This document shows positions 1-64,000 of a stretch of DNA of 64,000 bases, one piece after another; within the stretch, counting starts at the first letter, position 1, and every line of letters begins with the position of its first letter. The notes under the pieces are model-generated. The model was given only the letters and a program-made list of their open reading frames with translations. It was not told the origin of the DNA and searched no databases. Source of the stretch: Minisyncoccota bacterium (lineage in GTDB: Bacteria > Patescibacteriota > Minisyncoccia > 2-02-FULL-40-12 > GWA2-44-9); assembly GCA_035549275.1 (NCBI GenBank), contig DASZRH010000030.1, forward strand, positions 1,912-65,911, in the 5' to 3' direction. The translations under genes were made by a program, and so were the position numbers.

Positions 1-2
1 TT

Positions 3-1505
3 ACCGAGGCCCAAAGCGCTGAAATTGACCGCCTCGTCAGGGCGGCGTTCAGCACCGATCCCGACAGCGCCGGCGATCTGCGCCGGCGAATTCGGAATCT
101 GCCCGGCGACTTCGCCGAACGGATATTGATCACGCTGGCCGGTCTGGCGCTTTCAGAAAAAGCGTCTGCAGACCGGGTTATTCGAGCGCTGGAAGCCGGA
201 TTTTCCCGACAAGCGGCGGCGGCCCTAAAGGCCATCCTCTGCATTGCCCGTCTCACCAGTACCCGGCCTCGGTCGTTTCAAATCGAAACGATTGCTGGCT
301 GGTATCGGCATGTGAGCCGAAATCCCATTTCGGCTCGGCGATTGGCGCCGATCGAAGACTATCTGCTTGCCCGCCTTTCCGGCCGATACCGCACAGAAAT
401 CGAACTGGCAATCGTTACGCGGCGGGAACGCCAGGCTAAGGCCGCGCGCCTTACCGCCTTTCGCGCAGCCGCCCAGGATCTCTGGGAAGACTTCATCGAA
501 CAGCGGACGCATGATGCGCTGGCTGGCCGACGCTTCGCTGCCGAGGACGATCTCGCCGATTGCATCCGCCGGCAGGAAGCCGCCTTCGAAACGCTTCGAA
601 ACACTGTCCAGGAACATCTCCCGATGGTCATGAGTGATCAGCCCGCCCCGGGCGATGCCAACGATCATGGGCCGTTCGCCCCCAACATCCATGTCGCCCA
701 GTGGCTCATGGAGAACAACGATCGGATCGATCCGGCCGTCACCGTATTCGTTTCATCGGTTCAGGCCGCCCAAGGGGCGATTCTGGAACACGCGCCGCTC
801 ATCGAAGAGATTCTGGCCCTGGAAAGCCGGATCGAACACCTCTTCCCGCTTCTGAATTGCGAACCGGCGCCAAGCGGCGAAGTTCCGGCCGCGGCAATCG
901 CAAAGCATTCGGAATTGCTGCTGGCCCGGTTATACGAAGACGACAGCGGAAACGGCGGCCTTCAATCGCTGGAACAAGAAGCACTGATGCGGGAAGCAGG
1001 CAGTTTCGACCAGCCCGCAGCAGCTCAAAGCCGCCCTCGATTCAAAAGTCTCCACCAGCATCTTCAGGAATGGGCCGCCGATTGGGTCACCAATCCCTGG
1101 CATGCCGGCGAGATTGTCCGCCAATCGCGGGCGGACTACGTCCGCACGCGATTGGCATTCTTCTGCATGCTCACGGAATTGTATTCCTGTGAGTGGCTCG
1201 ATGCACCTTGGCTGGGCGGATCTGGCCGAACACTCACCGTTCTGACACGGATTCGCACCCAATACCGCATGCTCCGCCAAGCCCGGCACGACCTGACCGA
1301 AGCGGAGCGCATCCTCGAGAGATCCAAACGCCGCAGTATCCGGAAAAACTGGCCCAGCGAACCGTTGTTGTGCCTGCCATCTGATACCAACGACGATCGG
1401 AGCAAAGAGAGCTTCCGAAGGACTTCCCCTCCGCCTCCGTTCCGGATCCCCATCCTGCAGGCGGCCCGGATCACTCTCGGATACAGCCGGCGATCAGCCC
1501 GCTAA
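3..1505 (+). CDS. hypothetical protein, 5' end outside window (ORF open to window edge in frame 3)
   Basis: No stop codon between position 3 and 1505 in this frame; ORF track gives 126..1505 but the upstream codons are open. Arg/Ala-rich, no recognisable catalytic motif. Confidence 0.45.
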   Translation, partial: TEAQSAEIDRLVRAAFSTDPDSAGDLRRRIRNLPGDFAERILITLAGLALSEKASADRVIRALEAGFSRQAAAALKAILCIARLTSTRPRSFQIETIAGWYRHVSRNPISARRLAPIEDYLLARLSGRYRTEIELAIVTRRERQAKAARLTAFRAAAQDLWEDFIEQRTHDALAGRRFAAEDDLADCIRRQEAAFETLRNTVQEHLPMVMSDQPAPGDANDHGPFAPNIHVAQWLMENNDRIDPAVTVFVSSVQAAQGAILEHAPLIEEILALESRIEHLFPLLNCEPAPSGEVPAAAIAKHSELLLARLYEDDSGNGGLQSLEQEALMREAGSFDQPAAAQSRPRFKSLHQHLQEWAADWVTNPWHAGEIVRQSRADYVRTRLAFFCMLTELYSCEWLDAPWLGGSGRTLTVLTRIRTQYRMLRQARHDLTEAERILERSKRRSIRKNWPSEPLLCLPSDTNDDRSKESFRRTSPPPPFRIPILQAARITLGYSRRSAR

Positions 1506-1515
1506 TCTGTCCCCA

Positions 1516-1550
1516 AACCTCTGGCGCGCTACGCGCGCCAGAGGTTTTGT
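1516..1550 (+). terminator. rho-independent terminator hairpin after hypothetical ORF
   Basis: aaacctctggcgcgc-tac-gcgcgccagaggttt perfect 15-bp stem followed by tgttct. Confidence 0.7.
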
Positions 1551-1556
1551 TCTAAA

Positions 1557-1585
1557 TTGCAAAAGCCCCGTTTTTGTAGTATAAT
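1557..1585 (+). promoter_or_regulatory. sigma70-like promoter for ftsH (TTGCAA-17 bp-TATAAT)
   Basis: ttgcaa at 1557-1562, 17-nt spacer, tataat at 1580-1585. The ATG at 1595 is only 9 nt after the -10, which suggests a leaderless or very short-leader mRNA. Confidence 0.55.
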
Positions 1586-1594
1586 TTTCAGTAC

Positions 1595-3409
1595 ATGAAA
1601 CTGTTTTTCCGATATTTCATCATCGTATTTGTAATCCTGCTTGCCGCCAGCGGCTTGGTGGCGCTTTTCAGTTCCCCGAACCACACCGTAACCATCGCGC
1701 CCCTTTCCGATATCGTCGCCCGCATTAATTCCAATGAAGCCAAGTCCCTTCAGGTTCAAGGCGATACCATCGCCCTAACTCTCAAAAACGGCGATGTTCT
1801 TTCGGCTCAAAAAGAAAACTCGATCTCGGCCTTTGAAACCCTCTTGAATCTGGGCGCCAACAAAGACAAATTATCGACCCTTGAAACGGAGATCAAAGAA
1901 CCTTCGGGCCTTGGTTCCTTCCTGGCAAGCCTCCTACCGGTCGTCGTTCCCTTTTTGCTCGTGTGGCTTATGTTCTGGTTCATGTTCCGGCAGGCCCAGC
2001 GCGGCTCCAACCAAACTTTCACCTTCGGCAAGTCGCGTGCGCGCCTGGCCGGCAATGGCAACGGCCGCAAACCGGTACTCTTCAAAGACGTCGCCGGCCT
2101 GATTGAGGCCAAGCAGGAAATTTCAGAAGTGGTTGAATTCCTGCGCTCGCCCCAAAAATTCCAAAAACTCGGCGCGCGCATCCCGCGCGGCATTCTGCTG
2201 GTCGGCTCGCCCGGCACCGGCAAGACGCTCTTGGCCCGGGCTGTCGCCAACGAAGCCAACGTCCCCTTCTACTTCGTTTCCGGCTCTGATTTCGTGGAAA
2301 TGTTCGTCGGCGTCGGTGCCAACCGCGTCCGCGACACGTTCGAGCTGGCCAAGAAAACTTCGCCTTCAATCATCTTTATCGATGAAATCGACGCCGTTGG
2401 CCGCCATCGCGGCGCCGGTCTTGGCGGCGGCCATGACGAACGCGAGCAGACGCTCAACCAAATCCTTGTTGAAATGGACGGCTTCGACACCAATGACTCG
2501 GTCATCGTCATGGCCGCCACCAACCGCCCCGACATTCTTGATCCCGCCTTGCTTCGTCCGGGCCGCTTCGACCGGCGCGTTGTCTTGGACGAGCCTTCGA
2601 TGAAAGACCGCGAAGAGATTCTCAAAATCCACGCCCTGGACAAACCGCTCGCGCCCGAAGCCAACCTCAAACTCATCGCCGAACGCACGCCTGGCTTCAG
2701 CGGCGCCGATTTGGCCAACCTCCTGAACGAAGCGGCAATCCTCGCTGCCCGGGCCAATCGCAGCCAAATTACCCAAGACGATATGTTTCAAGCGATCGAA
2801 AAAGTCATTCTCGGCCCCGAGCGCCGCAGCCATATTTTTTCCAAAAAAGAAAAAGAGATTACCGCCTATCACGAAGCCGGCCACGCCTTGGTAGCCTCGG
2901 CGATTCCCCACTCCGATCCCGTTCACAAAGTTTCCATCGTCTCCCGCGGCCGCGCCGGCGGGTATACGCTCAAACTCCCCACCGAAGACAAACATCTTAA
3001 ATCACGCCCGGAATTTGAAGCCGAATTGGCCGTGCTCTTGGGCGGCTACGCCGCTGAAAAATTAATCTTCAAAGAAACCACGACCGGCGCCTCCAACGAC
3101 TTGAAAGTCGCCTCGGACCTGGCCCGCCGCATGGTCACCCAGTACGGCATGTCTGACGCGCTTGGCCCGATAACCTTCGGCGAGAAAGAAGAACTGGTTT
3201 TCCTCGGCAAAGAAATGTCCCACACCCGCAACTACTCCGAAGCGATTGCCGTGGAAATCGACGCCGAGATCAAGAAGCTTATCATTAAAGGCCTGAATGT
3301 CGCCAAAAAAGTCATCACCGACCGCATGGACAAGCTTGAAAAGATCGCCAAAGAATTGATATCCAAAGAAACGCTGGAACAGCAAGAGTTCTACGCTCTT
3401 CTGCATTAA
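1595..3409 (+). CDS. ftsH: ATP-dependent zinc metalloprotease FtsH
   Basis: N-terminal TM segment; AAA+ Walker [14 protein letters not shown], Walker B IIFIDEID; zinc-binding HEAGHAL (HEXXH); 604 aa. Confidence 0.95.
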
Positions 3410-3422
3410 CGCAGAATCGAGC

Positions 3423-3494
3423 GGGCCTGTAGCTCAGTGGTAGAGCACGTCACTTATAATGACGTTGTCGATGGTTCGATCCCATCCAGGCCCA
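3423..3494 (+). tRNA. tRNA-Ile (anticodon UAU)
   Basis: Cloverleaf by hand: acceptor gggcctg/caggccc, D-stem gctc/gagc, anticodon stem cgtca/tgacg with loop cttataa (TAT), T-arm gatgg-ttcgatc-ccatc. Confidence 0.75.
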
Positions 3495-3499
3495 CCCGC

Positions 3500-3574
<75 letters not shown>

Positions 3575-3575
<1 letters not shown>

Positions 3576-4288
3576 TGGAAGTTTCGATAGTATACGAAGA
3601 CTCAAACCTCATTGTGCTCAACAAGCCGGCCGGTCTGATTGTTCACCCTAAAAACGCATCTGATACCCAGCCGAGCCTGGTTGATTGGCTGACGGCTCGC
3701 TATCCCGGAATCGGCGGGGTTGGTGAACCGTTTGATGCCTCCGGCACCCCGCTGCCGCGCGCCGGCATCGTTCATCGCCTCGACAAAGATACGTCAGGAC
3801 TGCTTCTGGTCGCTAAAAACAACGACACATTCTATTATCTCAAGTCTCTGTTCCAAACCCGCAAAATCCAAAAACATTATCTGGCTCTGTGCTATGGTTT
3901 CCCGGCCGAACCTGCCGGCGTTATCAATGCCCCGCTCGGCCGCGTTGGCCTGAAACGAACAACCCGCATGGGCGGCGAAAAATTAAAGGATACAAAGGAC
4001 GCCATAACCGAATATGCCGTCGTAAAGCGCTTTGAAAAATTCACTCTCTTCGATGTCATGCCCAAAACGGGCCGCACCCACCAAATCCGGGTGCACCTGA
4101 AATCGATTCATTGCCCCATCGCCGGCGATCCTGTCTATGCTCCCAAGGGCTGGCAGCCGCCCCAGGGCCTGACTCGGCTCTTTCTCCATGCTTACAAACT
4201 TTCATTTGTAACTCCCGACGGAAAATCACTGACGGTTGAGGCCGAACTGCCCGAAGATTTACAAAAAGTTCTTTCTATGCTACAATAG
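3575..4288 (+). CDS. RluA-family pseudouridine synthase
   Basis: HRLDKDTSGLLLVAKN catalytic-Asp motif typical of the RluA/RsuA family; 237 aa. The ORF track start at 3437 lies inside tRNA genes, so the start was moved to the ATG at 3575, which overlaps the CCA of tRNA-Val. Confidence 0.8.
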
Positions 4289-4296
4289 CATCTACC

Positions 4297-4701
4297 ATGA
4301 ATCCTATCGCATTATTCCACTCAAAACTGGAATCCAAAGACAAATTTGAAGGCGTCCGCCCCGGCTGGACTGTCCGTATCAGCCAGCGCATCAAAGACGG
4401 CGAAAAAACCCGCGTCCAGGCCTTTGAAGGCACCGTTATCGCCCGCAAACACGGCACGACTCCCAGTGGCACGATTACCATCCGCAAAGTGACCGACGGC
4501 ATCGGCGTCGAAAAAGTCTTCCCGATCCATCTCCCCTCCATCGAAAGCGTCAAGGTTCTCAAAAAGACCACGGCCCGCCGCGCGAAGCTCTATTACCTTC
4601 GCGACAAGACGGCCAAAGAGATTCGCAAGAAGGTTAAGGCCGAGCGCGCCCAGACTAAAGCATCAGCCGAGGCCGCCGAGACTCCGGTTGCTTCTCAATA
4701 G
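4297..4701 (+). CDS. rplS: 50S ribosomal protein L19
   Basis: Conserved L19 core: ITIRKVTDGIGVEKVFPIHLPSIESVKVL...RRAKLYYLR; 134 aa with K/A-rich C-terminal extension. Confidence 0.9.
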   Translation: MNPIALFHSKLESKDKFEGVRPGWTVRISQRIKDGEKTRVQAFEGTVIARKHGTTPSGTITIRKVTDGIGVEKVFPIHLPSIESVKVLKKTTARRAKLYYLRDKTAKEIRKKVKAERAQTKASAEAAETPVASQ

Positions 4702-4734
4702 CGGCTCTTTCTGGTAGAATACCCTTCGTATTCT

Positions 4735-4819
4735 GCGGACGTGGTGGAACTTGGCAGACACACTACCTTGAGGTGGTAGCGCCCGTCAGGGCATGGAGGT
4801 TCGAATCCTCTCGTCCGCA
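4735..4819 (+). tRNA. tRNA-Leu (anticodon GAG), class II long variable arm
   Basis: Acceptor gcggacg/cgtccgc; anticodon stem ctacc/ggtag with loop ttgaggt; long variable arm; T-loop ggaggttcgaatcctc. Confidence 0.85.
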
Positions 4820-4823
4820 CATT

Positions 4824-4899
4824 GGGCGGTTAGCTCAGTTGGTAGAGCATCTCATTGACGTTGAGAGGGTCAGAGGTTCAAGTCCTCTACCGCCCACCA
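4824..4899 (+). tRNA. tRNA-Val (anticodon GAC), CCA encoded
   Basis: Acceptor gggcggt/accgccc; anticodon stem tctca/tgaga with loop ttgacgt; T-loop agaggttcaagtcctct. Confidence 0.85.
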
Positions 4900-4900
4900 A

Positions 4901-4930
4901 ACTAAAAACTCCCGTTCGGGAGTTTTTAGT
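4901..4930. terminator. bidirectional terminator hairpin between convergent tRNA genes
   Basis: aaaaactccc-gttc-gggagttttt; A-tract and T-tract on both sides. Confidence 0.6.
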
Positions 4931-4999
4931 TTGGTGGTGCCGCGGGAGGGAATTGAACCCCCGACGCCAGCCTCTTCAGGGCTGCGCTCTACCACTGAG
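4925..4999 (-). tRNA. tRNA-Phe (anticodon GAA), CCA encoded
   Basis: The reverse complement gives gccgcgg-ta-gctcagtggtagagc-gcagc-cctgaaga-ggctg-gcgtc-gggggttcaattccctc-ccgcggc-a-cca. Confidence 0.85.
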
Positions 5000-5160
5000 C
5001 TACCGCGGCATAACCATACAGATAGTACCATAAATCCATTGATTTATTCAACCCTTATCCCCGGTTTTCTTTACATATCAACTTATCCTCTTTAAAAATC
5101 GTACCCCTATGTTATTATAAATCTATAATTATTAGATTAGTACAATTATTCATCAACAAT

Positions 5161-5820
5161 ATGCGAAAAGACAAGATAAAAGCGTATGAACTGCGACGAG
5201 AACGGAAAAGCTATTCCGAGATCAGCCGGCTTCTTAAAATATCCAAATCAACATTGACGAGTTGGTTCAAAAACGAAGACTGGTCCCGGCAAATCCGAGA
5301 TGAATTGGGAGCCCTTCAGTCTCTTTCTTATCCCAAAAAATTGGCGGCCATTCAAAAGGCCAACAAGGAACGGTGGTCTCGAGCTCGCCAATCCTATCGA
5401 AATTCTGCGGAAGAAGAGTTCCCCAAGCTGAAAAACAATCCTCTTTTTATTTCTGGATTAATGCTTTATTGGGGCGAGGGAGACAAAAGCCAAAAAAACA
5501 GTCAGCTGCGCATTGCCAATAGCGATCCGATGATGATTCGAGTGTTCAATAATTTCCTGAAGAAGATATTAAAGGTGTCGCCCCATAAAATTGGTATGAG
5601 GCTGCTTCTCTATCCGGACCTAAAAGATGAAGTGCAAAAAAACTTTTGGAGCAAAGCCGCCGGGATCCCATTGAATCAGTTCAAAAAATCAGTTGTCATT
5701 AAAGACAAACACCCGACTCGGCGGCTTTCCTATGGCATTGGGAACTTATATGTGTGTAGCAGAGAACAGAAAGAAAAAGTATTGACGTGGATTAACCTGT
5801 ATCAAGAACTTCTTGCTTAG
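5161..5820 (+). CDS. hypothetical HTH-domain protein; possible homing-endonuclease-like or mobile-element DNA-binding protein
   Basis: N-terminal helix-turn-helix-like segment SYSEISRLLKISKSTLTSWF. A central GLMLYWGEGDK segment weakly resembles a degenerate LAGLIDADG motif. GC content is lower than the flanks. It lies between tRNA-Phe and tRNA-Gly and is preceded by a 130-bp AT-rich tract. Confidence 0.5.
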   Translation: MRKDKIKAYELRRERKSYSEISRLLKISKSTLTSWFKNEDWSRQIRDELGALQSLSYPKKLAAIQKANKERWSRARQSYRNSAEEEFPKLKNNPLFISGLMLYWGEGDKSQKNSQLRIANSDPMMIRVFNNFLKKILKVSPHKIGMRLLLYPDLKDEVQKNFWSKAAGIPLNQFKKSVVIKDKHPTRRLSYGIGNLYVCSREQKEKVLTWINLYQELLA

Positions 5821-5856
5821 AGAGCGATTTTGATGTAAAATACCGAGTATAGTTTT

Positions 5857-5927
5857 GCGGGTACAGTATATCGGTTGTACATCACCTTGCCAAGGTGAAG
5901 GGACGGGTTCGATTCCCGTTACCCGCT
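5857..5927 (+). tRNA. tRNA-Gly (anticodon GCC)
   Basis: Acceptor gcgggta/tacccgc; anticodon stem tcacc/ggtga with loop ttgccaa; T-arm acggg-ttcgatt-cccgt. Position 8 is C rather than U. No CCA encoded. Confidence 0.75.
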
Positions 5928-5930
5928 CAG

Positions 5931-6404
5931 ATGTTTGGCATATTCTCAAAAATCACTCGCCGCGCGGCATTAAGCGAGCGGATCGTTAACAGCGAGGCCG
6001 GCGTGTATCTGTATATCCTTTTCCCGATGACGGTTGCCTTTCTGCTCACCTTTATCGGCGCCCGGACCATTAGCCACTTAAGCCCCGATTTCTTCCTCAA
6101 GATTGTGCCTGGGCTGCATGTCCACCATTTTGCCTATGGCATTATCGTGCTCTCGGTCTCCGGCTATTTAGCTCTGGTCAACAACGGCCCCGCGGCAACA
6201 TATTGGATTGCCCTTCTCCACGGCTTTGGGCTTGGCCTCGCCTTTGACGAATTTGGCATCTGGCTTAAATTAACCGATGACAGCGCAGCCCGGTGGACAT
6301 ACGACGGCGTCGCCATTCTGGCCGGCCTGTTTCTGATGCTCATTTCGGCCCGGACCGGGTACCTGGCCTTATCTCGATTATTCTCCAAAAAGAGCTCAAT
6401 TTGA
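5931..6404 (+). CDS. hypothetical integral membrane protein
   Basis: Four predicted hydrophobic helices. The ORF track start at 5895 lies inside tRNA-Gly, so the first ATG after the tRNA (5931) was used. Confidence 0.5.
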   Translation: MFGIFSKITRRAALSERIVNSEAGVYLYILFPMTVAFLLTFIGARTISHLSPDFFLKIVPGLHVHHFAYGIIVLSVSGYLALVNNGPAATYWIALLHGFGLGLAFDEFGIWLKLTDDSAARWTYDGVAILAGLFLMLISARTGYLALSRLFSKKSSI

Positions 6405-6452
6405 CCCTTCAGAAACCCCGAAAAGGGCCCCTTTTGAGGGAGTTTTAGGGTA

Positions 6453-6481
6453 TTGACTTTTTAGCCTATATTTGCTATAAT
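6453..6481 (+). promoter_or_regulatory. consensus sigma70 promoter (TTGACT-17 bp-TATAAT)
   Basis: ttgact at 6453-6458, 17-nt spacer, tataat at 6476-6481, upstream of the 3D-domain gene. Confidence 0.6.
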
Positions 6482-6591
6482 GTAGCTACAACCTAAAGAA
6501 GTGCCGTAGGGGTAGAAGTGGCTTAGTAGGCCATTTTTTGTTTGCAAAAAATCGCCTAAAAAACCCTTCCCTCCCTGCACTCCCTTGGGCC

Positions 6592-7149
6592 ATGAATATG
6601 ATTAAAAAAGCTGGTATCGTTCTTTTCACCGTTGTGACCCTTGCTGGTGCTACTCCTTCCGCTGACGCCTCCCTGTTTGACTGGATCAGCAACCTGAAGG
6701 GTTCAAGCGCCAAGACAACTGACGCCACCGCGGCCTGGTCATTCGATACCCTGTATCAGAATATTCAGGGCATCTCCCTTGATCAGACTACGACCGATAT
6801 CAGTGCTGTGGCGGCTACGGCAGTGAACAGCGACAGTAAGAGCTCCTCAAAAACTCAATCTCGAACGATGGTCGTCGAGGCCACCGGTTACTCTTCAACT
6901 CCGGACCAAACCGACGCCAGCCCGTTCATCACCGCCAAAGGTACGTATGTCCGCGACGGTATCATCGCTGCGAACTTCTTGCCGTTCGGTACGGTGGTGA
7001 AGATTCCGGATGTATTCGGCGACAAGATTTTCGTCGTCGAAGACCGCATGAACAAGCGCTATACAAACCGTATTGACGTTTGGTTCTCGGATACTCCGTC
7101 GGCTTTGAAGTTCGGCCTGAAGACCGTGAAGATCGAGATTCTCTCGTAA
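6592..7149 (+). CDS. secreted 3D-domain (MltA/YabE-type) cell-wall-binding or lytic protein
   Basis: Signal peptide MNMIKKAGIVLFTVVTLAGATPSADA. The C-terminal region (VVEATGYS...FITAKGTYVRDGIIAANFLPFGTVVKIPDVFGDKIFVVEDRMNKRYTNRIDVWF) matches the 3D (Asp-Asp-Asp) domain pattern. The ATG at 6592 is preferred over the track start at 6538. Confidence 0.7.
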   Translation: MNMIKKAGIVLFTVVTLAGATPSADASLFDWISNLKGSSAKTTDATAAWSFDTLYQNIQGISLDQTTTDISAVAATAVNSDSKSSSKTQSRTMVVEATGYSSTPDQTDASPFITAKGTYVRDGIIAANFLPFGTVVKIPDVFGDKIFVVEDRMNKRYTNRIDVWFSDTPSALKFGLKTVKIEILS

Positions 7150-7150
7150 G

Positions 7151-7184
7151 ATCCAAAACCCGCGCTTCGCGCGGGTTTTGGATT
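7151..7184 (+). terminator. rho-independent terminator
   Basis: atccaaaacccgcgc-ttcg-cgcgggttttggat; perfect 15-bp stem with T-run. Confidence 0.75.
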
Positions 7185-7236
7185 GCGCAAATCCGGATTT
7201 GGTGGTAAAATATATCTTGTTTTCGGTGAAGCTCCT

Positions 7237-7308
7237 GCACTCGTAGCTTAACGGATAAAGCAGCAGCCTTCGAAGCTGTTGATAGGGGTTCGATTCCCTT
7301 CGAGTGCA
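7237..7308 (+). tRNA. tRNA-Arg (anticodon UCG)
   Basis: Acceptor gcactcg/cgagtgc; D-stem gctt/aagc; anticodon loop cttcgaa; T-loop aggggttcgattccctt. Confidence 0.8.
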
Positions 7309-7321
7309 CACAACTCCACAC

Positions 7322-7394
7322 GCGCCCGTAGCTCAGTTGGTAGAGCAATTGCCTCTTAAGCAAATGGTCGTAGGTTCGAATCCTACCGGGCGCA
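7322..7394 (+). tRNA. tRNA-Lys (anticodon CUU)
   Basis: Acceptor gcgcccg/cgggcgc; anticodon loop ctcttaa; T-arm gtagg-ttcgaat-cctac. Confidence 0.8.
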
Positions 7395-7398
7395 CAGC

Positions 7399-8550
7399 TT
7401 ATACATTTCGATATCTTTTTCGGAGATCAGCAACTACTCTCGCCAAAGTTTTCACCGTATATTCAATATCTGATTTCGTAGTCTGGCGGCCGAGCGAAAA
7501 GCGAAGGCCGCCAGACAGGTACGCGGGCGCCAGGCCGATCGCTTTCAAAACGTGCGACGGCTCAACTTCGTGGCTGGTACAGGCCGAGCCGCTGCCGGCA
7601 TAGATCCCGTACTTGTCGAGCTCCACCAGCACGATTTCGCTCTCCATGTTTGGAATGGATACATGAATGTTGTTTGGAAGGCGCACATCCCCTTCCGGTC
7701 CGCTGATGACGGCTTCGGGGAGTTCTTTTTTGATTAACTCGATCATCCAATCACGAAGCTTTGCCACCTTTTGATTTTCAGACGGTTTGATGAGGCTAAC
7801 CGCTTTGGCCAATCCTGCGATGGCGGGCAGATTTTCGGTACCGGCTCGAAGACCGTATTCCTGGCTGCCGCCCAACACGATGCCGCTCACCGAGGTGCCG
7901 CGGCGGACGAATGTAACGCCGATCCCGCGCGGCCCGTATATCTTGGAGCCATTGAAGGTCAGGAGGTCAACTCCCAACCGCTGTACATCCATATCGAGCG
8001 CTCCAGCGGCCTGACACGCATCGGTGTGAAATACTACTCTGCGACCCGTTCGCTTGGCATATTCTCGGATAACTTTGCCGATTTTGGCGATGGGCTGGAT
8101 AGTCCCGATTTCATTGTTGGCATACATGATTGAAATCAGATCGGGTTTTTCTTTTTCAAGAAGCTTTTGAATATCTGCGGTCCGCACGTGGCCGAAACGG
8201 TCTACGGGAATGTATACAAGCCGAGCCGGCGTACAGGCCAATGCTTGGAGCACCGAGGGATGTTCAATCGGAGTCGTTAATACGACAGGATTTTTCAAGC
8301 GCGAGAGCGCTCCCCGGAGAGCAAGATTGTTAGCTTCCGATCCGGAAGCGGTAAAGACAATTTCCGTTGATCGCGCGTTTAAAAAACGCGCGATCAACGT
8401 TCGAGCCGCTTCCACTGCCGCACGCGCCATCCGGCCTGCGTTATTGAAGGCTGACGGGTTGCCGGCCAAACGCGCAGCGGCATTCATCGCCGAAACCACC
8501 CGCGGATCCGTAGGCGTTGCGGCGGCATTGTCGAGATAGATATTTTTCAT
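7399..8550 (-). CDS. class I cysteine desulfurase (IscS/NifS-like), PLP-dependent
   Basis: Aminotransferase class V signatures: TASGSEANNLALRG, HTDACQAAG, FNGSKIYGPRGIGV (PLP-Lys region), catalytic Cys loop SGSACTS. Start set at MKNIYLDNAAATP, i.e. the 'cat' at 8548-8550; the track ORF extends to 8580. Confidence 0.85.
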   Translation of the reverse strand: MKNIYLDNAAATPTDPRVVSAMNAAARLAGNPSAFNNAGRMARAAVEAARTLIARFLNARSTEIVFTASGSEANNLALRGALSRLKNPVVLTTPIEHPSVLQALACTPARLVYIPVDRFGHVRTADIQKLLEKEKPDLISIMYANNEIGTIQPIAKIGKVIREYAKRTGRRVVFHTDACQAAGALDMDVQRLGVDLLTFNGSKIYGPRGIGVTFVRRGTSVSGIVLGGSQEYGLRAGTENLPAIAGLAKAVSLIKPSENQKVAKLRDWMIELIKKELPEAVISGPEGDVRLPNNIHVSIPNMESEIVLVELDKYGIYAGSGSACTSHEVEPSHVLKAIGLAPAYLSGGLRFSLGRQTTKSDIEYTVKTLARVVADLRKRYRNV

Positions 8551-8601
8551 ACGAAAAATGGCCTTGGAAGGCCGTGTCAATACTATACCACGTTTCTATA
8601 A

Positions 8602-8988
8602 TTAGAGGAAGGTTCGGGGCACGCGGGAGCGGGGCCAGAATGCCAGGGCCAGCAGGGCGGCGACCAGCCCCATATCTCGGACAGCGATTTCACCAAAGCC
8701 AGCAAAGAATGGAATCGCCGCCAGAAACACGGCTCCCAGAATGGCAAAGGTGCTTACGAACAGGTTAGCCAGGATCGCAATGCCGACCAAAACTTCAAAA
8801 GCGCCGAATAGGTAGGCCACTCCGTAGCCGGAGAGGGCCACCGATGATGCGGCTGTTACGAGCCAGCTCGGAATCCAAACGGCCAGCCAATAGCTGGGAT
8901 GAATGAATTTATCAATGCCGAGCCACAAAAAGACAAAAGCCAAGCCGAGACGGAGCAGTAAATTGGAATAGCGAAGGGACTGCCACAT
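8602..8988 (-). CDS. DoxX-family membrane protein
   Basis: 128 aa with four hydrophobic helices; LGLAFVFLWLGIDKF...; DoxX-like topology. Confidence 0.55.
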   Translation of the reverse strand: MWQSLRYSNLLLRLGLAFVFLWLGIDKFIHPSYWLAVWIPSWLVTAASSVALSGYGVAYLFGAFEVLVGIAILANLFVSTFAILGAVFLAAIPFFAGFGEIAVRDMGLVAALLALAFWPRSRVPRTFL

Positions 8989-9151
8989 ATTGACAGGGTT
9001 AATATATTATGGTATTATTATACCACCATGCAGTACTGGGCATCTCGAAGCCCCGTAGCCGCTTGTATTCTTTCCTTCCCGAGAGAATACCCTATTTCCA
9101 TCCATTGTATTACAAGGATGGACTTGGCTACAAGGGTTCCGAATGCCTGGT

Positions 9152-9192
9152 CCTAACTAAACGGCCCCGCTTTGCGGGGCCGTTTAGTTAGG
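9152..9192 (-). terminator. terminator hairpin at 3' end of tig (overlaps its stop codon)
   Basis: cctaactaaacggccccgc-tttg-cggggccgtttagttagg; 19-bp stem. Confidence 0.55.
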
Positions 9193-10462
9193 AGACACAG
9201 ATTTTCTCTATATATTCGAAGGTTTTCTCGTTTAGCAATCGCGACTCGATATTCTGCCGGATCCGGTCAGCGTCGAGGTTCATAATGCCATCGGGAGAAA
9301 CCGTCGAATGCAGGACAGCCTGCAGGGCATCATTGGTCTCCTCGGGAGCCACCGAAATATTTTGTTTGCGGGCAATGGCATGGAGAACGAGAGACATCCG
9401 TACCTGCCGCTCGGCTTGGACGCGCCATTCATCGCGAAGCTGTTCCCGGGTTTTGTTTAGCTTCGCTAAATACATCGCCAATTCCATGTCGTGCTTATGG
9501 AGATCTTGGTCGAAATTCTGGACCATCAGATCCAGTTGGCGCTCAATCATCACGGCTGGAACCACCATGGTGCTGCCCGCAACAATCTTGTCCAGCACTT
9601 CACCGCGGACTCGCTGCTCTTCCTTTTCCTTTTTCTCCTCCAGCAATCCGTCTTTAATGCTTAGGATGAGCTGATCCATGTTACTGAACTTACCCAGCGA
9701 ACGGGCAAAATCGTCCGTCAATTCCGGCAGGGTGACGCGTTTAACGTCTACCATCGAAACCATGAAATCAAGTTTCTTGCCGGCGACGGCTTTGTTGCTG
9801 AAATCATCGGGTGCCGTAAGCGAAAATTCTTTGCGGTCGCCTTTCTTCATGCCAATCAACTGATCTTCAAATCCGGGCACAAAATTCCCTGCCCCAATGG
9901 TAATCGGGTGGTTCTTGCTGATGCCGCCTTCAATGACCGAGCCGTTTTCAGTCACCTCAAAATCAACTTCGACGCGATCTCCGGTTTCGGCCGGTCCGTC
10001 TTTTTCGGCCACTGATGCGCGAGACGATTTAATTGTCTCAATTGTTTCGTCAATTTCTTTGGGTTCAACAGACACCGGTCCGCGATGGACGGAAATGGTC
10101 TCCAGTTTCGGCAACGTCACATCCGGAAACAACTGGAGAGCCACGGTGTACACCAGTTTCTCGGCCGAATTTTCTTGGACCTTGAGATCCGTCGCTTCAA
10201 TTACATCAAAATTGTTGGAATCAATGATCTCGGCAAGACTGCGTTGAACCGCCGATTCCAGCGCTGTTTCCAAAATACGGGAAATACCGATATGTTTGCG
10301 GACAACGTCGGGCGGCACTTTGCCCTTACGAAACCCGTCGACTTCCAGATCGCGCCCAAGCAATGCTTGGGCGCGATCTATATGCGAAGCAAGATCTTCA
10401 GCCGTAAGTTCAACGGTGAGCTGGAATTTGCCGTCTTCAAGTTTGGTGCGAGTAAACGTCAT
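9188..10462 (-). CDS. tig: trigger factor (ribosome-associated PPIase chaperone)
   Basis: N-terminal ribosome-binding domain, central FKBP-type PPIase region (GDRVEVDFEVTENGSVIEGG...HPITIGAGNFVPGFEDQLIGMKKGD) and C-terminal arm. Start moved to MTFTRTKLEDG at 10462 to avoid overlap with nusA. Confidence 0.85.
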   Translation of the reverse strand: MTFTRTKLEDGKFQLTVELTAEDLASHIDRAQALLGRDLEVDGFRKGKVPPDVVRKHIGISRILETALESAVQRSLAEIIDSNNFDVIEATDLKVQENSAEKLVYTVALQLFPDVTLPKLETISVHRGPVSVEPKEIDETIETIKSSRASVAEKDGPAETGDRVEVDFEVTENGSVIEGGISKNHPITIGAGNFVPGFEDQLIGMKKGDRKEFSLTAPDDFSNKAVAGKKLDFMVSMVDVKRVTLPELTDDFARSLGKFSNMDQLILSIKDGLLEEKKEKEEQRVRGEVLDKIVAGSTMVVPAVMIERQLDLMVQNFDQDLHKHDMELAMYLAKLNKTREQLRDEWRVQAERQVRMSLVLHAIARKQNISVAPEETNDALQAVLHSTVSPDGIMNLDADRIRQNIESRLLNEKTFEYIEKICVS

Positions 10463-10472
10463 AGGGGTGAAG

Positions 10473-11750
10473 TTATTGCGCTGCCGGTTCAGAATCGGCC
10501 GGAGTAGTTTCTGCTGATTCCACGGCTTCCGCCGGCGCTGCGTCACTCTGATCGAAGTTCATGTTTTCTTTTGGCGAACGGACATCAATCTTCCAGCCGG
10601 TCAGTTTAGCGGCGAGACGGACGTTCTGTCCGCGCTTGCCGATCGCCAGCGAGAACTGATCGTCGGAGACTTCAACAAGCGCATGTTTGTGCTCTTCGTC
10701 GAGAATCTTCACATCCAAAACCTTGGCCGGTGAAAACGAATGGGCAATAAACTGTTTAGGTGAATCGTTCCAAAGAATAATATCGATCTTCTCGCCAGAA
10801 AGCTCGTTGATGACGGTCTGGACGCGAACGCCTTTCTGGCCAACCAGCGAACCGATCGGATCAATGCCTTCTTCTTTTGAATAGACGGCGATTTTGGTGC
10901 GGGATCCCGCTTCGCGGGCAATGGCTTTTACTTCCACGCTTCCGGCGTCGATTTCCGGCACTTCAACGCGGAAAAGGCCAAGCACAAGCCGAGGATCGGC
11001 GCGCGACAGCAGTACTGCCGGCCCGCGAGATGTTTCTTCGGCTTTTAGGATCATGAATCGGTAGCGCTGGCCAATCTGATAGGAATCAGTGTACATCTGC
11101 TCGGCCGGTGTCAACAAGGCGTTTGTCTTGCCTAAATCAACGAAAACCAGCGCCCCTTCCCGACGCTGAACCAGCCCGCTGACCACTTCGCCTTCACGAC
11201 CTTTGAATTCGGAGAGAATCGCGCTGCGCTCGGCTTCGCGAAGCCGCTGAATGATAACCTGTTTGGCTGTTTGAGCGGCAATGCGGCCAAAATCGGTCTT
11301 GGGTTCGAGCGGAATGATAATCTCGTCTCCGATTTCCGCTTTTTTGTTCTTTTGGCGGGCATCGGCGAGAGTGATGTGTTTTTCGGGGTTAAATTTGATC
11401 TTAGCCTCGTCAGCCGTTTCGGCAGGTTCGGAAGCCACCGGGCCGCGCATGCGGCGCGTTCCCTCCATATCCTGAAAATCGGGCCGGTCTTCAATGATCT
11501 TAGCTGGCAATTGGCCGGTGATGTTTCCCTCTTCGTCCGCGCCCTCAACAACGTAGAAAATTTGAGTAATATCCAGCTTGCCCGTTTCGGCGTCGAGCTT
11601 GGCACGGATGATCTGGCCTTTCTTGCCGTATTCGCGCTTGTAGGCAGCGGCGATGGCGGCTTCGATCGTTTCAAAAACGCTCTCTTCGGAAATACCCTTC
11701 TCTTCCGAAATCTGGCGGATGGCTGACGCAAACTGTTTGGTATCTAGCAT
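10473..11750 (-). CDS. nusA: transcription termination/antitermination factor NusA
   Basis: N-terminal domain, S1 domain and two KH domains (GxxG motifs GQKGVRV and GKRGQNV); 425 aa. Confidence 0.9.
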   Translation of the reverse strand: MLDTKQFASAIRQISEEKGISEESVFETIEAAIAAAYKREYGKKGQIIRAKLDAETGKLDITQIFYVVEGADEEGNITGQLPAKIIEDRPDFQDMEGTRRMRGPVASEPAETADEAKIKFNPEKHITLADARQKNKKAEIGDEIIIPLEPKTDFGRIAAQTAKQVIIQRLREAERSAILSEFKGREGEVVSGLVQRREGALVFVDLGKTNALLTPAEQMYTDSYQIGQRYRFMILKAEETSRGPAVLLSRADPRLVLGLFRVEVPEIDAGSVEVKAIAREAGSRTKIAVYSKEEGIDPIGSLVGQKGVRVQTVINELSGEKIDIILWNDSPKQFIAHSFSPAKVLDVKILDEEHKHALVEVSDDQFSLAIGKRGQNVRLAAKLTGWKIDVRSPKENMNFDQSDAAPAEAVESAETTPADSEPAAQ

Positions 11751-11912
11751 ATCTATGAAAGCGCGTCTTGAACGTCGAGAATGAGCGTTACTCCTTCTGT
11801 CGGCTTCAAAAAGGCTCCGTTCTTAAGAATACAGGCCCGCGGGCGCGGACCTTTACAATCAATCAATGGAACCATGATACCAGAGATGCTTCGGCCAGTC
11901 AAGCGAGCCGTC

Positions 11913-11921
11913 TTATCCACA
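11913..11921 (+). promoter_or_regulatory. perfect consensus DnaA box TTATCCACA in the nusA/pilB divergent intergenic region
   Basis: Exact 9-mer ttatccaca at 11913-11921. Confidence 0.4.
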
Positions 11922-12010
11922 AAAATCTATTTACATTCAGCGGCTGTTCGATAGATTAAGGCATCGGCAAACGTTTTCCGCTGCCGAGAGACACCCTTTC
12001 AGAACCAGTG

Positions 12011-12020
12011 TGGTATAATA
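12011..12020 (+). promoter_or_regulatory. extended -10 promoter element (TGnTATAAT) upstream of pilB paralog
   Basis: gtggtataat, with TG two nt before tataat at 12015-12020; 15 nt before the ATG at 12036. Confidence 0.4.
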
Positions 12021-12035
12021 TGTACAGTATATTCC

Positions 12036-13697
12036 ATGTCCGACATTCTCCATCCCAACAAAAACGAGGAACTTGAAAAAAAGCTCGCTCAAACGCGCGC
12101 CCACGGCGCGGAGGACCAATATCGGCTCAACGCCGAGCGGCTTGGACTGCCATTCTCTGACCTGGCTTCAGTACCCATCGATGCCGAAGCGCTTTCCATC
12201 ATTCCTGAGCAGGCCGCTCGGCATGCCGGCGCGGCCGCGGTAGTCAAATCTGGCATCGCGGTTACCATCGCCGCCATCGATCCTGAAAACCCTGCACTCA
12301 AAGAACTTATCACCGATCTTGAAAAACGGGGCTTTAAAATATCAATCATTATAACCAGCCCGGCGGGCCTGGAACGGGCTTTCAAGCGCTATGACAGTGT
12401 TAAAATTCAAGCCAAAACGGATCTCGGCTCGGTTGAAATTAACGAAGACGAGCTTTCGGCTTTGCAGGTCCAGATCGGCAGCGTTACCGATTTGAAACAG
12501 CAGGTATCGGGCATTTCGGTAACCAAGCTACTGGAAATTTTACTGGCCGGCGCCCTGAAAATCAGCGCCTCCGACGTCCACTTTGAACCAACCGCTACCG
12601 CCGTCCGCCTTCGCTATCGCTTTGACGGCGTGCTTCAAGATGTCACCGAAATCGATATTCAATCCTATCAGAAAGTCCTCAATCGCCTGAAAGTCTTGGG
12701 CCGACTCAAACTCAACATTCACAACAGTCCTCAAGACGGACGATTCACTATCAAACAGCAGCACGTAGACATTGAGGTGCGCGTATCGGTCTTGCCCAGC
12801 GAATACGGCGAAACCGTCGTAATGCGTTTGCTCGACCCGCGGACCATTCACGGTTCCCTCGAAGACCTGGGCATGCGGCCCGACTTTCTAGCGATGGCCA
12901 AAGAGCAGATCAGCAAACCGACGGGCGCAATTTTCACGACCGGCCCGACCGGCGCCGGCAAAACGACAACCCTCTACGCGTTCTTGAATTTCTTGAACTC
13001 TTCAGACTCAAAAATCATCACCATCGAAGACCCAATCGAATACCACGTGGCCGGCGTCTCGCAAACTCAAGTTGACCCCTCCAAGGGCTACACCTTCGCG
13101 AACGGCCTTCGGGCCATTGTCCGACAGGATCCCGATATCGTTCTCGTCGGCGAAGTTCGAGATGCGGAAACGGCCGATATCGCCCTCAACGCCGCCTTGA
13201 CCGGCCACCTGGTGCTTTCAACTCTTCATACTAACGACGCTGCCGGTACCATTCCCCGCCTGATTGACCTGGGTGTGAAGCCCGAAGTGATTGCACCCGC
13301 GATTCGTATGGCCATGGCTCAGCGCCTGGTCCGCAAACTTTGTCCGGATTGCAAAGAAAAACAAAAGATAACTCCGGCCATTCTGGAGAAAATCAAAAAA
13401 GACCTCGAACCGATCCGCCAAAAGTTCTCGCTGTCCGTAATGGACGAAAATATCGAAATCTACGCCGCCAAAGGCTGCGAAAAATGCAATAATGCCGGCT
13501 ATCGCGGCCGGATCGGACTCTATGAAGGGTTTCTGGTTACCCGCGAAATGGAGCAGCTGATTCTATCAAGTCCGGCCATATCGGCGGTCAGAGACCTGGC
13601 AATCCAACAGGGCATGATTACGATGCAGCAGGACGGATATATGAAGCTGCTAGCCGGTGTAACATCGTTCGATGAAATTGAACGAATATTAGGATGA
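12036..13697 (+). CDS. pilB: type IV pilus assembly / type II secretion ATPase (PilB/GspE family)
   Basis: N-terminal GSPII_E domain; Walker A GPTGAGKTTT; ITIEDPIEY; Walker B IVLVGEVRD; His box; C-terminal tetra-Cys CPDC...CEKC; 553 aa. Confidence 0.85.
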   Translation: MSDILHPNKNEELEKKLAQTRAHGAEDQYRLNAERLGLPFSDLASVPIDAEALSIIPEQAARHAGAAAVVKSGIAVTIAAIDPENPALKELITDLEKRGFKISIIITSPAGLERAFKRYDSVKIQAKTDLGSVEINEDELSALQVQIGSVTDLKQQVSGISVTKLLEILLAGALKISASDVHFEPTATAVRLRYRFDGVLQDVTEIDIQSYQKVLNRLKVLGRLKLNIHNSPQDGRFTIKQQHVDIEVRVSVLPSEYGETVVMRLLDPRTIHGSLEDLGMRPDFLAMAKEQISKPTGAIFTTGPTGAGKTTTLYAFLNFLNSSDSKIITIEDPIEYHVAGVSQTQVDPSKGYTFANGLRAIVRQDPDIVLVGEVRDAETADIALNAALTGHLVLSTLHTNDAAGTIPRLIDLGVKPEVIAPAIRMAMAQRLVRKLCPDCKEKQKITPAILEKIKKDLEPIRQKFSLSVMDENIEIYAAKGCEKCNNAGYRGRIGLYEGFLVTREMEQLILSSPAISAVRDLAIQQGMITMQQDGYMKLLAGVTSFDEIERILG

Positions 13698-13710
13698 AAA
13701 ACACACAAAA

Positions 13711-13871
13711 GGACTAGTATTATCTGCAGGCAAGGCCCGGATTTATACAAAAACGGGGAAGAATAAGTCTGAGGTATGGCCCAGCGGTGCCAAGCCACCC
13801 GTCATGATGGTATTCCGATTGAGTCATCCCTTGAAAAGTTAGACTCAATTGCCTGCAGATAATACTCGTCC
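13711..13871. repeat. 23-bp near-perfect inverted repeat flanking a ~114-bp segment (MITE-like, inverton-like or structured RNA)
   Basis: Left arm ggactagtattatctgcaggcaa (13711-13733) versus right arm ttgcctgcagataatactcgtcc (13849-13871), 22 of 23 positions complementary. An internal 8-bp hairpin attgagtc/gactcaat lies inside. Confidence 0.7.
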
Positions 13872-13901
13872 TTTATCGACAATATTTTAATCTAAATATC
13901 A

Positions 13902-14921
13902 ATGGCTGTCAAGCCCTCGACGGTAACGCCCAAGACAATCCTCGATGACCAGGTGCTCGACCACGCCTTGCGACCCAAGACGTTCAACGAGTACATTGGC
14001 CAGGAAAAAATCAAAGCCAACCTCGCGGTCATGATCGGCGCGGCCAAAAAGCGCAATGAGCCGGTTGAACATCTCCTCCTTCACGGCCCGTCCGGACTCG
14101 GCAAAACGACTCTTTCCTATCTTATCGCCAAAGAGCTGGGTTCAACGATCAAGATAACCTCTGGCACTGCGCTCGAAAAAGCCGGCGACGTTGGTTCGAT
14201 TCTCACCGGCCTCCAGGACGGCGATATTTTATTCATTGACGAAGTACACCGCCTTAACAAAAACATCGAAGAAGTAGTCTATCCGGCCATGGAAAACTTC
14301 AAGCTCGACATTGTCATCGGTAAAGGCACGGGCGCCAAAACTCTTCAGATTGACCTTCCCCGCTTTACGCTGATCGCCGCCACCACCAAGATTTCCCTTC
14401 TTTCGGCCCCGTTCCGGTCCCGCTTCGGCGTTAATTTTCGGCTTGATTTCTACACCGAAGACGAGATCGCCCATATTATCAAGCGTTCGGCCGAGCTCCT
14501 GGGCGTTTCCATTCAGGATTCCGCCGTCAAACGCATTGCCGCCGCCTCGCGTGCCACTCCTCGCATCGCCAACCGGCTTCTCAAGCGTGTTCGGGATTAT
14601 GCTCAAATTCACGACGCCGAAGAGATCACCGCCGATTTGGCGAGCACTTGTCTGGCAATGCTTGAGATCGATGACAAAGGCCTGGAAGAAACCGATCGGC
14701 GTATTTTACTGACGATTGCCGACAAGTTTAACGGCGGCCCGGTCGGCATTAAATCGATTGCTGCCGCTCTTTCCGAAGAAGAAGCCACTATTGAAGACGT
14801 GTACGAACCCTACCTAATGCAGTTGGGCCTTCTTGCCCGCACATCTAAAGGCCGTGTCGTAACGCCTTACGGCTACAAGCATATCAACAAGGTTCCTCCC
14901 AAGAACACGCTTGACCTATGA
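13902..14921 (+). CDS. ruvB: Holliday junction branch-migration helicase RuvB
   Basis: AAA+ Walker A GPSGLGKTT; Walker B ILFIDEVHRL; sensor and winged-helix C-terminal region; 339 aa. Confidence 0.95.
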   Translation: MAVKPSTVTPKTILDDQVLDHALRPKTFNEYIGQEKIKANLAVMIGAAKKRNEPVEHLLLHGPSGLGKTTLSYLIAKELGSTIKITSGTALEKAGDVGSILTGLQDGDILFIDEVHRLNKNIEEVVYPAMENFKLDIVIGKGTGAKTLQIDLPRFTLIAATTKISLLSAPFRSRFGVNFRLDFYTEDEIAHIIKRSAELLGVSIQDSAVKRIAAASRATPRIANRLLKRVRDYAQIHDAEEITADLASTCLAMLEIDDKGLEETDRRILLTIADKFNGGPVGIKSIAAALSEEEATIEDVYEPYLMQLGLLARTSKGRVVTPYGYKHINKVPPKNTLDL

Positions 14922-15391
14922 TCGCGCTCGGTATTGATCCTGGCACGACTCGCATCGGTTACGGCCTCGTGGAGCACCACGGCAGCCGCTTGATTGCCCT
15001 TGAGTACGGTATCATCGAGAATCCAGGCCAGGACAAGTTTCAAGATTTTATCGAAACCGAAAAAGGCCTCTCAAAAATTATTGAAAAATTTCAGCCTGAT
15101 ACTGCCGGGATTGAACGGCTTTTTTTTACCAAAAACCAAAAAACAGCAATGGCGGTCAGTGAAATGCGCGGAGTTCTTTTGTTAACTCTCGCCAAACATC
15201 GTCTTCCCGTTCAAGAATTTACACCTCTCCAAGTAAAGCAATCTATCAGCGCCTACGGCAAAGCCGACAAGCGCCAGGTTCAAAAAATGGTGGAAATGCT
15301 CTTGGGAATTACGACACCGATTTCCCCCGATGATGCCGCCGACGCCTTGGCTATTGCAATTTGCTGTACCCATACTATACTTCCCGTATAA
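14918..15391 (+). CDS. ruvC: Holliday junction resolvase RuvC
   Basis: MIALGIDPGTTRIGYGLV catalytic Asp; RNase H-like fold motifs; 157 aa. It overlaps the ruvB stop by 4 nt. Confidence 0.9.
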   Translation: MIALGIDPGTTRIGYGLVEHHGSRLIALEYGIIENPGQDKFQDFIETEKGLSKIIEKFQPDTAGIERLFFTKNQKTAMAVSEMRGVLLLTLAKHRLPVQEFTPLQVKQSISAYGKADKRQVQKMVEMLLGITTPISPDDAADALAIAICCTHTILPV

Positions 15392-15424
15392 TAATCGTTT
15401 TTTGAATGCGATGTCCCGCAGTGC

Positions 15425-15649
15425 GTGCCGTCGCTGTCTGAAAAACGTTCGTGCAGCATCATGACTGAAGCATTGCGCTTGTTGGGTGTCGGACTTTTTG
15501 AAGAAGAACAGCTAAAGCTGGAGACCGATGACGACAGCGATGAGAGTTGGGATGATGAAGATGAAGAAGATACGGAGGAAGATGAAACTGACGATACGGA
15601 AGACGAAGAAGATGACGACGACAGCGACAACGAAGACGAAATGAACTAA
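15425..15649 (+). CDS. small protein with extremely acidic D/E-rich C-terminal tail (hypothetical)
   Basis: 74-aa ORF (GTG at 15425 or ATG at 15461). The C-terminal ~45 residues are almost all D, E, T or S, and a strong terminator follows. Confidence 0.35.
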   Translation: MPSLSEKRSCSIMTEALRLLGVGLFEEEQLKLETDDDSDESWDDEDEEDTEEDETDDTEDEEDDDDSDNEDEMN

Positions 15650-15659
15650 ACTAGATTTT

Positions 15660-15702
15660 GCCCATCATAAACCCCTCGCTTTGCGAGGGGTTTATGATGG
15701 GC
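15660..15702. terminator. bidirectional terminator between convergent acidic-protein gene and tyrS
   Basis: gcccatcataaacccctcgc-tttg-cgaggggtttatgatgggc; perfect 20-bp stem. Confidence 0.75.
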
Positions 15703-15711
15703 TTTCACTGT

Positions 15712-16896
15712 CTATCTCACCCGGCCAAATTTTCGAGGACCGACCTGGATAATATCCCCTGTCTTCAACTGGACCTCCCAAGAAGTTACTGGAGCTTCGT
15801 TTATTTTTACGGCTTTTTGATCTACCAGACGCTTGGCCTCGCCTTTGGATGATGCAAATTGGTAGGCCGTCATAAAATCAATAACCGTCATTCCAGCGCC
15901 CGGATGCTCGGGAATCTCTTCGGGCAACGCACCAGTACTGAACACCCGATCGAATTCGATTTGAGCTTTTCGCGCTTCTTCGGTGCCGTGGTACAACGCC
16001 ACCACTTCATAGGCAAGCCGGCTTTTTATTTCGCGAGGGTTCGCTCCATTTTTCATTTGGGTCAGCAATACATCAATCTCCGCCTGCGGCAGCCGAGCCG
16101 CCATTTCCAGATATTCCGGAATTAACGCGTCGGTAATGCTCATTACTTTCCCGAATATATCGCCGGGGGCATCGGTGATATTGATCACATTCCCCCATGA
16201 AGAGCTCATCTTTCGGCCATCGGTGCCGGTTAACGGAAACTTTGTGATTAGAATATCCTGCGGCTGTTGGCCATAGGCCGGCTGGATCGTGCGGCCAGCC
16301 AGCATATTAAATCGTTGGTCGGTACCCCCCAACTCGACATCGGCTCGCACCGCCACGCTGTCATAGCCCTGCATCAGCGGATACAATAACTCGCGAAGCG
16401 AGACTCGTTTTCCCGCATCAATTCTCTTTTTGATCAGTTCCCGAGATGCAAACTCATGAAGCCCGAACAAATCGGCAATGCGCCCGATTTCCATAAACCC
16501 GAGCTTCTTGAGCCATGTCGAGTTATATTTAGTTTCGGTTTTGCGTTTATCGAGAATCTTGAACGCCTGCTGGAAATAACTCTTCATGTTCTTTTTCACC
16601 TCGTCTTCTGAAAGCATCGGCCGCTCCGCATCCTTATCGGACGTATCGCCGATCTGGCCCGTGAAGTCGCCCACGATGAGCACGGCGGTATGGCCCAAAT
16701 CCTGGAATTCCCGCAGTTTCCATAACACAACCGCCCGGCCGATGTGAATATTGGGGCTGGTCGGATCAACTCCGAGTTTTACCCGTAATTTCTTGCCTGA
16801 TCGAAGTTTTTCTTCCAAATGCGCTACATCAATGACTTCGCTGACGCCGCGTGTGAGAATCTCGAGCTCGCTTTTCATGATCTTTACTATACTCAA
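15712..16896 (-). CDS. tyrS: tyrosyl-tRNA synthetase
   Basis: Class I HIGH-like motif PNIHIGRAV; KMSKS-type motif GRKMSSSWGN; C-terminal S4-like domain. Confidence 0.9.
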   Translation of the reverse strand: MSIVKIMKSELEILTRGVSEVIDVAHLEEKLRSGKKLRVKLGVDPTSPNIHIGRAVVLWKLREFQDLGHTAVLIVGDFTGQIGDTSDKDAERPMLSEDEVKKNMKSYFQQAFKILDKRKTETKYNSTWLKKLGFMEIGRIADLFGLHEFASRELIKKRIDAGKRVSLRELLYPLMQGYDSVAVRADVELGGTDQRFNMLAGRTIQPAYGQQPQDILITKFPLTGTDGRKMSSSWGNVINITDAPGDIFGKVMSITDALIPEYLEMAARLPQAEIDVLLTQMKNGANPREIKSRLAYEVVALYHGTEEARKAQIEFDRVFSTGALPEEIPEHPGAGMTVIDFMTAYQFASSKGEAKRLVDQKAVKINEAPVTSWEVQLKTGDIIQVGPRKFGRVR

Positions 16897-16953
16897 AAAA
16901 TATAGAGCTGTAAATTTGTGGTTTCACTGTTTTTATGGTATGGTGAGTATTCA

Positions 16954-19083
16954 ATGAAGTGGACTGTTACTCCCATTACTTCCCGCCGCCGTTTTGCGTG
17001 GCCCTCGGCCCGGCAGTGGGGCCATTTTTTGCTCTGGGTCATCGTCTTGGGCGCCATTGCCGGATTTAGTTTGTTTATCTACCTTGAACGTACGCTCCCC
17101 GACCCCGAATCAATCGCCACGCGCCGCGTGAGCGAATCGACCAAAATCTACGATCGGACCGGCCAAGTGCTCCTCTATGACATCCACGGCGATGAAAAAC
17201 GAACCATTATCGCCTGGGAAGACATGCCCGAAAGCGCCCGCGAGGCCACTCTAGCGGCCGAAGACGGCAGTTTCTACCAGCATGGCGGCTTTGATATCAA
17301 AGGCATTCTCCGTTCCTTGTTTGTTGACCTGAAAACCTTAAGTTTTGATCAGGGCGGTTCAACGATTACCCAGCAGCTGGTCGGCAACGCCCTGACAGGA
17401 CGCCAAAAAACTCCGCTTCGAAAAATCCAAGAATTGATTCTGTCGGTGGAAGTCGAAAAGAAATTCACCAAAGATCAAATCTTGTGGATGTACCTTAACG
17501 AAATTCCTTACGGCTCGAATATCTACGGCATTGAAGCTGCCAGCAAGGCCTTCTTCGGCATCTCGGCCTCTGATTTAACCATTGCCCAATCAGCCACCCT
17601 CGCCTCAATCATCCAGCGGCCCACGTATTATTCTCCTTATGGCAGCCACGTCGATGAACTGATGGCCCGCAAAAATATGGTCCTCGGCCGGATGAAAGAC
17701 CTTGGATTCATTTCTGATGACGAATATCAAACAGCACTAAATGAAGAGCTGGCGTTCAAGAAAAGCACCGAAAGCATTACCGCTCCTCACTTCGTAATTA
17801 TGGTCAAAGACTATGTCGTCAAAAAATACGGCGAAGATGCGGTCGAGAATGGCGGTTTAAAGATTATCACCACTCTCGACGCCAATCTTCAAGAACTGGC
17901 ATCAAAATCAGTGAATAAATATGTGCCGATCAACGAAAAGCAATATAAAGCTTCTAATGCGGCACTGGTTTCGGTCGATCCGAAGACCGGCGATGTTCTG
18001 GCCCTGATCGGTTCGCGGGACTATTTCGATATTGAACACGACGGAAACTTCAATGTCGCCGTTGACGGGCCCGGCCGACAGCCCGGTTCGTCATTCAAAC
18101 CGTTCGCATACGCCACCCTTTTCCAAAAAGGCTATCCCGATTCCACGGTTCTCTTTGATACACGCACCGAATTCAACCCGAACTGCCCTGCAGACAGTTC
18201 TGGTAAAAAAGATCAGTATGGCCTCGATTGTTACCATCCACAAAACTACGACAGCCAATACCGTGGCCCAGTTTCATTGCGCCAAGCGCTCGATCAATCG
18301 CTAAACGTTCCAGCTGTGAAGGTCCTCTATTTGGCCGGCATTCAGGATACGATTAATCTCGCCAGTGCGATGGGAATCACCACATTGACCAACCCTCAAA
18401 ATTACGGTCTCTCGCTGGTCCTGGGCGGCGCCGAAGTGCATCCGATCGATTTGGTTTCCGCGTACGGCGTATTTGCAAACGACGGCATTCGCAATCCGTG
18501 GCATATCGTCAATGAAATTCAGGATGCCAATGGGAATATTCTCGAAAAAGCAACTGATCAATCGCAGCGCGTCCTTGATTCTCAAACCGCGCGGTTGATT
18601 GATAATGTGCTTTCCGATAACTCGGCGCGGGCGCCGGTATTTGGCTATAACAATTCTCTCTATATCCCCGGCTATGACGTGGCGGCTAAAACCGGTACCA
18701 CGCAAGACAATCACGACGGCTGGGTCGTCGGGTTCAGTCCCAATATTGCGACGGTTGTGTGGACTGGCAACAATGACAATAGCCCAATGACTGCGGCCGG
18801 CGCCGGCATCAGCGCCGCTGGACCGATGTGGCACGATTTCATGGTCGGCGCTCTTCAAAAGCTTCCCAATACTTCTTTTCCCGAGCCGGCGCCGGTTATC
18901 TCTTCAAAAATCATGCTCAACGGCGAGTATACCGACACTTCCACCGGTATGCCGCAAATCAACACGATTCTCCAATATATTGACCCGAGCGATCCTTTGG
19001 GACCGGCACCATTCAACCCCCAAACCAATGAACAGTACAACAACTGGGAATGGGCCGTACGTCGTTTCTTTGGCGAGCAATAG
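16954..19083 (+). CDS. class A penicillin-binding protein (bifunctional glycosyltransferase/transpeptidase, PBP1A-like)
   Basis: N-terminal TM; GT51 motifs EDGSFYQHGGFD and GGSTITQQL; transpeptidase SXXK (GSSFKPF) and KTGT; 710 aa starting at MKWTV (16954). Confidence 0.85.
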   Translation: MKWTVTPITSRRRFAWPSARQWGHFLLWVIVLGAIAGFSLFIYLERTLPDPESIATRRVSESTKIYDRTGQVLLYDIHGDEKRTIIAWEDMPESAREATLAAEDGSFYQHGGFDIKGILRSLFVDLKTLSFDQGGSTITQQLVGNALTGRQKTPLRKIQELILSVEVEKKFTKDQILWMYLNEIPYGSNIYGIEAASKAFFGISASDLTIAQSATLASIIQRPTYYSPYGSHVDELMARKNMVLGRMKDLGFISDDEYQTALNEELAFKKSTESITAPHFVIMVKDYVVKKYGEDAVENGGLKIITTLDANLQELASKSVNKYVPINEKQYKASNAALVSVDPKTGDVLALIGSRDYFDIEHDGNFNVAVDGPGRQPGSSFKPFAYATLFQKGYPDSTVLFDTRTEFNPNCPADSSGKKDQYGLDCYHPQNYDSQYRGPVSLRQALDQSLNVPAVKVLYLAGIQDTINLASAMGITTLTNPQNYGLSLVLGGAEVHPIDLVSAYGVFANDGIRNPWHIVNEIQDANGNILEKATDQSQRVLDSQTARLIDNVLSDNSARAPVFGYNNSLYIPGYDVAAKTGTTQDNHDGWVVGFSPNIATVVWTGNNDNSPMTAAGAGISAAGPMWHDFMVGALQKLPNTSFPEPAPVISSKIMLNGEYTDTSTGMPQINTILQYIDPSDPLGPAPFNPQTNEQYNNWEWAVRRFFGEQ

Positions 19084-19086
19084 CCG

Positions 19087-19350
19087 TTACTTGATAACTA
19101 TCCTTCGACAGCTGATCCCGTGCTCACGGAGAGCGTTATAGAGCGTTTTAGCGTGGAGAGTAATATCCGACGCCACACTTTTATGGCGAGTGGTGATAAA
19201 AAGCGTTTCGTTTTTAAACTGGATCGAGACATACGGCGCGTACCGGCTCATCACCTCCCTGATCACCTGAATTATTCTTTGTTCCAACGTGGCCTGAGAT
19301 TGGAATTCTTCTTGTCTGCGCGCCACGCGCTTGCCCATACTTCTAAACAT
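19087..19350 (-). CDS. DUF721-like small protein downstream of dnaN
   Basis: 87-aa basic protein directly abutting the dnaN stop. Position and size match DUF721 genes found after dnaN; no catalytic motif. Confidence 0.5.
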   Translation of the reverse strand: MFRSMGKRVARRQEEFQSQATLEQRIIQVIREVMSRYAPYVSIQFKNETLFITTRHKSVASDITLHAKTLYNALREHGISCRRIVIK

Positions 19351-20438
19351 TATCCTCGAAGCGGCATCACGATATACGTAATTCCGGTCATCCCGCTGGG
19401 TTTAATCACAAATGGGCTCCCTTCGCCGGTATATTCAAGGATAACATCAGACGATGGGATATGTTTGAGTCCGTCGAGAATATAGTGAAAATTCAATCCG
19501 ATCGTAAAACCGGCACCTTTCACCAGTCCAGCCGCCGTAGTCTCAATTTCTCCTTTATCCGGATTCTTGGCGATAATGGTAATTTTTTCCGACTCCGCGG
19601 CTATTTTAATATCTGAATTGCCAGGTGAAAACAATCCTGCCAGACGAACATTCTTTTCAAGGTCGTCTTTTTTTATCAAAACACTGCTGACGGATTTTTC
19701 AGGAATCACGTTTTTGTAGGGCGGATAATTTCCATCAATCACCCGTGAGACCAGTTCAATGTCATTATTACAGAAAACAATTTGATTGTCGGCGTATTTA
19801 ATCTCAATATCTCCGGCCATATCCCCGCACACGCGAATCAATTCTGCCACCGTATTTCTCGGCAAGATAACAATCGTATTTTCAGTTGTTTTTGCGGGAA
19901 TGACAACCTCGGTAAGCCGGAAACTGTCGGTTGAGGCGACCGTAATATTATTGTTTTTCGCCTGGAGATATACGCCGGCAAGTTCCGGCCGGGCATCGGA
20001 TAATGCTACGGAGTCCAAAACCGACACGAACGCGTTTTTGATATCCCGGGCCAATACCACCGCAACTGGATTATTTTTAATCTTAGGGATAATCGGAAAA
20101 TCCTTAGGATCAAGCCCGAGGATATGGGTTTTATAGTGGTTAGTCTGGATAAATAAGGTGTTGTTTTTGGTCGTCAGAGTTATTTTTTCGTCGCTCGTGT
20201 TGGAAATAAAGTCATTGAAAATCCGCGCCGGCACCGTTATTTCTCCAGCTTCATCGATTTTGACCCCGATTACCGTCGTGATGCCAATTTCAAGATTCGT
20301 GGCGCTGAATCGAAGCATTCCTCCTTCGGTTTTAATGAGGATATTGTTCAGGATTGGCAGCGATGTGTTTTTGGCGACTACTTTCTCAGTAAGCCCGACG
20401 GCTGCTTTTAAGTTTTGCTGACTGACGGTTACCTGCAT
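19350..20438 (-). CDS. dnaN: DNA polymerase III beta sliding clamp
   Basis: 362 aa with three-domain clamp architecture; N-terminus MQVTVSQQNLKAAVGLTEKVV...LPILNNILIK typical of DnaN; adjacent to dnaA. Confidence 0.9.
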   Translation of the reverse strand: MQVTVSQQNLKAAVGLTEKVVAKNTSLPILNNILIKTEGGMLRFSATNLEIGITTVIGVKIDEAGEITVPARIFNDFISNTSDEKITLTTKNNTLFIQTNHYKTHILGLDPKDFPIIPKIKNNPVAVVLARDIKNAFVSVLDSVALSDARPELAGVYLQAKNNNITVASTDSFRLTEVVIPAKTTENTIVILPRNTVAELIRVCGDMAGDIEIKYADNQIVFCNNDIELVSRVIDGNYPPYKNVIPEKSVSSVLIKKDDLEKNVRLAGLFSPGNSDIKIAAESEKITIIAKNPDKGEIETTAAGLVKGAGFTIGLNFHYILDGLKHIPSSDVILEYTGEGSPFVIKPSGMTGITYIVMPLRG

Positions 20439-20653
20439 AGTAGTTATAATTATATTTTTAAGTATTATTACTCTTATTATGTCTGTGGATATGGGGATAT
20501 ATTTTTGATCACAGAATTTAATTGAGTTAATACTTTGGTTTTTTAGGATTTTATTCTCTGACTGCGTGTGAATAAATATCGTGTATCTCCTGGATAATTT
20601 CTGATAACTTTTATATTCTTTCTTTTTCTCCCCCTCTATCCATGCACTCTATA
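20439..20653. other. putative oriC: AT-rich dnaA-dnaN intergenic region with DnaA-box-like 9-mers and a DNA-unwinding-element-like AT tract
   Basis: tgtggatat (one mismatch to TGTGGATAA), tgtgaataa (one mismatch), ctggataat and ttatcaaaa (two mismatches each), plus a 40-nt tract about 85% AT (tagttataattatatttttaagtattattactcttattatg) next to the dnaN start. Confidence 0.55.
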
Positions 20654-22024
20654 CTACTTATCAAAAGAGTTATACACACGTTCCTTGATAAGTACCAACT
20701 CTTGTTTTAAGGGTTCATCAACCGCCGATTCCGCTTTTATTTTTTCATACGCATGGATAACAGTCGAATGATCGCGTCCGCCGAGTTTTTGGCCAATCTC
20801 CGGGAAAGACAACTTGGTCTCATCGCGGAGTAAGAACATGGTGATTTGACGCGGACGTACCACTTCTTTTTTGCGGCTTCGCTTCAAAAGGTCGTTTAAA
20901 GAAATATTATAGAAATCAGCCACGGCCTTTAAGACTGATTGCGGCGATGTTTTTCGATAAGGCGTATTTAAGTAGGTATTTAAGATGTTTTTTACCTCTT
21001 TTACGTCCGGCAGTTTGTTGTAAATTTGAGCGAAGGCAATAACCCTGTTTAAAGCGCCTTCAAGCTCGCGGACATTTTTTTGAATATGAGTCGCGATATA
21101 TGACAGAACATCATCGGATAATTCAGTGTTTTTAATGGCGCTTTTCTGTTTCAGGATCGCAAGCCGGGTTTCATAGTCCGGAAGACCAACATCGGCGATC
21201 ATACCGCCGGCAAAGCGGGAGCGAAGCCGTTCTTCGATTGCTGGGATAGCTTGCGGCGGCCGGTCTGATGAGAATACGATCTGTTTATTCTTTCCATAGA
21301 GCTCATTAAATGTCGAAAATGTGATTTCTTGCATCTTTTCTTTGCCGGCGAAGAACTGCACATCGTCGATAATCAACAGATCAAGAGCGGCATAGCGGCT
21401 TTTAAGTTCTTCGACGGACTTATTCCGAATTGCCTCGACAATATGGGCGCTGAAGCGCTCGGCGGGAATATAGAGCACCTTTCGATCTTTTTGCTCTGCT
21501 ACCTTGTTTCCGACTGCCTGAAGGAGGTGGGTTTTTCCTAAACCGACGCCGCCATACAAAAAGAGCGGATTATACATTTTGCCGACGTTTTTGGTGACGG
21601 CAAGACAAGCGGCATAAGCCAGTTCATTATTGGAGCCGGTTACAAAGGATTCAAAGGAATACTTCTTATTAAGATTCGTGTTTTTATCAATATCGCTGTC
21701 GGCCGGAGCATCGGCCTTCTCTTCCAATTCTCGCTCCATGATGATCTTGGAGAAATCTTGCTTGATAAGTTCAAGCTTGGGCTTGCCGACGGTATATTTT
21801 ATTTCGCGAATTTCAGGCGAGAGCGCGCGAATGGACTGAAGAATCTTTTTGGTAAATTTGTCTTCCAGCCATACTTTCACGAAATTATTGGGAACATTGA
21901 CGACGGCAGACGTTTTGTCGCGGGCAATCAAAGACGTATTCTTCAGCCAAGTTGTAAACGTCGCTCGGGAGACGGTAAGTTCCATTTCGCCGAGGACCGC
22001 TTTCCAAAGTTGCTCGTTCGTCAT
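20654..22024 (-). CDS. dnaA: chromosomal replication initiator DnaA
   Basis: AAA+ Walker A GGVGLGKTHLLQAVGN; Walker B LLIIDDVQF; C-terminal DnaA-box-binding HTH (ITMFLLRDETKLSFPEIGQKLGGRDHSTVIHA); 456 aa. Confidence 0.95.
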   Translation of the reverse strand: MTNEQLWKAVLGEMELTVSRATFTTWLKNTSLIARDKTSAVVNVPNNFVKVWLEDKFTKKILQSIRALSPEIREIKYTVGKPKLELIKQDFSKIIMERELEEKADAPADSDIDKNTNLNKKYSFESFVTGSNNELAYAACLAVTKNVGKMYNPLFLYGGVGLGKTHLLQAVGNKVAEQKDRKVLYIPAERFSAHIVEAIRNKSVEELKSRYAALDLLIIDDVQFFAGKEKMQEITFSTFNELYGKNKQIVFSSDRPPQAIPAIEERLRSRFAGGMIADVGLPDYETRLAILKQKSAIKNTELSDDVLSYIATHIQKNVRELEGALNRVIAFAQIYNKLPDVKEVKNILNTYLNTPYRKTSPQSVLKAVADFYNISLNDLLKRSRKKEVVRPRQITMFLLRDETKLSFPEIGQKLGGRDHSTVIHAYEKIKAESAVDEPLKQELVLIKERVYNSFDK

Positions 22025-22213
22025 TGAGGAGAATAATTATTCTTCAGGTTATTATAGCGAACGCCTTCAGAATGCAATATTCACAGAAGTTGATAGCCTG
22101 TTCATAAGTCTGATCACACTCGACCCTGCGTTCGATACCAGTATGTATAGCAAGCGCAATAGAATAGTAAATATTGACCAAGCTCTTATTTCACGATACA
22201 ATTATATCAATCT

Positions 22214-22351
22214 ATGAAAATCACACTCTACCGACCCAAAAAGCAAAAAAGAAAGCGCAAGCACGGCTTTCTCTCTCGCATGCAAACCAAGTCGGGCCGT
22301 TCGGTCCTCGCCCGACGCCGCAAGAAGCACCGCCAGCGATTAACGGTTTAA
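22214..22351 (+). CDS. rpmH: 50S ribosomal protein L34
   Basis: 45-aa [48 protein letters not shown] matches the L34 consensus (K.KRTHGF..RM.T..GR.VL.RRR.KGR..LTV). It is below the 60-aa ORF-track cutoff. It sits immediately upstream of rnpA and divergent from dnaA. Confidence 0.85.
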
Positions 22352-22354
22352 GCC

Positions 22355-22687
22355 GTGGCTCTTTCCCGAATCCATCGCTTGGCGAGAAAACGTGATTTTG
22401 ACGACGTGTTTCAGAATGGTACTTTTGTCCGCGGGCCGTGGTTCTCAATTCGGACTTTCAAAAGAGCCGATTCGCCGGGCCGAGCCGGGTTTATGGTTCC
22501 AAGCCGGATTATTCCCCGGGCTGTGGATCGCACCCGAATCCGCCGGATTTTAAGCCAGGCCGTGCGAGCGCTGGGTCTGGCGCGATTGAAAGGATACGAT
22601 CTCGTAATATCAGTTTCCCGTTCCCTGCCAGGTGATTTCAAAAGAATTCAAAGCGATATCAGTACAGCCGTTGCTAAAACTCTATGA
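22355..22687 (+). CDS. rnpA: ribonuclease P protein component
   Basis: 110-aa basic protein with GTG start 4 nt after rpmH; rpmH-rnpA synteny; RnpA-like central motif. Confidence 0.85.
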   Translation: MALSRIHRLARKRDFDDVFQNGTFVRGPWFSIRTFKRADSPGRAGFMVPSRIIPRAVDRTRIRRILSQAVRALGLARLKGYDLVISVSRSLPGDFKRIQSDISTAVAKTL

Positions 22688-22902
22688 TTACTCTCTATCG
22701 CCTCATTAATACGTTTATTCGAAACAGTCAAACTCCGCTCTTGGCGACTACCACCTGCAAATATTATCCCTCCTGCTCGCAGTACGCCGAGCTGGCGATT
22801 AAAGAGCGCGGGATATTCGTCGGTTCCTTGAAATCCATCTGGCGGATTATCCGGTGCAATCCCTGGAGCCGCGGCGGCATTGATTTTCCCTCACCCCAAT
22901 GA
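22684..22902 (+). CDS. yidD: membrane protein insertion efficiency factor YidD
   Basis: 72 aa with conserved Cys motif CKYYPSCSQYA; overlaps rnpA and yidC by 4 nt each. Confidence 0.85.
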   Translation: MITLYRLINTFIRNSQTPLLATTTCKYYPSCSQYAELAIKERGIFVGSLKSIWRIIRCNPWSRGGIDFPSPQ

Positions 22903-23597
22903 TTACTGATTTTTTTCGAGAAGTACTGTATCGTCCTCTGTTCAATGTTCTCATTGGTATTACCAATGTCATTCCCGGCCATGACGTCGGATTGGCCATT
23001 ATCTTTCTGACAATCCTCGTTCGGCTTATATTTTTGCCGCTTTCCATCCGCTCCCAGCGTTCTCAACGGGCACTGAACCAACTCAATCCGAAAATCCAAG
23101 AGCTGCGGGAGAAACACAAAAACGACCAAGTTGCTCAAGGCCAAGCGATTATGCAGTTGTACAAGGATAACAACGTCAGCATGGTTGCCGGCTGTTTGCC
23201 GATTCTGATTCAATTCCCCATTCTCCTGGCCCTCTATCGCGTCTTTATTGCCGGTTTGAGCGCCAGCAGTCTGTCGCTGCTCTATCCTTTTATCCATAAC
23301 CCCGGAACCTTAAATACTGTGTTTCTAGGATTTTTAAGCATCGTCGGCAAGAGCCGTGTGCTCGCGGTGATAGCAGCGGCGCTGCAATTTATCCAGATAC
23401 GCCAAAGTACGCGGCTGCTGGGCGGGTCTGGGAATAACCAACAAATGGCGGCTATCAACAGTCAGATGATGTATGTGATGCCGGCAATGGTGTTAATCAT
23501 TGGCTGGAATTCTCCGGCCGGGCTCCTCTTGTATTGGGTTACAACGACGGTATGGGCCATGGGTGAGCAGTGGTATATCCGCCGGACCCTTTCATAG
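22899..23597 (+). CDS. yidC: membrane protein insertase YidC (short form)
   Basis: 232 aa with five TM helices; conserved GCLPILIQFPILLALY and NSPAGLLLYWVTT regions of the YidC/Oxa1 family. Confidence 0.85.
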   Translation: MITDFFREVLYRPLFNVLIGITNVIPGHDVGLAIIFLTILVRLIFLPLSIRSQRSQRALNQLNPKIQELREKHKNDQVAQGQAIMQLYKDNNVSMVAGCLPILIQFPILLALYRVFIAGLSASSLSLLYPFIHNPGTLNTVFLGFLSIVGKSRVLAVIAAALQFIQIRQSTRLLGGSGNNQQMAAINSQMMYVMPAMVLIIGWNSPAGLLLYWVTTTVWAMGEQWYIRRTLS

Positions 23598-23600
23598 CAT

Positions 23601-24086
23601 ATGGATCAAGACCATGTTACTCGTTTAATTAAAGAAGTCGTGGAGCGGACGATGAGCGTCCTAGGTGTTGAGCACCGAGCGGATGTTGTCTCGGAGAATC
23701 GTGATGGAAAAACAGTGCTCACTGTTTCAATTCAGGCACCGGAACACGGTCGTCTTTTGATTGGGAAAAACGGCCAGAATCTCCACGCACTGGAACAGGT
23801 CCTGAAAGCCGTAGCTGCCAAGGATGCGACTGGCGCGTCGCTCGTTTCGGTGGACGTCAATGATTACAAAAAATCACGCGCGGAGCGCGTGATTCAGATT
23901 GCCCGCGAAGTTGTCGCCAGAGTCCGAGCGACGCGCCGGGCCGAAGCGCTGATGCCCATGTCTTCATACGAACGCCGCATTGTACATACCGAGCTGGCGG
24001 CAATGTCCGATATTGCGACCGAAAGCGTGGGCCAGGAACCCCAGCGCCGGATTGTCATCAAGACCGTCGCCTCGTCCCTGAACTAG
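23601..24086 (+). CDS. jag: Jag/KhpB RNA-binding protein (KH + R3H domains)
   Basis: KH-like GxxG (IGKNGQNL) and C-terminal R3H region (SYERRIVHTELAAMSDI); follows yidC as in many bacteria. Confidence 0.8.
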   Translation: MDQDHVTRLIKEVVERTMSVLGVEHRADVVSENRDGKTVLTVSIQAPEHGRLLIGKNGQNLHALEQVLKAVAAKDATGASLVSVDVNDYKKSRAERVIQIAREVVARVRATRRAEALMPMSSYERRIVHTELAAMSDIATESVGQEPQRRIVIKTVASSLN

Positions 24087-24092
24087 CTGTTT

Positions 24093-25172
24093 TTACTCCC
24101 CGCTTACCTTGATAGCGTATAAGCTGTGGTCGGATTGGTTTACGATAATCAGAAAATCCTGGAGATGAGACAGAAATACTCGTTCGCCGGAAATAATCAC
24201 ATTTGAAGAAATGGTTTGTGAAGCGCCGGTTGCCAGATCAAGCCGGGTAACCGAGGTTTCTCCTTTGGTGTCCACCAGGCAAAACGCCGCACCGCCGTTG
24301 AGGGTCGGCGCGCATAGCGCGGCATCAACGGAGAGAGGAAGATTTATTTGGCTTTTGTCGGTGAGATTGTAGCGGGCCAAGACCGGATAGCCATCTTTTT
24401 CGACCGAGTAGATAAAACCGGACCCATCAGGAATCCAGACTACACCCAAGCTTGTCTGGCCTTCCAATATTTTTGTTAAGTCTCCGTTAGTGGCCAGAAG
24501 GTATAGATCGCTGGTGCCGTCGGCATTGGGTACCGTCAGGGCAAGCGTGTCCGGATTCGGCCAGGCGATCGAAAAGCGATCAAGCCGGGTCTTTAAAATC
24601 GTCCGAGCATATTGGTCCCCCGGTGCGCCGGTGGTAATAATCGTTTCGTCGTTTATCTTTCTGACGGCGGCGATAGAACTGCCGTCGGGCGAAAAGGCCG
24701 CATCAAGAACATTGGTCCCCATGCTGAATGCGCGGCCGGTGCCGTAGCTGTAATATTTAAACTCGGTTGCTTTTGCGGTCGTGAAAATCGTCATCACCTG
24801 CTGGCGGTCAGGCGACCAAATGACGCGGCTTAGCTGCGGCAGAATCGCCGTCGAGATATTTGTGTTTTGCCGCGTCACAATATCAGCTTTGGTGGCAATG
24901 CCGGTATCGGCTTGGTAATAGAGAACGCTTTCGCTGGCAATATCACTGACCGGAGAGATCGTTTCTTTTTCAGAGAGCTGGAACAGTCCCTGGGGCACAA
25001 TCGTCTGACCCGTCGAGCCGGCGAGGTTTTGGAACCGGTCCAAAATACTTCCCTTTTGGGCAGCGCCGGCGTCTGATTTTAATCCCGATTGAATAAGGAT
25101 ATAGCCGGCCAAAAAAGAAAGCAGCGAAGCGGTTAAAATACTGAAAGCCAGAATTTGTTTTGGAATCTTCAT
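24093..25172 (-). CDS. hypothetical membrane-anchored protein with beta-propeller-like repeats
   Basis: N-terminal TM; repeated WxPDG / SPDGS segments (VIWSPDRQ, AAFSPDGSSIAA, VVWIPDGSGFIY) resembling TolB/PD40-type blades; last gene of the minus-strand T4SS-like block. Confidence 0.4.
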   Translation of the reverse strand: MKIPKQILAFSILTASLLSFLAGYILIQSGLKSDAGAAQKGSILDRFQNLAGSTGQTIVPQGLFQLSEKETISPVSDIASESVLYYQADTGIATKADIVTRQNTNISTAILPQLSRVIWSPDRQQVMTIFTTAKATEFKYYSYGTGRAFSMGTNVLDAAFSPDGSSIAAVRKINDETIITTGAPGDQYARTILKTRLDRFSIAWPNPDTLALTVPNADGTSDLYLLATNGDLTKILEGQTSLGVVWIPDGSGFIYSVEKDGYPVLARYNLTDKSQINLPLSVDAALCAPTLNGGAAFCLVDTKGETSVTRLDLATGASQTISSNVIISGERVFLSHLQDFLIIVNQSDHSLYAIKVSGE

Positions 25173-25175
25173 AAA

Positions 25176-25703
25176 TTAAATTCTGCTGGCAATACCGGCG
25201 GTGTGAGCAATTTGTTCAGCTTTTGCCGCAATATGCTGAATGGTTTTGCTGCGCGACTTGATGAATGCGTACACTAACGCGATTAAGTCCAGTGGAAAGT
25301 CGCCGATAAACGGGACCGCGTCTATAACCAGCGATATATCCCAGAGAATTCGCGCTTCACGCATGGATTTTCGATATTTCCGGGTAAGAAAGAACAAAAT
25401 AACGCTGATTCCCACATCTGCCACCCAGCATATCACGGTTACAATCAAACCAACGGCCGTGGCCGCAGCGGCAGTGCCGACCCAGGCCAAGGCCAGCTGG
25501 ATAAGAATGAGGAAAAATGAAGCTATGAATACAAGCCAACCCATGCGTTTTATGGCGGGCTGGCTTTCGGCCGCGGCGGCATCCGCCGCAGCCTCCTGGG
25601 CCCGCAGCATCTCCAGTTGAGATTGCTGCCAGGTCTCCTGGTCATCAATCAATTGTGGGTCAGTGGATGCGTCAGCCATGGCTATTTTTGTAATCCGGCC
25701 CAT
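25176..25703 (-). CDS. hypothetical polytopic membrane protein (T4SS-cluster associated)
   Basis: 175 aa with three or four TM helices; overlaps the 3' end of the VirB4-like gene by 22 nt. Confidence 0.45.
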   Translation of the reverse strand: MGRITKIAMADASTDPQLIDDQETWQQSQLEMLRAQEAAADAAAAESQPAIKRMGWLVFIASFFLILIQLALAWVGTAAAATAVGLIVTVICWVADVGISVILFFLTRKYRKSMREARILWDISLVIDAVPFIGDFPLDLIALVYAFIKSRSKTIQHIAAKAEQIAHTAGIASRI

Positions 25704-27439
25704 TCTTCCTTGGCCTTCTCAATCTCAAGGATCTGGCGCGGATCCGACGTGATGATCTGATCTTCGGCGTAGGATGCAACGACACGGATACCGATATGGT
25801 TCTGACCCAAGAAGAAGAGGCCAAAGCCAACGCGAGCCTCCAGAAGATAAAATTTCTCTGAATCGGTTAGATTGAACGTCTGCTGGACCACGTCAATCGC
25901 GGCTGGTGACTGTTTCATCAGCATCTGAATCGAAGAGTTAGTCAAAATTGTCTTGCCTTGCGGACTGGCCAGGAAGTCTGGAATATCTTGAGAAATGGTC
26001 GTCAGACCGGCGTAATATTTACGGGCCCGTTTGGCGATATTGGAGAGGAAATTCGCTCCAATCTCATATTTCATGAGCCACCAGGCCTCATCCACGATCA
26101 AGATGCGTTTTTTGAGAGTGCGGCGAACGGTAACCCAGATAAAGTTCAAAATCAGATACATCGCTAATGGCCGGAGCTCTTCTTCCATGTCTCGGATGCT
26201 GAACACGACGAGCTGATTGTCGAGTGGGACGTTGGTTGGCTGGTTTAGGAAACCGGAAAACGTGCCTTGGGTGTATTTTTTCAGCCGCGTCGCCATTGAT
26301 TCGGCGCCCTGCAGCCCTTCGAGAATATTCTGAAGGTCGGAAAGAACCGGCGGCGAAGCGCGGGAAAAATCTGAATCTGGCGTAATGTCCTTGATAGCAT
26401 ACGTCTGGATTAGCGCTTCATCGAGGATCGCTTCTTCTTCCGGCGTCAGTTTCTCGAAGATAAGCTTTAAGAGGCCGGTTAAATCCAGAATATGCGACTT
26501 GAACACGTCAGCCGGCGATTCCCCTTCTTTGGGTACCGGCAAATCAAACGGATTGATATGCTGATCGGAATTGACTGAAATTTTGACCGTGGAGCCGCCG
26601 ACGGTATCGGAAAGATATTTGTACTCGTCTTCAGGATCAATGATCAGCACTTGGGTGCCGAAGATTAAGCTGCGGAGAATTTCCAATTTAACGGTGTAGC
26701 TCTTGCCGCCGCCGGATTTGCCGAACACGACGGCATTCGCGTTTTCCAAGTTAAAGCGGTCAAAGAGGACCAACGAGTTGTTGTGGGTATTGATGCCGTA
26801 CAAAATGCCGCTGTTGGAGGTCAAATCGAATGAAACAAACGGAAACAGCGAGGCCAGCGGTTCCGTGTTCAACGATGTGTGGACGGTCAGACGGTCGTCG
26901 TCGATCGGAAGCGTTGAATTAAACCCTTCCAGCATTCGGAATGTGGCCGGCTTGGCCATGACCAGCTGGTATTCCAGCAGGCCTTTGAGTTTGGCTTCGG
27001 TTTCATCCAAGTCCTTGATCGAGTTTTCGTAGATAGTGATATAGATGCCGAGCTCGAAGAATTTGTCGGTTCCCTGCTGGAGCTTGTCGCGCAGGGCTTC
27101 AATGTCCTGCATGGCGGTTTCCAGAATCGGATCCCGAACTTTGCCCTTAGCAGCTTCTTCCATCGCTTGGGCCTGGAGTCGAGCCAGCTGATCGCGGAGC
27201 TGCTTCAGGACCGTCACCGTGCTTTTTGGATGGACAAAGAATGAAATATCCAATACCCGATCCAGGTTAATGATCGGCGAGAACCAGCTGGTGTTTAGAT
27301 ACCGCGGATAGGTGGCCAAAAAAATGGTTCGGGCATACTTGGGCCCCAGCTGGAGATAGTTGCTGGAAACCGAAAGCGCCGCCGGAGCCAGCTGATCGCG
27401 GATATCAGGTGCAGATGGTTGGGTGGGAGTATTTGCCAT
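25682..27439 (-). CDS. VirB4/TrbE/CagE-family type IV secretion ATPase
   Basis: Walker A VVFGKSGGGKS; Walker B RILIVDEAWWLM (the DEAW signature of VirB4-like ATPases); 585 aa. Confidence 0.75.
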   Translation of the reverse strand: MANTPTQPSAPDIRDQLAPAALSVSSNYLQLGPKYARTIFLATYPRYLNTSWFSPIINLDRVLDISFFVHPKSTVTVLKQLRDQLARLQAQAMEEAAKGKVRDPILETAMQDIEALRDKLQQGTDKFFELGIYITIYENSIKDLDETEAKLKGLLEYQLVMAKPATFRMLEGFNSTLPIDDDRLTVHTSLNTEPLASLFPFVSFDLTSNSGILYGINTHNNSLVLFDRFNLENANAVVFGKSGGGKSYTVKLEILRSLIFGTQVLIIDPEDEYKYLSDTVGGSTVKISVNSDQHINPFDLPVPKEGESPADVFKSHILDLTGLLKLIFEKLTPEEEAILDEALIQTYAIKDITPDSDFSRASPPVLSDLQNILEGLQGAESMATRLKKYTQGTFSGFLNQPTNVPLDNQLVVFSIRDMEEELRPLAMYLILNFIWVTVRRTLKKRILIVDEAWWLMKYEIGANFLSNIAKRARKYYAGLTTISQDIPDFLASPQGKTILTNSSIQMLMKQSPAAIDVVQQTFNLTDSEKFYLLEARVGFGLFFLGQNHIGIRVVASYAEDQIITSDPRQILEIEKAKEEWAGLQK

Positions 27440-27446
27440 ATAAGAA

Positions 27447-28091
27447 TTAAACAGCGGGCTGCTCCGGCGGCGCTACGCGCCGTTCGCCGGGGTTGTACAG
27501 TCCATAGTACACGTCCATTAATTCGGCTTGTTCCAGCAACTTTACCTTCAAACCAAGACTGATCAAACCATCCATCACCAATTCGGTGCGCTGCATCAGC
27601 TGGACGCGGTATTTTTCCAACTCTTCGGGATTGATCCGCTTGATGACGCCGCCGGGATTAAAGATGCTCTGGAAACTTTTCAAAATACCGGACTTAGACG
27701 GTGTTTCGTAGATATAGAACGGGAGGACGACGTAAAATTTCTTGGACATGATATTGGAGAGTTCCAGCAATTCTTTGACGAACTTCGCATATTCGACGGC
27801 TTGGATTTTCAGCAGCTCATTCTGGGTGTTGTCGGCCGCTGTATCTAAGGTTTTGATGTATTCATCCATATTCAACTGCCGCGAATTGACGACGATCTGA
27901 AGCGGAAAATCAATCGAATTCAGAAAGTTCTGGAAATTGCCGAGAATGCCCATCTGCTCCCCTTCCGAGCGGAGCTCAAAGTTGATGGCCGAGACTTCAA
28001 TGACGGCCCGAAGCGATCCGTTGGTCAGCAAGACCACGTTCCCTTGGATATCTGCGATCTCAACCAGATTTTTGGTGGAAAGATTAGCCAT
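27447..28091 (-). CDS. hypothetical T4SS-associated protein (possibly VirB4 N-terminal-domain-like)
   Basis: 214 aa from MANLSTKNLVEIADIQGNVVLLTNGSLRAVIEV. Start trimmed from the track start (28178) to avoid a 95-nt overlap with the upstream small membrane gene. Co-oriented and tightly packed with the virB4-like gene. Confidence 0.45.
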   Translation of the reverse strand: MANLSTKNLVEIADIQGNVVLLTNGSLRAVIEVSAINFELRSEGEQMGILGNFQNFLNSIDFPLQIVVNSRQLNMDEYIKTLDTAADNTQNELLKIQAVEYAKFVKELLELSNIMSKKFYVVLPFYIYETPSKSGILKSFQSIFNPGGVIKRINPEELEKYRVQLMQRTELVMDGLISLGLKVKLLEQAELMDVYYGLYNPGERRVAPPEQPAV

Positions 28092-28404
28092 TGCGTTTGG
28101 TTTGGGTAAGGTAGTTGGGAGTCTGCTCTTCCGGCTGGAAAAGGTATTTCTTTTGGCCGAAGGTGAAGGCAATCGCATTGGCGACGTAGTTGATGAGCGG
28201 CATGTCGTCGATCTTCAAAAACGCGAACGCGAGCGATATGGCGGCGACGGGAATGGCGATCAAGATCGCCCAGATGCTGTGGCTGATGCTGAATATCAGA
28301 AACAGAACGGTCCCGCCGGCGGCAATCCACAAAAACTGTTTGAGCGTGAACGGCCCGACGATATTGATCTCCGTCTGGATGAATTGTGGAATCTGGAAAC
28401 GCAT
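28084..28404 (-). CDS. VirB3/PrgI-like small membrane protein
   Basis: 106 aa with two adjacent TM helices (LWIAAGGTVLFLIFSISHSIWAILIAIPVAAISLAFAF); located immediately upstream of the virB4-like genes as in T4SS operons. Confidence 0.45.
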   Translation of the reverse strand: MRFQIPQFIQTEINIVGPFTLKQFLWIAAGGTVLFLIFSISHSIWAILIAIPVAAISLAFAFLKIDDMPLINYVANAIAFTFGQKKYLFQPEEQTPNYLTQTKRNG

Positions 28405-30824
28405 TAGGATTGATTTTTGTCTCTTAAGTTTACCACGTTATTCGGATTTATGGTTGCGGACGGCGGTTTGGGTGGCTTAATCGGGGTCATCGGCTCAATC
28501 CGAGGGAAATATCGAGGTGCTACTCGCGTTGATGCTTGTGGCCCCTGCGGAGTTGAAGCACGGGGATTTGAATTTTGCTCTGTATTCTCTTCTTCATCTT
28601 CCTCCTCTTCCTCGATCGTGCTTTGAGTAATTTGAGAAGATCGTGGGACTACTGTGCCGGGCGGTTGGCCAGGAATCCCAAATCCGATCGGCTGTCTATA
28701 TGTCCCCGATCCTCGTCCAGAACGTGCCTGCTGGTTCGGTGTCGATTGTTGGCTGCCGACCGCATTGACGGATTGTCTTTGTTGATTAGCGTTTGCTTGG
28801 TTCGGCTGATTGGTTTGGGCGAAGTTATTTTTGGGTGCCACACTTTCTAGAATTAACAACTTATCACTGTTGCCCTGCTCATTGAGGATCTTTTCAAGAT
28901 TGTCTCTTAGGTTTTTGCGGGTTTTATACGAGACGTTTGAGTCAGTGATCTTGTGTTTAAGGGATGCTTGGAACTCAAGTGTTTTCCAAAGGTCATCTGG
29001 CATTGCAGCGATATTCTTGGCTTCTGTATCAAGCGATTTTCTGATTGCACCTAATTTTGTCATCGCAACAGTTTTGGATCCAGTCTTGTATATGGGTTGA
29101 CCAGCGGCATCGGTAAGTGGTTTTCCTGTAGCGTCTTTTTCTGGTTCAGGCTGTTCAAGTATGTTGTTATTTTTCTTAAAGTCATAGACGAGGTCAGGAC
29201 GCAACTTGCCGAAATCCTCCAAAAACTTCTTTGTTTCAGGGGACTGGACGCCGCCCAGGATACTGGCTGCCTTGTTTAAATCCTCCTCTTTCAAACCAGC
29301 CGCCATCTTGGCATCCCCCGCTACATATCGGAGCATCTCTCGGCGCGCGGGCGTGAGTGTCGGATAGTTCAAAGAGTCATTGAGCGCAATGGATTTAAGA
29401 TTTTTGATGCCGTCAAACTTAGCGTCCTTTGCCGTCTTCACCAGATCGTTAATGGCATAGGGATTTCCGCGGAGCTGCCGCAGTGTTTCTTCAAACATTG
29501 TGCCATCCATACCACCCTTTTCGAGTAAAAGTTTTCGGTACGCATACCCCTCTGAACTGGCCGCAGATTTTGAAGCAAGCGTTCGAAGCTGGTTAATGTC
29601 AATGCGGCCAGTATTATAATCATTTTCTGCTTTTGAATAAGCGACTTTGGCGTTTTCAGTAAACTGTCTTTGGGTCCTGAATGGCCATTGGCCAGCCACA
29701 GCAGCCCTCTGGCGCTCAAGCCCCTCTTGTCCCCCGTAGATCTTATTAAGGTATTTATTCTGAAATCCTTGTTTCTGGAATTGTTCCCTTCTTTTATTGT
29801 AAGCATACTGATAAGAATCTAAGGAACCGCCGCCCGGAAGTGGTATTCTTTTAACTAGATTAGTAGCCCAGCCCACGCCTTTTTTGAACGTATTGTCTCC
29901 GGTCCAGGCGGTTGTTAGTTGCATGGCCCAGACTGCGCCCATTACCAGCATGACAGCAGCGAAGATGTAGAAGAAAAGTAAGCTGAACGAAGCGCTGTTT
30001 GTGAGACCAGCAATAAGTCCTTTATCTAGAGCACTTTGAGAATCACTGGCGATCTTGAAACCGATTTGTTTTGTAATCTCGCCTCTTTGTGAAAGGAAAA
30101 AGAGGGTCAGGTACAAGAAAAAGAGATAAACCGGCAAGAACAGATTCCACCCAAAGAACATTCCCCACCAACGATAGAATTGTTTCTGTGTTCCCGGCAA
30201 AATATTCGCCATCCAGGCCAATGGTGAAATAATGAGGAGTCCCCAAATGACAAAGATGCGAATAACCGCAAAAAAGGTAGCCACCAAAATGCTGAACAAA
30301 AACATCGCGCTGATCACGAGGCGCATAATGGCAGAGATTGCGCCAGCCGAAAAGACGTCAATGTCATAGATACTGCCGCTATCCCCCGGGGTCAATCCCA
30401 CCAAACTTGTCGGACTCAAATATTGCCCGAGTTTATCAGCGGGATTGCCGATTGCTGCCAGAAATACATTCGTAAGCACTTGGCACGCATCGATTACGAG
30501 CCCCCCCAATACCAGACTGAAATTAATGAGAACGGCGACGATAAGAAAACGGACAATCATTTTTTGAAATGAATATTTGGAAGAGTCAAAAATCGTTGCA
30601 AACGCCATCCAGATCAGCAACACGACAAACAGCATATTTGAAAAATTCCGGAGAATCGTCCAGGTGCCGGTAATCACGGGCATATCATTAAACGCCCGAA
30701 GATAAAGAGCGAAATTAAATACTCGAAGAACGACCGAAATGAGCTGAATAATAATACTATTCAGCGAAGTGATTAAGAATGTTATGACTGTCCCTAGGCT
30801 CGTAAGTGAACTAAAAATATCCAT
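28404..30824 (-). CDS. VirB6/TrbL-like polytopic membrane protein with long hydrophilic C-terminal extension
   Basis: 806 aa. The N-terminal ~330 aa has at least six TM helices. The C-terminal ~470 aa is hydrophilic with an E/D run (EEEEEDEEEN) and Q/N/P-rich low-complexity sequence. Confidence 0.55.
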   Translation of the reverse strand: MDIFSSLTSLGTVITFLITSLNSIIIQLISVVLRVFNFALYLRAFNDMPVITGTWTILRNFSNMLFVVLLIWMAFATIFDSSKYSFQKMIVRFLIVAVLINFSLVLGGLVIDACQVLTNVFLAAIGNPADKLGQYLSPTSLVGLTPGDSGSIYDIDVFSAGAISAIMRLVISAMFLFSILVATFFAVIRIFVIWGLLIISPLAWMANILPGTQKQFYRWWGMFFGWNLFLPVYLFFLYLTLFFLSQRGEITKQIGFKIASDSQSALDKGLIAGLTNSASFSLLFFYIFAAVMLVMGAVWAMQLTTAWTGDNTFKKGVGWATNLVKRIPLPGGGSLDSYQYAYNKRREQFQKQGFQNKYLNKIYGGQEGLERQRAAVAGQWPFRTQRQFTENAKVAYSKAENDYNTGRIDINQLRTLASKSAASSEGYAYRKLLLEKGGMDGTMFEETLRQLRGNPYAINDLVKTAKDAKFDGIKNLKSIALNDSLNYPTLTPARREMLRYVAGDAKMAAGLKEEDLNKAASILGGVQSPETKKFLEDFGKLRPDLVYDFKKNNNILEQPEPEKDATGKPLTDAAGQPIYKTGSKTVAMTKLGAIRKSLDTEAKNIAAMPDDLWKTLEFQASLKHKITDSNVSYKTRKNLRDNLEKILNEQGNSDKLLILESVAPKNNFAQTNQPNQANANQQRQSVNAVGSQQSTPNQQARSGRGSGTYRQPIGFGIPGQPPGTVVPRSSQITQSTIEEEEEDEEENTEQNSNPRASTPQGPQASTRVAPRYFPRIEPMTPIKPPKPPSATINPNNVVNLRDKNQS

Positions 30825-30827
30825 AGA

Positions 30828-32372
30828 TTATGGGGTGGGTGTTGGGGTGCTGCAAGTTGCGTTTACGGCAGTGATGATCTCGGTTAGGGGGGTTAAGACA
30901 TTGTTGCGGGCGGTATTCAAGTCATCGCGGTCTTGGGTAGTCATAATATGATCTGGATTCCCGAATACTCCGGTAATATCGTGATACGTAGCAAGCAGAA
31001 GATCAATTTGATGGAGGACGCTGTTGATCTGATCAGAATACTGGGTGCCAGTGGAATCATCTTTCTGGCCGCTTAAGAGGTCAGACATGTCCGAGAATGG
31101 ATTAGGCCCGGTCAGGCCCGTATCCCCCATAGTGGCGGCGCTGCTGGAGAAATTGTAGCTGGCCAGTTGCTGATACGTTCTGGTGAGGACGTTCAGAAAA
31201 CCTGCCTGTGGCGCAGTGGCTGAACATACCGGCGCTGCCGGGTTATTTGGGTTAGTTCCCGTATCGGTTCCCGTATCGGGATAATTTAGGGTGCTGGTGC
31301 CCGCATCGCCGTCGCCGGCTAGGATATTGTCGCCGTCATTGGGATTCGATTGGTCAAGCAAGTGATTCAGAAGCTTCACAATTCCAGTGGAAATGAGCGT
31401 CCCTAATTCTTGAGTGTTGGCGAGCCAGCTAAATTCGGCATTGATGGTTGCGGCCGCATTATCAGCGATATAGCTGCCCGTGGTTTTGATGGATTTATAT
31501 ACGATGCAACTGCCGGCAAAGCTGACTTGGCAACTGTCGGCCTTGCCGTTGCCGCTGATACCCGTGTATCCTTTTCCTGCCACAGCCTGATTCACATCGG
31601 CCGACTGCGCTGCATTGCGCTGTTTTGTGGCTTCGTTGTAGGACAAAAGCAAAGCACCGTAGTAGTTGTTTTGCGGCTGGGCAAGGCGAGCAATGGCGTC
31701 CCAGCCGCCGGCGCCGGCAAAGTCCTGATCGAATTTAGCGGGATCAAATCCGGCTGGCATAGTACAGCCGATATCCGAAGCGAACGAAGTCAAGCTGTCG
31801 GTTCGGGTTTTTTGCGAACCGAGTGAGATTTTTTGGTTCGGACTTAAGCCAAATACTTTTTTCAGATCGTCGCCGAAATACGGACAGAGTTTCGAAGTGC
31901 TCAGCATTGCCCGAAAAACATTCTCGCCTCGATATTGGGCTTGATTTTGGAAATTATTCCAATCAGTAACAAACGATGCTCCCCCGTCGCGTCCGCGGGT
32001 CTGGATAATGGTGCTAATGTTGCCGCTTAAATTATCGAATATTTCTCGAGCAATACAGCGGGCAATAATGTCGGTGCGGGTAGTCTTATCTGTAAAAGCG
32101 TCTGCAAATTTTTCGGAGTTACTATCATAGACCGGAACAGTCAATCCGATCCCGCCTATGCCCGTGAATAAGTTTGTTAATCTTTTCTCCAGGCCTCCAA
32201 TTTTATTTGTGAGCCAAGGTGCAAGAGATGCCCCAACATAGCAACCCGTGAATTTGGTTGCGGTACTGACTACCACGTTTGCCGCTTGAGCTCGCGGAGT
32301 CTCAAAAGGAGAAAACATCGTATAGGCGATGGTTGCGATTGAAAGGCAGATTGAAATGAAGCGCCTGGTCAT
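30828..32372 (-). CDS. secreted hypothetical protein (T4SS cluster)
   Basis: 514 aa; signal peptide (IATIAYTMFSPFETPRAQA); G/T/N-rich with a C-terminal TPTPTP linker; no recognisable catalytic motif. Confidence 0.45.
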   Translation of the reverse strand: MTRRFISICLSIATIAYTMFSPFETPRAQAANVVVSTATKFTGCYVGASLAPWLTNKIGGLEKRLTNLFTGIGGIGLTVPVYDSNSEKFADAFTDKTTRTDIIARCIAREIFDNLSGNISTIIQTRGRDGGASFVTDWNNFQNQAQYRGENVFRAMLSTSKLCPYFGDDLKKVFGLSPNQKISLGSQKTRTDSLTSFASDIGCTMPAGFDPAKFDQDFAGAGGWDAIARLAQPQNNYYGALLLSYNEATKQRNAAQSADVNQAVAGKGYTGISGNGKADSCQVSFAGSCIVYKSIKTTGSYIADNAAATINAEFSWLANTQELGTLISTGIVKLLNHLLDQSNPNDGDNILAGDGDAGTSTLNYPDTGTDTGTNPNNPAAPVCSATAPQAGFLNVLTRTYQQLASYNFSSSAATMGDTGLTGPNPFSDMSDLLSGQKDDSTGTQYSDQINSVLHQIDLLLATYHDITGVFGNPDHIMTTQDRDDLNTARNNVLTPLTEIITAVNATCSTPTPTP

Positions 32373-33280
32373 TGATTGATGTTGAGAAATGAAGTATCGA
32401 TCTTCTGGTCGGTTAGTGCGGTGCTATAGTCGGTGATGAATGTGAAGTATTTTTCGTACATGTCCCCGACAGCATCAAGCGCGAATGATGCTTTGATTGG
32501 ATCGGCGTCACCCATGGAAAGAGCCTGGCAAATATCGCGCATCTGTTGGACGATGCTTAGGAATTCCGAATCCGTTGGAATCAGCTTTTTGGGCACCGAT
32601 AGATCAAGGCCTTCATTTAAGATCGAAGTATATTGATTGGCCTGATCGGCATAAGATTTTTTAATGCTGTCTGTGAAACCGTCGCTTCCGATCGCATCAA
32701 GAGTTTGAGATAGGACCGAAGATGTGGAAGAAAATTGGGAACCAAACTCATTAACAAGTTTAGTGAAAGATTGGAGATATGATTTTTGGTCGTCGGCACC
32801 GTCGTTTGCGGTGTGAAGCGAAGCAGGATCGACCGTTTTGCTGAATAGGTATGTTGCAGAATCAGCGACTGAAGATGTAATATCCGACCACGCCTGGTTG
32901 TAATTTTCGCTGTCAGTCTTCAGATCCCCGGCGGCGAGACCGTCTACGGTAAGACTAGCCAGTTGATCGGTTAAGTTGCCATTCTCGATAAGATCGTTGG
33001 GGCCGGGTACGCGCGGATCATGGCCAGAAGCGACTTCTTCCCCATCTTTAAAACCGTCGCTATCGGTGTCGGGATCATAGGGGTCAGTGTTCCAAAGCGC
33101 TTCTTGAATATTGGAAAGACCATCATGGTCAGGATCATCGTCGGATGCGCCAATTGAAGCGGTTTGCGAAAGTGTTGGACCCTTGAGAGCCTCGACATGT
33201 AAAAATTTAGCAAATTGCCAAACCAAAATCATAGCGGCTCCTGCCATGATCGCAATGAAAAAAGTAACCTTCTTCGGCAT
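32369..33280 (-). CDS. membrane-anchored protein with thrombospondin type-3-like calcium-binding repeats
   Basis: N-terminal TM, then DDDPDHDGLSNIQEALWNTDPYDPDTDSDGFKDGEE, i.e. tandem DxDxDG calcium-binding loops; 303 aa. Confidence 0.5.
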   Translation of the reverse strand: MPKKVTFFIAIMAGAAMILVWQFAKFLHVEALKGPTLSQTASIGASDDDPDHDGLSNIQEALWNTDPYDPDTDSDGFKDGEEVASGHDPRVPGPNDLIENGNLTDQLASLTVDGLAAGDLKTDSENYNQAWSDITSSVADSATYLFSKTVDPASLHTANDGADDQKSYLQSFTKLVNEFGSQFSSTSSVLSQTLDAIGSDGFTDSIKKSYADQANQYTSILNEGLDLSVPKKLIPTDSEFLSIVQQMRDICQALSMGDADPIKASFALDAVGDMYEKYFTFITDYSTALTDQKIDTSFLNINQ

Positions 33281-33383
33281 TATTAATTTGGGATATGCCA
33301 GGTGGTAAAAACCAGCTTCTTCCCTAGCTTTATTATACTACAGAGTCTATCTGCCGATACCGCCGGGTGTTGATAGTCAGAGC

Positions 33384-33731
33384 TTAGGATGTGCCGACCT
33401 TTAAGATGAGGGGGCCGCCACCCACTGGAGTGCAGCCAAAGCCGCCTGGCTGCAAGCAAACATCGTACCCGCTCGCGATGCCTAAGACCCAATTTCCGCC
33501 CCCAAAGATGTTGTAGTATCTATAAAGTGTTGAGGAGCCCGGGCGGTACATGAAAACGCCCGGCCGTGGCGGCCCTACCGTGATCATCACGTTAAAACTG
33601 CATGAGCAAGGAATGCTGCTGATGAGTCTGCCGCCGAATGGTGTACCAAACGTTGCTGCATCCACGAGACCAGGTAGGAAAAAAGACAGAAAAGACGCCA
33701 CCAAGAGAAATACAAGAGAAACTCTCCGCAT
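33384..33731 (-). CDS. small secreted cysteine-containing protein (first gene of T4SS-like block)
   Basis: 115 aa; signal peptide cleaved after VDA; mature ~90 aa is G/P-rich with five Cys. Confidence 0.4.
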   Translation of the reverse strand: MRRVSLVFLLVASFLSFFLPGLVDAATFGTPFGGRLISSIPCSCSFNVMITVGPPRPGVFMYRPGSSTLYRYYNIFGGGNWVLGIASGYDVCLQPGGFGCTPVGGGPLILKVGTS

Positions 33732-33765
33732 ACCCCTATTATACCACTGTTTTTAGTGTCGGCGG

Positions 33766-34536
33766 TTAAGGTGTTGATAAGTTTTGAGCTAATTGCTGCC
33801 ATTGTGCGACGGAAAGATTTTCGGCACGGATAGCCGACAAAAGACCGGTTTTTTCAAACGCTGCGAGAACGGCTTCCCGGCTATAACGTCCCAGGAGGTT
33901 GTTGAGCAGCTGCTTGCGCCTGGAGGAAAAGCCGAGCCGGGCAATATCCAGGAAATTAATACCCAATTCCGGCCGTGGCCGGAGGCGGATCACGGCGGAA
34001 TCCACCGCCGGTATCGGCCGGAAGCTTCCGGCCGATACCGGCATGACGATTTCAGGCTCCGTATAGTACTGAATGGCCGCGGCCAGAAGATTCATGTGCG
34101 GCGGCTGGGCCAAAATCCGCTGGGCAACCTCTTTTTGAACCATTAGCACAAGCAGCTGTGGCCGCGGCCACTTTTCAAGCGCGAGTTTAAGAAATCGCCC
34201 GGTGATATAGTACGGTAGATTGGCGACGATTTTATAGCTGTCTGATACAAGGTTGAATTCTGTAGGATCGAACTCAAGCGCATCCCCTTCTCTGACCTGA
34301 ACCGACGAATCCAAAAATTCTTTTCGAAGCTCTTCAATCAGACGATGGTCTTTCTCGATGGCGATGACGGTGCCCGCGTGCTGGACCAGGAGTCGGGTTA
34401 ATAGTCCTGTGCCGGGGCCGATCTCCAGTATCGTATCGGTTGCCGACAGTTCGGCGGCCTCGACAATGCGCGCGGCGACACCGGCATTGATGAGAAAATT
34501 TTGGCCCAGCGATTTTTTTGCCGATACATTAGTCAT
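33766..34536 (-). CDS. rsmA: 16S rRNA (adenine1518/1519-N6)-dimethyltransferase RsmA/KsgA
   Basis: SLGQNFLIN motif; SAM-binding LEIGPGTGLLT; start at MTNVSAKK (34536) immediately after the uvrD stop. Confidence 0.9.
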   Translation of the reverse strand: MTNVSAKKSLGQNFLINAGVAARIVEAAELSATDTILEIGPGTGLLTRLLVQHAGTVIAIEKDHRLIEELRKEFLDSSVQVREGDALEFDPTEFNLVSDSYKIVANLPYYITGRFLKLALEKWPRPQLLVLMVQKEVAQRILAQPPHMNLLAAAIQYYTEPEIVMPVSAGSFRPIPAVDSAVIRLRPRPELGINFLDIARLGFSSRRKQLLNNLLGRYSREAVLAAFEKTGLLSAIRAENLSVAQWQQLAQNLSTP

Positions 34537-36502
34537 ATGACAGAACTTCTTCATAGTCATCGCTCGGGTCCAGCAGCTGATAGTCAAGCAAATCTTGCGG
34601 CATTTCGGACAGAAAACGTGACGGCAGATTGACTTCGGTGCTACCGAAGATGTTGCGGTACTTGGCGTGGGTCAGAACGAGACGTTCTTTAGCCCGAGTA
34701 ATGCCAACATAGCAGAGGCGGCGCTCTTCTTCCATTTCGTGAGGATTGTAGATCGTCCGGCTGTGCGGGAACAGCCCTTCTTCCATGCCGACGATAAAGA
34801 CCATCGGAAATTCGAGTCCCTTCGACGAGTGCATGGTCATGAGGTTTACCCGCGCGACATTGTCTTTGCCGCGATCGGCGTCCTGCAGGAGCGCGATTTC
34901 TTCCAGAAATCGCGCTCGGCCTTCATCCGGATCGAGATTATCATAGCCCCGCGCTACGGTCATCAATTCGCGAATGTTCTCCATCCGCTCCTCAACATTC
35001 TCGTAATTGCCGCTTTTGGCCAAACTTAAGGTGCGCAAGTAGTCCTCATAGCGGATTGATTCAACGATATATTCGATGACTTTTGTGACCGGCCGTTCGG
35101 CTGCAACTGCTCGGAGGTCGGCTAAAAGCTCGGCGAATTTTTTCAAAGCTGCTCCCTTTTTGTTGTCTGTTGCCGCCAATTCTGCCAGGCCTTCGGTGAG
35201 GTCTTTTGTGCCGGCGGCGATAATTTTGTTGTATGTGGCTTCGCCGATGCCGCGAGCCGGCGTGTTGTAGATGCGTTCGAACGCCAAAATATCGGTCGGA
35301 TTATGGATAAATTTCAGATAACTTAGAATGTCTTTGATTTCTTTGCGATCGTAGAATTTTAGGCCGCCGACAATCTGGTATGGCAGGTGCTTCACGATGA
35401 GCGCCTCTTCGATGGCTCGGGACTGGGCGTGTGTGCGGTAGAGAATCGTGAAGTCATTCAATTTGTATCCCTGGCGGAGATATTTTACGATCTGCCCGAC
35501 GACGAAATTAGCTTCGGCCCGCTCGTTGAGCGTTTCTTTGACTACGATTCGCTCCCCCGCTCCGTTCTCGGTCCAGAGCGTCTTGGGAATTTGGTTTTTG
35601 TTGTTGGAGATAATATGCTGGGCCGCAGCGAGAATCGTCTGGGTCGAGCGGTAGTTTTGTTCCAGCAGAATAACTTGGGCGTCGGCGTAATCTTTTTGGA
35701 AATTCAGAATGTTTCGAATATCAGCTTCGCGGAATGCATAGATGGACTGGGCATCGTCGCCGATCACGAAGAGGTTTCGGTGCTTTTGGGCCAGCAGCTG
35801 AACGAACTGGTACTGGTCGTGGCTGGTGTCTTGGTATTCATCAACGAGAATATATTTCCAAAACTCGTGGTACTTGGCGAGAATGTTCGGATGATCTTTG
35901 AAAATTTTGACCGTCAAGACGATCAGGTCGTCAAAATCGAGCGAGTTCATATTTTTGAGCTGAGTTTGATATTGTTGGTAGAGCTTGGCGACCAGCTTCT
36001 CGATGTATTCATGAGGCCGATAGCTGTCGGGCCAGATGAGATCGGTCTTGAGTTTCGAAATTTTGTTGAGCATAGTCCGCGGGTTGTAGCGCTTGGGATC
36101 GATTTCCAGTTCACCCATGATGCGCTTCATGAGTGCAAGCTGATCATCACTGCCGAGGATCGAAAACTGGTTGCTGTAGCCCAGAACGCCGATTTCACGG
36201 CGCAGAATCCGAAGGCCCAATGAATGAAAGGTGCTGATTGCCGGCAATTCTTGTGATTTCTTTTTGGCTGTGCCCAGGAGCGTGCCAATGCGTTCTTTCA
36301 TTTCGTTGGCGGCCTTGTTGGTAAAAGTGATGGCGAGAATGCTGGCCGGCGGGATGCCGGAAGCGATCAGATATGCGACTCGATGTGTGAGGCAGCGTGT
36401 TTTGCCGGAACCGGGTCCGGAGATAACCAAAACCGGGCCGTCGAGCGTTTTGACGGCTTCAATTTGCTTATCATTCAACCCTCTCAAGATCGCGTCCTTC
36501 AT
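34529..36502 (-). CDS. UvrD/PcrA-family ATP-dependent DNA helicase
   Basis: SF1 motifs: Walker A SGPGSGKTRCLTHR; motif II LVDEYQDTS; motif VI-like VGITRAKERL; 657 aa. Confidence 0.9.
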   Translation of the reverse strand: MKDAILRGLNDKQIEAVKTLDGPVLVISGPGSGKTRCLTHRVAYLIASGIPPASILAITFTNKAANEMKERIGTLLGTAKKKSQELPAISTFHSLGLRILRREIGVLGYSNQFSILGSDDQLALMKRIMGELEIDPKRYNPRTMLNKISKLKTDLIWPDSYRPHEYIEKLVAKLYQQYQTQLKNMNSLDFDDLIVLTVKIFKDHPNILAKYHEFWKYILVDEYQDTSHDQYQFVQLLAQKHRNLFVIGDDAQSIYAFREADIRNILNFQKDYADAQVILLEQNYRSTQTILAAAQHIISNNKNQIPKTLWTENGAGERIVVKETLNERAEANFVVGQIVKYLRQGYKLNDFTILYRTHAQSRAIEEALIVKHLPYQIVGGLKFYDRKEIKDILSYLKFIHNPTDILAFERIYNTPARGIGEATYNKIIAAGTKDLTEGLAELAATDNKKGAALKKFAELLADLRAVAAERPVTKVIEYIVESIRYEDYLRTLSLAKSGNYENVEERMENIRELMTVARGYDNLDPDEGRARFLEEIALLQDADRGKDNVARVNLMTMHSSKGLEFPMVFIVGMEEGLFPHSRTIYNPHEMEEERRLCYVGITRAKERLVLTHAKYRNIFGSTEVNLPSRFLSEMPQDLLDYQLLDPSDDYEEVLSYD

Positions 36503-36582
36503 GCGTCCATATTCTACCGCATTTCTTGAAAAATGTGGACTACATCCGTGCGAATTGGAACCAAGTGATGCGGGAAATTAAA

Positions 36583-36825
36583 CTAATTGGTTCCGCTTAC
36601 GCCGAACAATACTTTTAACTTGTTTCTGTTCTTTTTCTTTATTTCAAACCCCAAATTAGTCGATAAAATAAAAACCGTCTTAAAAACCCAGAAACGAAGA
36701 TAATAACCACTTATGATTTTAGGTTTAACAAACTTGGGAGTTCGGTATTCATTATCTCCATTTTCTATTTCGGTCGATAAAAAAGTGTCGTTACCGAAAC
36801 CTATCTCTGCAAATACTTTTTTCAT
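36583..36825 (-). CDS. hypothetical small protein in AT-rich tRNA-adjacent spacer (doubtful)
   Basis: 80-aa ORF in low-GC sequence next to tRNA genes; no motif; may be non-coding. Confidence 0.2.
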   Translation of the reverse strand: MKKVFAEIGFGNDTFLSTEIENGDNEYRTPKFVKPKIISGYYLRFWVFKTVFILSTNLGFEIKKKNRNKLKVLFGVSGTN

Positions 36826-36848
36826 AATGGTTCTAATACAAACAAATT

Positions 36849-36922
36849 TGGTGGACCTGGCGAGAATCGAACTCGCGCCTCCGCAATGCGAATGCGGCGT
36901 TGTACCACTTAACTACAGGCCC
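36849..36922 (-). tRNA. tRNA-Ala (anticodon CGC), CCA encoded
   Basis: Reverse complement: gggcctg-ta-gtt-aagtggtac-aac-g-ccgca-ttcgcat-tgcgg-aggc-gcgag-ttcgatt-ctcgc-caggtcc-a-cca. Confidence 0.75.
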
Positions 36923-36935
36923 CTGACATATACTG

Positions 36936-37006
36936 TCGGGCTGCCGAGAATCGAACTCGGTCTTCACGAACCCGAATCGTGCGTACTACCGGCATACTCC
37001 AGCCCG
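36936..37006 (-). tRNA. tRNA-Pro (anticodon CGG)
   Basis: Reverse complement: cgggctg-ga-gtat-gccggta-gtac-g-cacga-ttcgggt-tcgtg-aaga-ccgag-ttcgatt-ctcgg-cagcccg-a; position 8 is not U. Confidence 0.75.
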
Positions 37007-37049
37007 AATATCCGCTCTATAATACCAAATTTTAAGATTTTGACCAGGG

Positions 37050-37487
37050 TTAGCGGTGGCCCGTGCTGCCGAACCCGCCGCGCGTTTTGGCTTTCATTTT
37101 GGAAGTTTCTCGCCACGTCGCGCGGGAGAATTTCAGGAGAATTCCCTGTGCTACGCGCGTCCCCTTTTCAACAGTTACTGTCTTTCGGGTAAAATTGTGC
37201 GCCAGGAACTTGTACTCATCTTCATCCCCGGCATAGTCGGTATCAATAATGCCAACTCCGTTTACGGGTAAAAGGCCGAGCTTGTGCAGCGAACTGCGGG
37301 CCGCCAGCAGCACAAAATAACCCTTAGGAACGGCAATGGCCACATTCAGCGGAATCAACGCGGTTACGCCAGGCTTGAGGGTTACTGTTTCCCGCGCCGC
37401 AAGATCGAAACCGGCTGCGCCGGCGGTTTTGTATTCCGGGAGTGGAAGCGATGGGTCAAACCGTTTAATCTTGATCTGTTTCAACAT
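37050..37487 (-). CDS. dut: dUTP diphosphatase
   Basis: Trimeric dUTPase motifs AGFDL, GIIDTDYAGD and RGGFGSTG; start set at MLKQIKIKR (37487). The track ORF extends further into cca. Confidence 0.85.
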   Translation of the reverse strand: MLKQIKIKRFDPSLPLPEYKTAGAAGFDLAARETVTLKPGVTALIPLNVAIAVPKGYFVLLAARSSLHKLGLLPVNGVGIIDTDYAGDEDEYKFLAHNFTRKTVTVEKGTRVAQGILLKFSRATWRETSKMKAKTRGGFGSTGHR

Positions 37488-38913
37488 GGTATTTTTCGGC
37501 AATGGCTTCGTCTTCAGCTTGCTGGGCGCGGTGTATCTTTTCCAGGGCCGCGGTAAGTTCTGCGGGCGTGCTCTTGTCCAGTTCGTGAATGCGGCCGACG
37601 AGATGGTCGCGCTCATTCAGGGCTGGGTTCTCAAGCACTTCAGCCAAAAGCATATTCAGAACGAGCCCGACTTTCGGGCCTGGGCCGCCAGAAAGTTCAT
37701 TCATGACGTCATGCCCATTCACCTTGAGCATTTTAACCGAGATGGGGTCCTTGGAAACTTTCTCTATCATGTATTTGAGGTGGCGCAATTTGTATGGGAC
37801 GGCTTTCGGCCGGCCTGATCCGATTCGGTCGGCCTCTCGGAGCTTCAGGAGATCTTCGACGTTTTCGGTGCCGACATTGGCGACCAGGCGGCGGACGGAA
37901 GATTCGGTGACCTCGCCGACGTTATAGAAAAACATGTGGTAGCGGACGAGCTTCACCAGGCGATCAGCTAGATCGTTGGGAAGCTTCAAGCGTTCGGCGA
38001 TGCTGGCAACCATGCGGGCGCCGATGACTTCGTGGCCATAGAATGTGGCGTGAGTGCCTTCGCCGCGCTTGGAGCGGGGCTTGCCGATGTCGTGAAAGAG
38101 CGCCGCTAGGCGGACGGCAGTCGAATAGCCCTGGTCGGCGGCGTATTTCAGCGCCAGCGCGTTATGTTCCCAGACGGTATAGATATGGTGGAGATTTTGG
38201 GTGACCCCGATCCCCTCGCGCAGTTCGGGCAGGATATACTTCAGAAGGCCGAGTTCTTCCAAAAGCAGAATGCCGTGATACGCGCACGGCGATTCGATGA
38301 TTTTGAGGAATTCATCGCGAATTCGTTCTTTCGAAATCGCTTCCAGCCACGCGGCGCTGGCGACGATCGCCGCGCGCGTCGGCTTATCAAGGGCAAAATC
38401 CAGAACCGTAGCGAAGCGCGCAGCGCGCAACAGGCGCAAGGCATCTTCGGAAAAACGCTTATTCGGATCGCCGACCGTCCGCAGGACTTTGTTATTGATA
38501 TCTTCTCGGCCGCCGAAGTTATCAATAACAGTCCTGTCGGCGGCCATTGCTATGGCGTTGACGGTGAAATCGCGGCGCGACAAATCTTCGCTCAAGGTCT
38601 TGGCGAATCGAATCTCATCCGGATGGCGCTTGTCGGTGTACTTCCCTTCAATGCGGTAGGGCGTTACCTCGATGATGGCCAGGGCCGGGTCTTCGGAACT
38701 AGTTTTGATGCCGACAGTGCCGAAATTATTCTCGTAGATGTGTTCGGGAAATAATTTCTGAATTTCTTCGGGTGCAGCGTTGGTGGTAATGTCCCAATCT
38801 TTCGGTGGCAGGCCGCGCAAGAGGTCCCTGACGCAGCCGCCGACTGCATACGCTTCAAAACCGCCCATGCGGAGGGTTTCTAGAACTGTCAGAACTTCAG
38901 ATGGTAGTGTCAT
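37465..38913 (-). CDS. cca: CCA-adding enzyme / tRNA nucleotidyltransferase with HD domain
   Basis: Pol-beta-like head GGCVRDLLRG...DWD; HD domain (HDIGK). It overlaps dut by 23 nt. Confidence 0.85.
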   Translation of the reverse strand: MTLPSEVLTVLETLRMGGFEAYAVGGCVRDLLRGLPPKDWDITTNAAPEEIQKLFPEHIYENNFGTVGIKTSSEDPALAIIEVTPYRIEGKYTDKRHPDEIRFAKTLSEDLSRRDFTVNAIAMAADRTVIDNFGGREDINNKVLRTVGDPNKRFSEDALRLLRAARFATVLDFALDKPTRAAIVASAAWLEAISKERIRDEFLKIIESPCAYHGILLLEELGLLKYILPELREGIGVTQNLHHIYTVWEHNALALKYAADQGYSTAVRLAALFHDIGKPRSKRGEGTHATFYGHEVIGARMVASIAERLKLPNDLADRLVKLVRYHMFFYNVGEVTESSVRRLVANVGTENVEDLLKLREADRIGSGRPKAVPYKLRHLKYMIEKVSKDPISVKMLKVNGHDVMNELSGGPGPKVGLVLNMLLAEVLENPALNERDHLVGRIHELDKSTPAELTAALEKIHRAQQAEDEAIAEKYHVETDQD

Positions 38914-38924
38914 GGCAAAATATG

Positions 38925-38996
38925 TGCCCTCGGTACGAATTGAACGTACATCAAGCCCTTAGGACGGGCCCGTTCTATCCTTTGAACTACGAGGGC
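38925..38996 (-). tRNA. tRNA-Arg (anticodon CCU)
   Basis: Reverse complement: gccctcg-ta-gttc-aaaggata-gaac-g-ggccc-gtcctaa-gggct-tgat-gtacg-ttcaatt-cgtac-cgagggc-a. Confidence 0.8.
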
Positions 38997-39057
38997 AAGG
39001 ATGCGGGTTTCATCTTGCGAGGATATCATTTTTATGGTATTTTTTCAATTGCATTTA

Positions 39058-39133
39058 GGGCCGCTAGCTCATCTGGTAGAGCGCTTCCATGGCATGGAAG
39101 AGGTGACCGGTTCGATTCCGGTGCGGTCCACCA
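39058..39133 (+). tRNA. tRNA-Ala (anticodon GGC), CCA encoded
   Basis: gggccgc-ta-gctc-atctggta-gagc-g-cttcc-atggcat-ggaag-aggtg-accgg-ttcgatt-ccggt-gcggtcc-a-cca. Confidence 0.85.
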
Positions 39134-39177
39134 AATTTGATTTGACGAAGAACGCAATCCGCGCGCGTGGAAGAATA

Positions 39178-39214
39178 AAAAATAAGACATCTTTTGTTTA
39201 AGATGTCTTATTTT
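39178..39214. terminator. AT-rich bidirectional terminator hairpin
   Basis: aaaataagacatctt-ttgttt-aagatgtcttatttt; overlaps the stop codon of the minus-strand 77-aa ORF. Confidence 0.6.
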
Positions 39215-39441
39215 ACGTTGCTTTGCATAACTTTCACGCGTCTAATACTTGTTATCTTGCTATTCGGAATATCTAGATAATCCGTAACATGATCTTCTGT
39301 CGCATTGAAAGCAACCCGTATAGATTCGGGCATCTCTCGTATTAATACACCCGTACAGATATATTCTCTATCTTGCTTGCCGGTAAACGAGACCTCTATA
39401 TATATATTCGATACGTTTTTTTCTGGATAAAATTTCTTCAT
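39208..39441 (-). CDS. hypothetical protein (low-GC island, gene 2 of overlapping pair)
   Basis: 77 aa; ATGA start/stop overlap with the upstream 163-aa ORF; GC content about 20 points below the flanks; no motif recognised. Confidence 0.4.
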   Translation of the reverse strand: MKKFYPEKNVSNIYIEVSFTGKQDREYICTGVLIREMPESIRVAFNATEDHVTDYLDIPNSKITSIRRVKVMQSNVK

Positions 39442-39929
39442 TGCATCTTCTTTATTATCTTGATGACTGAGATTGGTATGACATAAAATGTCGGTCGTTT
39501 TTTTGGGTGCTCAATTCTTGAATTTCGATATCTCTTGGTTGTTGTAGGATTAGAAACTATCAAGCGCTGCGAGTCCACATCTTCAAGCACGCCGACAGTT
39601 TTTATCAAAGAACATTTCCTGCGCTTCGAATACGAGACGAGCGTTACGTCCTCCCATTTTACCAAAATCTTATCGCCTTGTTTTGCGTCACACTCTAACG
39701 AAGTTTTTTTTTGCTTCTTGTTTCCCTTGTGTATCAAACTTGGTGGTATGAGCAGACCACGAACAATTCCGTCGAATCTTGGTCTTATTTGTCTTACAAA
39801 TTCAACGCGTACAGACTGTTCGTCTTTTGAGACATATCCGCAGGCTTCATGTATTCGAAATATGCTCGTACTGTATGTGGGCGTATAGAGATAATATGAA
39901 TCTATGTATTTTATGATTTTTGCAATCAT
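39438..39929 (-). CDS. hypothetical protein (low-GC island, gene 1 of overlapping pair)
   Basis: 163 aa, basic (K/R-rich); no motif recognised; low GC. Confidence 0.45.
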   Translation of the reverse strand: MIAKIIKYIDSYYLYTPTYSTSIFRIHEACGYVSKDEQSVRVEFVRQIRPRFDGIVRGLLIPPSLIHKGNKKQKKTSLECDAKQGDKILVKWEDVTLVSYSKRRKCSLIKTVGVLEDVDSQRLIVSNPTTTKRYRNSRIEHPKKRPTFYVIPISVIKIIKKMQ

Positions 39930-39999
39930 GAGTTAATTCTAGCAAATTAAGAAGGGGTGGACACAAAAGAGATGCCCACCCACAAAAAGAGTTTCCGAT

Positions 40000-40212
40000 C
40001 TATTTCTTCCCGAAGATAGATGACCAGAAACTCTCCGCTCGCGATCCAGACTCATCTGTCTTGCTGAATCTTTCTGAGTTCTTAGAAGAGTTTCCTCTCT
40101 CAAAAACCCCAGCTTTCTCGGCGTCATCTCGAGCAGCATGTTCCGCCCGGGCGACGTCTTTCAGCGAATCTCCGCTGTGTTTGGACGTGTCACGATCTGT
40201 CCATTTACCCAC
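40000..40212 (-). CDS. small hydrophilic hypothetical protein (possible stress-protein-like)
   Basis: A GTG start at 40210-40212 is preceded by a strong RBS AAAGGAGG at 7-nt spacing. 70 aa: GKWTDRDTSKHSGDSLKDVARAEHAARDDAEKAG... The track ORF extends to 40284 but lacks an RBS. Confidence 0.35.
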   Translation of the reverse strand: MGKWTDRDTSKHSGDSLKDVARAEHAARDDAEKAGVFERGNSSKNSERFSKTDESGSRAESFWSSIFGKK

Positions 40213-40377
40213 CCTTCTCACCTCCTTTTGGGTCGGTTTAAGGTACGCACCAAAACAGAACCATTCTGCTTTGTCTGTGTACAATATTGCCTACCACCTA
40301 CTCTTCTGTCAATACTTTCAGGGTGGAGTACTATTTGACTATGGATTTTAACGTCATTCATCAGTCTCCACTACCCA

Positions 40378-41751
40378 TTGCGTTCGATGCAAAATTTTGA
40401 TATCGTATACAACTGCCCTTTCAAAATGGCACACACTATGCATACCAACACTATGAACACGCATGATATCCTTCAGCAGTATCGTCAGAAAATCGATCCA
40501 TCGGTAAAAACCGATTTTAAAGATCCGGTTATTCTTGCTCTTGCCCGAACCATTGCCGACGAGCTTGTTCGCGCGGCGGCGGACTTCCAGGAACTGGTTG
40601 CGCTTGAGAAACAGACCACGGCTTCGGAGGTAAAGCGCACGCTTCCCAATTTACTGCATTTGGCCGTAAAGCTTGCTCGCTCTCGTGCAGCCATACTTGG
40701 ATCACGGCCCTTCCTTGCTTCGATTATCCTTCCCGCCTATGGAGAGAATATCCGCATGAAAGAACGCGGTACCGGCCCGGATCGGCACCCCAACGGTGAG
40801 AATTTCATCATTGAGAAAAGCAAGCAGCTCGAATGGCTGTTTGCGGGTTCGCCGAGCACGTATGAAGTGACGATCGTAGATGATATGTCCAAGCCTGACC
40901 CCGAGACAAGCGGCCATGCTGCCGCTGCAGTGATCACCGGCAACAGTATTCCTAATTTCCGTGTTCTATTTTTGGAAGACGGCGTCCGGAACGAAAAAGG
41001 GGGCGATACGATTGTTGCCCGGGCCTTAGTCGGCGTTGAGCATCCCAAAAACACCAAGAAGGCTGGCGCGGTCTACTACGGTATCGCCAAGGCCATCGAG
41101 AAACACGGCATAGCCGATTTCCATGTGATTGTCTTGACCGATTGCGATCTCTCGGTCGATATCGGCCAGCTCGGAAATTTGGCCAATCCAATTCTGAACG
41201 CTGCTGCCATGGCGGCAGCCGGCTCACGCCGGCTGCCTGAATCCATACTGGAGATTGAAGCGGCTCGGAATCTCCGCGCTAACACGGCCCGATATTTCCG
41301 CGAGCTCTTGCTGAAAGGTTTGCTGCCCAAGGATACCCAGTGCGGCGCCAAAGCATTTGCGGCCGCGGCGCTCAGCGAAGTCATCTCTTCTGGCATGCAG
41401 ATTCTTGATTTCTCTTTCGACATCGAGCTGTTGACCAAGATTGCACTTCGGTACTCCCCTAACAAAGCGGTGCCCGTAGCGGTCGCGTGGTTCGACAGCG
41501 CCGAGCTGACGACCACGGATTCATCGGTTCACTTCAACATCATGAAGGCCCAGCTGGCGATTGCCAAAAGCAACCAGACTGGCTCCGGACCTGTATTCGA
41601 TGAGGCTGTGGCGGTATCGGAACACCTTACGTCCGATGAAGGTGTCTGGCTCAAACTCTTGGAAAACCTGAAAGACCAACCGGCGATCGTTGAAAAGGTT
41701 CAGTCCTTTGATCCGGCCATCTTGCCAACATTAAAGAAACTGTCGGTATAG
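40378..41751 (+). CDS. family 2 glycosyltransferase (GT-A fold) with N-terminal extension
   Basis: SIILPAYGEN (matches the GT2 IPAYNE-type motif); VTIVDDMSKPD; DxD-like TDCD; TQCGAKAF (GT2 Q-x-G-x-K-x-F motif). Confidence 0.6.
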   Translation: MRSMQNFDIVYNCPFKMAHTMHTNTMNTHDILQQYRQKIDPSVKTDFKDPVILALARTIADELVRAAADFQELVALEKQTTASEVKRTLPNLLHLAVKLARSRAAILGSRPFLASIILPAYGENIRMKERGTGPDRHPNGENFIIEKSKQLEWLFAGSPSTYEVTIVDDMSKPDPETSGHAAAAVITGNSIPNFRVLFLEDGVRNEKGGDTIVARALVGVEHPKNTKKAGAVYYGIAKAIEKHGIADFHVIVLTDCDLSVDIGQLGNLANPILNAAAMAAAGSRRLPESILEIEAARNLRANTARYFRELLLKGLLPKDTQCGAKAFAAAALSEVISSGMQILDFSFDIELLTKIALRYSPNKAVPVAVAWFDSAELTTTDSSVHFNIMKAQLAIAKSNQTGSGPVFDEAVAVSEHLTSDEGVWLKLLENLKDQPAIVEKVQSFDPAILPTLKKLSV

Positions 41752-41761
41752 CATAGCAACG

Positions 41762-41790
41762 AATCCGGCCCCTTCGGGGCCGGATTTTTT
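41762..41790 (+). terminator. rho-independent terminator
   Basis: aatccggcccc-ttcg-gggccggatt followed by tttttt. Confidence 0.75.
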
Positions 41791-41796
41791 ACACTC

Positions 41797-42291
41797 TTGA
41801 CCAATTTATATTTTTTGATTATAATTGCAACAGTCGCGGTTTTTGTTCTTTTAGTACGCGACGGGAAGGGAGCCATGTTAGCGACTGCCCAACAGAAGAC
41901 GACGGAATCCCGGGACACGTTCAAAAGCGTCGTTTTGTGGATCCGCCGCGTTGTGGCCGGCGAGGAATTGCCGGTCCCGGCGGAAGTGGCTGCCGTCGTG
42001 CGGTTAGCCGAACGTTCGAGCAAGGTCCTGTATTGGATCTTTGCGACGGCGAGAAACACGGCGCCTGCTACGCGGAAGGCCATGATCGCGGAGGGCGATC
42101 AGCTCCGGAAAAACGCGCTGGATGTTCTGGCGCGTGTCCGCGGACCGGTCAGCGAGCTTCGCGAGCTGACCGAGAGTTCCTTCCCTCCCCGCGGCATCGT
42201 CGCCGCGAGCGAGGACTTGCATCGAGCTGTCAGCCAGCTTGAGGCCAGTCTCGAAAAGGCCGATCAAGATCGGAGGCATCTGATCGGTTAG
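41797..42291 (+). CDS. hypothetical protein with N-terminal TM helix (high GC)
   Basis: 164 aa; N-terminal hydrophobic helix; GC higher than the adjacent island; followed by a very strong terminator. Confidence 0.45.
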   Translation: MTNLYFLIIIATVAVFVLLVRDGKGAMLATAQQKTTESRDTFKSVVLWIRRVVAGEELPVPAEVAAVVRLAERSSKVLYWIFATARNTAPATRKAMIAEGDQLRKNALDVLARVRGPVSELRELTESSFPPRGIVAASEDLHRAVSQLEASLEKADQDRRHLIG

Positions 42292-42325
42292 GAGGCGCTA
42301 TGTGTAGCGGCCAAGCGACAACGCC

Positions 42326-42372
42326 GGTGAGCGTGACCAGGATGGTCACCGCTCACCGGCGTGTTTTGTTTA
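42326..42372. terminator. strong bidirectional terminator (nested hairpin)
   Basis: cgccggtgagcg-tgacc-aggat-ggtca-cgctcaccggcg followed by tgttttgttt. Confidence 0.75.
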
Positions 42373-42957
42373 GAGCATCCCCAACTCGTGCAGCGCGGCT
42401 TCAAAATAGCGGATTGCTTTGACCGCTTCCGCATGCCGGAGGAAATAGTTTACTTCGTGGGCCAGCCGGTTTCGGACTTTGTGAGCCTCCCAAAGGCTGT
42501 CAATCGAAAGCAGCTGTGTTTTATCAATATTCATCAGGCGTTCCCCCATCGTCTCGCCGGCAAACGAATTTTTCAAAATGTCGTCCACTAATTTGTCGGC
42601 TTCGATAACCGCCACTTTCCATTCGCTTTCATTGGTGGAATCGAGGTGGTTCAGAATTTCCTGCCAGCGGTCGTGCATCACCGTGGCCGGAGAGGCTGAC
42701 GGCGGCGTTTCGATTGCCGCGGCCAGCGTGCGCTTTAATTCGTGCGCTTTCCGCGACGTCCGGACAATGGCAAATAGAAGTACGATGCAGATCGGAACCA
42801 ACATGAATTCAAGCAAATGGATGAATGAAGATCGTAGAATATAGTCATTGCCGGATTCGGTAATAGCAGCCAGGTCATAGGAGCCGAATTTCAAAGATGT
42901 CGCCTCATAGACGGCGGTTAGGATTGTAACGACAAAATTGTTTAACAGTTGGCTCAT
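42370..42957 (-). CDS. hypothetical membrane-associated protein (last gene of gatCA operon)
   Basis: 195 aa with two hydrophobic helices; 4-nt overlap with the gatA stop. Confidence 0.45.
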   Translation of the reverse strand: MSQLLNNFVVTILTAVYEATSLKFGSYDLAAITESGNDYILRSSFIHLLEFMLVPICIVLLFAIVRTSRKAHELKRTLAAAIETPPSASPATVMHDRWQEILNHLDSTNESEWKVAVIEADKLVDDILKNSFAGETMGERLMNIDKTQLLSIDSLWEAHKVRNRLAHEVNYFLRHAEAVKAIRYFEAALHELGML

Positions 42958-44357
42958 AGACGCGATTGTTCGAATGCGAAGGCAGCGTTCAGCATTGTGT
43001 TCTCGTCAAAGGGTTTACCGATAAACTGGAAGCCGACGGGAAGGTTGCTGTCCCGGCCCCGGCCGCATGGGACCGAAATACCAGGAACGCCAGCCAGGTT
43101 CAGCGGCACGGTATAGATGTCTTCCAGGTAGAGCGTGAGCGGATCGGAAACTTTCTCCCCAAGCTTGAAAGCGGTATTAGGTGTTGTGGGGCCCACGATA
43201 ACGTCTGCCGATTTGAACGCTTCATCGAAATCTTTTTTGATCAGCGCGCGAATTTTTTGGGCTTTCAGATAGTACGCATCATAGTAGCCGGAAGAAAGCG
43301 CATACGCTCCTAGCATGATGCGGCGTTTTACTTCTGGGCCGAAGCCGTGGGAACGGGATTTGATATACGTATCAAGGAGCGTCTCGCTCTGGGATGCTGA
43401 ATAGCCATAGCGAATACCGTCAAAACGGCTTAAGTTTGCCGATATTTCGCTGGGAACGGCGATGTAGTAGGCGGCCAGAGCATGTTCGAAGTTTGGCAGT
43501 GATATTTCGACGATCGTCCCGCCCAATTTTTCAAGCTGAGCGATCGCTTCTTTAATGCGCTCGGAAACTTCCGGCGAAAGACCTTCCCTGAAGAATTCTT
43601 TGGGCACGCCGATTCGCAGGCCACGGATGTTGCCGTTTAGGGCAGCAGCGAAATCGGGAACTGGTCGGTTTACGGTTGTAGAATCAAAAATGTCGCGGCC
43701 GCTGATGACGTTCAGCGCCAGTGCGGCATCCGTTACGGTTTTCGTGATCGGCCCGATTTGATCGAATGAGGAAGCCATGGCGATCAAGCCATGGCGGGAC
43801 ACGCGGCCATAGGTGGGCTTGAGGCCCACCACGCCGCAAAGCGCGGCTGGCTGGCGAATGGAACCGCCGGTATCTGACCCGAGCGCAAAAACGCATAAAT
43901 CGGCGGCGACGGCGGCAGCCGAGCCGCCGGATGAGCCGCCAGGGACGCGTGTGGCATCAACCGGATTTTTGGTCGGGCCAAAGGCGGAATTTTCCGTAGA
44001 TCCGCCCATTGCAAACTCATCCATATTCGTTTTGCCCAGAAACGAAACGCCGGCTGTCCGAAGTTTTTTGATGACCGTGGCGTCGTACGCGGAGATATAG
44101 TTTTCGAGAATTTTGGAAGCGGCGGTGGTCCGAGTGCCTTCAATCAGAATGTTGTCTTTAATCGCGCACGGCACGCCGGCGAGCGAGCCCGATTGGGGCA
44201 TGTGTTCAGGCGCATCAAATATCGTCAGGTAGGCATTCAGTTCCGGATTTTCCTTCCCTATTTTCCGGTGGTAGTGGCCGAATAATTCAGCAGCTGAAAA
44301 GTCGCCTCGCTTCAGGCCTTCGGTGGTCGATGCAATTGTGAGTTTTTCAAGACTCAT
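42954..44357 (-). CDS. gatA: Glu-tRNA(Gln)/Asp-tRNA(Asn) amidotransferase subunit A
   Basis: Amidase signature GGSSGGSAAAVAADL with Ser-cisSer-Lys triad context; 467 aa; preceded by gatC. Confidence 0.9.
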   Translation of the reverse strand: MSLEKLTIASTTEGLKRGDFSAAELFGHYHRKIGKENPELNAYLTIFDAPEHMPQSGSLAGVPCAIKDNILIEGTRTTAASKILENYISAYDATVIKKLRTAGVSFLGKTNMDEFAMGGSTENSAFGPTKNPVDATRVPGGSSGGSAAAVAADLCVFALGSDTGGSIRQPAALCGVVGLKPTYGRVSRHGLIAMASSFDQIGPITKTVTDAALALNVISGRDIFDSTTVNRPVPDFAAALNGNIRGLRIGVPKEFFREGLSPEVSERIKEAIAQLEKLGGTIVEISLPNFEHALAAYYIAVPSEISANLSRFDGIRYGYSASQSETLLDTYIKSRSHGFGPEVKRRIMLGAYALSSGYYDAYYLKAQKIRALIKKDFDEAFKSADVIVGPTTPNTAFKLGEKVSDPLTLYLEDIYTVPLNLAGVPGISVPCGRGRDSNLPVGFQFIGKPFDENTMLNAAFAFEQSRL

Positions 44358-44659
44358 TTCTTGGTGAGAATGGGCTTTACTTTTATAAATCGGCCGTCAT
44401 GATCAGGCGCTTGTTCGATGAGCAAGGCATCACGCTGATGTGATAGCGGAAACTCGTTGCGCGTTTGATCGGAGCGGACTGAATTTAATAGCCCCGTGGT
44501 TTGGTACAGAGGGTCAACGCCGGAAGTATCTACGGCATTCAAGGTTTCGACGTACGTCAAAATTGAGCCGAGGTCTTTTTTGAGGCGTGTGTGCTCTTCA
44601 GATGAGAGCTGAATGCGAGCCAGGGCGGCAATATGGTCAACGTCTTTGTCGGTTAACAT
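44354..44659 (-). CDS. gatC: Glu-tRNA(Gln)/Asp-tRNA(Asn) amidotransferase subunit C
   Basis: About 100 aa; VDHIAALARIQLSSEEH...LNAVDTSGVDP typical of GatC; overlaps gatA by 4 nt. Confidence 0.8.
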   Translation of the reverse strand: MLTDKDVDHIAALARIQLSSEEHTRLKKDLGSILTYVETLNAVDTSGVDPLYQTTGLLNSVRSDQTRNEFPLSHQRDALLIEQAPDHDGRFIKVKPILTKK

Positions 44660-44677
44660 GGGTAGTAGGGTATCATG

Positions 44678-46678
44678 TTATTGTACCATGCGCAAAAATT
44701 CCTGTTCAGTAAGGATTTTGACATTTAGTTTTTGAGCTTTATCGTATTTGGAGCCCGGCTCGGCCCCGGCGACCACGTAGTCCGTTTCTGCCGAGACCGA
44801 CGAGGAGACATCTCCCCCGTTGTCTCGGATGAGAGCTTTGGCTTGGTCTCGGCTTAATGTTTCCAGAGTGCCGGTGAGGACGAATGTCTTGCCGGCGAGC
44901 TTGTGCGAGCCGGCTTTTTCCGCTTCTATCTGCAATCCGGATTTTTTGAATTTCTCAAGCAATTTTTTGTTGTATGATTTTTCGAACCAGCTTGAAATGC
45001 TGCTTGAAACTACGGGTCCGACGTCCTCGATCGCTTGGAGTTCAGCCGGGCTGGCCATCCGGAATTTTTCGAAGGTGCCAAAACGCTTGGCCAAGGTGAC
45101 TGCGGTTTCTTCACCGACGTGCGGGATGCCGAGGGCATAGATAAAACGCGATAGCGGCACGCTTTTCCGGGCGTGGATGGCGCGATACGCATTGGCAGCT
45201 GAAACCTCGGCAAACCGGTCCAGGTTCAGAAAATCTTCCGTAGTCAGACTGTACAAATCGGCGGAATCTTTGATAAGGGCCGCTTCCATGAGTTGATCGA
45301 TGAGCTTGGGCCCGATGCCGTCCATATCCAATGCCTTGCGAGAGACAAAGTGATAGACAGCTTCGCGGCGGATAGCGGGACAATCCTGATTCACGCACCT
45401 ATACGCTACTTGGCCTTCTATTTTTACGATCTTTTCGCCACAGACGGGGCATTTAATCGGCATTCGGAACTCGCGTTCTTTGCCGGTTCGCATGCCGGTA
45501 ACGACTTTCTTCACGTCGGGTATGACGTCCCCCGCTCGACCGATGATTACCGTATCCCCAATCTTGACGTCCAGGCGCCGGATTTCATCCAAGTTATGAA
45601 GGGTGGCCCGGGAAACGATTACCCCGCCCACCGCAGTCGGGCGCAGGAATGCAACCGGTGTGAGAGTACCGGTCCGGCCCACTTGGACGGAAATGTTTTC
45701 AACAACGGTTTCCGCTTCTTGCGGCGCAAACTTGTATGCGACCATGCCGCGGGGCGCTTTACCGATGACGCCGGCTTTTTCTAATTGGGAATTATCATTC
45801 ACGCTGACCACAATCCCGTCTATCTCGTACGGCAGTTTTTCTCGGATGTCTTCAATGTGTTTGTAAAACGCGTATACTCCATCGATATGCGTGCAGACTT
45901 TGCCTTCGGGATTGGTCGGAATGCCGAAGGTGTTCAATTTTTTGTATTCAGCTTCATGGGTGCGTTCGCCCGAGCCGGCGTAGGTATAAGCATAGAAAGA
46001 AAGATTCCGGCTTGCGGTGATTTTCGGATCTAATTGACGAACTGAACCGGCAACAAGATTGCGGGGGTTGGCATATATTTTTTCCCCGGCTTTCTCTTGT
46101 TCTTTGTTGATGCGGCGGAATTCTTTTTTGGTCAGGAATATTTCGCCGCGGGCGACAACTTCTGCCGGAATATCGCGGCCATGCAGTTTCAAGGGTATGC
46201 TTTCGACAGTTTTAATGTTTTGGGTGACATCTTCGCCCGTATCGCCGTCTCCCCGGGTGGATGCCTGGGCCAGAATGCCGCCTCGGTATACAAGCTCAAT
46301 GGCCAAGCCGTCCATCTTCAGGTCGCAGTAGAATTCCTGCGGCTTTGAGCCAAGCGTTTTTTCAAGGCGCTCGAGCCAATCCTGCATATCTTGTTCCGAA
46401 AACGCATCGTTGAGCGAATTCATGCGCAGCGGTTTGCCGTCCACCGTGTGGCGGACTTTGGCGAATTCTTTGGCCGGCTGGCCGGCGACGCGCTGGGTCG
46501 GAGAGTCCGGCGTGATCAAATCCGGATATTGCTGCTCAAGATCAAACAGTTCTTTTTTGAGGGAGTCGGCGGCTTCGTCCGACAGTTCCTGGCGATTTTC
46601 AACATGATACAAATAGCGATGACGATTGATCACCTCGCGAAGCTTCGCTATTCTTTTTTGCGCGTCTGCCTTGTTCAT
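44678..46678 (-). CDS. ligA: NAD-dependent DNA ligase
   Basis: Adenylation motif KMDGLA (Lys in CDLKMDGLAIEL); OB fold; zinc finger CPVCGEKIVKIEGQVAYRCVNQDC; HhH and C-terminal BRCT; 666 aa. Confidence 0.95.
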   Translation of the reverse strand: MNKADAQKRIAKLREVINRHRYLYHVENRQELSDEAADSLKKELFDLEQQYPDLITPDSPTQRVAGQPAKEFAKVRHTVDGKPLRMNSLNDAFSEQDMQDWLERLEKTLGSKPQEFYCDLKMDGLAIELVYRGGILAQASTRGDGDTGEDVTQNIKTVESIPLKLHGRDIPAEVVARGEIFLTKKEFRRINKEQEKAGEKIYANPRNLVAGSVRQLDPKITASRNLSFYAYTYAGSGERTHEAEYKKLNTFGIPTNPEGKVCTHIDGVYAFYKHIEDIREKLPYEIDGIVVSVNDNSQLEKAGVIGKAPRGMVAYKFAPQEAETVVENISVQVGRTGTLTPVAFLRPTAVGGVIVSRATLHNLDEIRRLDVKIGDTVIIGRAGDVIPDVKKVVTGMRTGKEREFRMPIKCPVCGEKIVKIEGQVAYRCVNQDCPAIRREAVYHFVSRKALDMDGIGPKLIDQLMEAALIKDSADLYSLTTEDFLNLDRFAEVSAANAYRAIHARKSVPLSRFIYALGIPHVGEETAVTLAKRFGTFEKFRMASPAELQAIEDVGPVVSSSISSWFEKSYNKKLLEKFKKSGLQIEAEKAGSHKLAGKTFVLTGTLETLSRDQAKALIRDNGGDVSSSVSAETDYVVAGAEPGSKYDKAQKLNVKILTEQEFLRMVQ

Positions 46679-46684
46679 AGCTGG

Positions 46685-47434
46685 CTAGTAGGCCTGAAGC
46701 TCATAAATGCCGATCTGGTGAGCCGTGCTTTGAGCTGAAACCCGTATTTGAGAGATTGATGCTGCTGGGAAGATCGTAATGGTGTCGCTTTCCGGACTGC
46801 CGCCCGAACCCAGTGTTGTCCACGTCGAACCGTTGTAGCCCTCAATCTGCCAGCTTGTAATATATACGTAAACGTCAGTGTGTCCATAGCCTTTTACAAC
46901 GGCATTAATTTGGCTAACTGTCTGAAGTGAACCAAGATCGACAGTATACGAAAAACTACTGAAACAGGGGTATGCCAGCGTATTCAGATCGCCGTCAGTC
47001 AGGTTGGAAGCCGGAAAATTACAGGGCTGGTGGTCTGCTATTGATTGGCTTACCGGTTTACCGAGGGCCAGATTTACCAAAGTCGCACCGCCGCTTTGGA
47101 CTTGGAGCGCGCGGCTGACGCCATGGTAGGTTCCGACCGCCTGGTGATTTAGCGGTACAATGGTGCAATCCGAAGGCGTAATTGTATAGGTGGCGCCGTT
47201 GGTGAGAGTTGGCGCGGGCCGAGCCGGGGTTTTGCCGCGGTTGGTATATAGGCACCATTCGATGCCGGTGTCGGCCGCGTAAATGGCGCTGACCGAACTG
47301 GACGCGTTGGTTGCGCTTTTAATCTTGGGCAAGAAGATAGCTGAAAGCGTTAAACTAATCAGCAGCATGCTGCCGAGAATCAAAAGCGTAAATAGCAGAA
47401 TCGACCCGGATTGTCGCTTAAAGTTCGCTTCCAA
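46685..47434 (-). CDS. pilus-associated protein with N-terminal hydrophobic anchor and discoidin (F5/8 type C)-like domain
   Basis: N-terminal hydrophobic segment overlapping the upstream prepilin gene. The C-terminal half has NLALGKPVSQS...NLTDGDLNT, matching the start of galactose-binding-like discoidin domains. It is the last gene of the pilus operon. Confidence 0.5.
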   Translation of the reverse strand: MEANFKRQSGSILLFTLLILGSMLLISLTLSAIFLPKIKSATNASSSVSAIYAADTGIEWCLYTNRGKTPARPAPTLTNGATYTITPSDCTIVPLNHQAVGTYHGVSRALQVQSGGATLVNLALGKPVSQSIADHQPCNFPASNLTDGDLNTLAYPCFSSFSYTVDLGSLQTVSQINAVVKGYGHTDVYVYITSWQIEGYNGSTWTTLGSGGSPESDTITIFPAASISQIRVSAQSTAHQIGIYELQAY

Positions 47435-47936
47435 TGTCGCGTGAGGAAACTGTGGTTTCCAGGTTAAAGGTTACTATATCTTTCCCGGTTCTGTTTTGTA
47501 TTGCGCCGATGATCGTAACGCGCGGCGTTGCTTTGTCGCTTGTCCCCGATCCCAATATGCAGAAATTCAAACGGGAAAATTGTACATCCGATGACGTGAG
47601 ATCGGTTACCACTCCGCCGGCCGTTCGCCGCAAAACGCCATTGGAAAGACTGTAGGTAACGGTGCCGTTGATAGGATGGCTGATTGTCAGCGATGTTGCC
47701 GAACAGTCGGTTGAATTCTGGTTGACGATGCTGCTGACGCGGATTTCCCGAGTCAGCAGCTCGAGAACATACAGCCCATTCTCTTGGATTTTTTGGGCGG
47801 AAAACGCTCGACGCTCGTTGTTCAATATTTGGGTAAACAGTCCGCTTGTCGCCAGAACAATGATTGAAAAAACAAATGTGGCTACCATGACTTCGACGAG
47901 TGTGAATCCTGATTGTGATGGGCTTGGTTTTTTCAT
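47418..47936 (-). CDS. minor type IV prepilin (GspJ/PilW-like)
   Basis: Class III signal: SQSGFTLVEVMVATFVFSIIVL (G-F-T-L-x-E). Confidence 0.7.
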   Translation of the reverse strand: MKKPSPSQSGFTLVEVMVATFVFSIIVLATSGLFTQILNNERRAFSAQKIQENGLYVLELLTREIRVSSIVNQNSTDCSATSLTISHPINGTVTYSLSNGVLRRTAGGVVTDLTSSDVQFSRLNFCILGSGTSDKATPRVTIIGAIQNRTGKDIVTFNLETTVSSRDIGSEL

Positions 47937-47937
47937 G

Positions 47938-48438
47938 TTATTTCCAATCGAACAAATGTTCTTCGGCTTGGACCGTCTTCACGTCGTTGCCGCGGGCAGT
48001 CCAGGAAACCTGGGATGTTATTTTCAATTCGCTGCTGCTGATGCCGAGAATCGTTATGGTGCGATAGAACTGGGTATCGGTGCCGATGGTATAGTTGTAG
48101 ACGCCGTTGTTGAGCTTCAGCGGCGGATTGGAACCGAGAGAAATGAGGGAAGTTGAATTCCATTCGACGCGGTAGGTGCCGTTGGCCAGGCCAGTGGCGA
48201 ACGCCTGACCGTTGAACCAGTTTGCGTCGCGGATTGTGCGGACCACTTCGATCCCCTCTTGGGCCAGGCCCGCTGCGATCATGTCATCGCGAATTGTCGT
48301 TGCCGCGCGCAACGAACTGTCGGACAGCTGTAGTACCGGAATTAGTGCCACGCTTAACACCACTAACGCGACAATTGCCTCGACAAGGGTAAACCCGCGT
48401 TCGCTATTGAATCTCGATTTTGCCGGAAGGATAGACAT
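47938..48438 (-). CDS. minor type IV prepilin (GspI/PilV-like)
   Basis: ERGFTLVEAIVALVVLSVAL prepilin cleavage/methylation motif. Confidence 0.7.
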   Translation of the reverse strand: MSILPAKSRFNSERGFTLVEAIVALVVLSVALIPVLQLSDSSLRAATTIRDDMIAAGLAQEGIEVVRTIRDANWFNGQAFATGLANGTYRVEWNSTSLISLGSNPPLKLNNGVYNYTIGTDTQFYRTITILGISSSELKITSQVSWTARGNDVKTVQAEEHLFDWK

Positions 48439-48982
48439 TGATGGTTTTACAGTCAGCGGGACAGGTGCCGCCGGACTTTTGGACGGTAATAGTTAACGGC
48501 GATTGGCTCAAAGAAAATACGTTATTTAAATACGTCTTGGGATCGGGCGGTTCAAAATATATATCGGAGAACGAGCCGGCAAACTGAATGCGCGAATCGG
48601 TGAATGTTTGCGATCCCAGCAAGGAGTCTTCGCTGGCGGAATAGTTCTTGTTGGTGCTTGCACAGGTGGCGGTTGCGGCATTCGGTCCTGCGTAGATCGA
48701 GAAGTGGCTTGCGTCGATATAGTGGAAACCGTACCCGCAGGGATTGTAATTGTTGTATTTGACGCTGGCAATGGCGTTGGATTGGGCATTTCGAATTGCG
48801 GCGGCGACGAGATTGGCGCCGGTTGTCAGATCAACGCGGCTTCGGGAAAAATTGCTCAAAAGAGCCGTGCTTATGATCGAGACGATGGCGATCACAACTA
48901 CCATCTCAATGAGAGTAAACCCGCGGTTATCGGAATAATTCAGCGACATAGAATATGTATTGATAGAATAGGATACAGGCAA
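48404..48982 (-). CDS. minor type IV prepilin (GspH/FimT-like)
   Basis: NRGFTLIEMVVVIAIVSIIS prepilin motif. Confidence 0.7.
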   Translation of the reverse strand: MPVSYSINTYSMSLNYSDNRGFTLIEMVVVIAIVSIISTALLSNFSRSRVDLTTGANLVAAAIRNAQSNAIASVKYNNYNPCGYGFHYIDASHFSIYAGPNAATATCASTNKNYSASEDSLLGSQTFTDSRIQFAGSFSDIYFEPPDPKTYLNNVFSLSQSPLTITVQKSGGTCPADCKTINVYPSGKIEIQ

Positions 48983-49715
48983 TTCCCGCGCTGGCGAGAA
49001 ATGTTCCCAATGGCAGCGAGGTTTTCATAGATGCCTTGCGGACAGCCAAGAGCGCCAAGGCCCAGGCGGCTCCGATCCAAATGCCAGCAATGATAACGAG
49101 CACGCCAAGCGGATAGCCGAACATAAGCCCAATCAAAAAGCCCAACTTAGCATCCCCTAACCCGATCCATTTGCCTTGGGACACCAAGTGCAGTATAGCA
49201 AAAAAAGCCCCGATCAGTAATCCAGTCAGGAAGAATTCGGCTGGCGCTGAAGTATACAGCACGTGATATGCAGAGACAATAAGAACTAGGGGCAGAATAA
49301 TGGCATCCGGCAAGATCATATATAAAAGGTCAAAGACGGCAAGTGCAAGCAAGGCAAAAGCGACGAGAATTTGGAGCGTCAAAAACACGGGAGTTCCTGG
49401 GATGTGAAAGAAGGCGATCCCAACTGCAAGAAATCCGGCAGCAAGCTCGACGCCCAGATAGCGAGGACTGATGGACCGGCGGCAATAGCGGCATCGGCCA
49501 GATAGAAATATATAACTGGCAACCGGCAATAAATCAAGCCAGCCGAGTGGGTGATGGCAATGCGGACATTCCGATCGGCCGTTCAAAGAGCGGCCGATCG
49601 GAAGCCGCCACAAAAGTGCATTCAGAAAGCTGCCGTAGATCGTTCCCCCAATGAAGGCAATAACGCCGATAGTCAGCATAGATACATTATACGAAAGAAA
49701 CAAACTCCCCGCCAC
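48927..49715 (-). CDS. pilD: prepilin peptidase (A24 family)
   Basis: N-terminal tetra-Cys zinc region CPHCHH...CRYCRR; polytopic membrane; conserved Asp-containing regions (LAVFDLLY; IGLGDAKL). Confidence 0.85.
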   Translation of the reverse strand: MAGSLFLSYNVSMLTIGVIAFIGGTIYGSFLNALLWRLPIGRSLNGRSECPHCHHPLGWLDLLPVASYIFLSGRCRYCRRSISPRYLGVELAAGFLAVGIAFFHIPGTPVFLTLQILVAFALLALAVFDLLYMILPDAIILPLVLIVSAYHVLYTSAPAEFFLTGLLIGAFFAILHLVSQGKWIGLGDAKLGFLIGLMFGYPLGVLVIIAGIWIGAAWALALLAVRKASMKTSLPLGTFLASAGIACILFYQYIFYVAELFR

Positions 49716-49747
49716 GCAAAGCGTGGCGGGGAATTAAAGATGCAATG

Positions 49748-50263
49748 CTATTTCTGGCCTTGATCGTAGACGCAATCGCGAGCAGCACCGGCGGTATACG
49801 CAGCTGTACAGACTTCAGATCCGGTACCAGTTGTTGCGCTGGCATTTAAAGCATCCCCAGACCATCCTGTCGAGTTGATATCAGCATCAGCTCCTAAGGC
49901 AGAAGCGTTCTTTTGCTCAAGTTCAGTCCAGATATGGAACTGGGTTGGGTTGGTGCTACCGTTATAAGCATAGAAGTAGCCTGCAGCAGTAACCGGGTCG
50001 ACTGGCAATGCACTTGAAGTTACGTACTTTCCAAGGTTTGTAATGTTGAGTGCAGTCGGATAGTGGCCGCCGTTATCGTCAAAGTAGAGTTCAGCCATCG
50101 TGCGGAGCTGGTTGACGTCCGCAATACGCTTAGCATCGCGAGCTTTGGCGCGGGCAACGCCGAGCTGGAGCAAGAGCAAGGTGGCCAAGACGCCGATGAT
50201 GGCGATAACGACCAACAACTCGACTAGCGTGAATCCTCGAGACAATCGTTTATACGTTAACAC
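49748..50263 (-). CDS. pilA: major type IV pilin
   Basis: [26 protein letters not shown]-terminal alpha-1 helix with G-F-T-L-x-E. 171 aa, and the highest-expression context in the cluster (own intergenic promoter region 50264-50395). Confidence 0.8.
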
Positions 50264-50395
50264 TGTAGGAAAGCCCTGGTAAAATGTTCTCCGATTGCGT
50301 AGCGAAGAAATTCCAGCCCAGAAGCATCTTAGTTACTTTACCTCCATTATAATTCCCCTGCTTGGAAGCACAAGCGACAGATATCAACAGGCATG

Positions 50396-51607
50396 CTATG
50401 AACCACCGACCAAACTGTAAATCGGAAGCAAAATACTGGAAACGAGAATAGCCACGGCAAAACCGAGAATAAGCACGATGACTGGCTCCAGGAGCTGGGT
50501 AATAGTGTTGATCGTGTTTTCAGATTCTGATTTGTAGAATTTGGCGACGTGTTCAAGCATGTAGTCGAGTTTGCCGGTGCGTTCGCCAATAGAGACCATT
50601 GAGGCAAATAGCGGTGGAATTTCAATTGCGTGCTGAATGAGAATTTCAGAGATTTTGCCGCCGCCGCGAACCTGATCTTGGGCAGCCAGCATAATATTCC
50701 GGTAATTCGTATTGCCGACCAGGTCCGCCGTAATTTGAAGCGAATCTAAAATTGGAATGCCGGATTTGACGAGCGTGGAAAGACTTTCGCCAATACGGGC
50801 CAGGAATAGGTTGCGAACAACAATGCCGATTGCCGGCGCCTTGATCATAATGTCATCGAGCCAAACCTTCCCCTCGGCGCTTCGTATAAATCGGACAATA
50901 ATAAATCCCCCAATGACGACAACGCCTAAAATGTAATACAAATAAGCGTTTACAAAGTTAGTCACCGCGATCAGGATCCGCGTCGTAACCGGGAGATCGG
51001 TGATTCCCGAGTCTTTAAAGACGGAAAGCAATTGGGGCAAGACGTATACGCCCATGATGCCGGCGACAATGATGAGCGCACCCACCACAAATGCCGGATA
51101 CGTTAAGGCGCCGCGAATCTTGGAGTTGATGCCTTGGCTGCGTTCCAAATAATCAGCCAGGTACAGCAACGATCCCTGGAGTTTCCCTGATACCTCCCCT
51201 GCTTGTGTCAGCTTGATATAGAAGGAGGAGAAGAATTTCGGATAAACGGCCAAGGCGCCGGAGAGCGAGGTGCCTGCTTCTACGCGTGATGCGACATCGA
51301 GAATGACTTTTTTGAACGGCGGTTTTTCGATCTGGGCGGCGAGCGTACGCAAGCCCTCGGCGATCGGCATATCGGCTTCGACGAGCGTAGCCAGCTGGCG
51401 CGTGAATACAACGATATCTTTGTTGTTGACGTGGGCGAAGAGATGATTGACGTCAACGTTCAGAAGGTCTTTTTTGACGGGATTAAGCGAGAATACAACG
51501 AAACCCTTGTTGTGAAGAATTGAAACGGCTGTGTTTTCATCGGGCGCATTGATGACGCCCTCGCTGATCTGGCCGGCCGGATTTTTGACCTGGTAATTAA
51601 ACTCCAT
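50396..51607 (-). CDS. pilC: type IV pilus inner-membrane platform protein PilC (GspF family)
   Basis: Two T2SS_F repeats; 403 aa; three TM segments. Confidence 0.85.
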   Translation of the reverse strand: MEFNYQVKNPAGQISEGVINAPDENTAVSILHNKGFVVFSLNPVKKDLLNVDVNHLFAHVNNKDIVVFTRQLATLVEADMPIAEGLRTLAAQIEKPPFKKVILDVASRVEAGTSLSGALAVYPKFFSSFYIKLTQAGEVSGKLQGSLLYLADYLERSQGINSKIRGALTYPAFVVGALIIVAGIMGVYVLPQLLSVFKDSGITDLPVTTRILIAVTNFVNAYLYYILGVVVIGGFIIVRFIRSAEGKVWLDDIMIKAPAIGIVVRNLFLARIGESLSTLVKSGIPILDSLQITADLVGNTNYRNIMLAAQDQVRGGGKISEILIQHAIEIPPLFASMVSIGERTGKLDYMLEHVAKFYKSESENTINTITQLLEPVIVLILGFAVAILVSSILLPIYSLVGGS

Positions 51608-52667
51608 GATAATTTCTCAAATTCTTGGGGTTAATTGAATAGAACTCCGCTTGTTCCATGGTAATTTCTTTTTGATTTACCAATCCAGCCAATGATTTGT
51701 CCAGCGAGATCATGCCCACATCCTGACTGGTTTCAATGACTAGATCAAGCTGTTGGGGACGGTTGTCGCGGATAAGCGTGCGGACCGCTGTCGTAGCCAC
51801 AAGCACCTCTACTGCCGGGATTAGTCCGCCTTGGATGCGCGGAATAAGGCGCTGGGACACGATACCCGAAAGCGTACTGGCTAGTTGAGTTCTAATTTGA
51901 GACTGCTGGCCCGGCGGGAAGCTGTCAATGATGCGTTCAATCGTTTGGGAAGCGCTGTTGGTGTGCAGAGAGGCAAAAACAAGGTGGCCCGTTTCGGCTG
52001 CGCTTACGGCTGCGCTCATCGTTTCCTGATCGCGCATTTCGCCGATCATAATAACGTTTACGTTCTCCCGGAATGTGGAACGCAGGGCGCGATCAAAAGA
52101 TAGACTGTCCTGGGGCACTTCGCGCTGATCGATGATGCTTTTGTCGGGCGTAAACAAGTATTCGATCGGGTCTTCAATGGTGACGATTTTGTCTCCCCGT
52201 TCGTGGTTGATCTCATCAATCAGACTGGCCATGGTTGTAGATTTGCCGTGGCCGTTGGGGCCGACAACAAGAACGAATCCTTGGGAAAGTTTGGTGAACA
52301 CCCGGAGGACAGGCGGCAAATTCAAGTCTTCAATCTTTTTGATTTCTTTTGGAATCAAGCGTAACGCTGCGGCCGGACCGCCGTTCGTCTGATACACGTT
52401 AACGCGGAACCGGATATCGCCAGGCGCGGAAACGGAAAAGTCGGCTTCTTTTTCGGTTGCAAAGCGCGCCGCCCGCTCCTCCCCCAAAAGGGCGTTGATC
52501 ACACTGCCAAGGATATCTTGGCTTAAGATTTCCCGGTTTGTCAGCGGCACAAGCCGGCCGTCAATGCGGAGCGTGGGATAATACGCCGGCGACAAGTGAA
52601 GATCTGATGCGTTGCTGCGCGCGGTTTCGACCAGAAGTTCTTCGAGATATTTTTTGGGGTTGTCCAT
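51597..52667 (-). CDS. pilT: twitching-motility retraction ATPase PilT
   Basis: Walker A GPNGHGKSTT; TIEDPIEY; Walker B IMIGEMRD; about 356 aa, the typical PilT size, lacking the N-terminal GSPII_E domain. Confidence 0.85.
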   Translation of the reverse strand: MDNPKKYLEELLVETARSNASDLHLSPAYYPTLRIDGRLVPLTNREILSQDILGSVINALLGEERAARFATEKEADFSVSAPGDIRFRVNVYQTNGGPAAALRLIPKEIKKIEDLNLPPVLRVFTKLSQGFVLVVGPNGHGKSTTMASLIDEINHERGDKIVTIEDPIEYLFTPDKSIIDQREVPQDSLSFDRALRSTFRENVNVIMIGEMRDQETMSAAVSAAETGHLVFASLHTNSASQTIERIIDSFPPGQQSQIRTQLASTLSGIVSQRLIPRIQGGLIPAVEVLVATTAVRTLIRDNRPQQLDLVIETSQDVGMISLDKSLAGLVNQKEITMEQAEFYSINPKNLRNYHGV

Positions 52668-52675
52668 AGATGTGG

Positions 52676-54436
52676 TTATGCTGAATCTCCGGCTTGAGCG
52701 ACCTCAAGCAACTCCTCTAATGATACAATGCCTTTCAATACTTTTAAAATGCCGTCCTGGAACATGGTGATCATGCCCTGGCGTTTGGCTTCCTGCCGCA
52801 TGGCTGCTTCGGAGATTGTCCCGAGAATGATTTTTTCAAATTCGGGCGTCATTTCAAGCATTTCGAAGATGCCGATGCGGCCCTTGAATGCTTTGCCGCC
52901 GCAATGGCGGCAGACGTTTTCCTTCTGGCCGACATTCGGCTCGCAGATGGTGTACCCGTCTTTAGCAAGATATTGCTTTTGATATTCTTCTGGCATCGCT
53001 TTAAGGGCTTCTTCGATGATGCTTGATTGGGCTTGGTTTGCTTTTTGCTGAAGCTTGCACTCGGGACACAGACGGCGCAAGAGACGCTGGGCGGCAGCCA
53101 CATTCAAGGTGGATGGGATGAGATATTTTTCAACACCCATGTCAACGAGGCGCGGTACGACGCCGATGGCGTCATTGGTATGAAGCGTCGAAAGTACGAT
53201 ATGGCCGGTCAAGGCCGCTTGAGTGGCCAAACCCGCCGTTTCACTGTCGCGAATTTCGCCGACCATGATAATGTCGGGGTCTTGGCGAAGGATGTGGCGC
53301 AAACCGGAAGCGAAAGTATAGCCGATTTCTTCGTGAACTTGGGACTGGTTAACCCCGTCAACGAAATATTCGATCGGATCTTCCAGAGTTACAATATTAA
53401 CGTCATCGGTATTTATGCGTTTGAGCATGCCGGCCAAGGTGGTGGATTTACCCGACCCTGTCGGACCGGTGATCAGAATCGAGCCGAATGGTTTGGCGAT
53501 GGCCCGCTCGAGGACGTCCATGGAACGCCCTTCTAATCCCAGGTCCGTCAGGGTCGTGCTGCCCGAGAGCGGGTCCAAAATACGCATAACCACCTTCTCG
53601 CCGCCTTTGGTTGGGAATGTCGAGACGCGGAAGTCGACTTTTCGGTCGTTGATTCGCGTGGCAAAGCGGCCGTCTTGAGCCAGTCGGGTTTCATCGATTT
53701 TCAAATCGGATAAGATTTTGATGCGGGTGGAAACCGCCGATTGTAGATTCTTGGGAAGCGTAAGGGCGATACTCAAAACGCCGTCGATGCGGAAACGAAC
53801 GCGGACGCGGTCTTCAAAGGGTTCGATATGAATATCGGATGCGCGCGAATCAACGGCGTGCCGGATGATGACTGCCACAATGCGCGTAATCGGAGCTTCG
53901 GCGGTAATTTCTTCAAGCGTTTGAATGTTTTGAGTGCTCTTTTTTTGGAATTCTTCATTAAGAGATTCCAGGGCCTGACTTACCTCCCCCGAAAGGGTTC
54001 GGTAGTTGCGGGTGATGGAATTGAAATCCTTGTAGCTGATAACATACTTCTCGAGCGATAAGCCCTTGTTGGCGGCGATAAACTTCAATGCTTCCAGCGC
54101 TTCGACGTTCTCGGGATTGATGATGCCGACTTTTAGGACGTTATCCTCTTTTGCAAACGGCACTACTTTGTAGAAAGAAACCACGTTGTCCGCGATTTCT
54201 TTGAGCACCTCCCGATTTAACTCGATCTCTTCGAGTTTGATGATCGGAAGATGATAGAGATTTGATTTGAATTCGGCGAGGCCCTCGTCGGTCAGAATGC
54301 CCTGATCAATAAGAACTTGGCCGACGTCTTTGTCGTCTTTTTGGGCCGCAGCGATAAAAGAGTCGGCTTGGGATTGGGAGATTACATTTGTCCGGACAAG
54401 TTCGTCCAGGAGCGTTGTAGGCAAGAATTGTGGCAT
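52676..54436 (-). CDS. pilB: type IV pilus extension ATPase PilB (GspE family)
   Basis: Two N-terminal GSPII_E domains; Walker A GPTGSGKSTT; LEDPIEY; Walker B IMVGEIRD; tetra-Cys CPECK...CRHCGGK; 586 aa. Confidence 0.85.
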   Translation of the reverse strand: MPQFLPTTLLDELVRTNVISQSQADSFIAAAQKDDKDVGQVLIDQGILTDEGLAEFKSNLYHLPIIKLEEIELNREVLKEIADNVVSFYKVVPFAKEDNVLKVGIINPENVEALEALKFIAANKGLSLEKYVISYKDFNSITRNYRTLSGEVSQALESLNEEFQKKSTQNIQTLEEITAEAPITRIVAVIIRHAVDSRASDIHIEPFEDRVRVRFRIDGVLSIALTLPKNLQSAVSTRIKILSDLKIDETRLAQDGRFATRINDRKVDFRVSTFPTKGGEKVVMRILDPLSGSTTLTDLGLEGRSMDVLERAIAKPFGSILITGPTGSGKSTTLAGMLKRINTDDVNIVTLEDPIEYFVDGVNQSQVHEEIGYTFASGLRHILRQDPDIIMVGEIRDSETAGLATQAALTGHIVLSTLHTNDAIGVVPRLVDMGVEKYLIPSTLNVAAAQRLLRRLCPECKLQQKANQAQSSIIEEALKAMPEEYQKQYLAKDGYTICEPNVGQKENVCRHCGGKAFKGRIGIFEMLEMTPEFEKIILGTISEAAMRQEAKRQGMITMFQDGILKVLKGIVSLEELLEVAQAGDSA

Positions 54437-54451
54437 AGGAAACGGGCCATA

Positions 54452-54733
54452 TTAGAACGGAGCAAAAATATCGCGCTTGCCCGTGGCTTCGGGAATAACT
54501 GGAACTTCGCCAAATACTTTCAAGTTCGTGTATATTGTTGCGTCAAGAACTGAAAAATCAATTTGAACATTCTGGAAATCTTTCAATGTATCAGTTTCCT
54601 CAATTGGCGAAGCGGCAACTGGAGTTTCATTGGGCCCCACATATTGGCTGTAATAAATATACCCAAGTACAATACCAAAGATCATAACAAGTAAGACGTA
54701 AAGGCGATTGGTCGATGATACGGGAGATGGCAT
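54452..54733 (-). CDS. hypothetical small membrane protein (possible PilP-like pilus assembly component)
   Basis: 93 aa with a single TM, between pilO and pilB. Confidence 0.35.
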   Translation of the reverse strand: MPSPVSSTNRLYVLLVMIFGIVLGYIYYSQYVGPNETPVAASPIEETDTLKDFQNVQIDFSVLDATIYTNLKVFGEVPVIPEATGKRDIFAPF

Positions 54734-54734
54734 G

Positions 54735-55259
54735 TTATTGAGTCAAAAAATATGTGTTTGCTTTTAGGCGGAATTGAATATCCGAGCTTTCGGCACCGAC
54801 GGGAGCCGCATTTATCGAAGTGATGTCAATAATTCTGATATTTTGCTCGATGGCAGAAAGAAATGAGCGGAATGCTGGGTATGTGCCAGTTATGGTCAGA
54901 TCGATTCCTTGTGTCTGATAAGATGCGGCTTGGTTGTTGGGGTCGATATTGCCAAGCGCGATACCGTTAAGAGTCAATCCGCTCTGGTGGACGATTGCTT
55001 CAAGCATTGAGACAAGCTCTGGTGAACTTTTAGTTTCCGGGACGATATATGAAAAGCGAGAAATATCGCTTGAGTGTTGGGAATATTGTTGAGCCCAACT
55101 ATTGATCTGATCAATCAAAGAGGTGCGTTGTGTTAATTCCGCGTCGCGGGCGGCCACAGCTTCCCTTGCTGATGAAATATGGTCATAGCTAGGCATGACA
55201 AAAGCCCAAAAGATGAATGCGGCGGCAACGACAATCAATGCTCCAAGATAGGCCTTCAT
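54735..55259 (-). CDS. pilO: pilus assembly protein PilO-like
   Basis: 174 aa; N-terminal TM followed by coiled-coil; position after pilN. Confidence 0.55.
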   Translation of the reverse strand: MKAYLGALIVVAAAFIFWAFVMPSYDHISSAREAVAARDAELTQRTSLIDQINSWAQQYSQHSSDISRFSYIVPETKSSPELVSMLEAIVHQSGLTLNGIALGNIDPNNQAASYQTQGIDLTITGTYPAFRSFLSAIEQNIRIIDITSINAAPVGAESSDIQFRLKANTYFLTQ

Positions 55260-55260
55260 A

Positions 55261-55824
55261 TTATTTTAATTCCATTTTTAAGAATTTTTCAGGTTTGAAT
55301 TTGACATGTGCGGTTACATCAAGTTTGCCTGTGGTCTGAATACTGACGTTATCGAGGGTGATATCCTGCACAGCATCATCAGCAACGAATGCGGCAAGCT
55401 GGCGGGCAAGCGTCGAATAAGAATCCGTAACAGCTTCAAACCGGAATGTGCTATCTTCAGTTTGGCCCGAAAAGTTTACGAACTGTACTTTATTTTGAAG
55501 CGCCGCTTCAATCTTGGAAAGACCTTGTGACCAATACGTATGGTTTTTAACAATTTGAGTGGCGGTTTTCATCTGCTGTGATAGTGTCAGGAGCGCTCCT
55601 TCCGTTTGGAGGTTGCGCTCGTTCTCTAAATTAACAAGTGCGGTGTTGGCGGCATCAAGCTGTTGGTCAAGGCGATTGCCGTACCACCATACTCCCCCGT
55701 ACACGGCCAAAACGATCGCCAGTACTGCGATTCCGAAATAAATAATCTTGTTCTCCCCCGGAGTCGTAACAACAATGCTTTTGCGGGTCTCCGGAAGGAG
55801 CTGGATACCTCCTTTATCAGCCAT
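55261..55824 (-). CDS. pilN: pilus assembly protein PilN-like
   Basis: 187 aa; short cytoplasmic N-terminus, single TM, periplasmic coiled-coil; follows pilM. Confidence 0.55.
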   Translation of the reverse strand: MADKGGIQLLPETRKSIVVTTPGENKIIYFGIAVLAIVLAVYGGVWWYGNRLDQQLDAANTALVNLENERNLQTEGALLTLSQQMKTATQIVKNHTYWSQGLSKIEAALQNKVQFVNFSGQTEDSTFRFEAVTDSYSTLARQLAAFVADDAVQDITLDNVSIQTTGKLDVTAHVKFKPEKFLKMELK

Positions 55825-55878
55825 ACTATATAGTATACAACGTGTTGGACGTTGCGGTTAGGACTTTATCAACAATTT

Positions 55879-56922
55879 CTAAATATCGCGCATCGCCAGG
55901 CCGGTAGCAACCGAAAACGTACTGGCCAGCTCGCTAATCACCGGTCCGAGCGCTTGGGGATAGACAATGCGGCTAAACGGATTGCCGATTACAACATCTT
56001 GGCCGAGCTTTTGTTTGAAATATTCCAGAAAGTTCGGCATGTTGGCCATGCCGCCGACCAGTATGATTCGGGAAATTTTCTGGCTTTTTGAGGTTTCGTA
56101 GGCGGTAATGGTTTTGCGGGTCTCAAACGCCATCATGTCGATGAGCGACGACATGGCTTCATTAATGACGTTTTCGTCAATCTGCCTCATTCCGAGGGTT
56201 TTTTTCAGTTCTTCGGCTTTCTCGATGCTGATGTTCAGGGATCGGGCGATGGATTTGGTGATCTCAAAGCCCCCCACTTCGTAGTTGTGGGAAAGCCGTT
56301 CATATCCTTTGTTGATGATAATGATTGAAGTGCTGCGGCCGCCGATGTTAATTACTGCAGTCGGCGAAAGATCGTTGCCGATCACGGCGCGCGCGAGGGC
56401 CGAGTTTTCTAATTCTAATGCTTTGAGCGTGAGGCCGGCCTTGGCCATGATCGTCTGGTAGCGGACGGTTTCGTCTTTGGGGACCGCGGCGACGAATACT
56501 TCGACCGTCGGTTTGGGACCTTGGCCGGTGATGCCGATAATTGACCAATCAAGAACTACTTCGTCCAGGGGAATCGGTACATACCGGCGAGCTTCAAACG
56601 GGAGAGCTTTGGCCAGTTCTGCCTCCGAGAGGTACGGCATTTCGATGACAGTGGCGAATGTCGAGAAAGATGGGATTGAGGCTACGACGCTGTGGCTGCC
56701 AATCTTTGATTTCTTGAGCAGTTCTTTGATGCCCCAGGCGATTTCATCGTCCGGCAACTTCAGAATGCTTTGGTCAGTGCTTCCACCCGAAATATTTTTG
56801 ATTTCAAAGAGGCCGTAGTTTTTCAAGTGAAAGCGGTTGCTTTTCTTGGTAAGCTCGATAATTTTGATGGCGGCGGTGCCGATGTCGATGCCGATTGTGC
56901 TGCTGGGACCGAATAGAGCCAT
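55879..56922 (-). CDS. pilM: pilus assembly protein PilM (actin-like ATPase fold)
   Basis: IGIDIGTAAIKIIEL phosphate-1 motif and GGMANMP adenosine motif of the actin/FtsA superfamily. Start set at MALFGPSST (56922); the track ORF extends to 57102. Confidence 0.75.
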   Translation of the reverse strand: MALFGPSSTIGIDIGTAAIKIIELTKKSNRFHLKNYGLFEIKNISGGSTDQSILKLPDDEIAWGIKELLKKSKIGSHSVVASIPSFSTFATVIEMPYLSEAELAKALPFEARRYVPIPLDEVVLDWSIIGITGQGPKPTVEVFVAAVPKDETVRYQTIMAKAGLTLKALELENSALARAVIGNDLSPTAVINIGGRSTSIIIINKGYERLSHNYEVGGFEITKSIARSLNISIEKAEELKKTLGMRQIDENVINEAMSSLIDMMAFETRKTITAYETSKSQKISRIILVGGMANMPNFLEYFKQKLGQDVVIGNPFSRIVYPQALGPVISELASTFSVATGLAMRDI

Positions 56923-57011
56923 TGATGGATGCTTCCGTAGCGTCACGGAGCCGATTTGTATACAATAAAGTATATCACAGAACAGAAATCCGTGCGCTGA
57001 ATTATCCCCAC

Positions 57012-57719
57012 ATGCTGATTCGCCGAATTGCCGACCTGATATTCCCCTATCGCTGCTTGGGCTGTGGCGTGTTTCTAGAGCGCGGGTATATTTGCTCTGC
57101 ATGCTTCCAGAACGTGTCGCTCCGGTTTCGGCTTGAATGCATTGGCTGCCGCCAGAGTTCGCCCGGTGGATTTACGTGTTCAAGTTGCAAAGCGGAGTGT
57201 GCCATCAGCAGGTTTTTCGTCGTCAGTGACTATCGGCATCCGGTTGTGCATGCCGCAATCCATGGGCTTAAATATAAATTCCTGCCGGAGTTGGCCGTTC
57301 CGCTCGGAGATTGGGCGGTAACATATATTCGGAACCAATCGGCGCTTCATCGGGTTTCCTTCGCCGGCGAGCGGTTTCTTCTCACGGGCGTTCCCTTGCA
57401 TTCTCGGCGCGAGAACTGGCGCGGATTCAATCAGTCGGAGCTTGTTGCCCAACGAATTGCCGCACAGCTACAGATGGATTTTTGTCCCTTGCTTGAGCGA
57501 TCTGTCCATGCGTCGCCGCAGGCGCGGGTGCCGGATCGGGCCGAACGATTCAAAAATGTCCGCGGCCAGTTCAGGTGCGCCGCCGCGTCCGGCGCCGGCC
57601 GCAATGTTCTTATTGTTGACGATGTCTGTACGACGGGCGCGACGCTGAACGAATGCGCGGCTGTCCTGAAGGCCGCCGGCGCCGCTTCCGTCTCCGCACT
57701 TGTCATTGCCAGGGGCTAG
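57012..57719 (+). CDS. comF: ComF-family protein (double zinc ribbon + phosphoribosyltransferase domain)
   Basis: CLGCG...CSAC / CIGC...CSSC zinc ribbons; C-terminal PRTase motif LIVDDVCTTGATL; divergent from pilM. Confidence 0.8.
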   Translation: MLIRRIADLIFPYRCLGCGVFLERGYICSACFQNVSLRFRLECIGCRQSSPGGFTCSSCKAECAISRFFVVSDYRHPVVHAAIHGLKYKFLPELAVPLGDWAVTYIRNQSALHRVSFAGERFLLTGVPLHSRRENWRGFNQSELVAQRIAAQLQMDFCPLLERSVHASPQARVPDRAERFKNVRGQFRCAAASGAGRNVLIVDDVCTTGATLNECAAVLKAAGAASVSALVIARG

Positions 57720-57745
57720 AAAAAATGCTAAAATGGGGCAAATTT

Positions 57746-57834
57746 GGAGACGTGTCAGAGTGGTCTAATGTACCTCTTTGCTAAAGAGGTGTTCGGGTAA
57801 AACCGGACCGGAGGTTCGAATCCTCCCGTCTCCG
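57746..57834 (+). tRNA. tRNA-Ser (anticodon GCU), class II
   Basis: Acceptor ggagacg/cgtctcc; anticodon stem cctct/agagg with loop ttgctaa; long variable arm; T-loop ggaggttcgaatcctcc. Confidence 0.85.
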
Positions 57835-57853
57835 CATTCAGGCCACGCTCTCC

Positions 57854-57943
57854 GGAGAGGTGGCTGAGTGGTTGAAAGCAGCGGTTTACTAAACCGCCGG
57901 GCTCGCAAGAGCCTCGTGGGTTCGAATCCCACCCTCTCCGCCA
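57854..57943 (+). tRNA. class II Ser-like tRNA with ACU anticodon loop (ttACTaa), CCA encoded; unusual
   Basis: Acceptor ggagagg/cctctcc; anticodon stem gcggt/accgc with loop ttactaa; long variable arm cgggctcgcaagagcctc; T-loop gtgggttcgaatcccac. Confidence 0.6.
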
Positions 57944-57975
57944 GTATTTTTAGGGCTGGTATAATAAAATTTATC

Positions 57976-58164
57976 ATGAACCCACGACATACAAAAATTC
58001 AGGCAGGAGCTTTTATTGCAATGCTTGTGGTGCTTGCTGTAGCTTGGGCATTAAGCGGCCATCAGAATACTTGGCTGTTTGTACTAGCCGCCATCATTGG
58101 TGTCCCAAATCCGTGGTGGGTCGCATTGGCCAATAAGTTGAGTAAGAAGAGTAAGGATCAGTAA
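57976..58164 (+). CDS. hypothetical small membrane protein
   Basis: 62 aa from the ATG at 57976, with two hydrophobic helices. The track ORF start (57868) lies inside the tRNA. Confidence 0.3.
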   Translation: MNPRHTKIQAGAFIAMLVVLAVAWALSGHQNTWLFVLAAIIGVPNPWWVALANKLSKKSKDQ

Positions 58165-58478
58165 TCTCTTTTGCTGGTTCCTACAAACGCGACTGGTGTA
58201 ACTTCGTGGCCACGGCAGCATTGGCTGATTATTAGGTGGTTCAACTAATCGTGTATAAAACATATAGCCGAAAGTACGCGATTATACGCGCAAATCAAAA
58301 AACCTTGCTGGCAAAGGCCGGAATGTCGAATAAATCTGGTCTTTCTTGGTAAATACGTCTCAATTTTCGTATAATCCTATCAACATTTCCATAGCTAAAG
58401 CGTCCTATCGGTTCAAAGTTGCGCCAACCATCACCGCTCGCATTGACTTTTTATGGCACAAGTGGCAATATATGGGCC

Positions 58479-60887
58479 ATGAAATTATACCCTCGGATTG
58501 CCCTCTTTATTCTTGCCATCGCCGGATTTTCGGTCTTTGTTGCTCCCGCCGCTCACGCCCAGATCAAGTATCAGGGCTTTTATTTTGTCGAAGACGATAT
58601 GTACAACATCCACTATATGGATGAATTGGCGGGATACAACAATGTTTTAAAAATAAGCATTGATAATACCAAAAACCCGCAAGCCATTGCCACCAAAGCT
58701 CGCCAAGATGGCTACACATATGTCGAAATTACGCTGGGCTTTAACGAAGCGCTCTTTACGAATGCCGACGGTGCTCGCGATGCGTATCTTCAAAACGTGA
58801 AAAAGAAGCTATACCAGGATTCCGATCTTGGTAATATGCTGCTCGATATTCATATTCTGGAAGAAGAATTTACATTGCTTCACCAGCACTATTTCGATGA
58901 TTGGGCGTTTGTGAAGAATCTGGATGTGGCCGCCTGTCAGGCGAAATATCACGACCCGACGCTTAACGCCCGCAATTGCGAAGATTATGCGATGAAAGAA
59001 GGTCTTGAAAGCTATATCAGCGACGTGAAAAAATATTTTCCCGGTATTCCGACGATAATCGTCGAGAACACCTGGGGATACAATTTTGAACCGCCGAGCA
59101 ATCTCGATATTCTGGGAATCGATGCGTACTATATCCCCTCCACGGCCGACTGCGGCGAAAATCAGCAGACGCTCTTTCGGGTGTATGTTACAGACGTGGT
59201 TAATTACGCCAAACGCTACGGCAAGCCGATATATATGGTTGGGGCCGTGTTTAACTCCGGGCCGTACAAGATGCCATCCCAATGCCAGGCCCAATGGTAT
59301 ATCGATTATGCCAAGAATACTCCCGAGGTTATCGGCCTGAACTGGTTTTTGTACGCGACAGTGGACGGAGTGAATGGCGTTCGAAATGATCCCTTGGTTA
59401 CCTTCCTGAAGCAAGAAGGACGCAAACTGTTTAATTCAACCCCGGTTATTACCAGTACGGCCATAAACGCGAGCCAGATTATTCCAAACGCCCAAAACAC
59501 ATACCAAATTAGCGTTACTGCCTCTGACAAAGATGGCGCTGATGACATCAAGGCCCAATATGCCCTCGTGAACCAGCTCTACCAAGGCGTGAACGGAGGC
59601 CAGTACCGCGGCTATGTCGGCTGGAGCAAAGACGGAGATTCAGTGCAAAAGTATTATTTCCCCGGAATCAGTGGCGCTGTAATCCCCTGCCTTGGCGGCG
59701 GGACCGCCGCCAAGGCAGTTGGGTATGGTGAGGAGTATATGAATTTATTGAGTTGTTCGACCAGTGTTTCCAGCACGACTCGCACAACGGTATTTACTGT
59801 CAGCTTCAATTTGAACTTCACCGCGCCTACTGCAAACAATACGGTCTCGGGCTGGGCGACGGATGAAGCGCTTGCGCGGAGCGGGTGGCAGACATTCGGT
59901 TCGTTTGGGTTAAAATCAAATTCGGCGCCGATCATCACAAATACTGCGATAAATACATCGACTATCGCGCCGAACATGAATACTCCCTATCAAATTAGCA
60001 TTTCCGCTTCCGACAAAGATGGTGTGAATGATATCAAAGTCGAATATGCGCTCATCAATCAGCTGTATCAGGGACCTAACGGCGGCCAATATCGAGGGTA
60101 TCTGGGCTGGAGCCAAAACAATGATGCCGTTGAGAAATATTATTTCCCTGGCGTCAGCGGATCAGTGATGCCGTGTGCCGGTGGTGGCTATGCAGCCAAG
60201 GCAGTCGCGTACGGAGCTGAATACATGAATTTAATTTCTTGTTCTACATCTACTAGCGGTACAACTCGTACTACCGTATTTACCGTAACGTTTAATACTA
60301 ACTTCACCGCGCCCACCGCAAACAATACGGTCTCGGGCTGGGCGACGGATGAAGCGCTTGCCCGGAGCGGGTGGCAGACATTTCAGACCTTCGGATTAGT
60401 GAGGAATACCTCGCCAATGGTTGTGAATGCCGCCATCAATGCCTCTCGTATTGTTCCGAACGGGCAGAACACATATCAAATCACGGTTGCCTCATCCGAT
60501 ACCGACGGTCCTAACGACATCAAGGCCCAATATGCCCTCGTGAACCAGCTCTACCAAGGCGTGAACGGAGGCCAGTACCGCGGCTATGTCGGCTGGAGCA
60601 AAGACGGAGATATGGTCCAGAACTACTATTTTCCCGGAATACAAGGAGCAACTTTTCCCTGCACAGGCGGCGGCGTGGCTGCCAAGGCGATCGGCTATGG
60701 CCAGGAGTATTTGAACGTGCTTGGTTGTTCCACATCGGTCTCAGGCAATACTCGAACGACTGTGTTTACGGTGAGTTTCAATCCTAATTTCACTGCTCCT
60801 GCTACTGGCAATACTATTTCCGGCTGGGCAACTGATGCATATTTGGCACGTAGCGGCTGGCAAACGTTCGGTACATTTGGGTTGTAG
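58479..60887 (+). CDS. secreted multi-domain surface protein: N-terminal putative glycoside-hydrolase-like domain plus three ~160-aa tandem repeats
   Basis: Signal peptide MKLYPRIALFILAIAGFSVFVAPAAHA; about 300-aa N-terminal domain; then three homologous repeats, each containing QYALVNQLYQG.NGGQYRGY.GWS and a C..GGG.AAKA.GYG.EY.N..SCSTS segment. Confidence 0.7.
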   Translation: MKLYPRIALFILAIAGFSVFVAPAAHAQIKYQGFYFVEDDMYNIHYMDELAGYNNVLKISIDNTKNPQAIATKARQDGYTYVEITLGFNEALFTNADGARDAYLQNVKKKLYQDSDLGNMLLDIHILEEEFTLLHQHYFDDWAFVKNLDVAACQAKYHDPTLNARNCEDYAMKEGLESYISDVKKYFPGIPTIIVENTWGYNFEPPSNLDILGIDAYYIPSTADCGENQQTLFRVYVTDVVNYAKRYGKPIYMVGAVFNSGPYKMPSQCQAQWYIDYAKNTPEVIGLNWFLYATVDGVNGVRNDPLVTFLKQEGRKLFNSTPVITSTAINASQIIPNAQNTYQISVTASDKDGADDIKAQYALVNQLYQGVNGGQYRGYVGWSKDGDSVQKYYFPGISGAVIPCLGGGTAAKAVGYGEEYMNLLSCSTSVSSTTRTTVFTVSFNLNFTAPTANNTVSGWATDEALARSGWQTFGSFGLKSNSAPIITNTAINTSTIAPNMNTPYQISISASDKDGVNDIKVEYALINQLYQGPNGGQYRGYLGWSQNNDAVEKYYFPGVSGSVMPCAGGGYAAKAVAYGAEYMNLISCSTSTSGTTRTTVFTVTFNTNFTAPTANNTVSGWATDEALARSGWQTFQTFGLVRNTSPMVVNAAINASRIVPNGQNTYQITVASSDTDGPNDIKAQYALVNQLYQGVNGGQYRGYVGWSKDGDMVQNYYFPGIQGATFPCTGGGVAAKAIGYGQEYLNVLGCSTSVSGNTRTTVFTVSFNPNFTAPATGNTISGWATDAYLARSGWQTFGTFGL
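59433..60884 (+). repeat. three in-frame tandem direct repeats (~486, 486, 480 bp) within the surface-protein gene
   Basis: Units start near 59433, 59919 and 60405. Long identical stretches recur at the corresponding position of different units: for example caatatgccctcgtgaaccagctctaccaaggcgtgaacggaggccagtaccgcggctatgtcggctggagcaaagacggaga occurs from about 59560 and again from about 60530. Confidence 0.75.
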
Positions 60888-60908
60888 ATTGCGGTCAGGT
60901 TTGCGTGT

Positions 60909-60941
60909 CAAAACCCCGGCCGCTTTGCGGCCGGGGTTTTG
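60909..60941 (+). terminator. rho-independent terminator
   Basis: caaaaccccggccgc-tttg-cggccggggttttg. Confidence 0.75.
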
Positions 60942-60957
60942 ACTGAATGCAGAAAAA

Positions 60958-62520
60958 ATGATACAATTTTGGGCATTCACGAACATTTCTATGCCTGAAA
61001 CGCAGCCACAATCGAATACCCACCGTCCCCCGATCGTGGTTGTATTGGGCCATGTTGATCACGGTAAAACTTCCCTTCTGGACGTAATTCGCCAGTCCAA
61101 CGTCGTTGCCACCGAATCCGGCGGTATTACCCAGCATATCGGTGCCTATCAGGTAATCCATGCCGGCAAAATGATTACGTTTCTCGACACGCCGGGCCAT
61201 GAGGCTTTTACGGCTATTCGTTCGCGCGGCACCAAAGTTGCCGATGTGGCGATTCTGGTTGTTGCCGCCGATGAAAGCGTGAAACCCCAGACGGCTGAAG
61301 CGATTCGGATTATTAAAGAAGAAGAAATTCCGTTCATTGTTGCCATCAACAAGATCGACAAAGGCGGCGCAAACGTTCAGAAAGTGAAACAAGATTTGGC
61401 CGGATTGGATGTCTTGGTGGAAGATTGGGGCGGGACAGTGCCGGTGGTTGAAGTTTCCGCCAAGGAAAAGCGCAATATTCCTGATCTGCTGGATATGATT
61501 CTGCTGGTTGCGGAGCTCGAAGACTTGAAAGAAGATCGATCGTTGCCCGCCGAAGGCGTAATCATTGAATCGCACCTCGACAAGCGCCGTGGCTATGTCG
61601 CTACAGCCTTGGTTCAAAAGGGTTTGTTGTCGCTCGGCGATTGGATTGTGGCCGGAACTGTTGTCGGCAAAGTAAAATCAATGGAGAATTTCATCGGTGA
61701 GCCGATTCCCAAGGCCGAGCCCTCCCAGCCCGTAGTCATTATCGGCTGGCCGACTGCGCCTGAAATTGGCCGCCAATTTCGGGCCGCATACTCCAAAGAC
61801 GAAGCCATGGATATTTCAGCGGCAAACGTCAATTTAGCCCCCCTCTTCTCTTTCTTCCGGGGCATGCCGACCAATGGCGATCACGCTTCGGGCAAAAAAT
61901 ATCTGCGGCTGGTTTTGAAAACCGATGTCGCAAGTTCTCTGGAAGCGATTGATATGGCGTTGCGCCAGATTAAATCTGATGAAGTCGGCTACACGGTCAT
62001 TTCCCATGACATCGGGTCGGTGACTGACGTCGATGTCCGTGCGGCCGTGGCCGGCAAGGGCTGTATCGTCGGTTTTCGCGTCCCGATCGAATCTTCGGCT
62101 CGCAAGCTTGCCGAACAGGATAGTATTCCTGCCGCCACATTTGATATTATCTACGAACTCATCGAGTATGTCCGCAAAGAAATGGCCGCTATGCTTGAGC
62201 CGGAAATTCGCCGAATTCCGCTCGGTAAAGTTAAGATTCTCGGCGTGTTTAAGAAAGATGCGCGTTTCCAGGTGATCGGCGGCCGGGTTACGTCTGGGAC
62301 CCTTGTCCGAGGCGCGCTGGGCGATATTGTTCGAGATGGCGGCAGTGTGTTGACGGGCAAAATTACTCAAGTCCAGCAGAACAAAGAGGACGTCTCCGAA
62401 GTCCACGAGGGGGTCGAAGGTGGTATTCGATTGGAAGTTGATCCCAAAAAGAATCCCGATGTCCGCGTTGGTGATATACTGGAAGTGTACGAGGAAGAAA
62501 AGATCGCCAGGACGTTATAA
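60958..62520 (+). CDS. infB: translation initiation factor IF-2 (short form lacking N-terminal domains)
   Basis: G1 [12 protein letters not shown]; G3 DTPGHEAF; G4 NKID; followed by the beta-barrel domain II and C-terminal fMet-tRNA-binding domain; 520 aa (true start may be M12 at 60991). Confidence 0.85.
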
Positions 62521-62522
62521 AG

Positions 62523-62594
62523 GGCGCAGTAGCCAAGTGGTAAGGCATGAGTCTGCAAAACTCTTATACGCGGGTTCGATTCCCGCCTGCGCCT
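62523..62594 (+). tRNA. tRNA-Cys (anticodon GCA)
   Basis: Acceptor ggcgcag/ctgcgcc; anticodon loop ctgcaaa; T-arm gcggg-ttcgatt-cccgc; starts 3 nt after the infB stop. Confidence 0.8.
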
Positions 62595-62608
62595 CCGGTC
62601 TGTAGCAT

Positions 62609-62693
62609 GCCTGGGTGGTGGAATTGGTATACACGAGCGACTTAAAATCGCTTGCCGCAAGGCTTGCCGGTTCGAGTCCGGCCCCAGGCACCA
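62609..62693 (+). tRNA. tRNA-Leu (anticodon UAA), class II, CCA encoded
   Basis: Acceptor gcctggg/cccaggc; anticodon stem agcga/tcgct with loop cttaaaa; long variable arm; T-loop ccggttcgagtccgg. Confidence 0.85.
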
Positions 62694-62738
62694 GAATCCA
62701 ATCAAAAATTCCGCTATGCGGAATTTTTGATTGGATTC
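62694..62738 (+). terminator. long terminator hairpin after tRNA-Leu
   Basis: gaatccaatcaaaaattccgc-tat-gcggaatttttgattggattc; 21-bp stem. Confidence 0.7.
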
Positions 62739-62800
62739 TCCCCCAGCATACTTGCTCTTGTCTGTGTTAGTGATATAAAAAGATCAGCAGCGTTAACAAT

Positions 62801-63484
62801 ATGACCAAGAGCGCCGCATATCGATTGTGTTTGGAAACGATCGACAGTTTTGCGGTTGCCGTCGCTCAAAAGATCGTCGGCGGTACGCCGCTTCATCATA
62901 GTCATTTCAACGGAGATTTAGATAACGATGGAGTATATTTTGAGGTCAAAGCATCGGGTCTTTCCAGCGGACCCATCATTGAAGAAACCCAGCTCCTTCG
63001 CTATTTCGAACAGACGGATCATGAGTGCTACTATCTGTTCATCTGTTATGTGAATCGCGGTGCGTGGCGCGGTAAACGCCGCAACCTGCCGCTTCGAATC
63101 ATACGATCAGCAGGTGAATCGGGACTGAAGAAGTTTTTGGCTGAGAATATTCGCGCCGTCTATCTAATTCCGATTTCCGTTATCCAGGCGATATATGAAA
63201 AAGAAAGAATGGTTGGCCGGGTAAAAACCCACGCCATGAAAACCGGGCCGAAGACATATTTCCGACTGCGGTATCCTGACTTGCGGCTGATTCTGGCGCC
63301 GGGTGGCCTTGAAAAATTTGGTTTGACTATGTCGGACTTCGTTTTCGATACTCGATCAGTAACTAAGCGGATTGAGCGGTTTAAAATTCGGTTCGAATTC
63401 TACCGGATTACGAGCCGAGCTGTTGCTGAAGATAGTTCATTTGATATTGCCGAATTTGAACGCGGCGCCGCAGGCGCCGCGTAA
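62801..63484 (+). CDS. hypothetical protein (weak PD-(D/E)XK-like D...EVK pattern)
   Basis: 227 aa; GDLDNDGVYFEVKAS could be a nuclease-fold signature but the spacing is atypical; between tRNA-Leu and a tyrosine recombinase gene. Confidence 0.4.
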   Translation: MTKSAAYRLCLETIDSFAVAVAQKIVGGTPLHHSHFNGDLDNDGVYFEVKASGLSSGPIIEETQLLRYFEQTDHECYYLFICYVNRGAWRGKRRNLPLRIIRSAGESGLKKFLAENIRAVYLIPISVIQAIYEKERMVGRVKTHAMKTGPKTYFRLRYPDLRLILAPGGLEKFGLTMSDFVFDTRSVTKRIERFKIRFEFYRITSRAVAEDSSFDIAEFERGAAGAA

Positions 63485-63516
63485 CAGCCGCGCTTTGCGC
63501 GGCTGTTTTACTTTTT
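63484..63516. terminator. bidirectional terminator between convergent genes
   Basis: acagccgcgc-tttg-cgcggctgt followed by tttacttttt. Confidence 0.6.
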
Positions 63517-64000
63517 CCCGTGGTATTTTTTGTGGACCTCGCGAAGCTGGGTATCGGTGACATGAGTGTAGATTTGAGTTGTGGTAACCGAGGAATGGCC
63601 CAGCATGGCTTGGACGGAGCGAATGTCGGCTCCATTGCGAAGCAAATCAGTGGCATAGGAATGTCGAAGCGTATGAGGGGATACTTTTTTGCCCATGATG
63701 CCAGCCCGCGTGGCATGTTTTTTGACGATGCGCTGAATGGTGCGAGGAGTAAGGCGTAAATCGGTATCCTTGGCATATGAGCCAGTTTTGGGAATACGGA
63801 TAAAAAGCGCCTCATCTGCGTCTTTTCGTTTTTCTAGGTAATCGCTGACGTGTTTTTTGGCTTCGTCGGAGATAAAGACAAGCCGGATTTTGCGCCCTTT
63901 TCCCAAAACCGACAGTTCCCCTCTTTTCAGATCAACCTTGTCGCGATTGAGCGAGCACAACTCCGAAACCCGCATGCCGGTGCTAAAGAGCATGCTCAAA
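63508..64000 (-). CDS. XerC/XerD-like tyrosine recombinase, C-terminal catalytic domain (N-terminus beyond window end)
   Basis: Catalytic-domain motifs ...HTLRHSYATDLL (HxxR) and LGHSSVTTTQIYTHV (active-site Tyr). The C-terminal tail TDTQLREVHKKYHGKK resembles XerD (RLRQLHQQHHPR). Confidence 0.75.
   Translation of the reverse strand, partial: LSMLFSTGMRVSELCSLNRDKVDLKRGELSVLGKGRKIRLVFISDEAKKHVSDYLEKRKDADEALFIRIPKTGSYAKDTDLRLTPRTIQRIVKKHATRAGIMGKKVSPHTLRHSYATDLLRNGADIRSVQAMLGHSSVTTTQIYTHVTDTQLREVHKKYHGKK

Follow-up and report, generated by a model that had tools for sequence, protein, structure and literature searches.

Gene content and layout of the block

Nine genes on the minus strand, named p1 to p9, lie between positions 24093 and 33731 of the window, the 64-kb stretch of DNA analysed here. 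The host belongs to the class Paceibacteria and is Yanofskybacteria-like. The genes had been described in the original prediction as co-oriented and tightly packed or overlapping, and ORF calling over the window reproduced all nine sets of coordinates. From p2 to p9 the spacing is operon-like and ranges from an overlap of 8 nt to a gap of 7 nt. Overlaps of 4 and 1 nt were found for p2/p3 and p4/p5, and gaps of 3, 7 and 3 nt for p3/p4, p6/p7 and p8/p9, respectively. The only wide gap of the block, 103 nt, separates p1 from p2. Translational coupling is indicated by the overlapping stop and start of p2 and p3 and by the gaps of 3 nt at p3/p4 and p8/p9. A scan of the region from 23.5 to 35 kb gave sigma-70 promoters and intrinsic terminators at or below chance level, and the operon boundaries are therefore drawn from spacing only.

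The genes p2 to p9 are real genes and not chance ORFs, since homologues are found in the same position in dozens of genomes. For p6, the ATG at 28091, which overlaps the p5 stop by 8 nt and gives the predicted 214-aa product, is a better start than that of the longest ORF (27447-28178, 243 aa), because homologues are 203-216 aa long. The true start of p8 is probably Met9 (25679), giving 167 aa, as annotated by NCBI and suggested by the family alignment.

Housekeeping genes flank the block on both sides. These are dnaA (20654-22024, minus strand) and rnpA-yidD-yidC-jag (22355-24086, plus strand) on the origin-proximal side, and ksgA (33766-34587) and a UvrD/PcrA helicase gene (34529-36502), both on the minus strand, upstream. 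The proposed location next to the replication origin is reasonable: dnaA/dnaN are 2 kb from the block, the minimum of the cumulative GC skew lies near 20 kb, and a cluster of DnaA-box-like sites is present at 20144-20678. The number of such sites over the whole window was not above chance.

A split VirB4 motor

The p7 gene (25682-27439, 585 aa) encodes a VirB4-family ATPase in which Walker A (GKSGGGKS) and Walker B (DEAW) are both intact. It matched the NCBIfam model NF045971 (CD1110 VirB4-like) at 359.8 bits, above the curated cutoff of 325, with an alignment spanning positions 185-733 of 752; p7 corresponds to a full-length VirB4 without its N-terminal third. This closest model is of the monoderm conju_CD1110 type, and PrgJ of pCF10 is annotated with the same model. 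The next-best NCBIfam models were VirB4_plasma, TraC-F-type and VirB4_CagE, and the only PDB sequences matched were VirB4 proteins (4ag5 at 1.4e-42, TrwK at 1e-6). The assignment to VirB4 rather than to FtsK, HerA or TraG thus holds. No FtsK model was among the Pfam and NCBIfam matches, the HerA-type signal was limited to the generic P-loop model DUF87 in Pfam (39.8 bits), and the Pfam match to P-loop_TraG is consistent with VirB4, because Bacteroides TraG is a VirB4 homologue.

Upstream of the ATPase gene, p6 (27447-28091, 214 aa) matched positions 103-233 of VirB4_plasma (NF045975, E 3e-12) as well as TrsD (NF041427, E 4e-6), and both models were matched by all 35 p6 family members investigated. 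The scores are below the NCBIfam full-length cutoffs, as expected of a remote or partial match, and a search of the PDB sequences with the p6 family profile found nothing relevant. Judged by these profile matches, p6 is a homologue of TrsD and the VirB4 N-terminal domain, an identity missed in the original prediction, and VirB4 is therefore split into p6 and p7.

Membrane proteins around the motor

The 106-aa product of p5 (28084-28404) matched the PrgI family (PF12666) in Pfam at 42.3 bits, above the gathering score of 27, and has two hydrophobic segments, in agreement with the predicted two-TM protein of VirB3 type.

The p4 product (28404-30824, 806 aa) consists of an N-terminal membrane domain (approximately residues 1-320) with some six or seven TM segments, a C-terminal alpha-solenoid of ARM-like type (approximately 330-660) and a low-complexity tail rich in Q, N, P and E. 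It had been predicted to be VirB6/TrbL-like, and this was borne out in part. The polytopic membrane domain resembles VirB6, TrbL matches are present in p4 homologues, the gene is syntenic in relatives and the fold matches TrwI, although with weak Foldseek E-values of 0.15-0.9. A direct match to PF04610 (TrbL) was not obtained: p4 had no Pfam match at E<=0.1 and no NCBIfam match, and neither the p4 family profile nor the TrbL-positive homologue P0099 found anything relevant among PDB sequences. These data point to p4 being an extended VirB6-like channel protein with a rapidly diverging ARM-like C-terminal domain.

Directly after virB4 lies p8 (25176-25703, 175 aa), encoding a small membrane protein: the N-terminus is acidic, a TM hairpin and a basic loop follow, and the third hydrophobic segment contains conserved prolines. 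Its two or three TM segments agree with the polytopic protein predicted. An iterated HMM search, which covered the p1 and p8 families, located p8 in 69 of 80 related loci, nearly always right after virB4. No match beyond noise was obtained in Pfam, NCBIfam or PDB. A VirB2-type pilin was considered for p8 and rejected, as it matches neither PF18895 nor PF04956, is without a signal peptide and in many homologues carries an 80-residue basic insertion in the loop. By its conservation, p8 appears as an unnamed membrane partner of virB4 and is a new addition of the present analysis. Alignment by hhalign of the p4 family with PrgH, of the p8 family with PrgF and PrgG and of the p6 family with PrgJ, each from pCF10, was insignificant, probably because single-sequence templates are too weak.

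Conservation of gene order and sequence

The 80 nearest genomic relatives (identity 52-99%) are all CPR metagenome-assembled genomes with the same locus. Among these, p4-p5-p6-p7 were colinear in 64/64 loci, and p2-p3-p4-p5-p6-p7-p9 in all of the 31 loci having all seven genes, which confirms that the cluster is syntenic in relatives. The p6 gene was found in 78 of the 80 loci and p5, directly upstream of p6, in 71. The usual neighbours of the p2 to p9 genes are jag-yidC-rnpA-dnaA-dnaN, with dnaA within 10 kb of the block in 47 of the 80 loci; ksgA (49/80) and uvrD (36/80) are located upstream on the same strand in all loci but one.

VirB4 was the most conserved protein of the neighbourhood, with a median identity of 78% compared to 70% for DnaA and 54% for DnaN, and was 99% identical in one genome that is approximately 84% identical at the DNA level. 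These identities argue that purifying selection is stronger on VirB4 than on DnaA. The ATPase has hardly changed between relatives, in contrast to p2, p3 and the C-terminal domain of the VirB6-like protein, which diverge quickly; the hypervariability is found at the level of domains.

Envelope proteins

N-terminal hydrophobic segments, either signals or anchors, were found in p1, p2, p3 and p9. The p1 gene (33384-33731) encodes 115 aa with a signal peptide and 4 Cys, as foreseen for a small secreted Cys-containing protein. It matched nothing in Pfam or NCBIfam and is a variable accessory gene with homologues in 7 of the 80 loci, and its membership in the secretion system is doubtful. As a pilin p1 was rejected, since its mature part is Gly-rich and non-hydrophobic.

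The membrane-anchored p2 protein (32369-33280, 303 aa) carries TSP3 repeats and, after them, a helical domain that evolves fast. Its score against PF18884 in Pfam, 24.7 bits, is just below the gathering score of 25. The columns of the D-x-D-x-D-G motif were invariant across 34 p2 homologues, and the p2 profile matched the Ca-binding region of Bap (7c7r, 8.6e-6), both of which support the predicted calcium-binding repeats. The overlapping gene p3 (30828-32372) encodes a 514-aa protein which, from its N-terminal hydrophobic segment, is probably secreted, as suggested originally, or anchored. In it, a conserved helical core containing Cys (approximately residues 100-320) is combined with Pro/Thr-rich linkers and a C-terminal module that varies. 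No Pfam or NCBIfam model was matched by p3 and nothing relevant was found in the PDB sequences with the family profile. The family is unannotated and large, with approximately 2,950 sequence clusters. In some genomes p2 and p3 are fused, as in P0111.

The last gene of the block, p9 (24093-25172, 359 aa), encodes a membrane-anchored, TolB-like protein. Direct matches to TIGR02800 and PD40 were weak, and the p9 family profile matched TolB structures (7mx5 at 1e-19), in line with the beta-propeller that had been proposed. It was adjacent to the block in 42 of 45 close loci; in distant loci it was found in 9 of 34, there 3-6 kb further away.

The proteins p1, p2, p3, p8 and p9 are not homologous to known T4SS subunits, and they are counted as members from position, coupling and co-conservation only. 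It is conceivable, although rather unlikely, that the secretion machine consists of p4 to p8 only and that p1, p2, p3 and p9 are unrelated envelope or adhesion genes sharing the neighbourhood and the transcription unit. The missing subunit homology of these four, the rarity of p1, the loose linkage of p9 in distant loci and the detection of p3 by tblastn in only 3 of the 34 distant loci are in favour of this. On the other hand, it fits poorly with the translational coupling at both ends of the core, with the unbroken seven-gene order and with the natural p2-p3 fusion. Moreover, monoderm T4SSs always need wall-spanning and surface components, and the block encodes no others.

Missing subunits and alternative functions

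Domain searches of the nine proteins, and of the other window ORFs scanned (339 aa or longer), found no relaxase, coupling protein (T4CP) or integrase. A VirB2-like pilin (PF18895 or PF04956) was found neither in p1 and p8 nor in ten further ORFs of the window that encode small membrane or secreted proteins. Relaxase, coupling protein and pilin are thus absent from the scans of the 64-kb window, as the original prediction had it; they could be encoded elsewhere in the genome, outside these 64 kb. VirB2-like pilin genes are found near virB4 in roughly half of assemblies and are not strictly defining. Among the nine proteins, Pfam and NCBIfam gave no match to VirB7, VirB9 and VirB10 of the outer-membrane core complex and no homologue of VirB8 or CedA. 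The window also contains a full type IV pilus cluster.

With no relaxase or coupling protein found in the window and a housekeeping setting by dnaA, the block is not a conjugation apparatus. This agrees with the predicted minimal or divergent T4SS that is not a conjugative element. The block might nevertheless belong to an integrated conjugative element, or be what is left of one in decay, with the relaxase and coupling protein encoded beyond the window: the characterised proteins most closely related to p5 to p7 are conjugation proteins of Firmicutes plasmids and ICEs, and VirD4-like genes are often far from virB4 in Patescibacteria (PMC12102498). This reading is very improbable. The same position between ksgA/uvrD and jag-yidC-rnpA-dnaA is kept in dozens of species, the GC content of the block resembles that of the flanks, and window scans revealed no integrase, relaxase or repeat boundary around it. 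All block ORFs are intact, the selection on VirB4 exceeds that on DnaA, and relaxases occur in only 103 of 3,035 Patescibacteria genomes (PMC12102498).

Import systems likewise are without relaxase and coupling protein, and a competence-type T4SS similar to ComB or Ced could import nucleic acid, from the host or the environment, for an organism unable to make nucleotides. The proposals cited in the original prediction point the same way, a preprint ties VirB4 conservation to feeding on host RNA, and p7 has weak NCBIfam matches to CedB (E 1e-7) and CedD. We nonetheless consider DNA uptake an improbable role. The CedB match reaches 31 bits against a cutoff of 700, whereas the best matches of p7 are conjugative monoderm VirB4 proteins. 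Beyond these weak matches no subunit specific to an import system (ComB7-10 or CedA/CedA1/CedA2) was detected, the ComB-type VirB7, VirB8, VirB9 and VirB10 included. Competence of Southlakia epibionticum requires type IV pili and ComEC, and comEC can be dispensed with, whereas the T4SS is essential (PMC12857230); the type IV pilus cluster of the window could serve uptake here.

Relation to known type IV secretion systems

The block is closest to the patescibacterial T4SS. A Patescibacteria VirB4 clade with TrsD, PrgI and VirB6, without relaxase, has been described near dnaA, dnaN, rnpA and ksgA in Paceibacteria (PMC12102498), and the S. epibionticum cluster (SEML1_0006-0019), with the core order VirB6-PrgI-(TrsD)-VirB4, is essential for epibiotic growth (PMC10633639). 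The block shares with these the VirB6-PrgI-TrsD-VirB4 order, the separate TrsD-like protein, the chromosomal site and the lack of a relaxase or T4CP nearby. The VirB6-like proteins of S. epibionticum also carry C-terminal ARM-repeat domains, as does p4 (PMC10633639). In contrast, the cluster of S. epibionticum, a member of Saccharimonadia, contains peptidoglycan hydrolases and a VirB2-like pilin array, whereas the block is without VirB1-like lysozyme or peptidase genes and without the pilin array and carries p2 (TSP3), p3, p8 and the TolB-like p9 instead.

A CD1110-family VirB4, PrgI and a TrsD-type protein are also shared with the conjugative MPF-FATA systems of Gram-positive plasmids and ICEs (pCF10 PrgH-PrgI-PrgJ, pGO1 TrsC-TrsD-TrsE and CTn2 CD1110), and pCF10 has the same order of VirB6-like, VirB3-like and VirB4 genes and is likewise monoderm, without VirB7, VirB9 and VirB10. 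The patescibacterial lineage is nested within monoderm MPF-FATA conjugation machinery. Unlike these mobile elements, the block is chromosomal and vertically inherited, and it is without a VirD4-like T4CP, a relaxase, a PrgK-type hydrolase, a PrgL/VirB8-like protein and an LPXTG adhesin. The extended VirB6 of Rickettsiales rvh and DotA of Legionella Dot/Icm belong to diderm systems with outer-membrane core complexes and show 9-12% identity only; the extra domain of p4, alpha-solenoid and low-complexity tail, differs from theirs. The DNA importers Helicobacter ComB and Sulfolobales Ced and the effector exporters Bordetella Ptl and Brucella VirB also work without coupling protein or relaxase and are examples of VirB4-based machines in non-conjugative roles; apart from the weak Ced matches, their specific subunits were not detected in the block.

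Proposed function

The fixed order p4-p5-p6-p7-p8 comprises a VirB6-like protein, PrgI, a split VirB4 and a small membrane protein. We consider it likely that the block is a chromosomal, non-conjugative patescibacterial T4SS, most probably for the interaction between epibiont and host. The latter role matches that of the homologous cluster essential in S. epibionticum and is most likely by analogy, the function being transferred from Saccharimonadia, a different class. The machine may be depicted as follows: p5, p4 and p8 would form a translocon and hold VirB4 hexamers at the cytoplasmic membrane, p2, p3 and the TolB-like p9 would form or decorate a cell-wall-spanning, surface-exposed part, and contact with the host cell would be made by the hypervariable modules of p2 and p3. 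Proteins or other macromolecules would most likely be transferred between the ultrasmall cell and its host. Some members of the Paceibacteria lineage parasitise methanogenic archaea; Yanofskybacteria, which live as parasites of Methanothrix, express their secretion genes highly (PMC10936435), and tubular structures have been seen at a parasite-host interface (bioRxiv 10.64898/2026.06.21.733656).

The patescibacterial T4SS was, in S. epibionticum, the first T4SS found to be indispensable to the survival of its carrier, and it is a leading candidate for the means by which ultrasmall epibionts exploit their hosts. The present locus adds nothing to this concept, and the inferences of the original prediction, the origin-proximal site included, were already published in 2023-2025 (PMC12102498, PMC10633639; Wang 2023; Quinonero-Coronel 2025). 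It does provide a clean and well-conserved Paceibacteria version. New here are p8 after virB4, the p3 family with its p2 fusion, the TolB-like p9 and the domain-level hypervariability; neither TSP3 nor TolB is mentioned in the main text of PMC12102498. Four co-conserved, unannotated envelope proteins are thereby flagged as targets for structural and host-range studies.

As a tentative possibility, subunits that Paceibacteria have of their own (p8, p2-p3 and p9) may have taken the place of the hydrolases, pilins and adhesins of the patescibacterial T4SS. The ARM-like C-terminal domain of the VirB6-like protein would then recruit the substrate or a partner in place of the missing coupling protein. 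In such a machine p3 would be a surface-exposed tip or adhesin, its Cys-rich helical core docking on the machine and its swappable C-terminal module setting host specificity. If so, these proteins would represent new T4SS subunit families, with the many sequence clusters of p3 in one family alone.

Gene layout and chromosomal context

All nine co-oriented minus-strand genes of the original prediction were found at 24093-33731 and are termed p1 to p9 here, starting from the high-coordinate end. They were as tightly packed as had been described: from p2 to p9 the genes overlapped or were separated by 8 nt or less, with a 4-nt overlap of p2 and p3, a 3-nt gap between p3 and p4, a 1-nt overlap of p4 and p5, an 8-nt overlap of p5 and p6 (given a p6 start at the ATG at 28091), a 7-nt gap between p6 and p7 and a 3-nt gap between p8 and p9. 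Only p1 was set apart, 103 nt from p2. The 214-aa form of p6 was the correct one, since its homologues measure 203-216 aa, and p8 probably starts at Met9, which gives a length of 167 aa.

Both flanks consist of housekeeping genes, on one side dnaN, dnaA and then the divergent rnpA-yidD-yidC-jag, and on the other ksgA and a UvrD/PcrA helicase. These flanks, the cumulative GC skew minimum at about 20 kb of the window and a cluster of DnaA-box-like sites at 20.1-20.7 kb place the block close to the replication origin. Over the 33 kb at 24093-57102, which include the block, nearly every gene is on the minus strand and the GC skew is positive; with an origin at about 20-22 kb these genes would be transcribed head-on to replication, which is unusual, and the skew or the origin assignment may need checking. 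The p9 stop codon lies about 200 nt upstream of the region's strongest terminator-like hairpin (23871-23895, minus strand, an 11-bp stem with a T run after it), which falls within the convergent jag; overall, terminator-like sites in the region were not above chance.

Core secretion subunits

The assignment of the 585-aa p7 to the VirB4 ATPases was borne out by the NCBIfam model conju_CD1110 (359.8 bits; curated cutoff 325). The next-best models were other VirB4, TraC and TrbE models, and among PDB sequences p7 matched VirB4 proteins only (4ag5 at 1.4e-42, R388 TrwK). Because the alignment spans positions 185-733 of the 752-position model, p7 lacks the VirB4 N-terminal domain. The neighbouring p6 matched VirB4 models over their N-terminal region (E 3e-12) and also the TrsD/TraD family (E 4e-6), and both were matched by all 35 p6 homologues tested. 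On these sequence matches, p6 supplies the domain missing from p7, and VirB4 is split over two polypeptides as in the TrsD/TrsE pair of pGO1. The two-TM protein p5, predicted to be VirB3-like, belongs to the PrgI family (42.3 bits; gathering score 27).

The 806-aa p4 had been described as VirB6/TrbL-like. It gave no direct Pfam match itself, but TrbL/VirB6 (PF04610) was matched by 5 of 66 members of its family, one of them above the gathering score. Its AlphaFold model was confident (mean pLDDT 87.9), and its Foldseek matches included several chains of TrwI/VirB6 from the R388 stalk, with probabilities up to 0.99 but E-values of 0.15-0.9. On the matches in homologues, the confident model and the structural matches, p4 is VirB6-like. 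Past the membrane domain it continues into an alpha-solenoid domain of about 330 residues and a low-complexity tail, the architecture of an 'extended VirB6'. S. epibionticum SEML1_0013 and SEML1_0011 have the same architecture, listed as a VirB6/T4SS fold plus ARM repeat in the structure-based table of Wang et al. 2023 (PMC10633639).

Accessory proteins

The predicted TSP3 repeats of p2 and the beta-propeller of p9 were both recovered. The calcium-binding TSP3 repeats displayed invariant Asp/Gly columns, and p9 is a membrane-anchored TolB-like propeller whose family profile matched TolB structures at 1e-19. Searches of Pfam, NCBIfam and PDB sequences returned no family for p1, p3 and p8. At E<=1e-3 the p3 family ran to 2,954 representative clusters; its proteins were 216-919 aa long, and the long members tested contained no Pfam domains. 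In the 898-aa metagenome protein P0111, aligned to 30828-33280, a p2-like part (TSP3 repeats and helical domain) is naturally fused to a p3-like part, which speaks for joint action of p2 and p3.

An iterated HMM detected p8 in 69 of 80 related loci, nearly always directly after virB4; p1 was present in only seven of the 80. A four-TM protein of about 480-510 aa occupied the place of p1, between ksgA and p2, in five loci (L005, L007, L013, L018 and L022), so that the cluster varies at its first position.

Conservation across related loci

The comparison encompassed one genome per GTDB species and 80 loci with VirB4 identities of 52-99%, all from CPR MAGs, most of which carry a Yanofskybacteria or Paceibacterota label. 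The proposed check of operon conservation found p4-p5-p6-p7 colinear and co-oriented in 64 of the 64 loci having all four genes, and p2-p3-p4-p5-p6-p7-p9 colinear in 31 of 31; dnaA was located within 10 kb in 47 of the 80. Several of the closest genomes (L001, L003, L008, L045, L047 and others) have record titles with 'uncultured Candidatus Saccharibacteria' or 'Bdellovibrionales' but share the Yanofskybacteria/Paceibacterota locus and its flanks, which makes such TPA MAG labels appear unreliable.

Conservation differed markedly between the genes. Among the 45 close loci, median identity was 78% for VirB4, 70% for DnaA, 57% for UvrD, 54% for both DnaN and TrsD, 49% for PrgI, 37% for p3, 33% for p4, 30% for p2 and 27% for p9. 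VirB4 was thus more conserved than DnaA, DnaN and UvrD across loci L002-L046, with some ascertainment bias as the loci were picked by VirB4 similarity. In the nearest genome, L001, housekeeping genes had about 84% DNA identity, yet VirB4 reached 99% and PrgI 96%. Divergence of p2, p3 and p4 from this near relative is domain-specific. In the alignment of 28404-33280 with L001:3451-8031, identity in p4 was 52-94% over the TM domain and 0-40% over the C-terminal half; in p2 it was 64-84% over the TSP3 part and 0-36% over the helical domain, and in p3 90-98% over the core and about 30% in the linkers. By the positive-inside rule, the C-terminal domain of p4 may lie in the cytoplasm, but its hypervariability would better fit an exposed location.

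Proposed working of the system

The locus encodes a two-polypeptide VirB4 motor, VirB3-like and VirB6-like membrane partners and a conserved small membrane protein, and three envelope proteins are co-transcribed and co-conserved with these. From the established T4SS architecture, namely the R388 structure and the monoderm pCF10 and pIP501 systems, we infer that PrgI and VirB6 would anchor VirB4 hexamers and form a channel in the cytoplasmic membrane. With its acidic cytoplasmic N-terminus, p8 may be an extra platform subunit. A monoderm T4SS needs a wall-spanning or surface part, which p2, p3 and p9 could supply. The modules of p2 and p3 that vary would face the host; whether the C-terminal domain of p4 does so depends on its topology.

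The original prediction held that relaxase, VirD4 coupling protein, VirB11 and any obvious pilin were absent. Among the nine proteins and 30 other ORFs of the window there was indeed no relaxase, VirD4/TcpA coupling protein or VirB11 and no pilin match (PF18895/PF04956), nor any VirB7, VirB9, VirB10, VirB1-type hydrolase or VirB8-like protein. The cluster is chromosomal and inherited vertically, very strong purifying selection acts on it and it has no DNA-processing genes, which makes a role in conjugation unlikely. In S. epibionticum, epibiotic growth requires the homologous cluster, whereas comEC is not essential; this speaks for a conduit of host interaction rather than for ComEC-dependent competence.

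Relation to described systems

The observation was thus confirmed and its interpretation as a T4SS supported, and every element of that interpretation has already been published. The T4SS described by Wang et al. 2023 (PMC10633639) is essential and Gram-positive-like and has neither coupling protein nor relaxase. Quinonero-Coronel et al. 2025 (PMC12102498) found the Patescibacteria VirB4 clade to be monophyletic and to lie within MPF-FATA; TrsD was its commonest companion, PrgI/VirB3 was present, VirB6 was divergent and relaxases were rare, and the T4SS of Paceibacteria adjoined dnaA, dnaN, rnpA and ksgA. These systems also featured in a 2025 FEMS review (PMC12857230). Given the coverage in these three papers, the locus belongs to a described kind, and little is new in the system itself. 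Unlike the Saccharimonadia prototype, it has p2, p3, p8 and p9 but neither the hydrolases nor the pilin array. Neither TSP3 nor TolB is mentioned in the main text of PMC12102498. The modest increment consists of the unannotated, Paceibacteria-specific partner families and their domain-level hypervariability.

Other features of the window

A complete type IV pilus cluster was found at 46685-57102 on the minus strand, with PilM (55879-57102), PilO (54735-55259), PilB (52676-54436), PilT (51597-52667), PilC (50396-51607), the prepilin peptidase PilD (48927-49715) and N-methyl pilins (47418-50263). A further PilB-like ATPase is encoded on the plus strand at 12036-13697. Type IV pili work beside the T4SS in the epibiosis of Saccharibacteria. 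An 822-aa ORF at 58419-60887 (plus strand) had no Pfam match at E<=0.001. Finally, ARAGORN identified a tRNA-Ile with the anticodon TAT (UAU) at 3423-3496; in most bacteria this tRNA has a CAU anticodon modified to lysidine, not UAU.

Follow-up and report, generated by a model that had tools for sequence, protein, structure and literature searches.

What is the pilus encoded at this locus for, and what does the last protein of its operon contribute to it? Positions 46685-57719 of the 64-kb stretch of DNA that was analysed (the window) hold a set of type IV pilus genes, all on the minus strand. The source is a tiny, probably host-dependent bacterium of the Patescibacteria, near Yanofskybacteria. 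The gene order is pilM, a pilN-like gene, pilO, a gene for a 93-aa protein, pilB, pilT, pilC, pilA, pilD, three prepilin genes, and a gene for a 249-aa protein. On the plus strand, a ComF-like gene diverges from pilM, and ligA follows the operon after a 6-nt gap, with gatC-gatA beyond it.

Gene content of the operon

The assembly genes, the major pilin gene, and its control elements are:

55879-56922, minus: pilM, actin-like cytoplasmic pilus assembly protein, 347 aa (PF11104, E 8.8e-46; dN/dS 0.020)
55261-55824, minus: pilN-like gene between pilM and pilO, bitopic membrane protein, 187 aa, 1 transmembrane segment (dN/dS 0.026)
54735-55259, minus: pilO, 174 aa (PF04350, E 2.5e-13; GspM-like, E 3.9e-11)
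54452-54733, minus: 93-aa membrane protein with an N-terminal transmembrane helix (dN/dS 0.098)
52676-54436, minus: pilB, extension ATPase, 586 aa (T2SSE, E 4.5e-122, plus an MshEN domain)
51597-52667, minus: pilT, retraction ATPase, 356 aa (TIGR01420, 404.5 bits, over the cutoff of 319.1)
50396-51607, minus: pilC, platform protein, 403 aa (two T2SSF domains, E 1.9e-54)
50264-50395, minus: pilA promoter and leader
49748-50263, minus: pilA, major pilin precursor, 171 aa (N_methyl, E 1.4e-8; dN/dS 0.011)
49703-49735, minus: hairpin and T-run directly 3' of pilA
48927-49715, minus: pilD, prepilin peptidase/N-methyltransferase (A24_N_bact, E 3e-26; Peptidase_A24, E 6.9e-9)

The preliminary description had read this region as a complete, co-oriented type IV pilus operon, and this is borne out: every ORF named there lies on the minus strand at the coordinates given, and there are family-level profile matches. 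The expected families were recovered with two exceptions: the 187-aa “PilN” matches no profile in Pfam or NCBIfam, and the 93-aa protein has no match in Pfam, NCBIfam, or PDB. The 187-aa protein has an N-terminal GGIQLLPE sequence that matches the PilM-binding INLLP-type motif of PilN, and its position and sequence are kept in about 19 related loci. In 18 related loci the 93-aa gene likewise separates pilO from pilB, and its product has an invariant C-terminal motif (FGE.PV.PG..GK.D.FAP). PilM scores 185.4 bits with TIGR01175, over the cutoff of 133; its start was corrected to 56922, and the ORF start at 57102 was set aside. That of pilD is probably the ATG at 49679. Extension and retraction ATPases are both present, as had been claimed. 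The top NCBIfam match of PilB is TIGR02538 PilB (E 1.9e-160; 535 bits, under the equivalog cutoff of 676), and the top solved relatives of PilT are all PilT proteins (E 2.6e-83).

Gene order, with comF upstream and ligA-gatC downstream, is kept in about 22 Yanofskybacteria-type loci. Compared with L006, a locus from a sister genome with 84% DNA identity, all 15 genes have dN/dS values between 0.011 and 0.108; purifying selection this strong indicates real genes rather than chance ORFs. No PilP or PilQ is found in the pilus gene set, and the sizeable ORFs of the window include no secretin, which agrees with a report that CPR lack PilQ (PMC6744442). Lacking PilP and PilQ, the operon appears suited to an envelope without an outer membrane. 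The locus is best described as a type IVa-like pilus operon, conserved and chromosomal, from a Patescibacterium of the Parcubacteria/Yanofskybacteria type.

PilA has a 10-residue leader followed by FTLVE; it starts at the GTG at 50263, a choice backed by the leader peptides of relatives. Its promoter and leader region is 97% identical to that of L006 and includes the element TGTTGATATC (50389-50380), a -35-like TTGTGC (50373-50368), and TATAAT (50351-50346). The element occurs only once in the 64 kb; of 23 related loci, 20 have it fewer than 250 nt ahead of pilA. The hairpin behind pilA is terminator- or attenuator-like, with a 15-bp stem containing 10 G-C pairs; the stem is kept in L006, with a different loop. 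A conserved promoter of its own and a hairpin behind it would allow pilA high expression, with lower expression of the machinery.

Some of the same genes could be read as a type II secretion-like pseudopilus, exporting proteins with no surface pilus at all. GspF is the top NCBIfam match of PilC, PilB scores nearly equally as GspE, the minor pilins resemble GspH/I/J, and published annotations of related Saccharibacteria systems include T2SS (PMC10633639). This is nevertheless very improbable, given a PilT retraction ATPase above its curated cutoff, PilM and PilO of the type IV pilus kind, and no GspC, GspD, or GspL. The mature major pilin, 161 aa with a C-terminal Cys pair, is also unlike the short GspG, and imaging of CPR cells has shown pili (PMC9894109, PMC11623550).

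Minor pilins and the 249-aa protein

The remaining genes of the operon encode four consecutive minor pilins, the last in two parts:

48404-48982, minus: minor prepilin 1, H-like (N_methyl, E 3.2e-9; sub-threshold GspH, E 4.5e-7, and ComGD)
47938-48438, minus: minor prepilin 2, I-like (N_methyl, E 5.8e-7; sub-threshold GspI, E 1.6e-6, and PilV, E 2.4e-6)
47418-47936, minus: minor prepilin 3, J-like (N_methyl, E 3.6e-8; sub-threshold ComGF, E 7e-8, and GspJ, E 3e-3)
47096-47434, minus: pilin module, residues 1-113 of the 249-aa protein, PilX/GspK-class (“K”; dN/dS 0.030)
46685-47095, minus: discoidin/CBM32 module, residues 114-249 and the stop codon (dN/dS 0.035)

Their best weak matches are, in order, GspH, GspI/PilV, ComGF/GspJ, and PilX-class, the H/I/J labels being sub-threshold NCBIfam matches that rest largely on the N-terminal helix. 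The probable start of the first is the ATG at 48949.

Residues 1-113 of the 249-aa protein are a PilX/GspK-class minor pilin without Glu5, encoded last after the three H/I/J-like prepilins. Gly-1 is at residue 10, and Cys61 and Cys90 are conserved. The module belongs to a family of stand-alone proteins of about 120 aa, in which Gly-1 is kept in at least 90% of members and Pfam PilX_N is matched by nine of 60 (best E 8.3e-6). In Pfam, the 249-aa protein itself reaches no PilX_N score and has no N_methyl match, and a profile of the pilin module gave no sequence match to solved pilins. An AlphaFold model built on a 50-sequence alignment (pLDDT 90.7) has a 57-residue helix (residues 9-65), a three-stranded sheet (strands within 82-113), and then a beta-sandwich.

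These negative searches, and the lack of a canonical GFxxxE prepilin motif, would also fit a membrane-anchored surface lectin with a signal anchor, no pilus subunit at all, standing at the end of the operon by chance. Such a coincidence seems improbable: in about 22 loci a lectin-free orthologue comes fourth, behind three prepilin genes, and both the retention of Gly-1 and the PilX_N matches among relatives point to a pilin, as does the predicted long alpha-1 helix with a small sheet. The missing Glu5 is itself a hallmark of K subunits, which cap the HIJK tip complexes of type IV filaments (PMC9934059).

The C-terminal half had been described as discoidin-like, and this is upheld. F5_F8_type_C scores 29.3 bits, only about 1 bit over the Pfam gathering score of 28.2, and the fold predicted by AlphaFold and compared with Foldseek is a CBM32 beta-sandwich. 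The top Foldseek matches are all solved, carbohydrate-binding CBM32 modules (E 7.5e-9 to 1e-7; rmsd 2.4-3.1 Å; TM 0.75-0.80 on target), and the CBM32 of NanJ is also a weak sequence match (E 0.032). Of the orthologues in 22 related GTDB loci, 21 stop after the pilin module and only that of L006 goes on into the lectin, which has therefore been added to a conserved carrier. In another lineage (locus L030), the last minor pilin before ligA likewise bears a module of this CBM32 subfamily, on a carrier that is longer but homologous (HHalign probability 97.4%). The pilin-CBM32 fusion is clade-specific, and recurs sparsely on other pilin carriers. With a discoidin fold joined to a K-type pilin half that lacks Glu5 and comes last after H/I/J, the earlier proposal of a pilus-tip adhesin is credible, and better grounded than the sequence reading alone could make it, although the candidate module may have its ligand in the cell's own wall or in an abiotic polysaccharide instead.

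The ComF-like gene and DNA uptake

Upstream of pilM are:

57012-57719, plus: ComF-like gene (ComFC/GntX-type), 235 aa, with a double zinc ribbon and a phosphoribosyltransferase domain (dN/dS 0.069)
56923-57011, no strand assigned: divergent pilM/comF intergenic region, 89 bp, presumed to hold the promoters of both genes

The start of the ComF-like gene was corrected to 57012. In Pfam its product scores 37 bits with Pribosyltran (above 26.3) and 22.6 bits with DZR_2 (below 27); the matches to GntX (E 4.3e-30) and TIGR00201 comF (E 9.6e-22) are both under the NCBI curated cutoffs. The intergenic region is 95.5% identical to that of L006, compared with 79-88% for the flanking coding DNA, and the divergent pair is found in L006, L007, L015, and L027, which are all of the related loci with a long enough flank.

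This neighbour was part of an earlier designation of the locus as a natural-competence or DNA-uptake module. Under this reading, a retractile pilus would catch extracellular DNA and pass it on to ComEC, ComF, and DprA, so that the cell could be transformed or could scavenge nucleotides. The adjacency itself stands, as does the presence of PilT, and ligA immediately after the operon could be added to them. ComEC is reported from 86% of CPR genomes, where type IV pili and Com proteins have been proposed to act jointly (PMC6744442), and ComEC-dependent natural transformation has been demonstrated in Saccharibacteria (PMC10633639). As the main function of this pilus, however, DNA uptake is rather unlikely. 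Searches of the sizeable ORFs in the 64-kb window gave no ComEC, ComEA, or DprA domain, the ComF-like protein is below both curated cutoffs, and ligA is an essential housekeeping gene that leads into gatC-gatA. Among known competence systems (ComG of Firmicutes, the Thermus tip pilin ComZ, and the ComEC/ComFC/DprA uptake pathway) there are parallels in a type IV filament beside a ComF-type gene and in ComZ, a precedent for a large tip-associated pilin as receptor. The machinery here, however, is of the PilMNO/PilT type rather than ComG, with ComGA and ComGB models scoring far under their cutoffs, and the tip module has a carbohydrate-binding lectin fold rather than that of a DNA receptor or any known DNA-binding pilin module. 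Among cultivated Saccharibacteria, Southlakia epibionticum depends on type IV pili for epibiotic growth, whereas its comEC, comF, and dprA do not rank as fitness genes (PMC10633639), and thin-pilus mutants of Nanosynbacter stay fully transformable, with wild-type competence (PMC11623550). Given these pilus data and the lack of ComEC, ComEA, and DprA in the window, adhesion and motility are better supported than DNA uptake. The two readings are not mutually exclusive, and the conserved ComF-like neighbour is a hint that this pilus may serve DNA uptake as well.

Related tip proteins and a proposed role

Close parallels are found in the Saccharibacteria, in the T4P-1 and T4P-2 systems of Nanosynbacter lyticus TM7x, with PilX1 and PilX2, and in T4P1 of S. 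epibionticum. There too a lectin-like accessory domain makes up the C-terminal part of PilX, the largest minor pilin, whose signal peptide is non-canonical; this protein has been proposed as a tip adhesin for host cell-wall glycans (PMC11623550; PMC10633639). Both lectin-like Nanosynbacter proteins have such signal peptides, and efficient binding to the host requires PilX2 (PMC11623550). The present system differs in belonging to another phylum-level lineage, Parcubacteria/Yanofskybacteria-type, in a carrier reduced to a minimal 113-residue pilin module, and in a small discoidin/CBM32 sandwich in place of an L-type-lectin-like domain or beta-propeller.

In Streptococcus sanguinis (PilB-vWA, PilC-lectin, and PilA without Glu5; PMC8179133, PMC9934059), a monoderm-type pilus likewise combines a small pilin module, a short linker, and a ligand-binding module, the lectin module binds glycans, and the tip complex includes a subunit without Glu5. 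Its modular pilins keep the canonical Glu5 motif, however, and its Glu5-less PilA has no extra module, whereas here the Glu5-less K-type subunit itself bears the lectin, which has a discoidin/CBM32 rather than a concanavalin-A-like fold. The pilin plus F5/8-type-C architecture is one entry among more than 1,200 catalogued modular pilins (Dataset S1). HIJK complexes, both GspH/I/J/K of the T2SS and FimU-PilV/W/X with PilY1 of T4aP, share four consecutive minor-pilin genes, the last without Glu5, and an adhesin at the tip; K caps the filament and may bear an extra domain, such as the alpha-domain of GspK. Here there is no PilY1, the adhesive module being fused to K instead of forming a separate protein, the H/I/J/K family model matches are all sub-threshold, and there is no secretin. 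Known CBM32 or F5/8 type C relatives (the Paenibacillus chitosan-binding DD1 and DD2, and the CBM32 modules of Clostridium perfringens GH89 and NanJ) have the beta-sandwich fold predicted here, at only 15-24% sequence identity, but belong to glycoside hydrolases and not to a pilin.

Overall, the evidence makes it probable that this is a retractable type IVa-like pilus with a K tip subunit whose lectin serves attachment to a host or partner. PilD would cleave and methylate the prepilins, and the four minor pilins, in H-I-J-K gene order, would prime filament assembly on PilC, the platform that PilM/N/O and probably the 93-aa protein keep in place. PilB would then polymerise PilA beneath the minor pilins, and PilT would retract the filament. 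Without Glu5, the K subunit is expected only at the very top; with a discoidin/CBM32 module joined to its C-terminus by a short linker in this clade, the pilus tip would have a carbohydrate-binding head. The most likely role of this head would be to recognise glycans of a host or partner cell wall and, by retraction, to attach to them, so that the sugar-binding tip most likely grips a partner cell. Lectin-like PilX pilins in the Patescibacteria, and modular pilins generally, have already been published. What is new here is that a putative tip subunit gained a sugar-binding domain in one lineage, a small variation on a described theme.

Operon content and machinery

The type IV pilus operon that the preliminary description placed at 46685-57719 is present, with the named genes on the minus strand and in the order it gave, and with the claimed ComF-like gene divergent from pilM. 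Profile searches of the ORFs confirmed PilM, PilO, PilB, PilT, PilC, the N-methylation motif in four pilins, and both PilD domains.

Genes of the type IV pilus locus, in operon order (↓ within the signal motifs)
57012-57719, plus strand: ComF-like gene, divergent from pilM
55879-56922, minus strand: pilM, first in operon order
Between pilM and pilO, minus strand: pilN-like gene (187 aa), tentatively assigned from position, topology, an IQLLP motif, and conservation
After the pilN-like gene, minus strand: pilO, by profile match
54452-54733, minus strand: 93-aa ORF, between pilO and pilB
After the 93-aa ORF, minus strand: pilB, pilT, pilC, pilA, and pilD, in that order, by profile matches
48404-48982, 47938-48438, and 47418-47936, minus strand: three prepilins with canonical G↓FTL(V/I)E motifs
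46685-47434, minus strand: 249-aa protein, last gene of the set, G↓SILLF

PilB (T2SSE, E 4.5e-122, plus MshEN) is an extension ATPase of the PilB/GspE family; its top NCBIfam match is the PilB model, at 535 bits, under the equivalog cutoff of 676. The retraction ATPase is, by its sequence, unambiguously PilT (TIGR01420, 404.5 bits vs. a cutoff of 319.1), and its top PDB relatives are also PilT (E 2.6e-83). The platform protein PilC has two PF00482 (T2SSF) domains (E 1.9e-54). PilM and PilO of the alignment subcomplex are both supported by profile matches; the 187-aa PilN-like product had none in family-profile searches. The prepilin peptidase PilD contains A24_N_bact and Peptidase_A24, and PilA has a class III signal peptide (G-1, F+1, E+5) with a 10-letter leader before ↓FTLVE. 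Neither Secretin (PilQ) nor PilP was matched by any sizeable ORF of the 64-kb window, a difference from diderm type IVa pili, which have both; their absence is expected for CPR (PMC6744442). The machine is therefore considered a monoderm-style variant of a type IVa-like pilus, and is a member of the group of such pili already described for Patescibacteria.

The 93-aa product is a membrane protein kept in 18 related loci, with an invariant C-terminal motif (FGE.PV.PG..GK.D.FAP). Nothing matched it in Pfam, NCBIfam, or PDB, and the idea of a PilP-like adaptor, suggested by its "...GK.D.FAP" end, was dropped for want of support from these. It may be an undescribed component of the pilus machinery in the Yanofskybacteria-type lineage. 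A second PilB/GspE-type ATPase (12036-13697, plus strand; 553 aa, 38% identical to the operon PilB) stands by itself between nusA and ruvB, pointing to another type IV filament system encoded elsewhere in the genome, as in Saccharibacteria.

The last pilin: two modules and a likely tip position

Searched exhaustively against 1.84 billion representatives, the 249-aa protein gave 734 matches in two disjoint classes: proteins of ~110-130 aa that align to residues ~4-113 only, and discoidin-containing proteins, often large and multi-repeat, that align to ~114-249 only. It was from this search that the two-module nature emerged, a word-index homolog search having found just three relatives. In the family of the pilin module, the Gly before the hydrophobic helix is nearly invariant, Glu at +5 is absent, and Cys61 and Cys90 are conserved. 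PilX_N (PF14341) is matched by nine of 60 family members (best E 8.3e-6), the 249-aa protein itself having no PilX_N match in Pfam, and comparison of the module profile with PDB sequences gave nothing significant. A single-sequence AlphaFold model was poor (pLDDT 51) and was replaced by a run on a 50-sequence alignment (pLDDT 90.7 for the 249-aa protein). In the latter the pilin module, with pLDDT mostly >90, has a helix at 9-65 and strands at 82-86, 96-103, and 106-113, followed by a short linker (~113-125) and a beta-sandwich (125-249). The predicted structure of the N-terminal half is that of a type IV pilin, a long alpha-1 helix on an antiparallel beta-sheet.

For the C-terminal half, F5_F8_type_C (PF00754) is matched at residues 139-242, the 29.3 bits just clearing the gathering score (28.2). 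Foldseek comparison of the model with PDB gave top ranks consisting solely of family 32 carbohydrate-binding modules (CBM32) and related lectin domains, among them chitosan-binding DD1/DD2 and the C. perfringens GH89 and NanJ CBM32s (probability 1.00, E 7.5e-9, target TM 0.77-0.80, rmsd 2.4-3.1 Å); sequence-only comparison found the same families, weakly. The discoidin fold on which the preliminary description had staked its reading was thus recovered by AlphaFold, Foldseek, and Pfam alike, and the objection that the protein might lack one therefore falls away. On this model the module is a putative carbohydrate-binding head. As modelled, the whole protein fits the description of a modular pilin, with a pilin module, a short linker, and an independently folding functional module, and lacks the IPR012902 motif that defines the class in Raynaud et al. 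(2021).

The architecture, a PilX-like pilin with a discoidin domain, is rare yet recurrent: a PilX-like N-terminus with the same discoidin type was seen in ~10 clusters among the best 150 matches. A global modular-pilin survey, for which the canonical N-methylation motif (missing from the 249-aa protein) was the key, catalogued a pilin with F5/8-type-C once and F5/8-type-C with PilY1 twice. By analogy, the protein would act as do the tip pilins of S. sanguinis and TM7x that are modular or carry a lectin. A K-class pilin with a CBM32 module adds to the known lectin-bearing or modular pilins and will not surprise specialists.

Its position in the pilus can be approached through the four adjacent minor-pilin genes, the last without Glu5, whose order is kept in ~22 loci. 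In type IV filaments, a single operon encodes the H, I, J, and K pilins, and K, which has no Glu5, caps a quasi-helical tip complex (PMC9934059). The top matches of the three prepilins, in gene order, are GspH/ComGD, GspI/PilV, and ComGF/GspJ, all sub-threshold (NCBIfam GspH 30 vs. 80, GspI 28.6 vs. 44, and GspJ 17 vs. 65 bits), and no minor pilin reaches the curated thresholds of the GspH/I/J/K or FimU/PilV/W/X models. The 249-aa protein is therefore termed K-class by architecture, and not an ortholog of PilX or GspK. From gene order and the likeness to these complexes, it is likely to be located at the pilus tip, presumably after processing by PilD, and the lectin in this operon would then be carried by the cap subunit itself.

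Conservation, regulation, and genome setting

The locus of the closest relative (GCA_964553025.1, the sister genome) has 84% DNA identity to the window and an operon identical in content. Against this locus, dN/dS (Nei-Gojobori) is between 0.011 and 0.108 for all 15 genes, with 0.098 for the 93-aa ORF and 0.030 and 0.035 for the two halves of the 249-aa protein. With a 10-sequence alignment of the pilin-module family as query, GTDB species representatives gave 23 loci, most of them under the label Candidatus Yanofskybacteria (Parcubacteria group, Patescibacteria). By tblastn, the full order is kept in ~22 of them: comF, divergent pilM-N-O-orf93-B-T-C-A-D, three prepilins, the PilX-like gene, ligA, and gatC. 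The window also contains dnaA and dnaN, at ~20 kb. The pilus locus is a vertically inherited core locus and no island. The sister-genome record (contig CAZKJF010000007.1) bears the title "uncultured Candidatus Saccharibacteria bacterium", a label that is probably wrong or generic: in its pilus operon and ligA, the genome comes nearest to those under the names Yanofskybacteria or Paceibacterota (47-78% protein identity, with full synteny).

The lectin is distributed differently from the machine. Among the 22 other GTDB loci, the CBM32 extension is found in the sister genome only; in the remaining 21 the orthologous ORF ends right behind the pilin module (...GTY.GVSRSLEV). Other members of the pilin-module family have different C-terminal modules, such as another discoidin, Cys-rich domains, or a DUF11-like domain. 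A longer pilin carrier, a homolog of the short one (HHalign probability 97.4%), also bears this CBM32 subfamily (38-57% identity). In locus L030, whose operon includes pilB, pilT, pilC, pilins, and pilD, the long carrier with CBM32 is again the final minor pilin ahead of ligA; locus L002 has a truncated example, then ligA. No silent CBM32 cassettes or second copy of the pilin module were found in the 64-kb window. A 223-aa protein on a JGI contig (P0003), among the closest relatives of the CBM32 module (54-57% identity), is fused to PG_binding_1 (E 6e-17), a weak hint that this discoidin subfamily targets cell-wall material.

A tentative reading, which we consider rather unlikely to hold as stated, is that the K-type pilin of Parcubacteria pili is a conserved "socket" for interchangeable ligand-binding heads, the gain of CBM32 marking a recent change in host or substrate specificity. 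Its basis is that the pilin module is bare (~120 aa) in almost all Yanofskybacteria and has varied C-terminal modules in scattered lineages, and that one CBM32 subfamily turns up on carriers of two types as well as on a peptidoglycan-binding protein.

The pilC-pilA spacer (132 bp, 50264-50395) contains a perfect TATAAT and a -35-like TTGTGC. Located 6 nt upstream of the latter is TGTTGATATC (consensus TGTKGAYAWC; 50380-50389, minus strand), probably the site of a pilin regulator. The consensus occurs once in the 64 kb. In 20 of 23 related loci it lies upstream of pilA, at a distance of at most 250 nt, and five loci have it just upstream of pilN as well. If the socket reading were true, this pilA-specific element would point to a dedicated regulator. 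Identity to the sister genome is 97% in the pilC-pilA spacer and 95.5% in the pilM-comF spacer, vs. 79-88% in coding DNA. On the 3' side of pilA lies a 15-bp hairpin, rich in G+C and with a T-run, whose stem is conserved; together with the predicted promoter it forms an arrangement that is usual for major pilins strongly expressed within a machinery operon. A known riboswitch or stable structure in the pilA leader was considered and rejected, the leader having no Rfam family and no unusually stable fold (folding z-score 0.63). A 25-codon ORF upstream of pilA was also set aside as a functional element, not being conserved in more distant loci.

At the other end of the operon, ligA (NAD-dependent DNA ligase; 44678-46678, minus strand) starts 6 nt past the tip pilin stop codon and is followed by gatC-gatA. 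The pilX-ligA junction is conserved, being common to Yanofskybacteria and two more distant lineages (loci L002, L030, L007-L027), which makes it probable that ligA and the pilus operon share a transcript. Over the whole window (1-64000), cumulative GC skew is lowest near 20 kb, next to dnaA (20654-22024) and dnaN (19350-20438), the likely replication origin. To the right of ~20 kb the plus-strand skew is positive, yet between 24 and 57 kb the minus strand carries nearly all genes, those of the pilus operon among them; provided that the skew marks the leading strand, these genes would run head-on to replication.

Several other features of the window were recorded. A cluster of large ORFs at 24093-33280 (minus strand) has almost no family matches. 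It includes a VirB4/TraG-type ATPase, apparently split (N-terminal part 27447-28178, P-loop part 25682-27439), then 806-, 514-, and 303-aa proteins without assignment; in appearance the cluster resembles the type IV secretion system of Patescibacteria that has been described as a relative of monoderm conjugation machinery (PMC12102498). Just past comF are two adjoining tRNA-Ser genes, GCU (57746-57835) and, by ARAGORN, ACU (57854-57943, plus strand; anticodon loop TTACTAA). It is unusual to see an A34 serine tRNA next to a GCU isoacceptor; of the Ser codons in neighboring genes, AGT is used least (18 of 235). Beyond these, at 58419-60887 (plus strand), an 822-aa predicted secreted protein with three internal ~160-aa repeats and no Pfam match is a candidate surface or host-interaction protein.

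Adhesion and DNA uptake

The preliminary description had taken the locus for a natural-competence or DNA-uptake module with a candidate discoidin tip adhesin. The pilus and a probable lectin tip are supported; competence is unproven, with a sub-cutoff ComF-like gene and no ComEC, ComEA, or DprA domains in any sizeable ORF of the 64-kb window. The ComF-like protein has an N-terminal four-Cys zinc ribbon and a C-terminal PRTase, the ComFC/GntX architecture, and its gene is adjacent to pilM in every related locus whose flank extends that far. Its scores are 104.9 bits for GntX (E 4e-30; cutoff 304) and 77.8 for TIGR00201 (E 1e-21; cutoff 233.6), and phmmer gave no match to it from solved ComFC. 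Of CPR genomes, 86% have ComEC, and type IV pili are proposed to work together with Com in this group (PMC6744442). The type IV pilus genes of Southlakia epibionticum are essential; its comEC, comF, and dprA are not fitness genes, and ComEC is required for transformation only (PMC10633639). Nanosynbacter thin-pilus mutants have normal competence and poor host binding, and lectin-like PilX pilins are the proposed adhesins (PMC11623550). Given the ComF-like scores, the lack of ComEC, ComEA, and DprA in the window, and these pilus studies, adhesion to a host or partner, with retraction, is ranked first; DNA uptake is a possible additional function of the pilus, ranked after it. A pilus beside comF is not automatically a competence module, and this locus tempers that common assumption.

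The current picture of CPR pili is unchanged by the locus. What it offers is a clean comparative case in a Parcubacteria lineage, in which the machine is conserved and the tip subunit alone differs. The acquired lectin module, at 136 residues, is small and expressible, and could be a reagent for glycan arrays or pull-downs with candidate hosts. The Patescibacteria account for a large part of bacterial diversity and are mostly uncultivated; to our knowledge, partner recognition among them is largely unknown beyond a few oral Saccharibacteria. If the socket reading is true, the identity of the tip module could predict the partners of uncultivated Patescibacteria.
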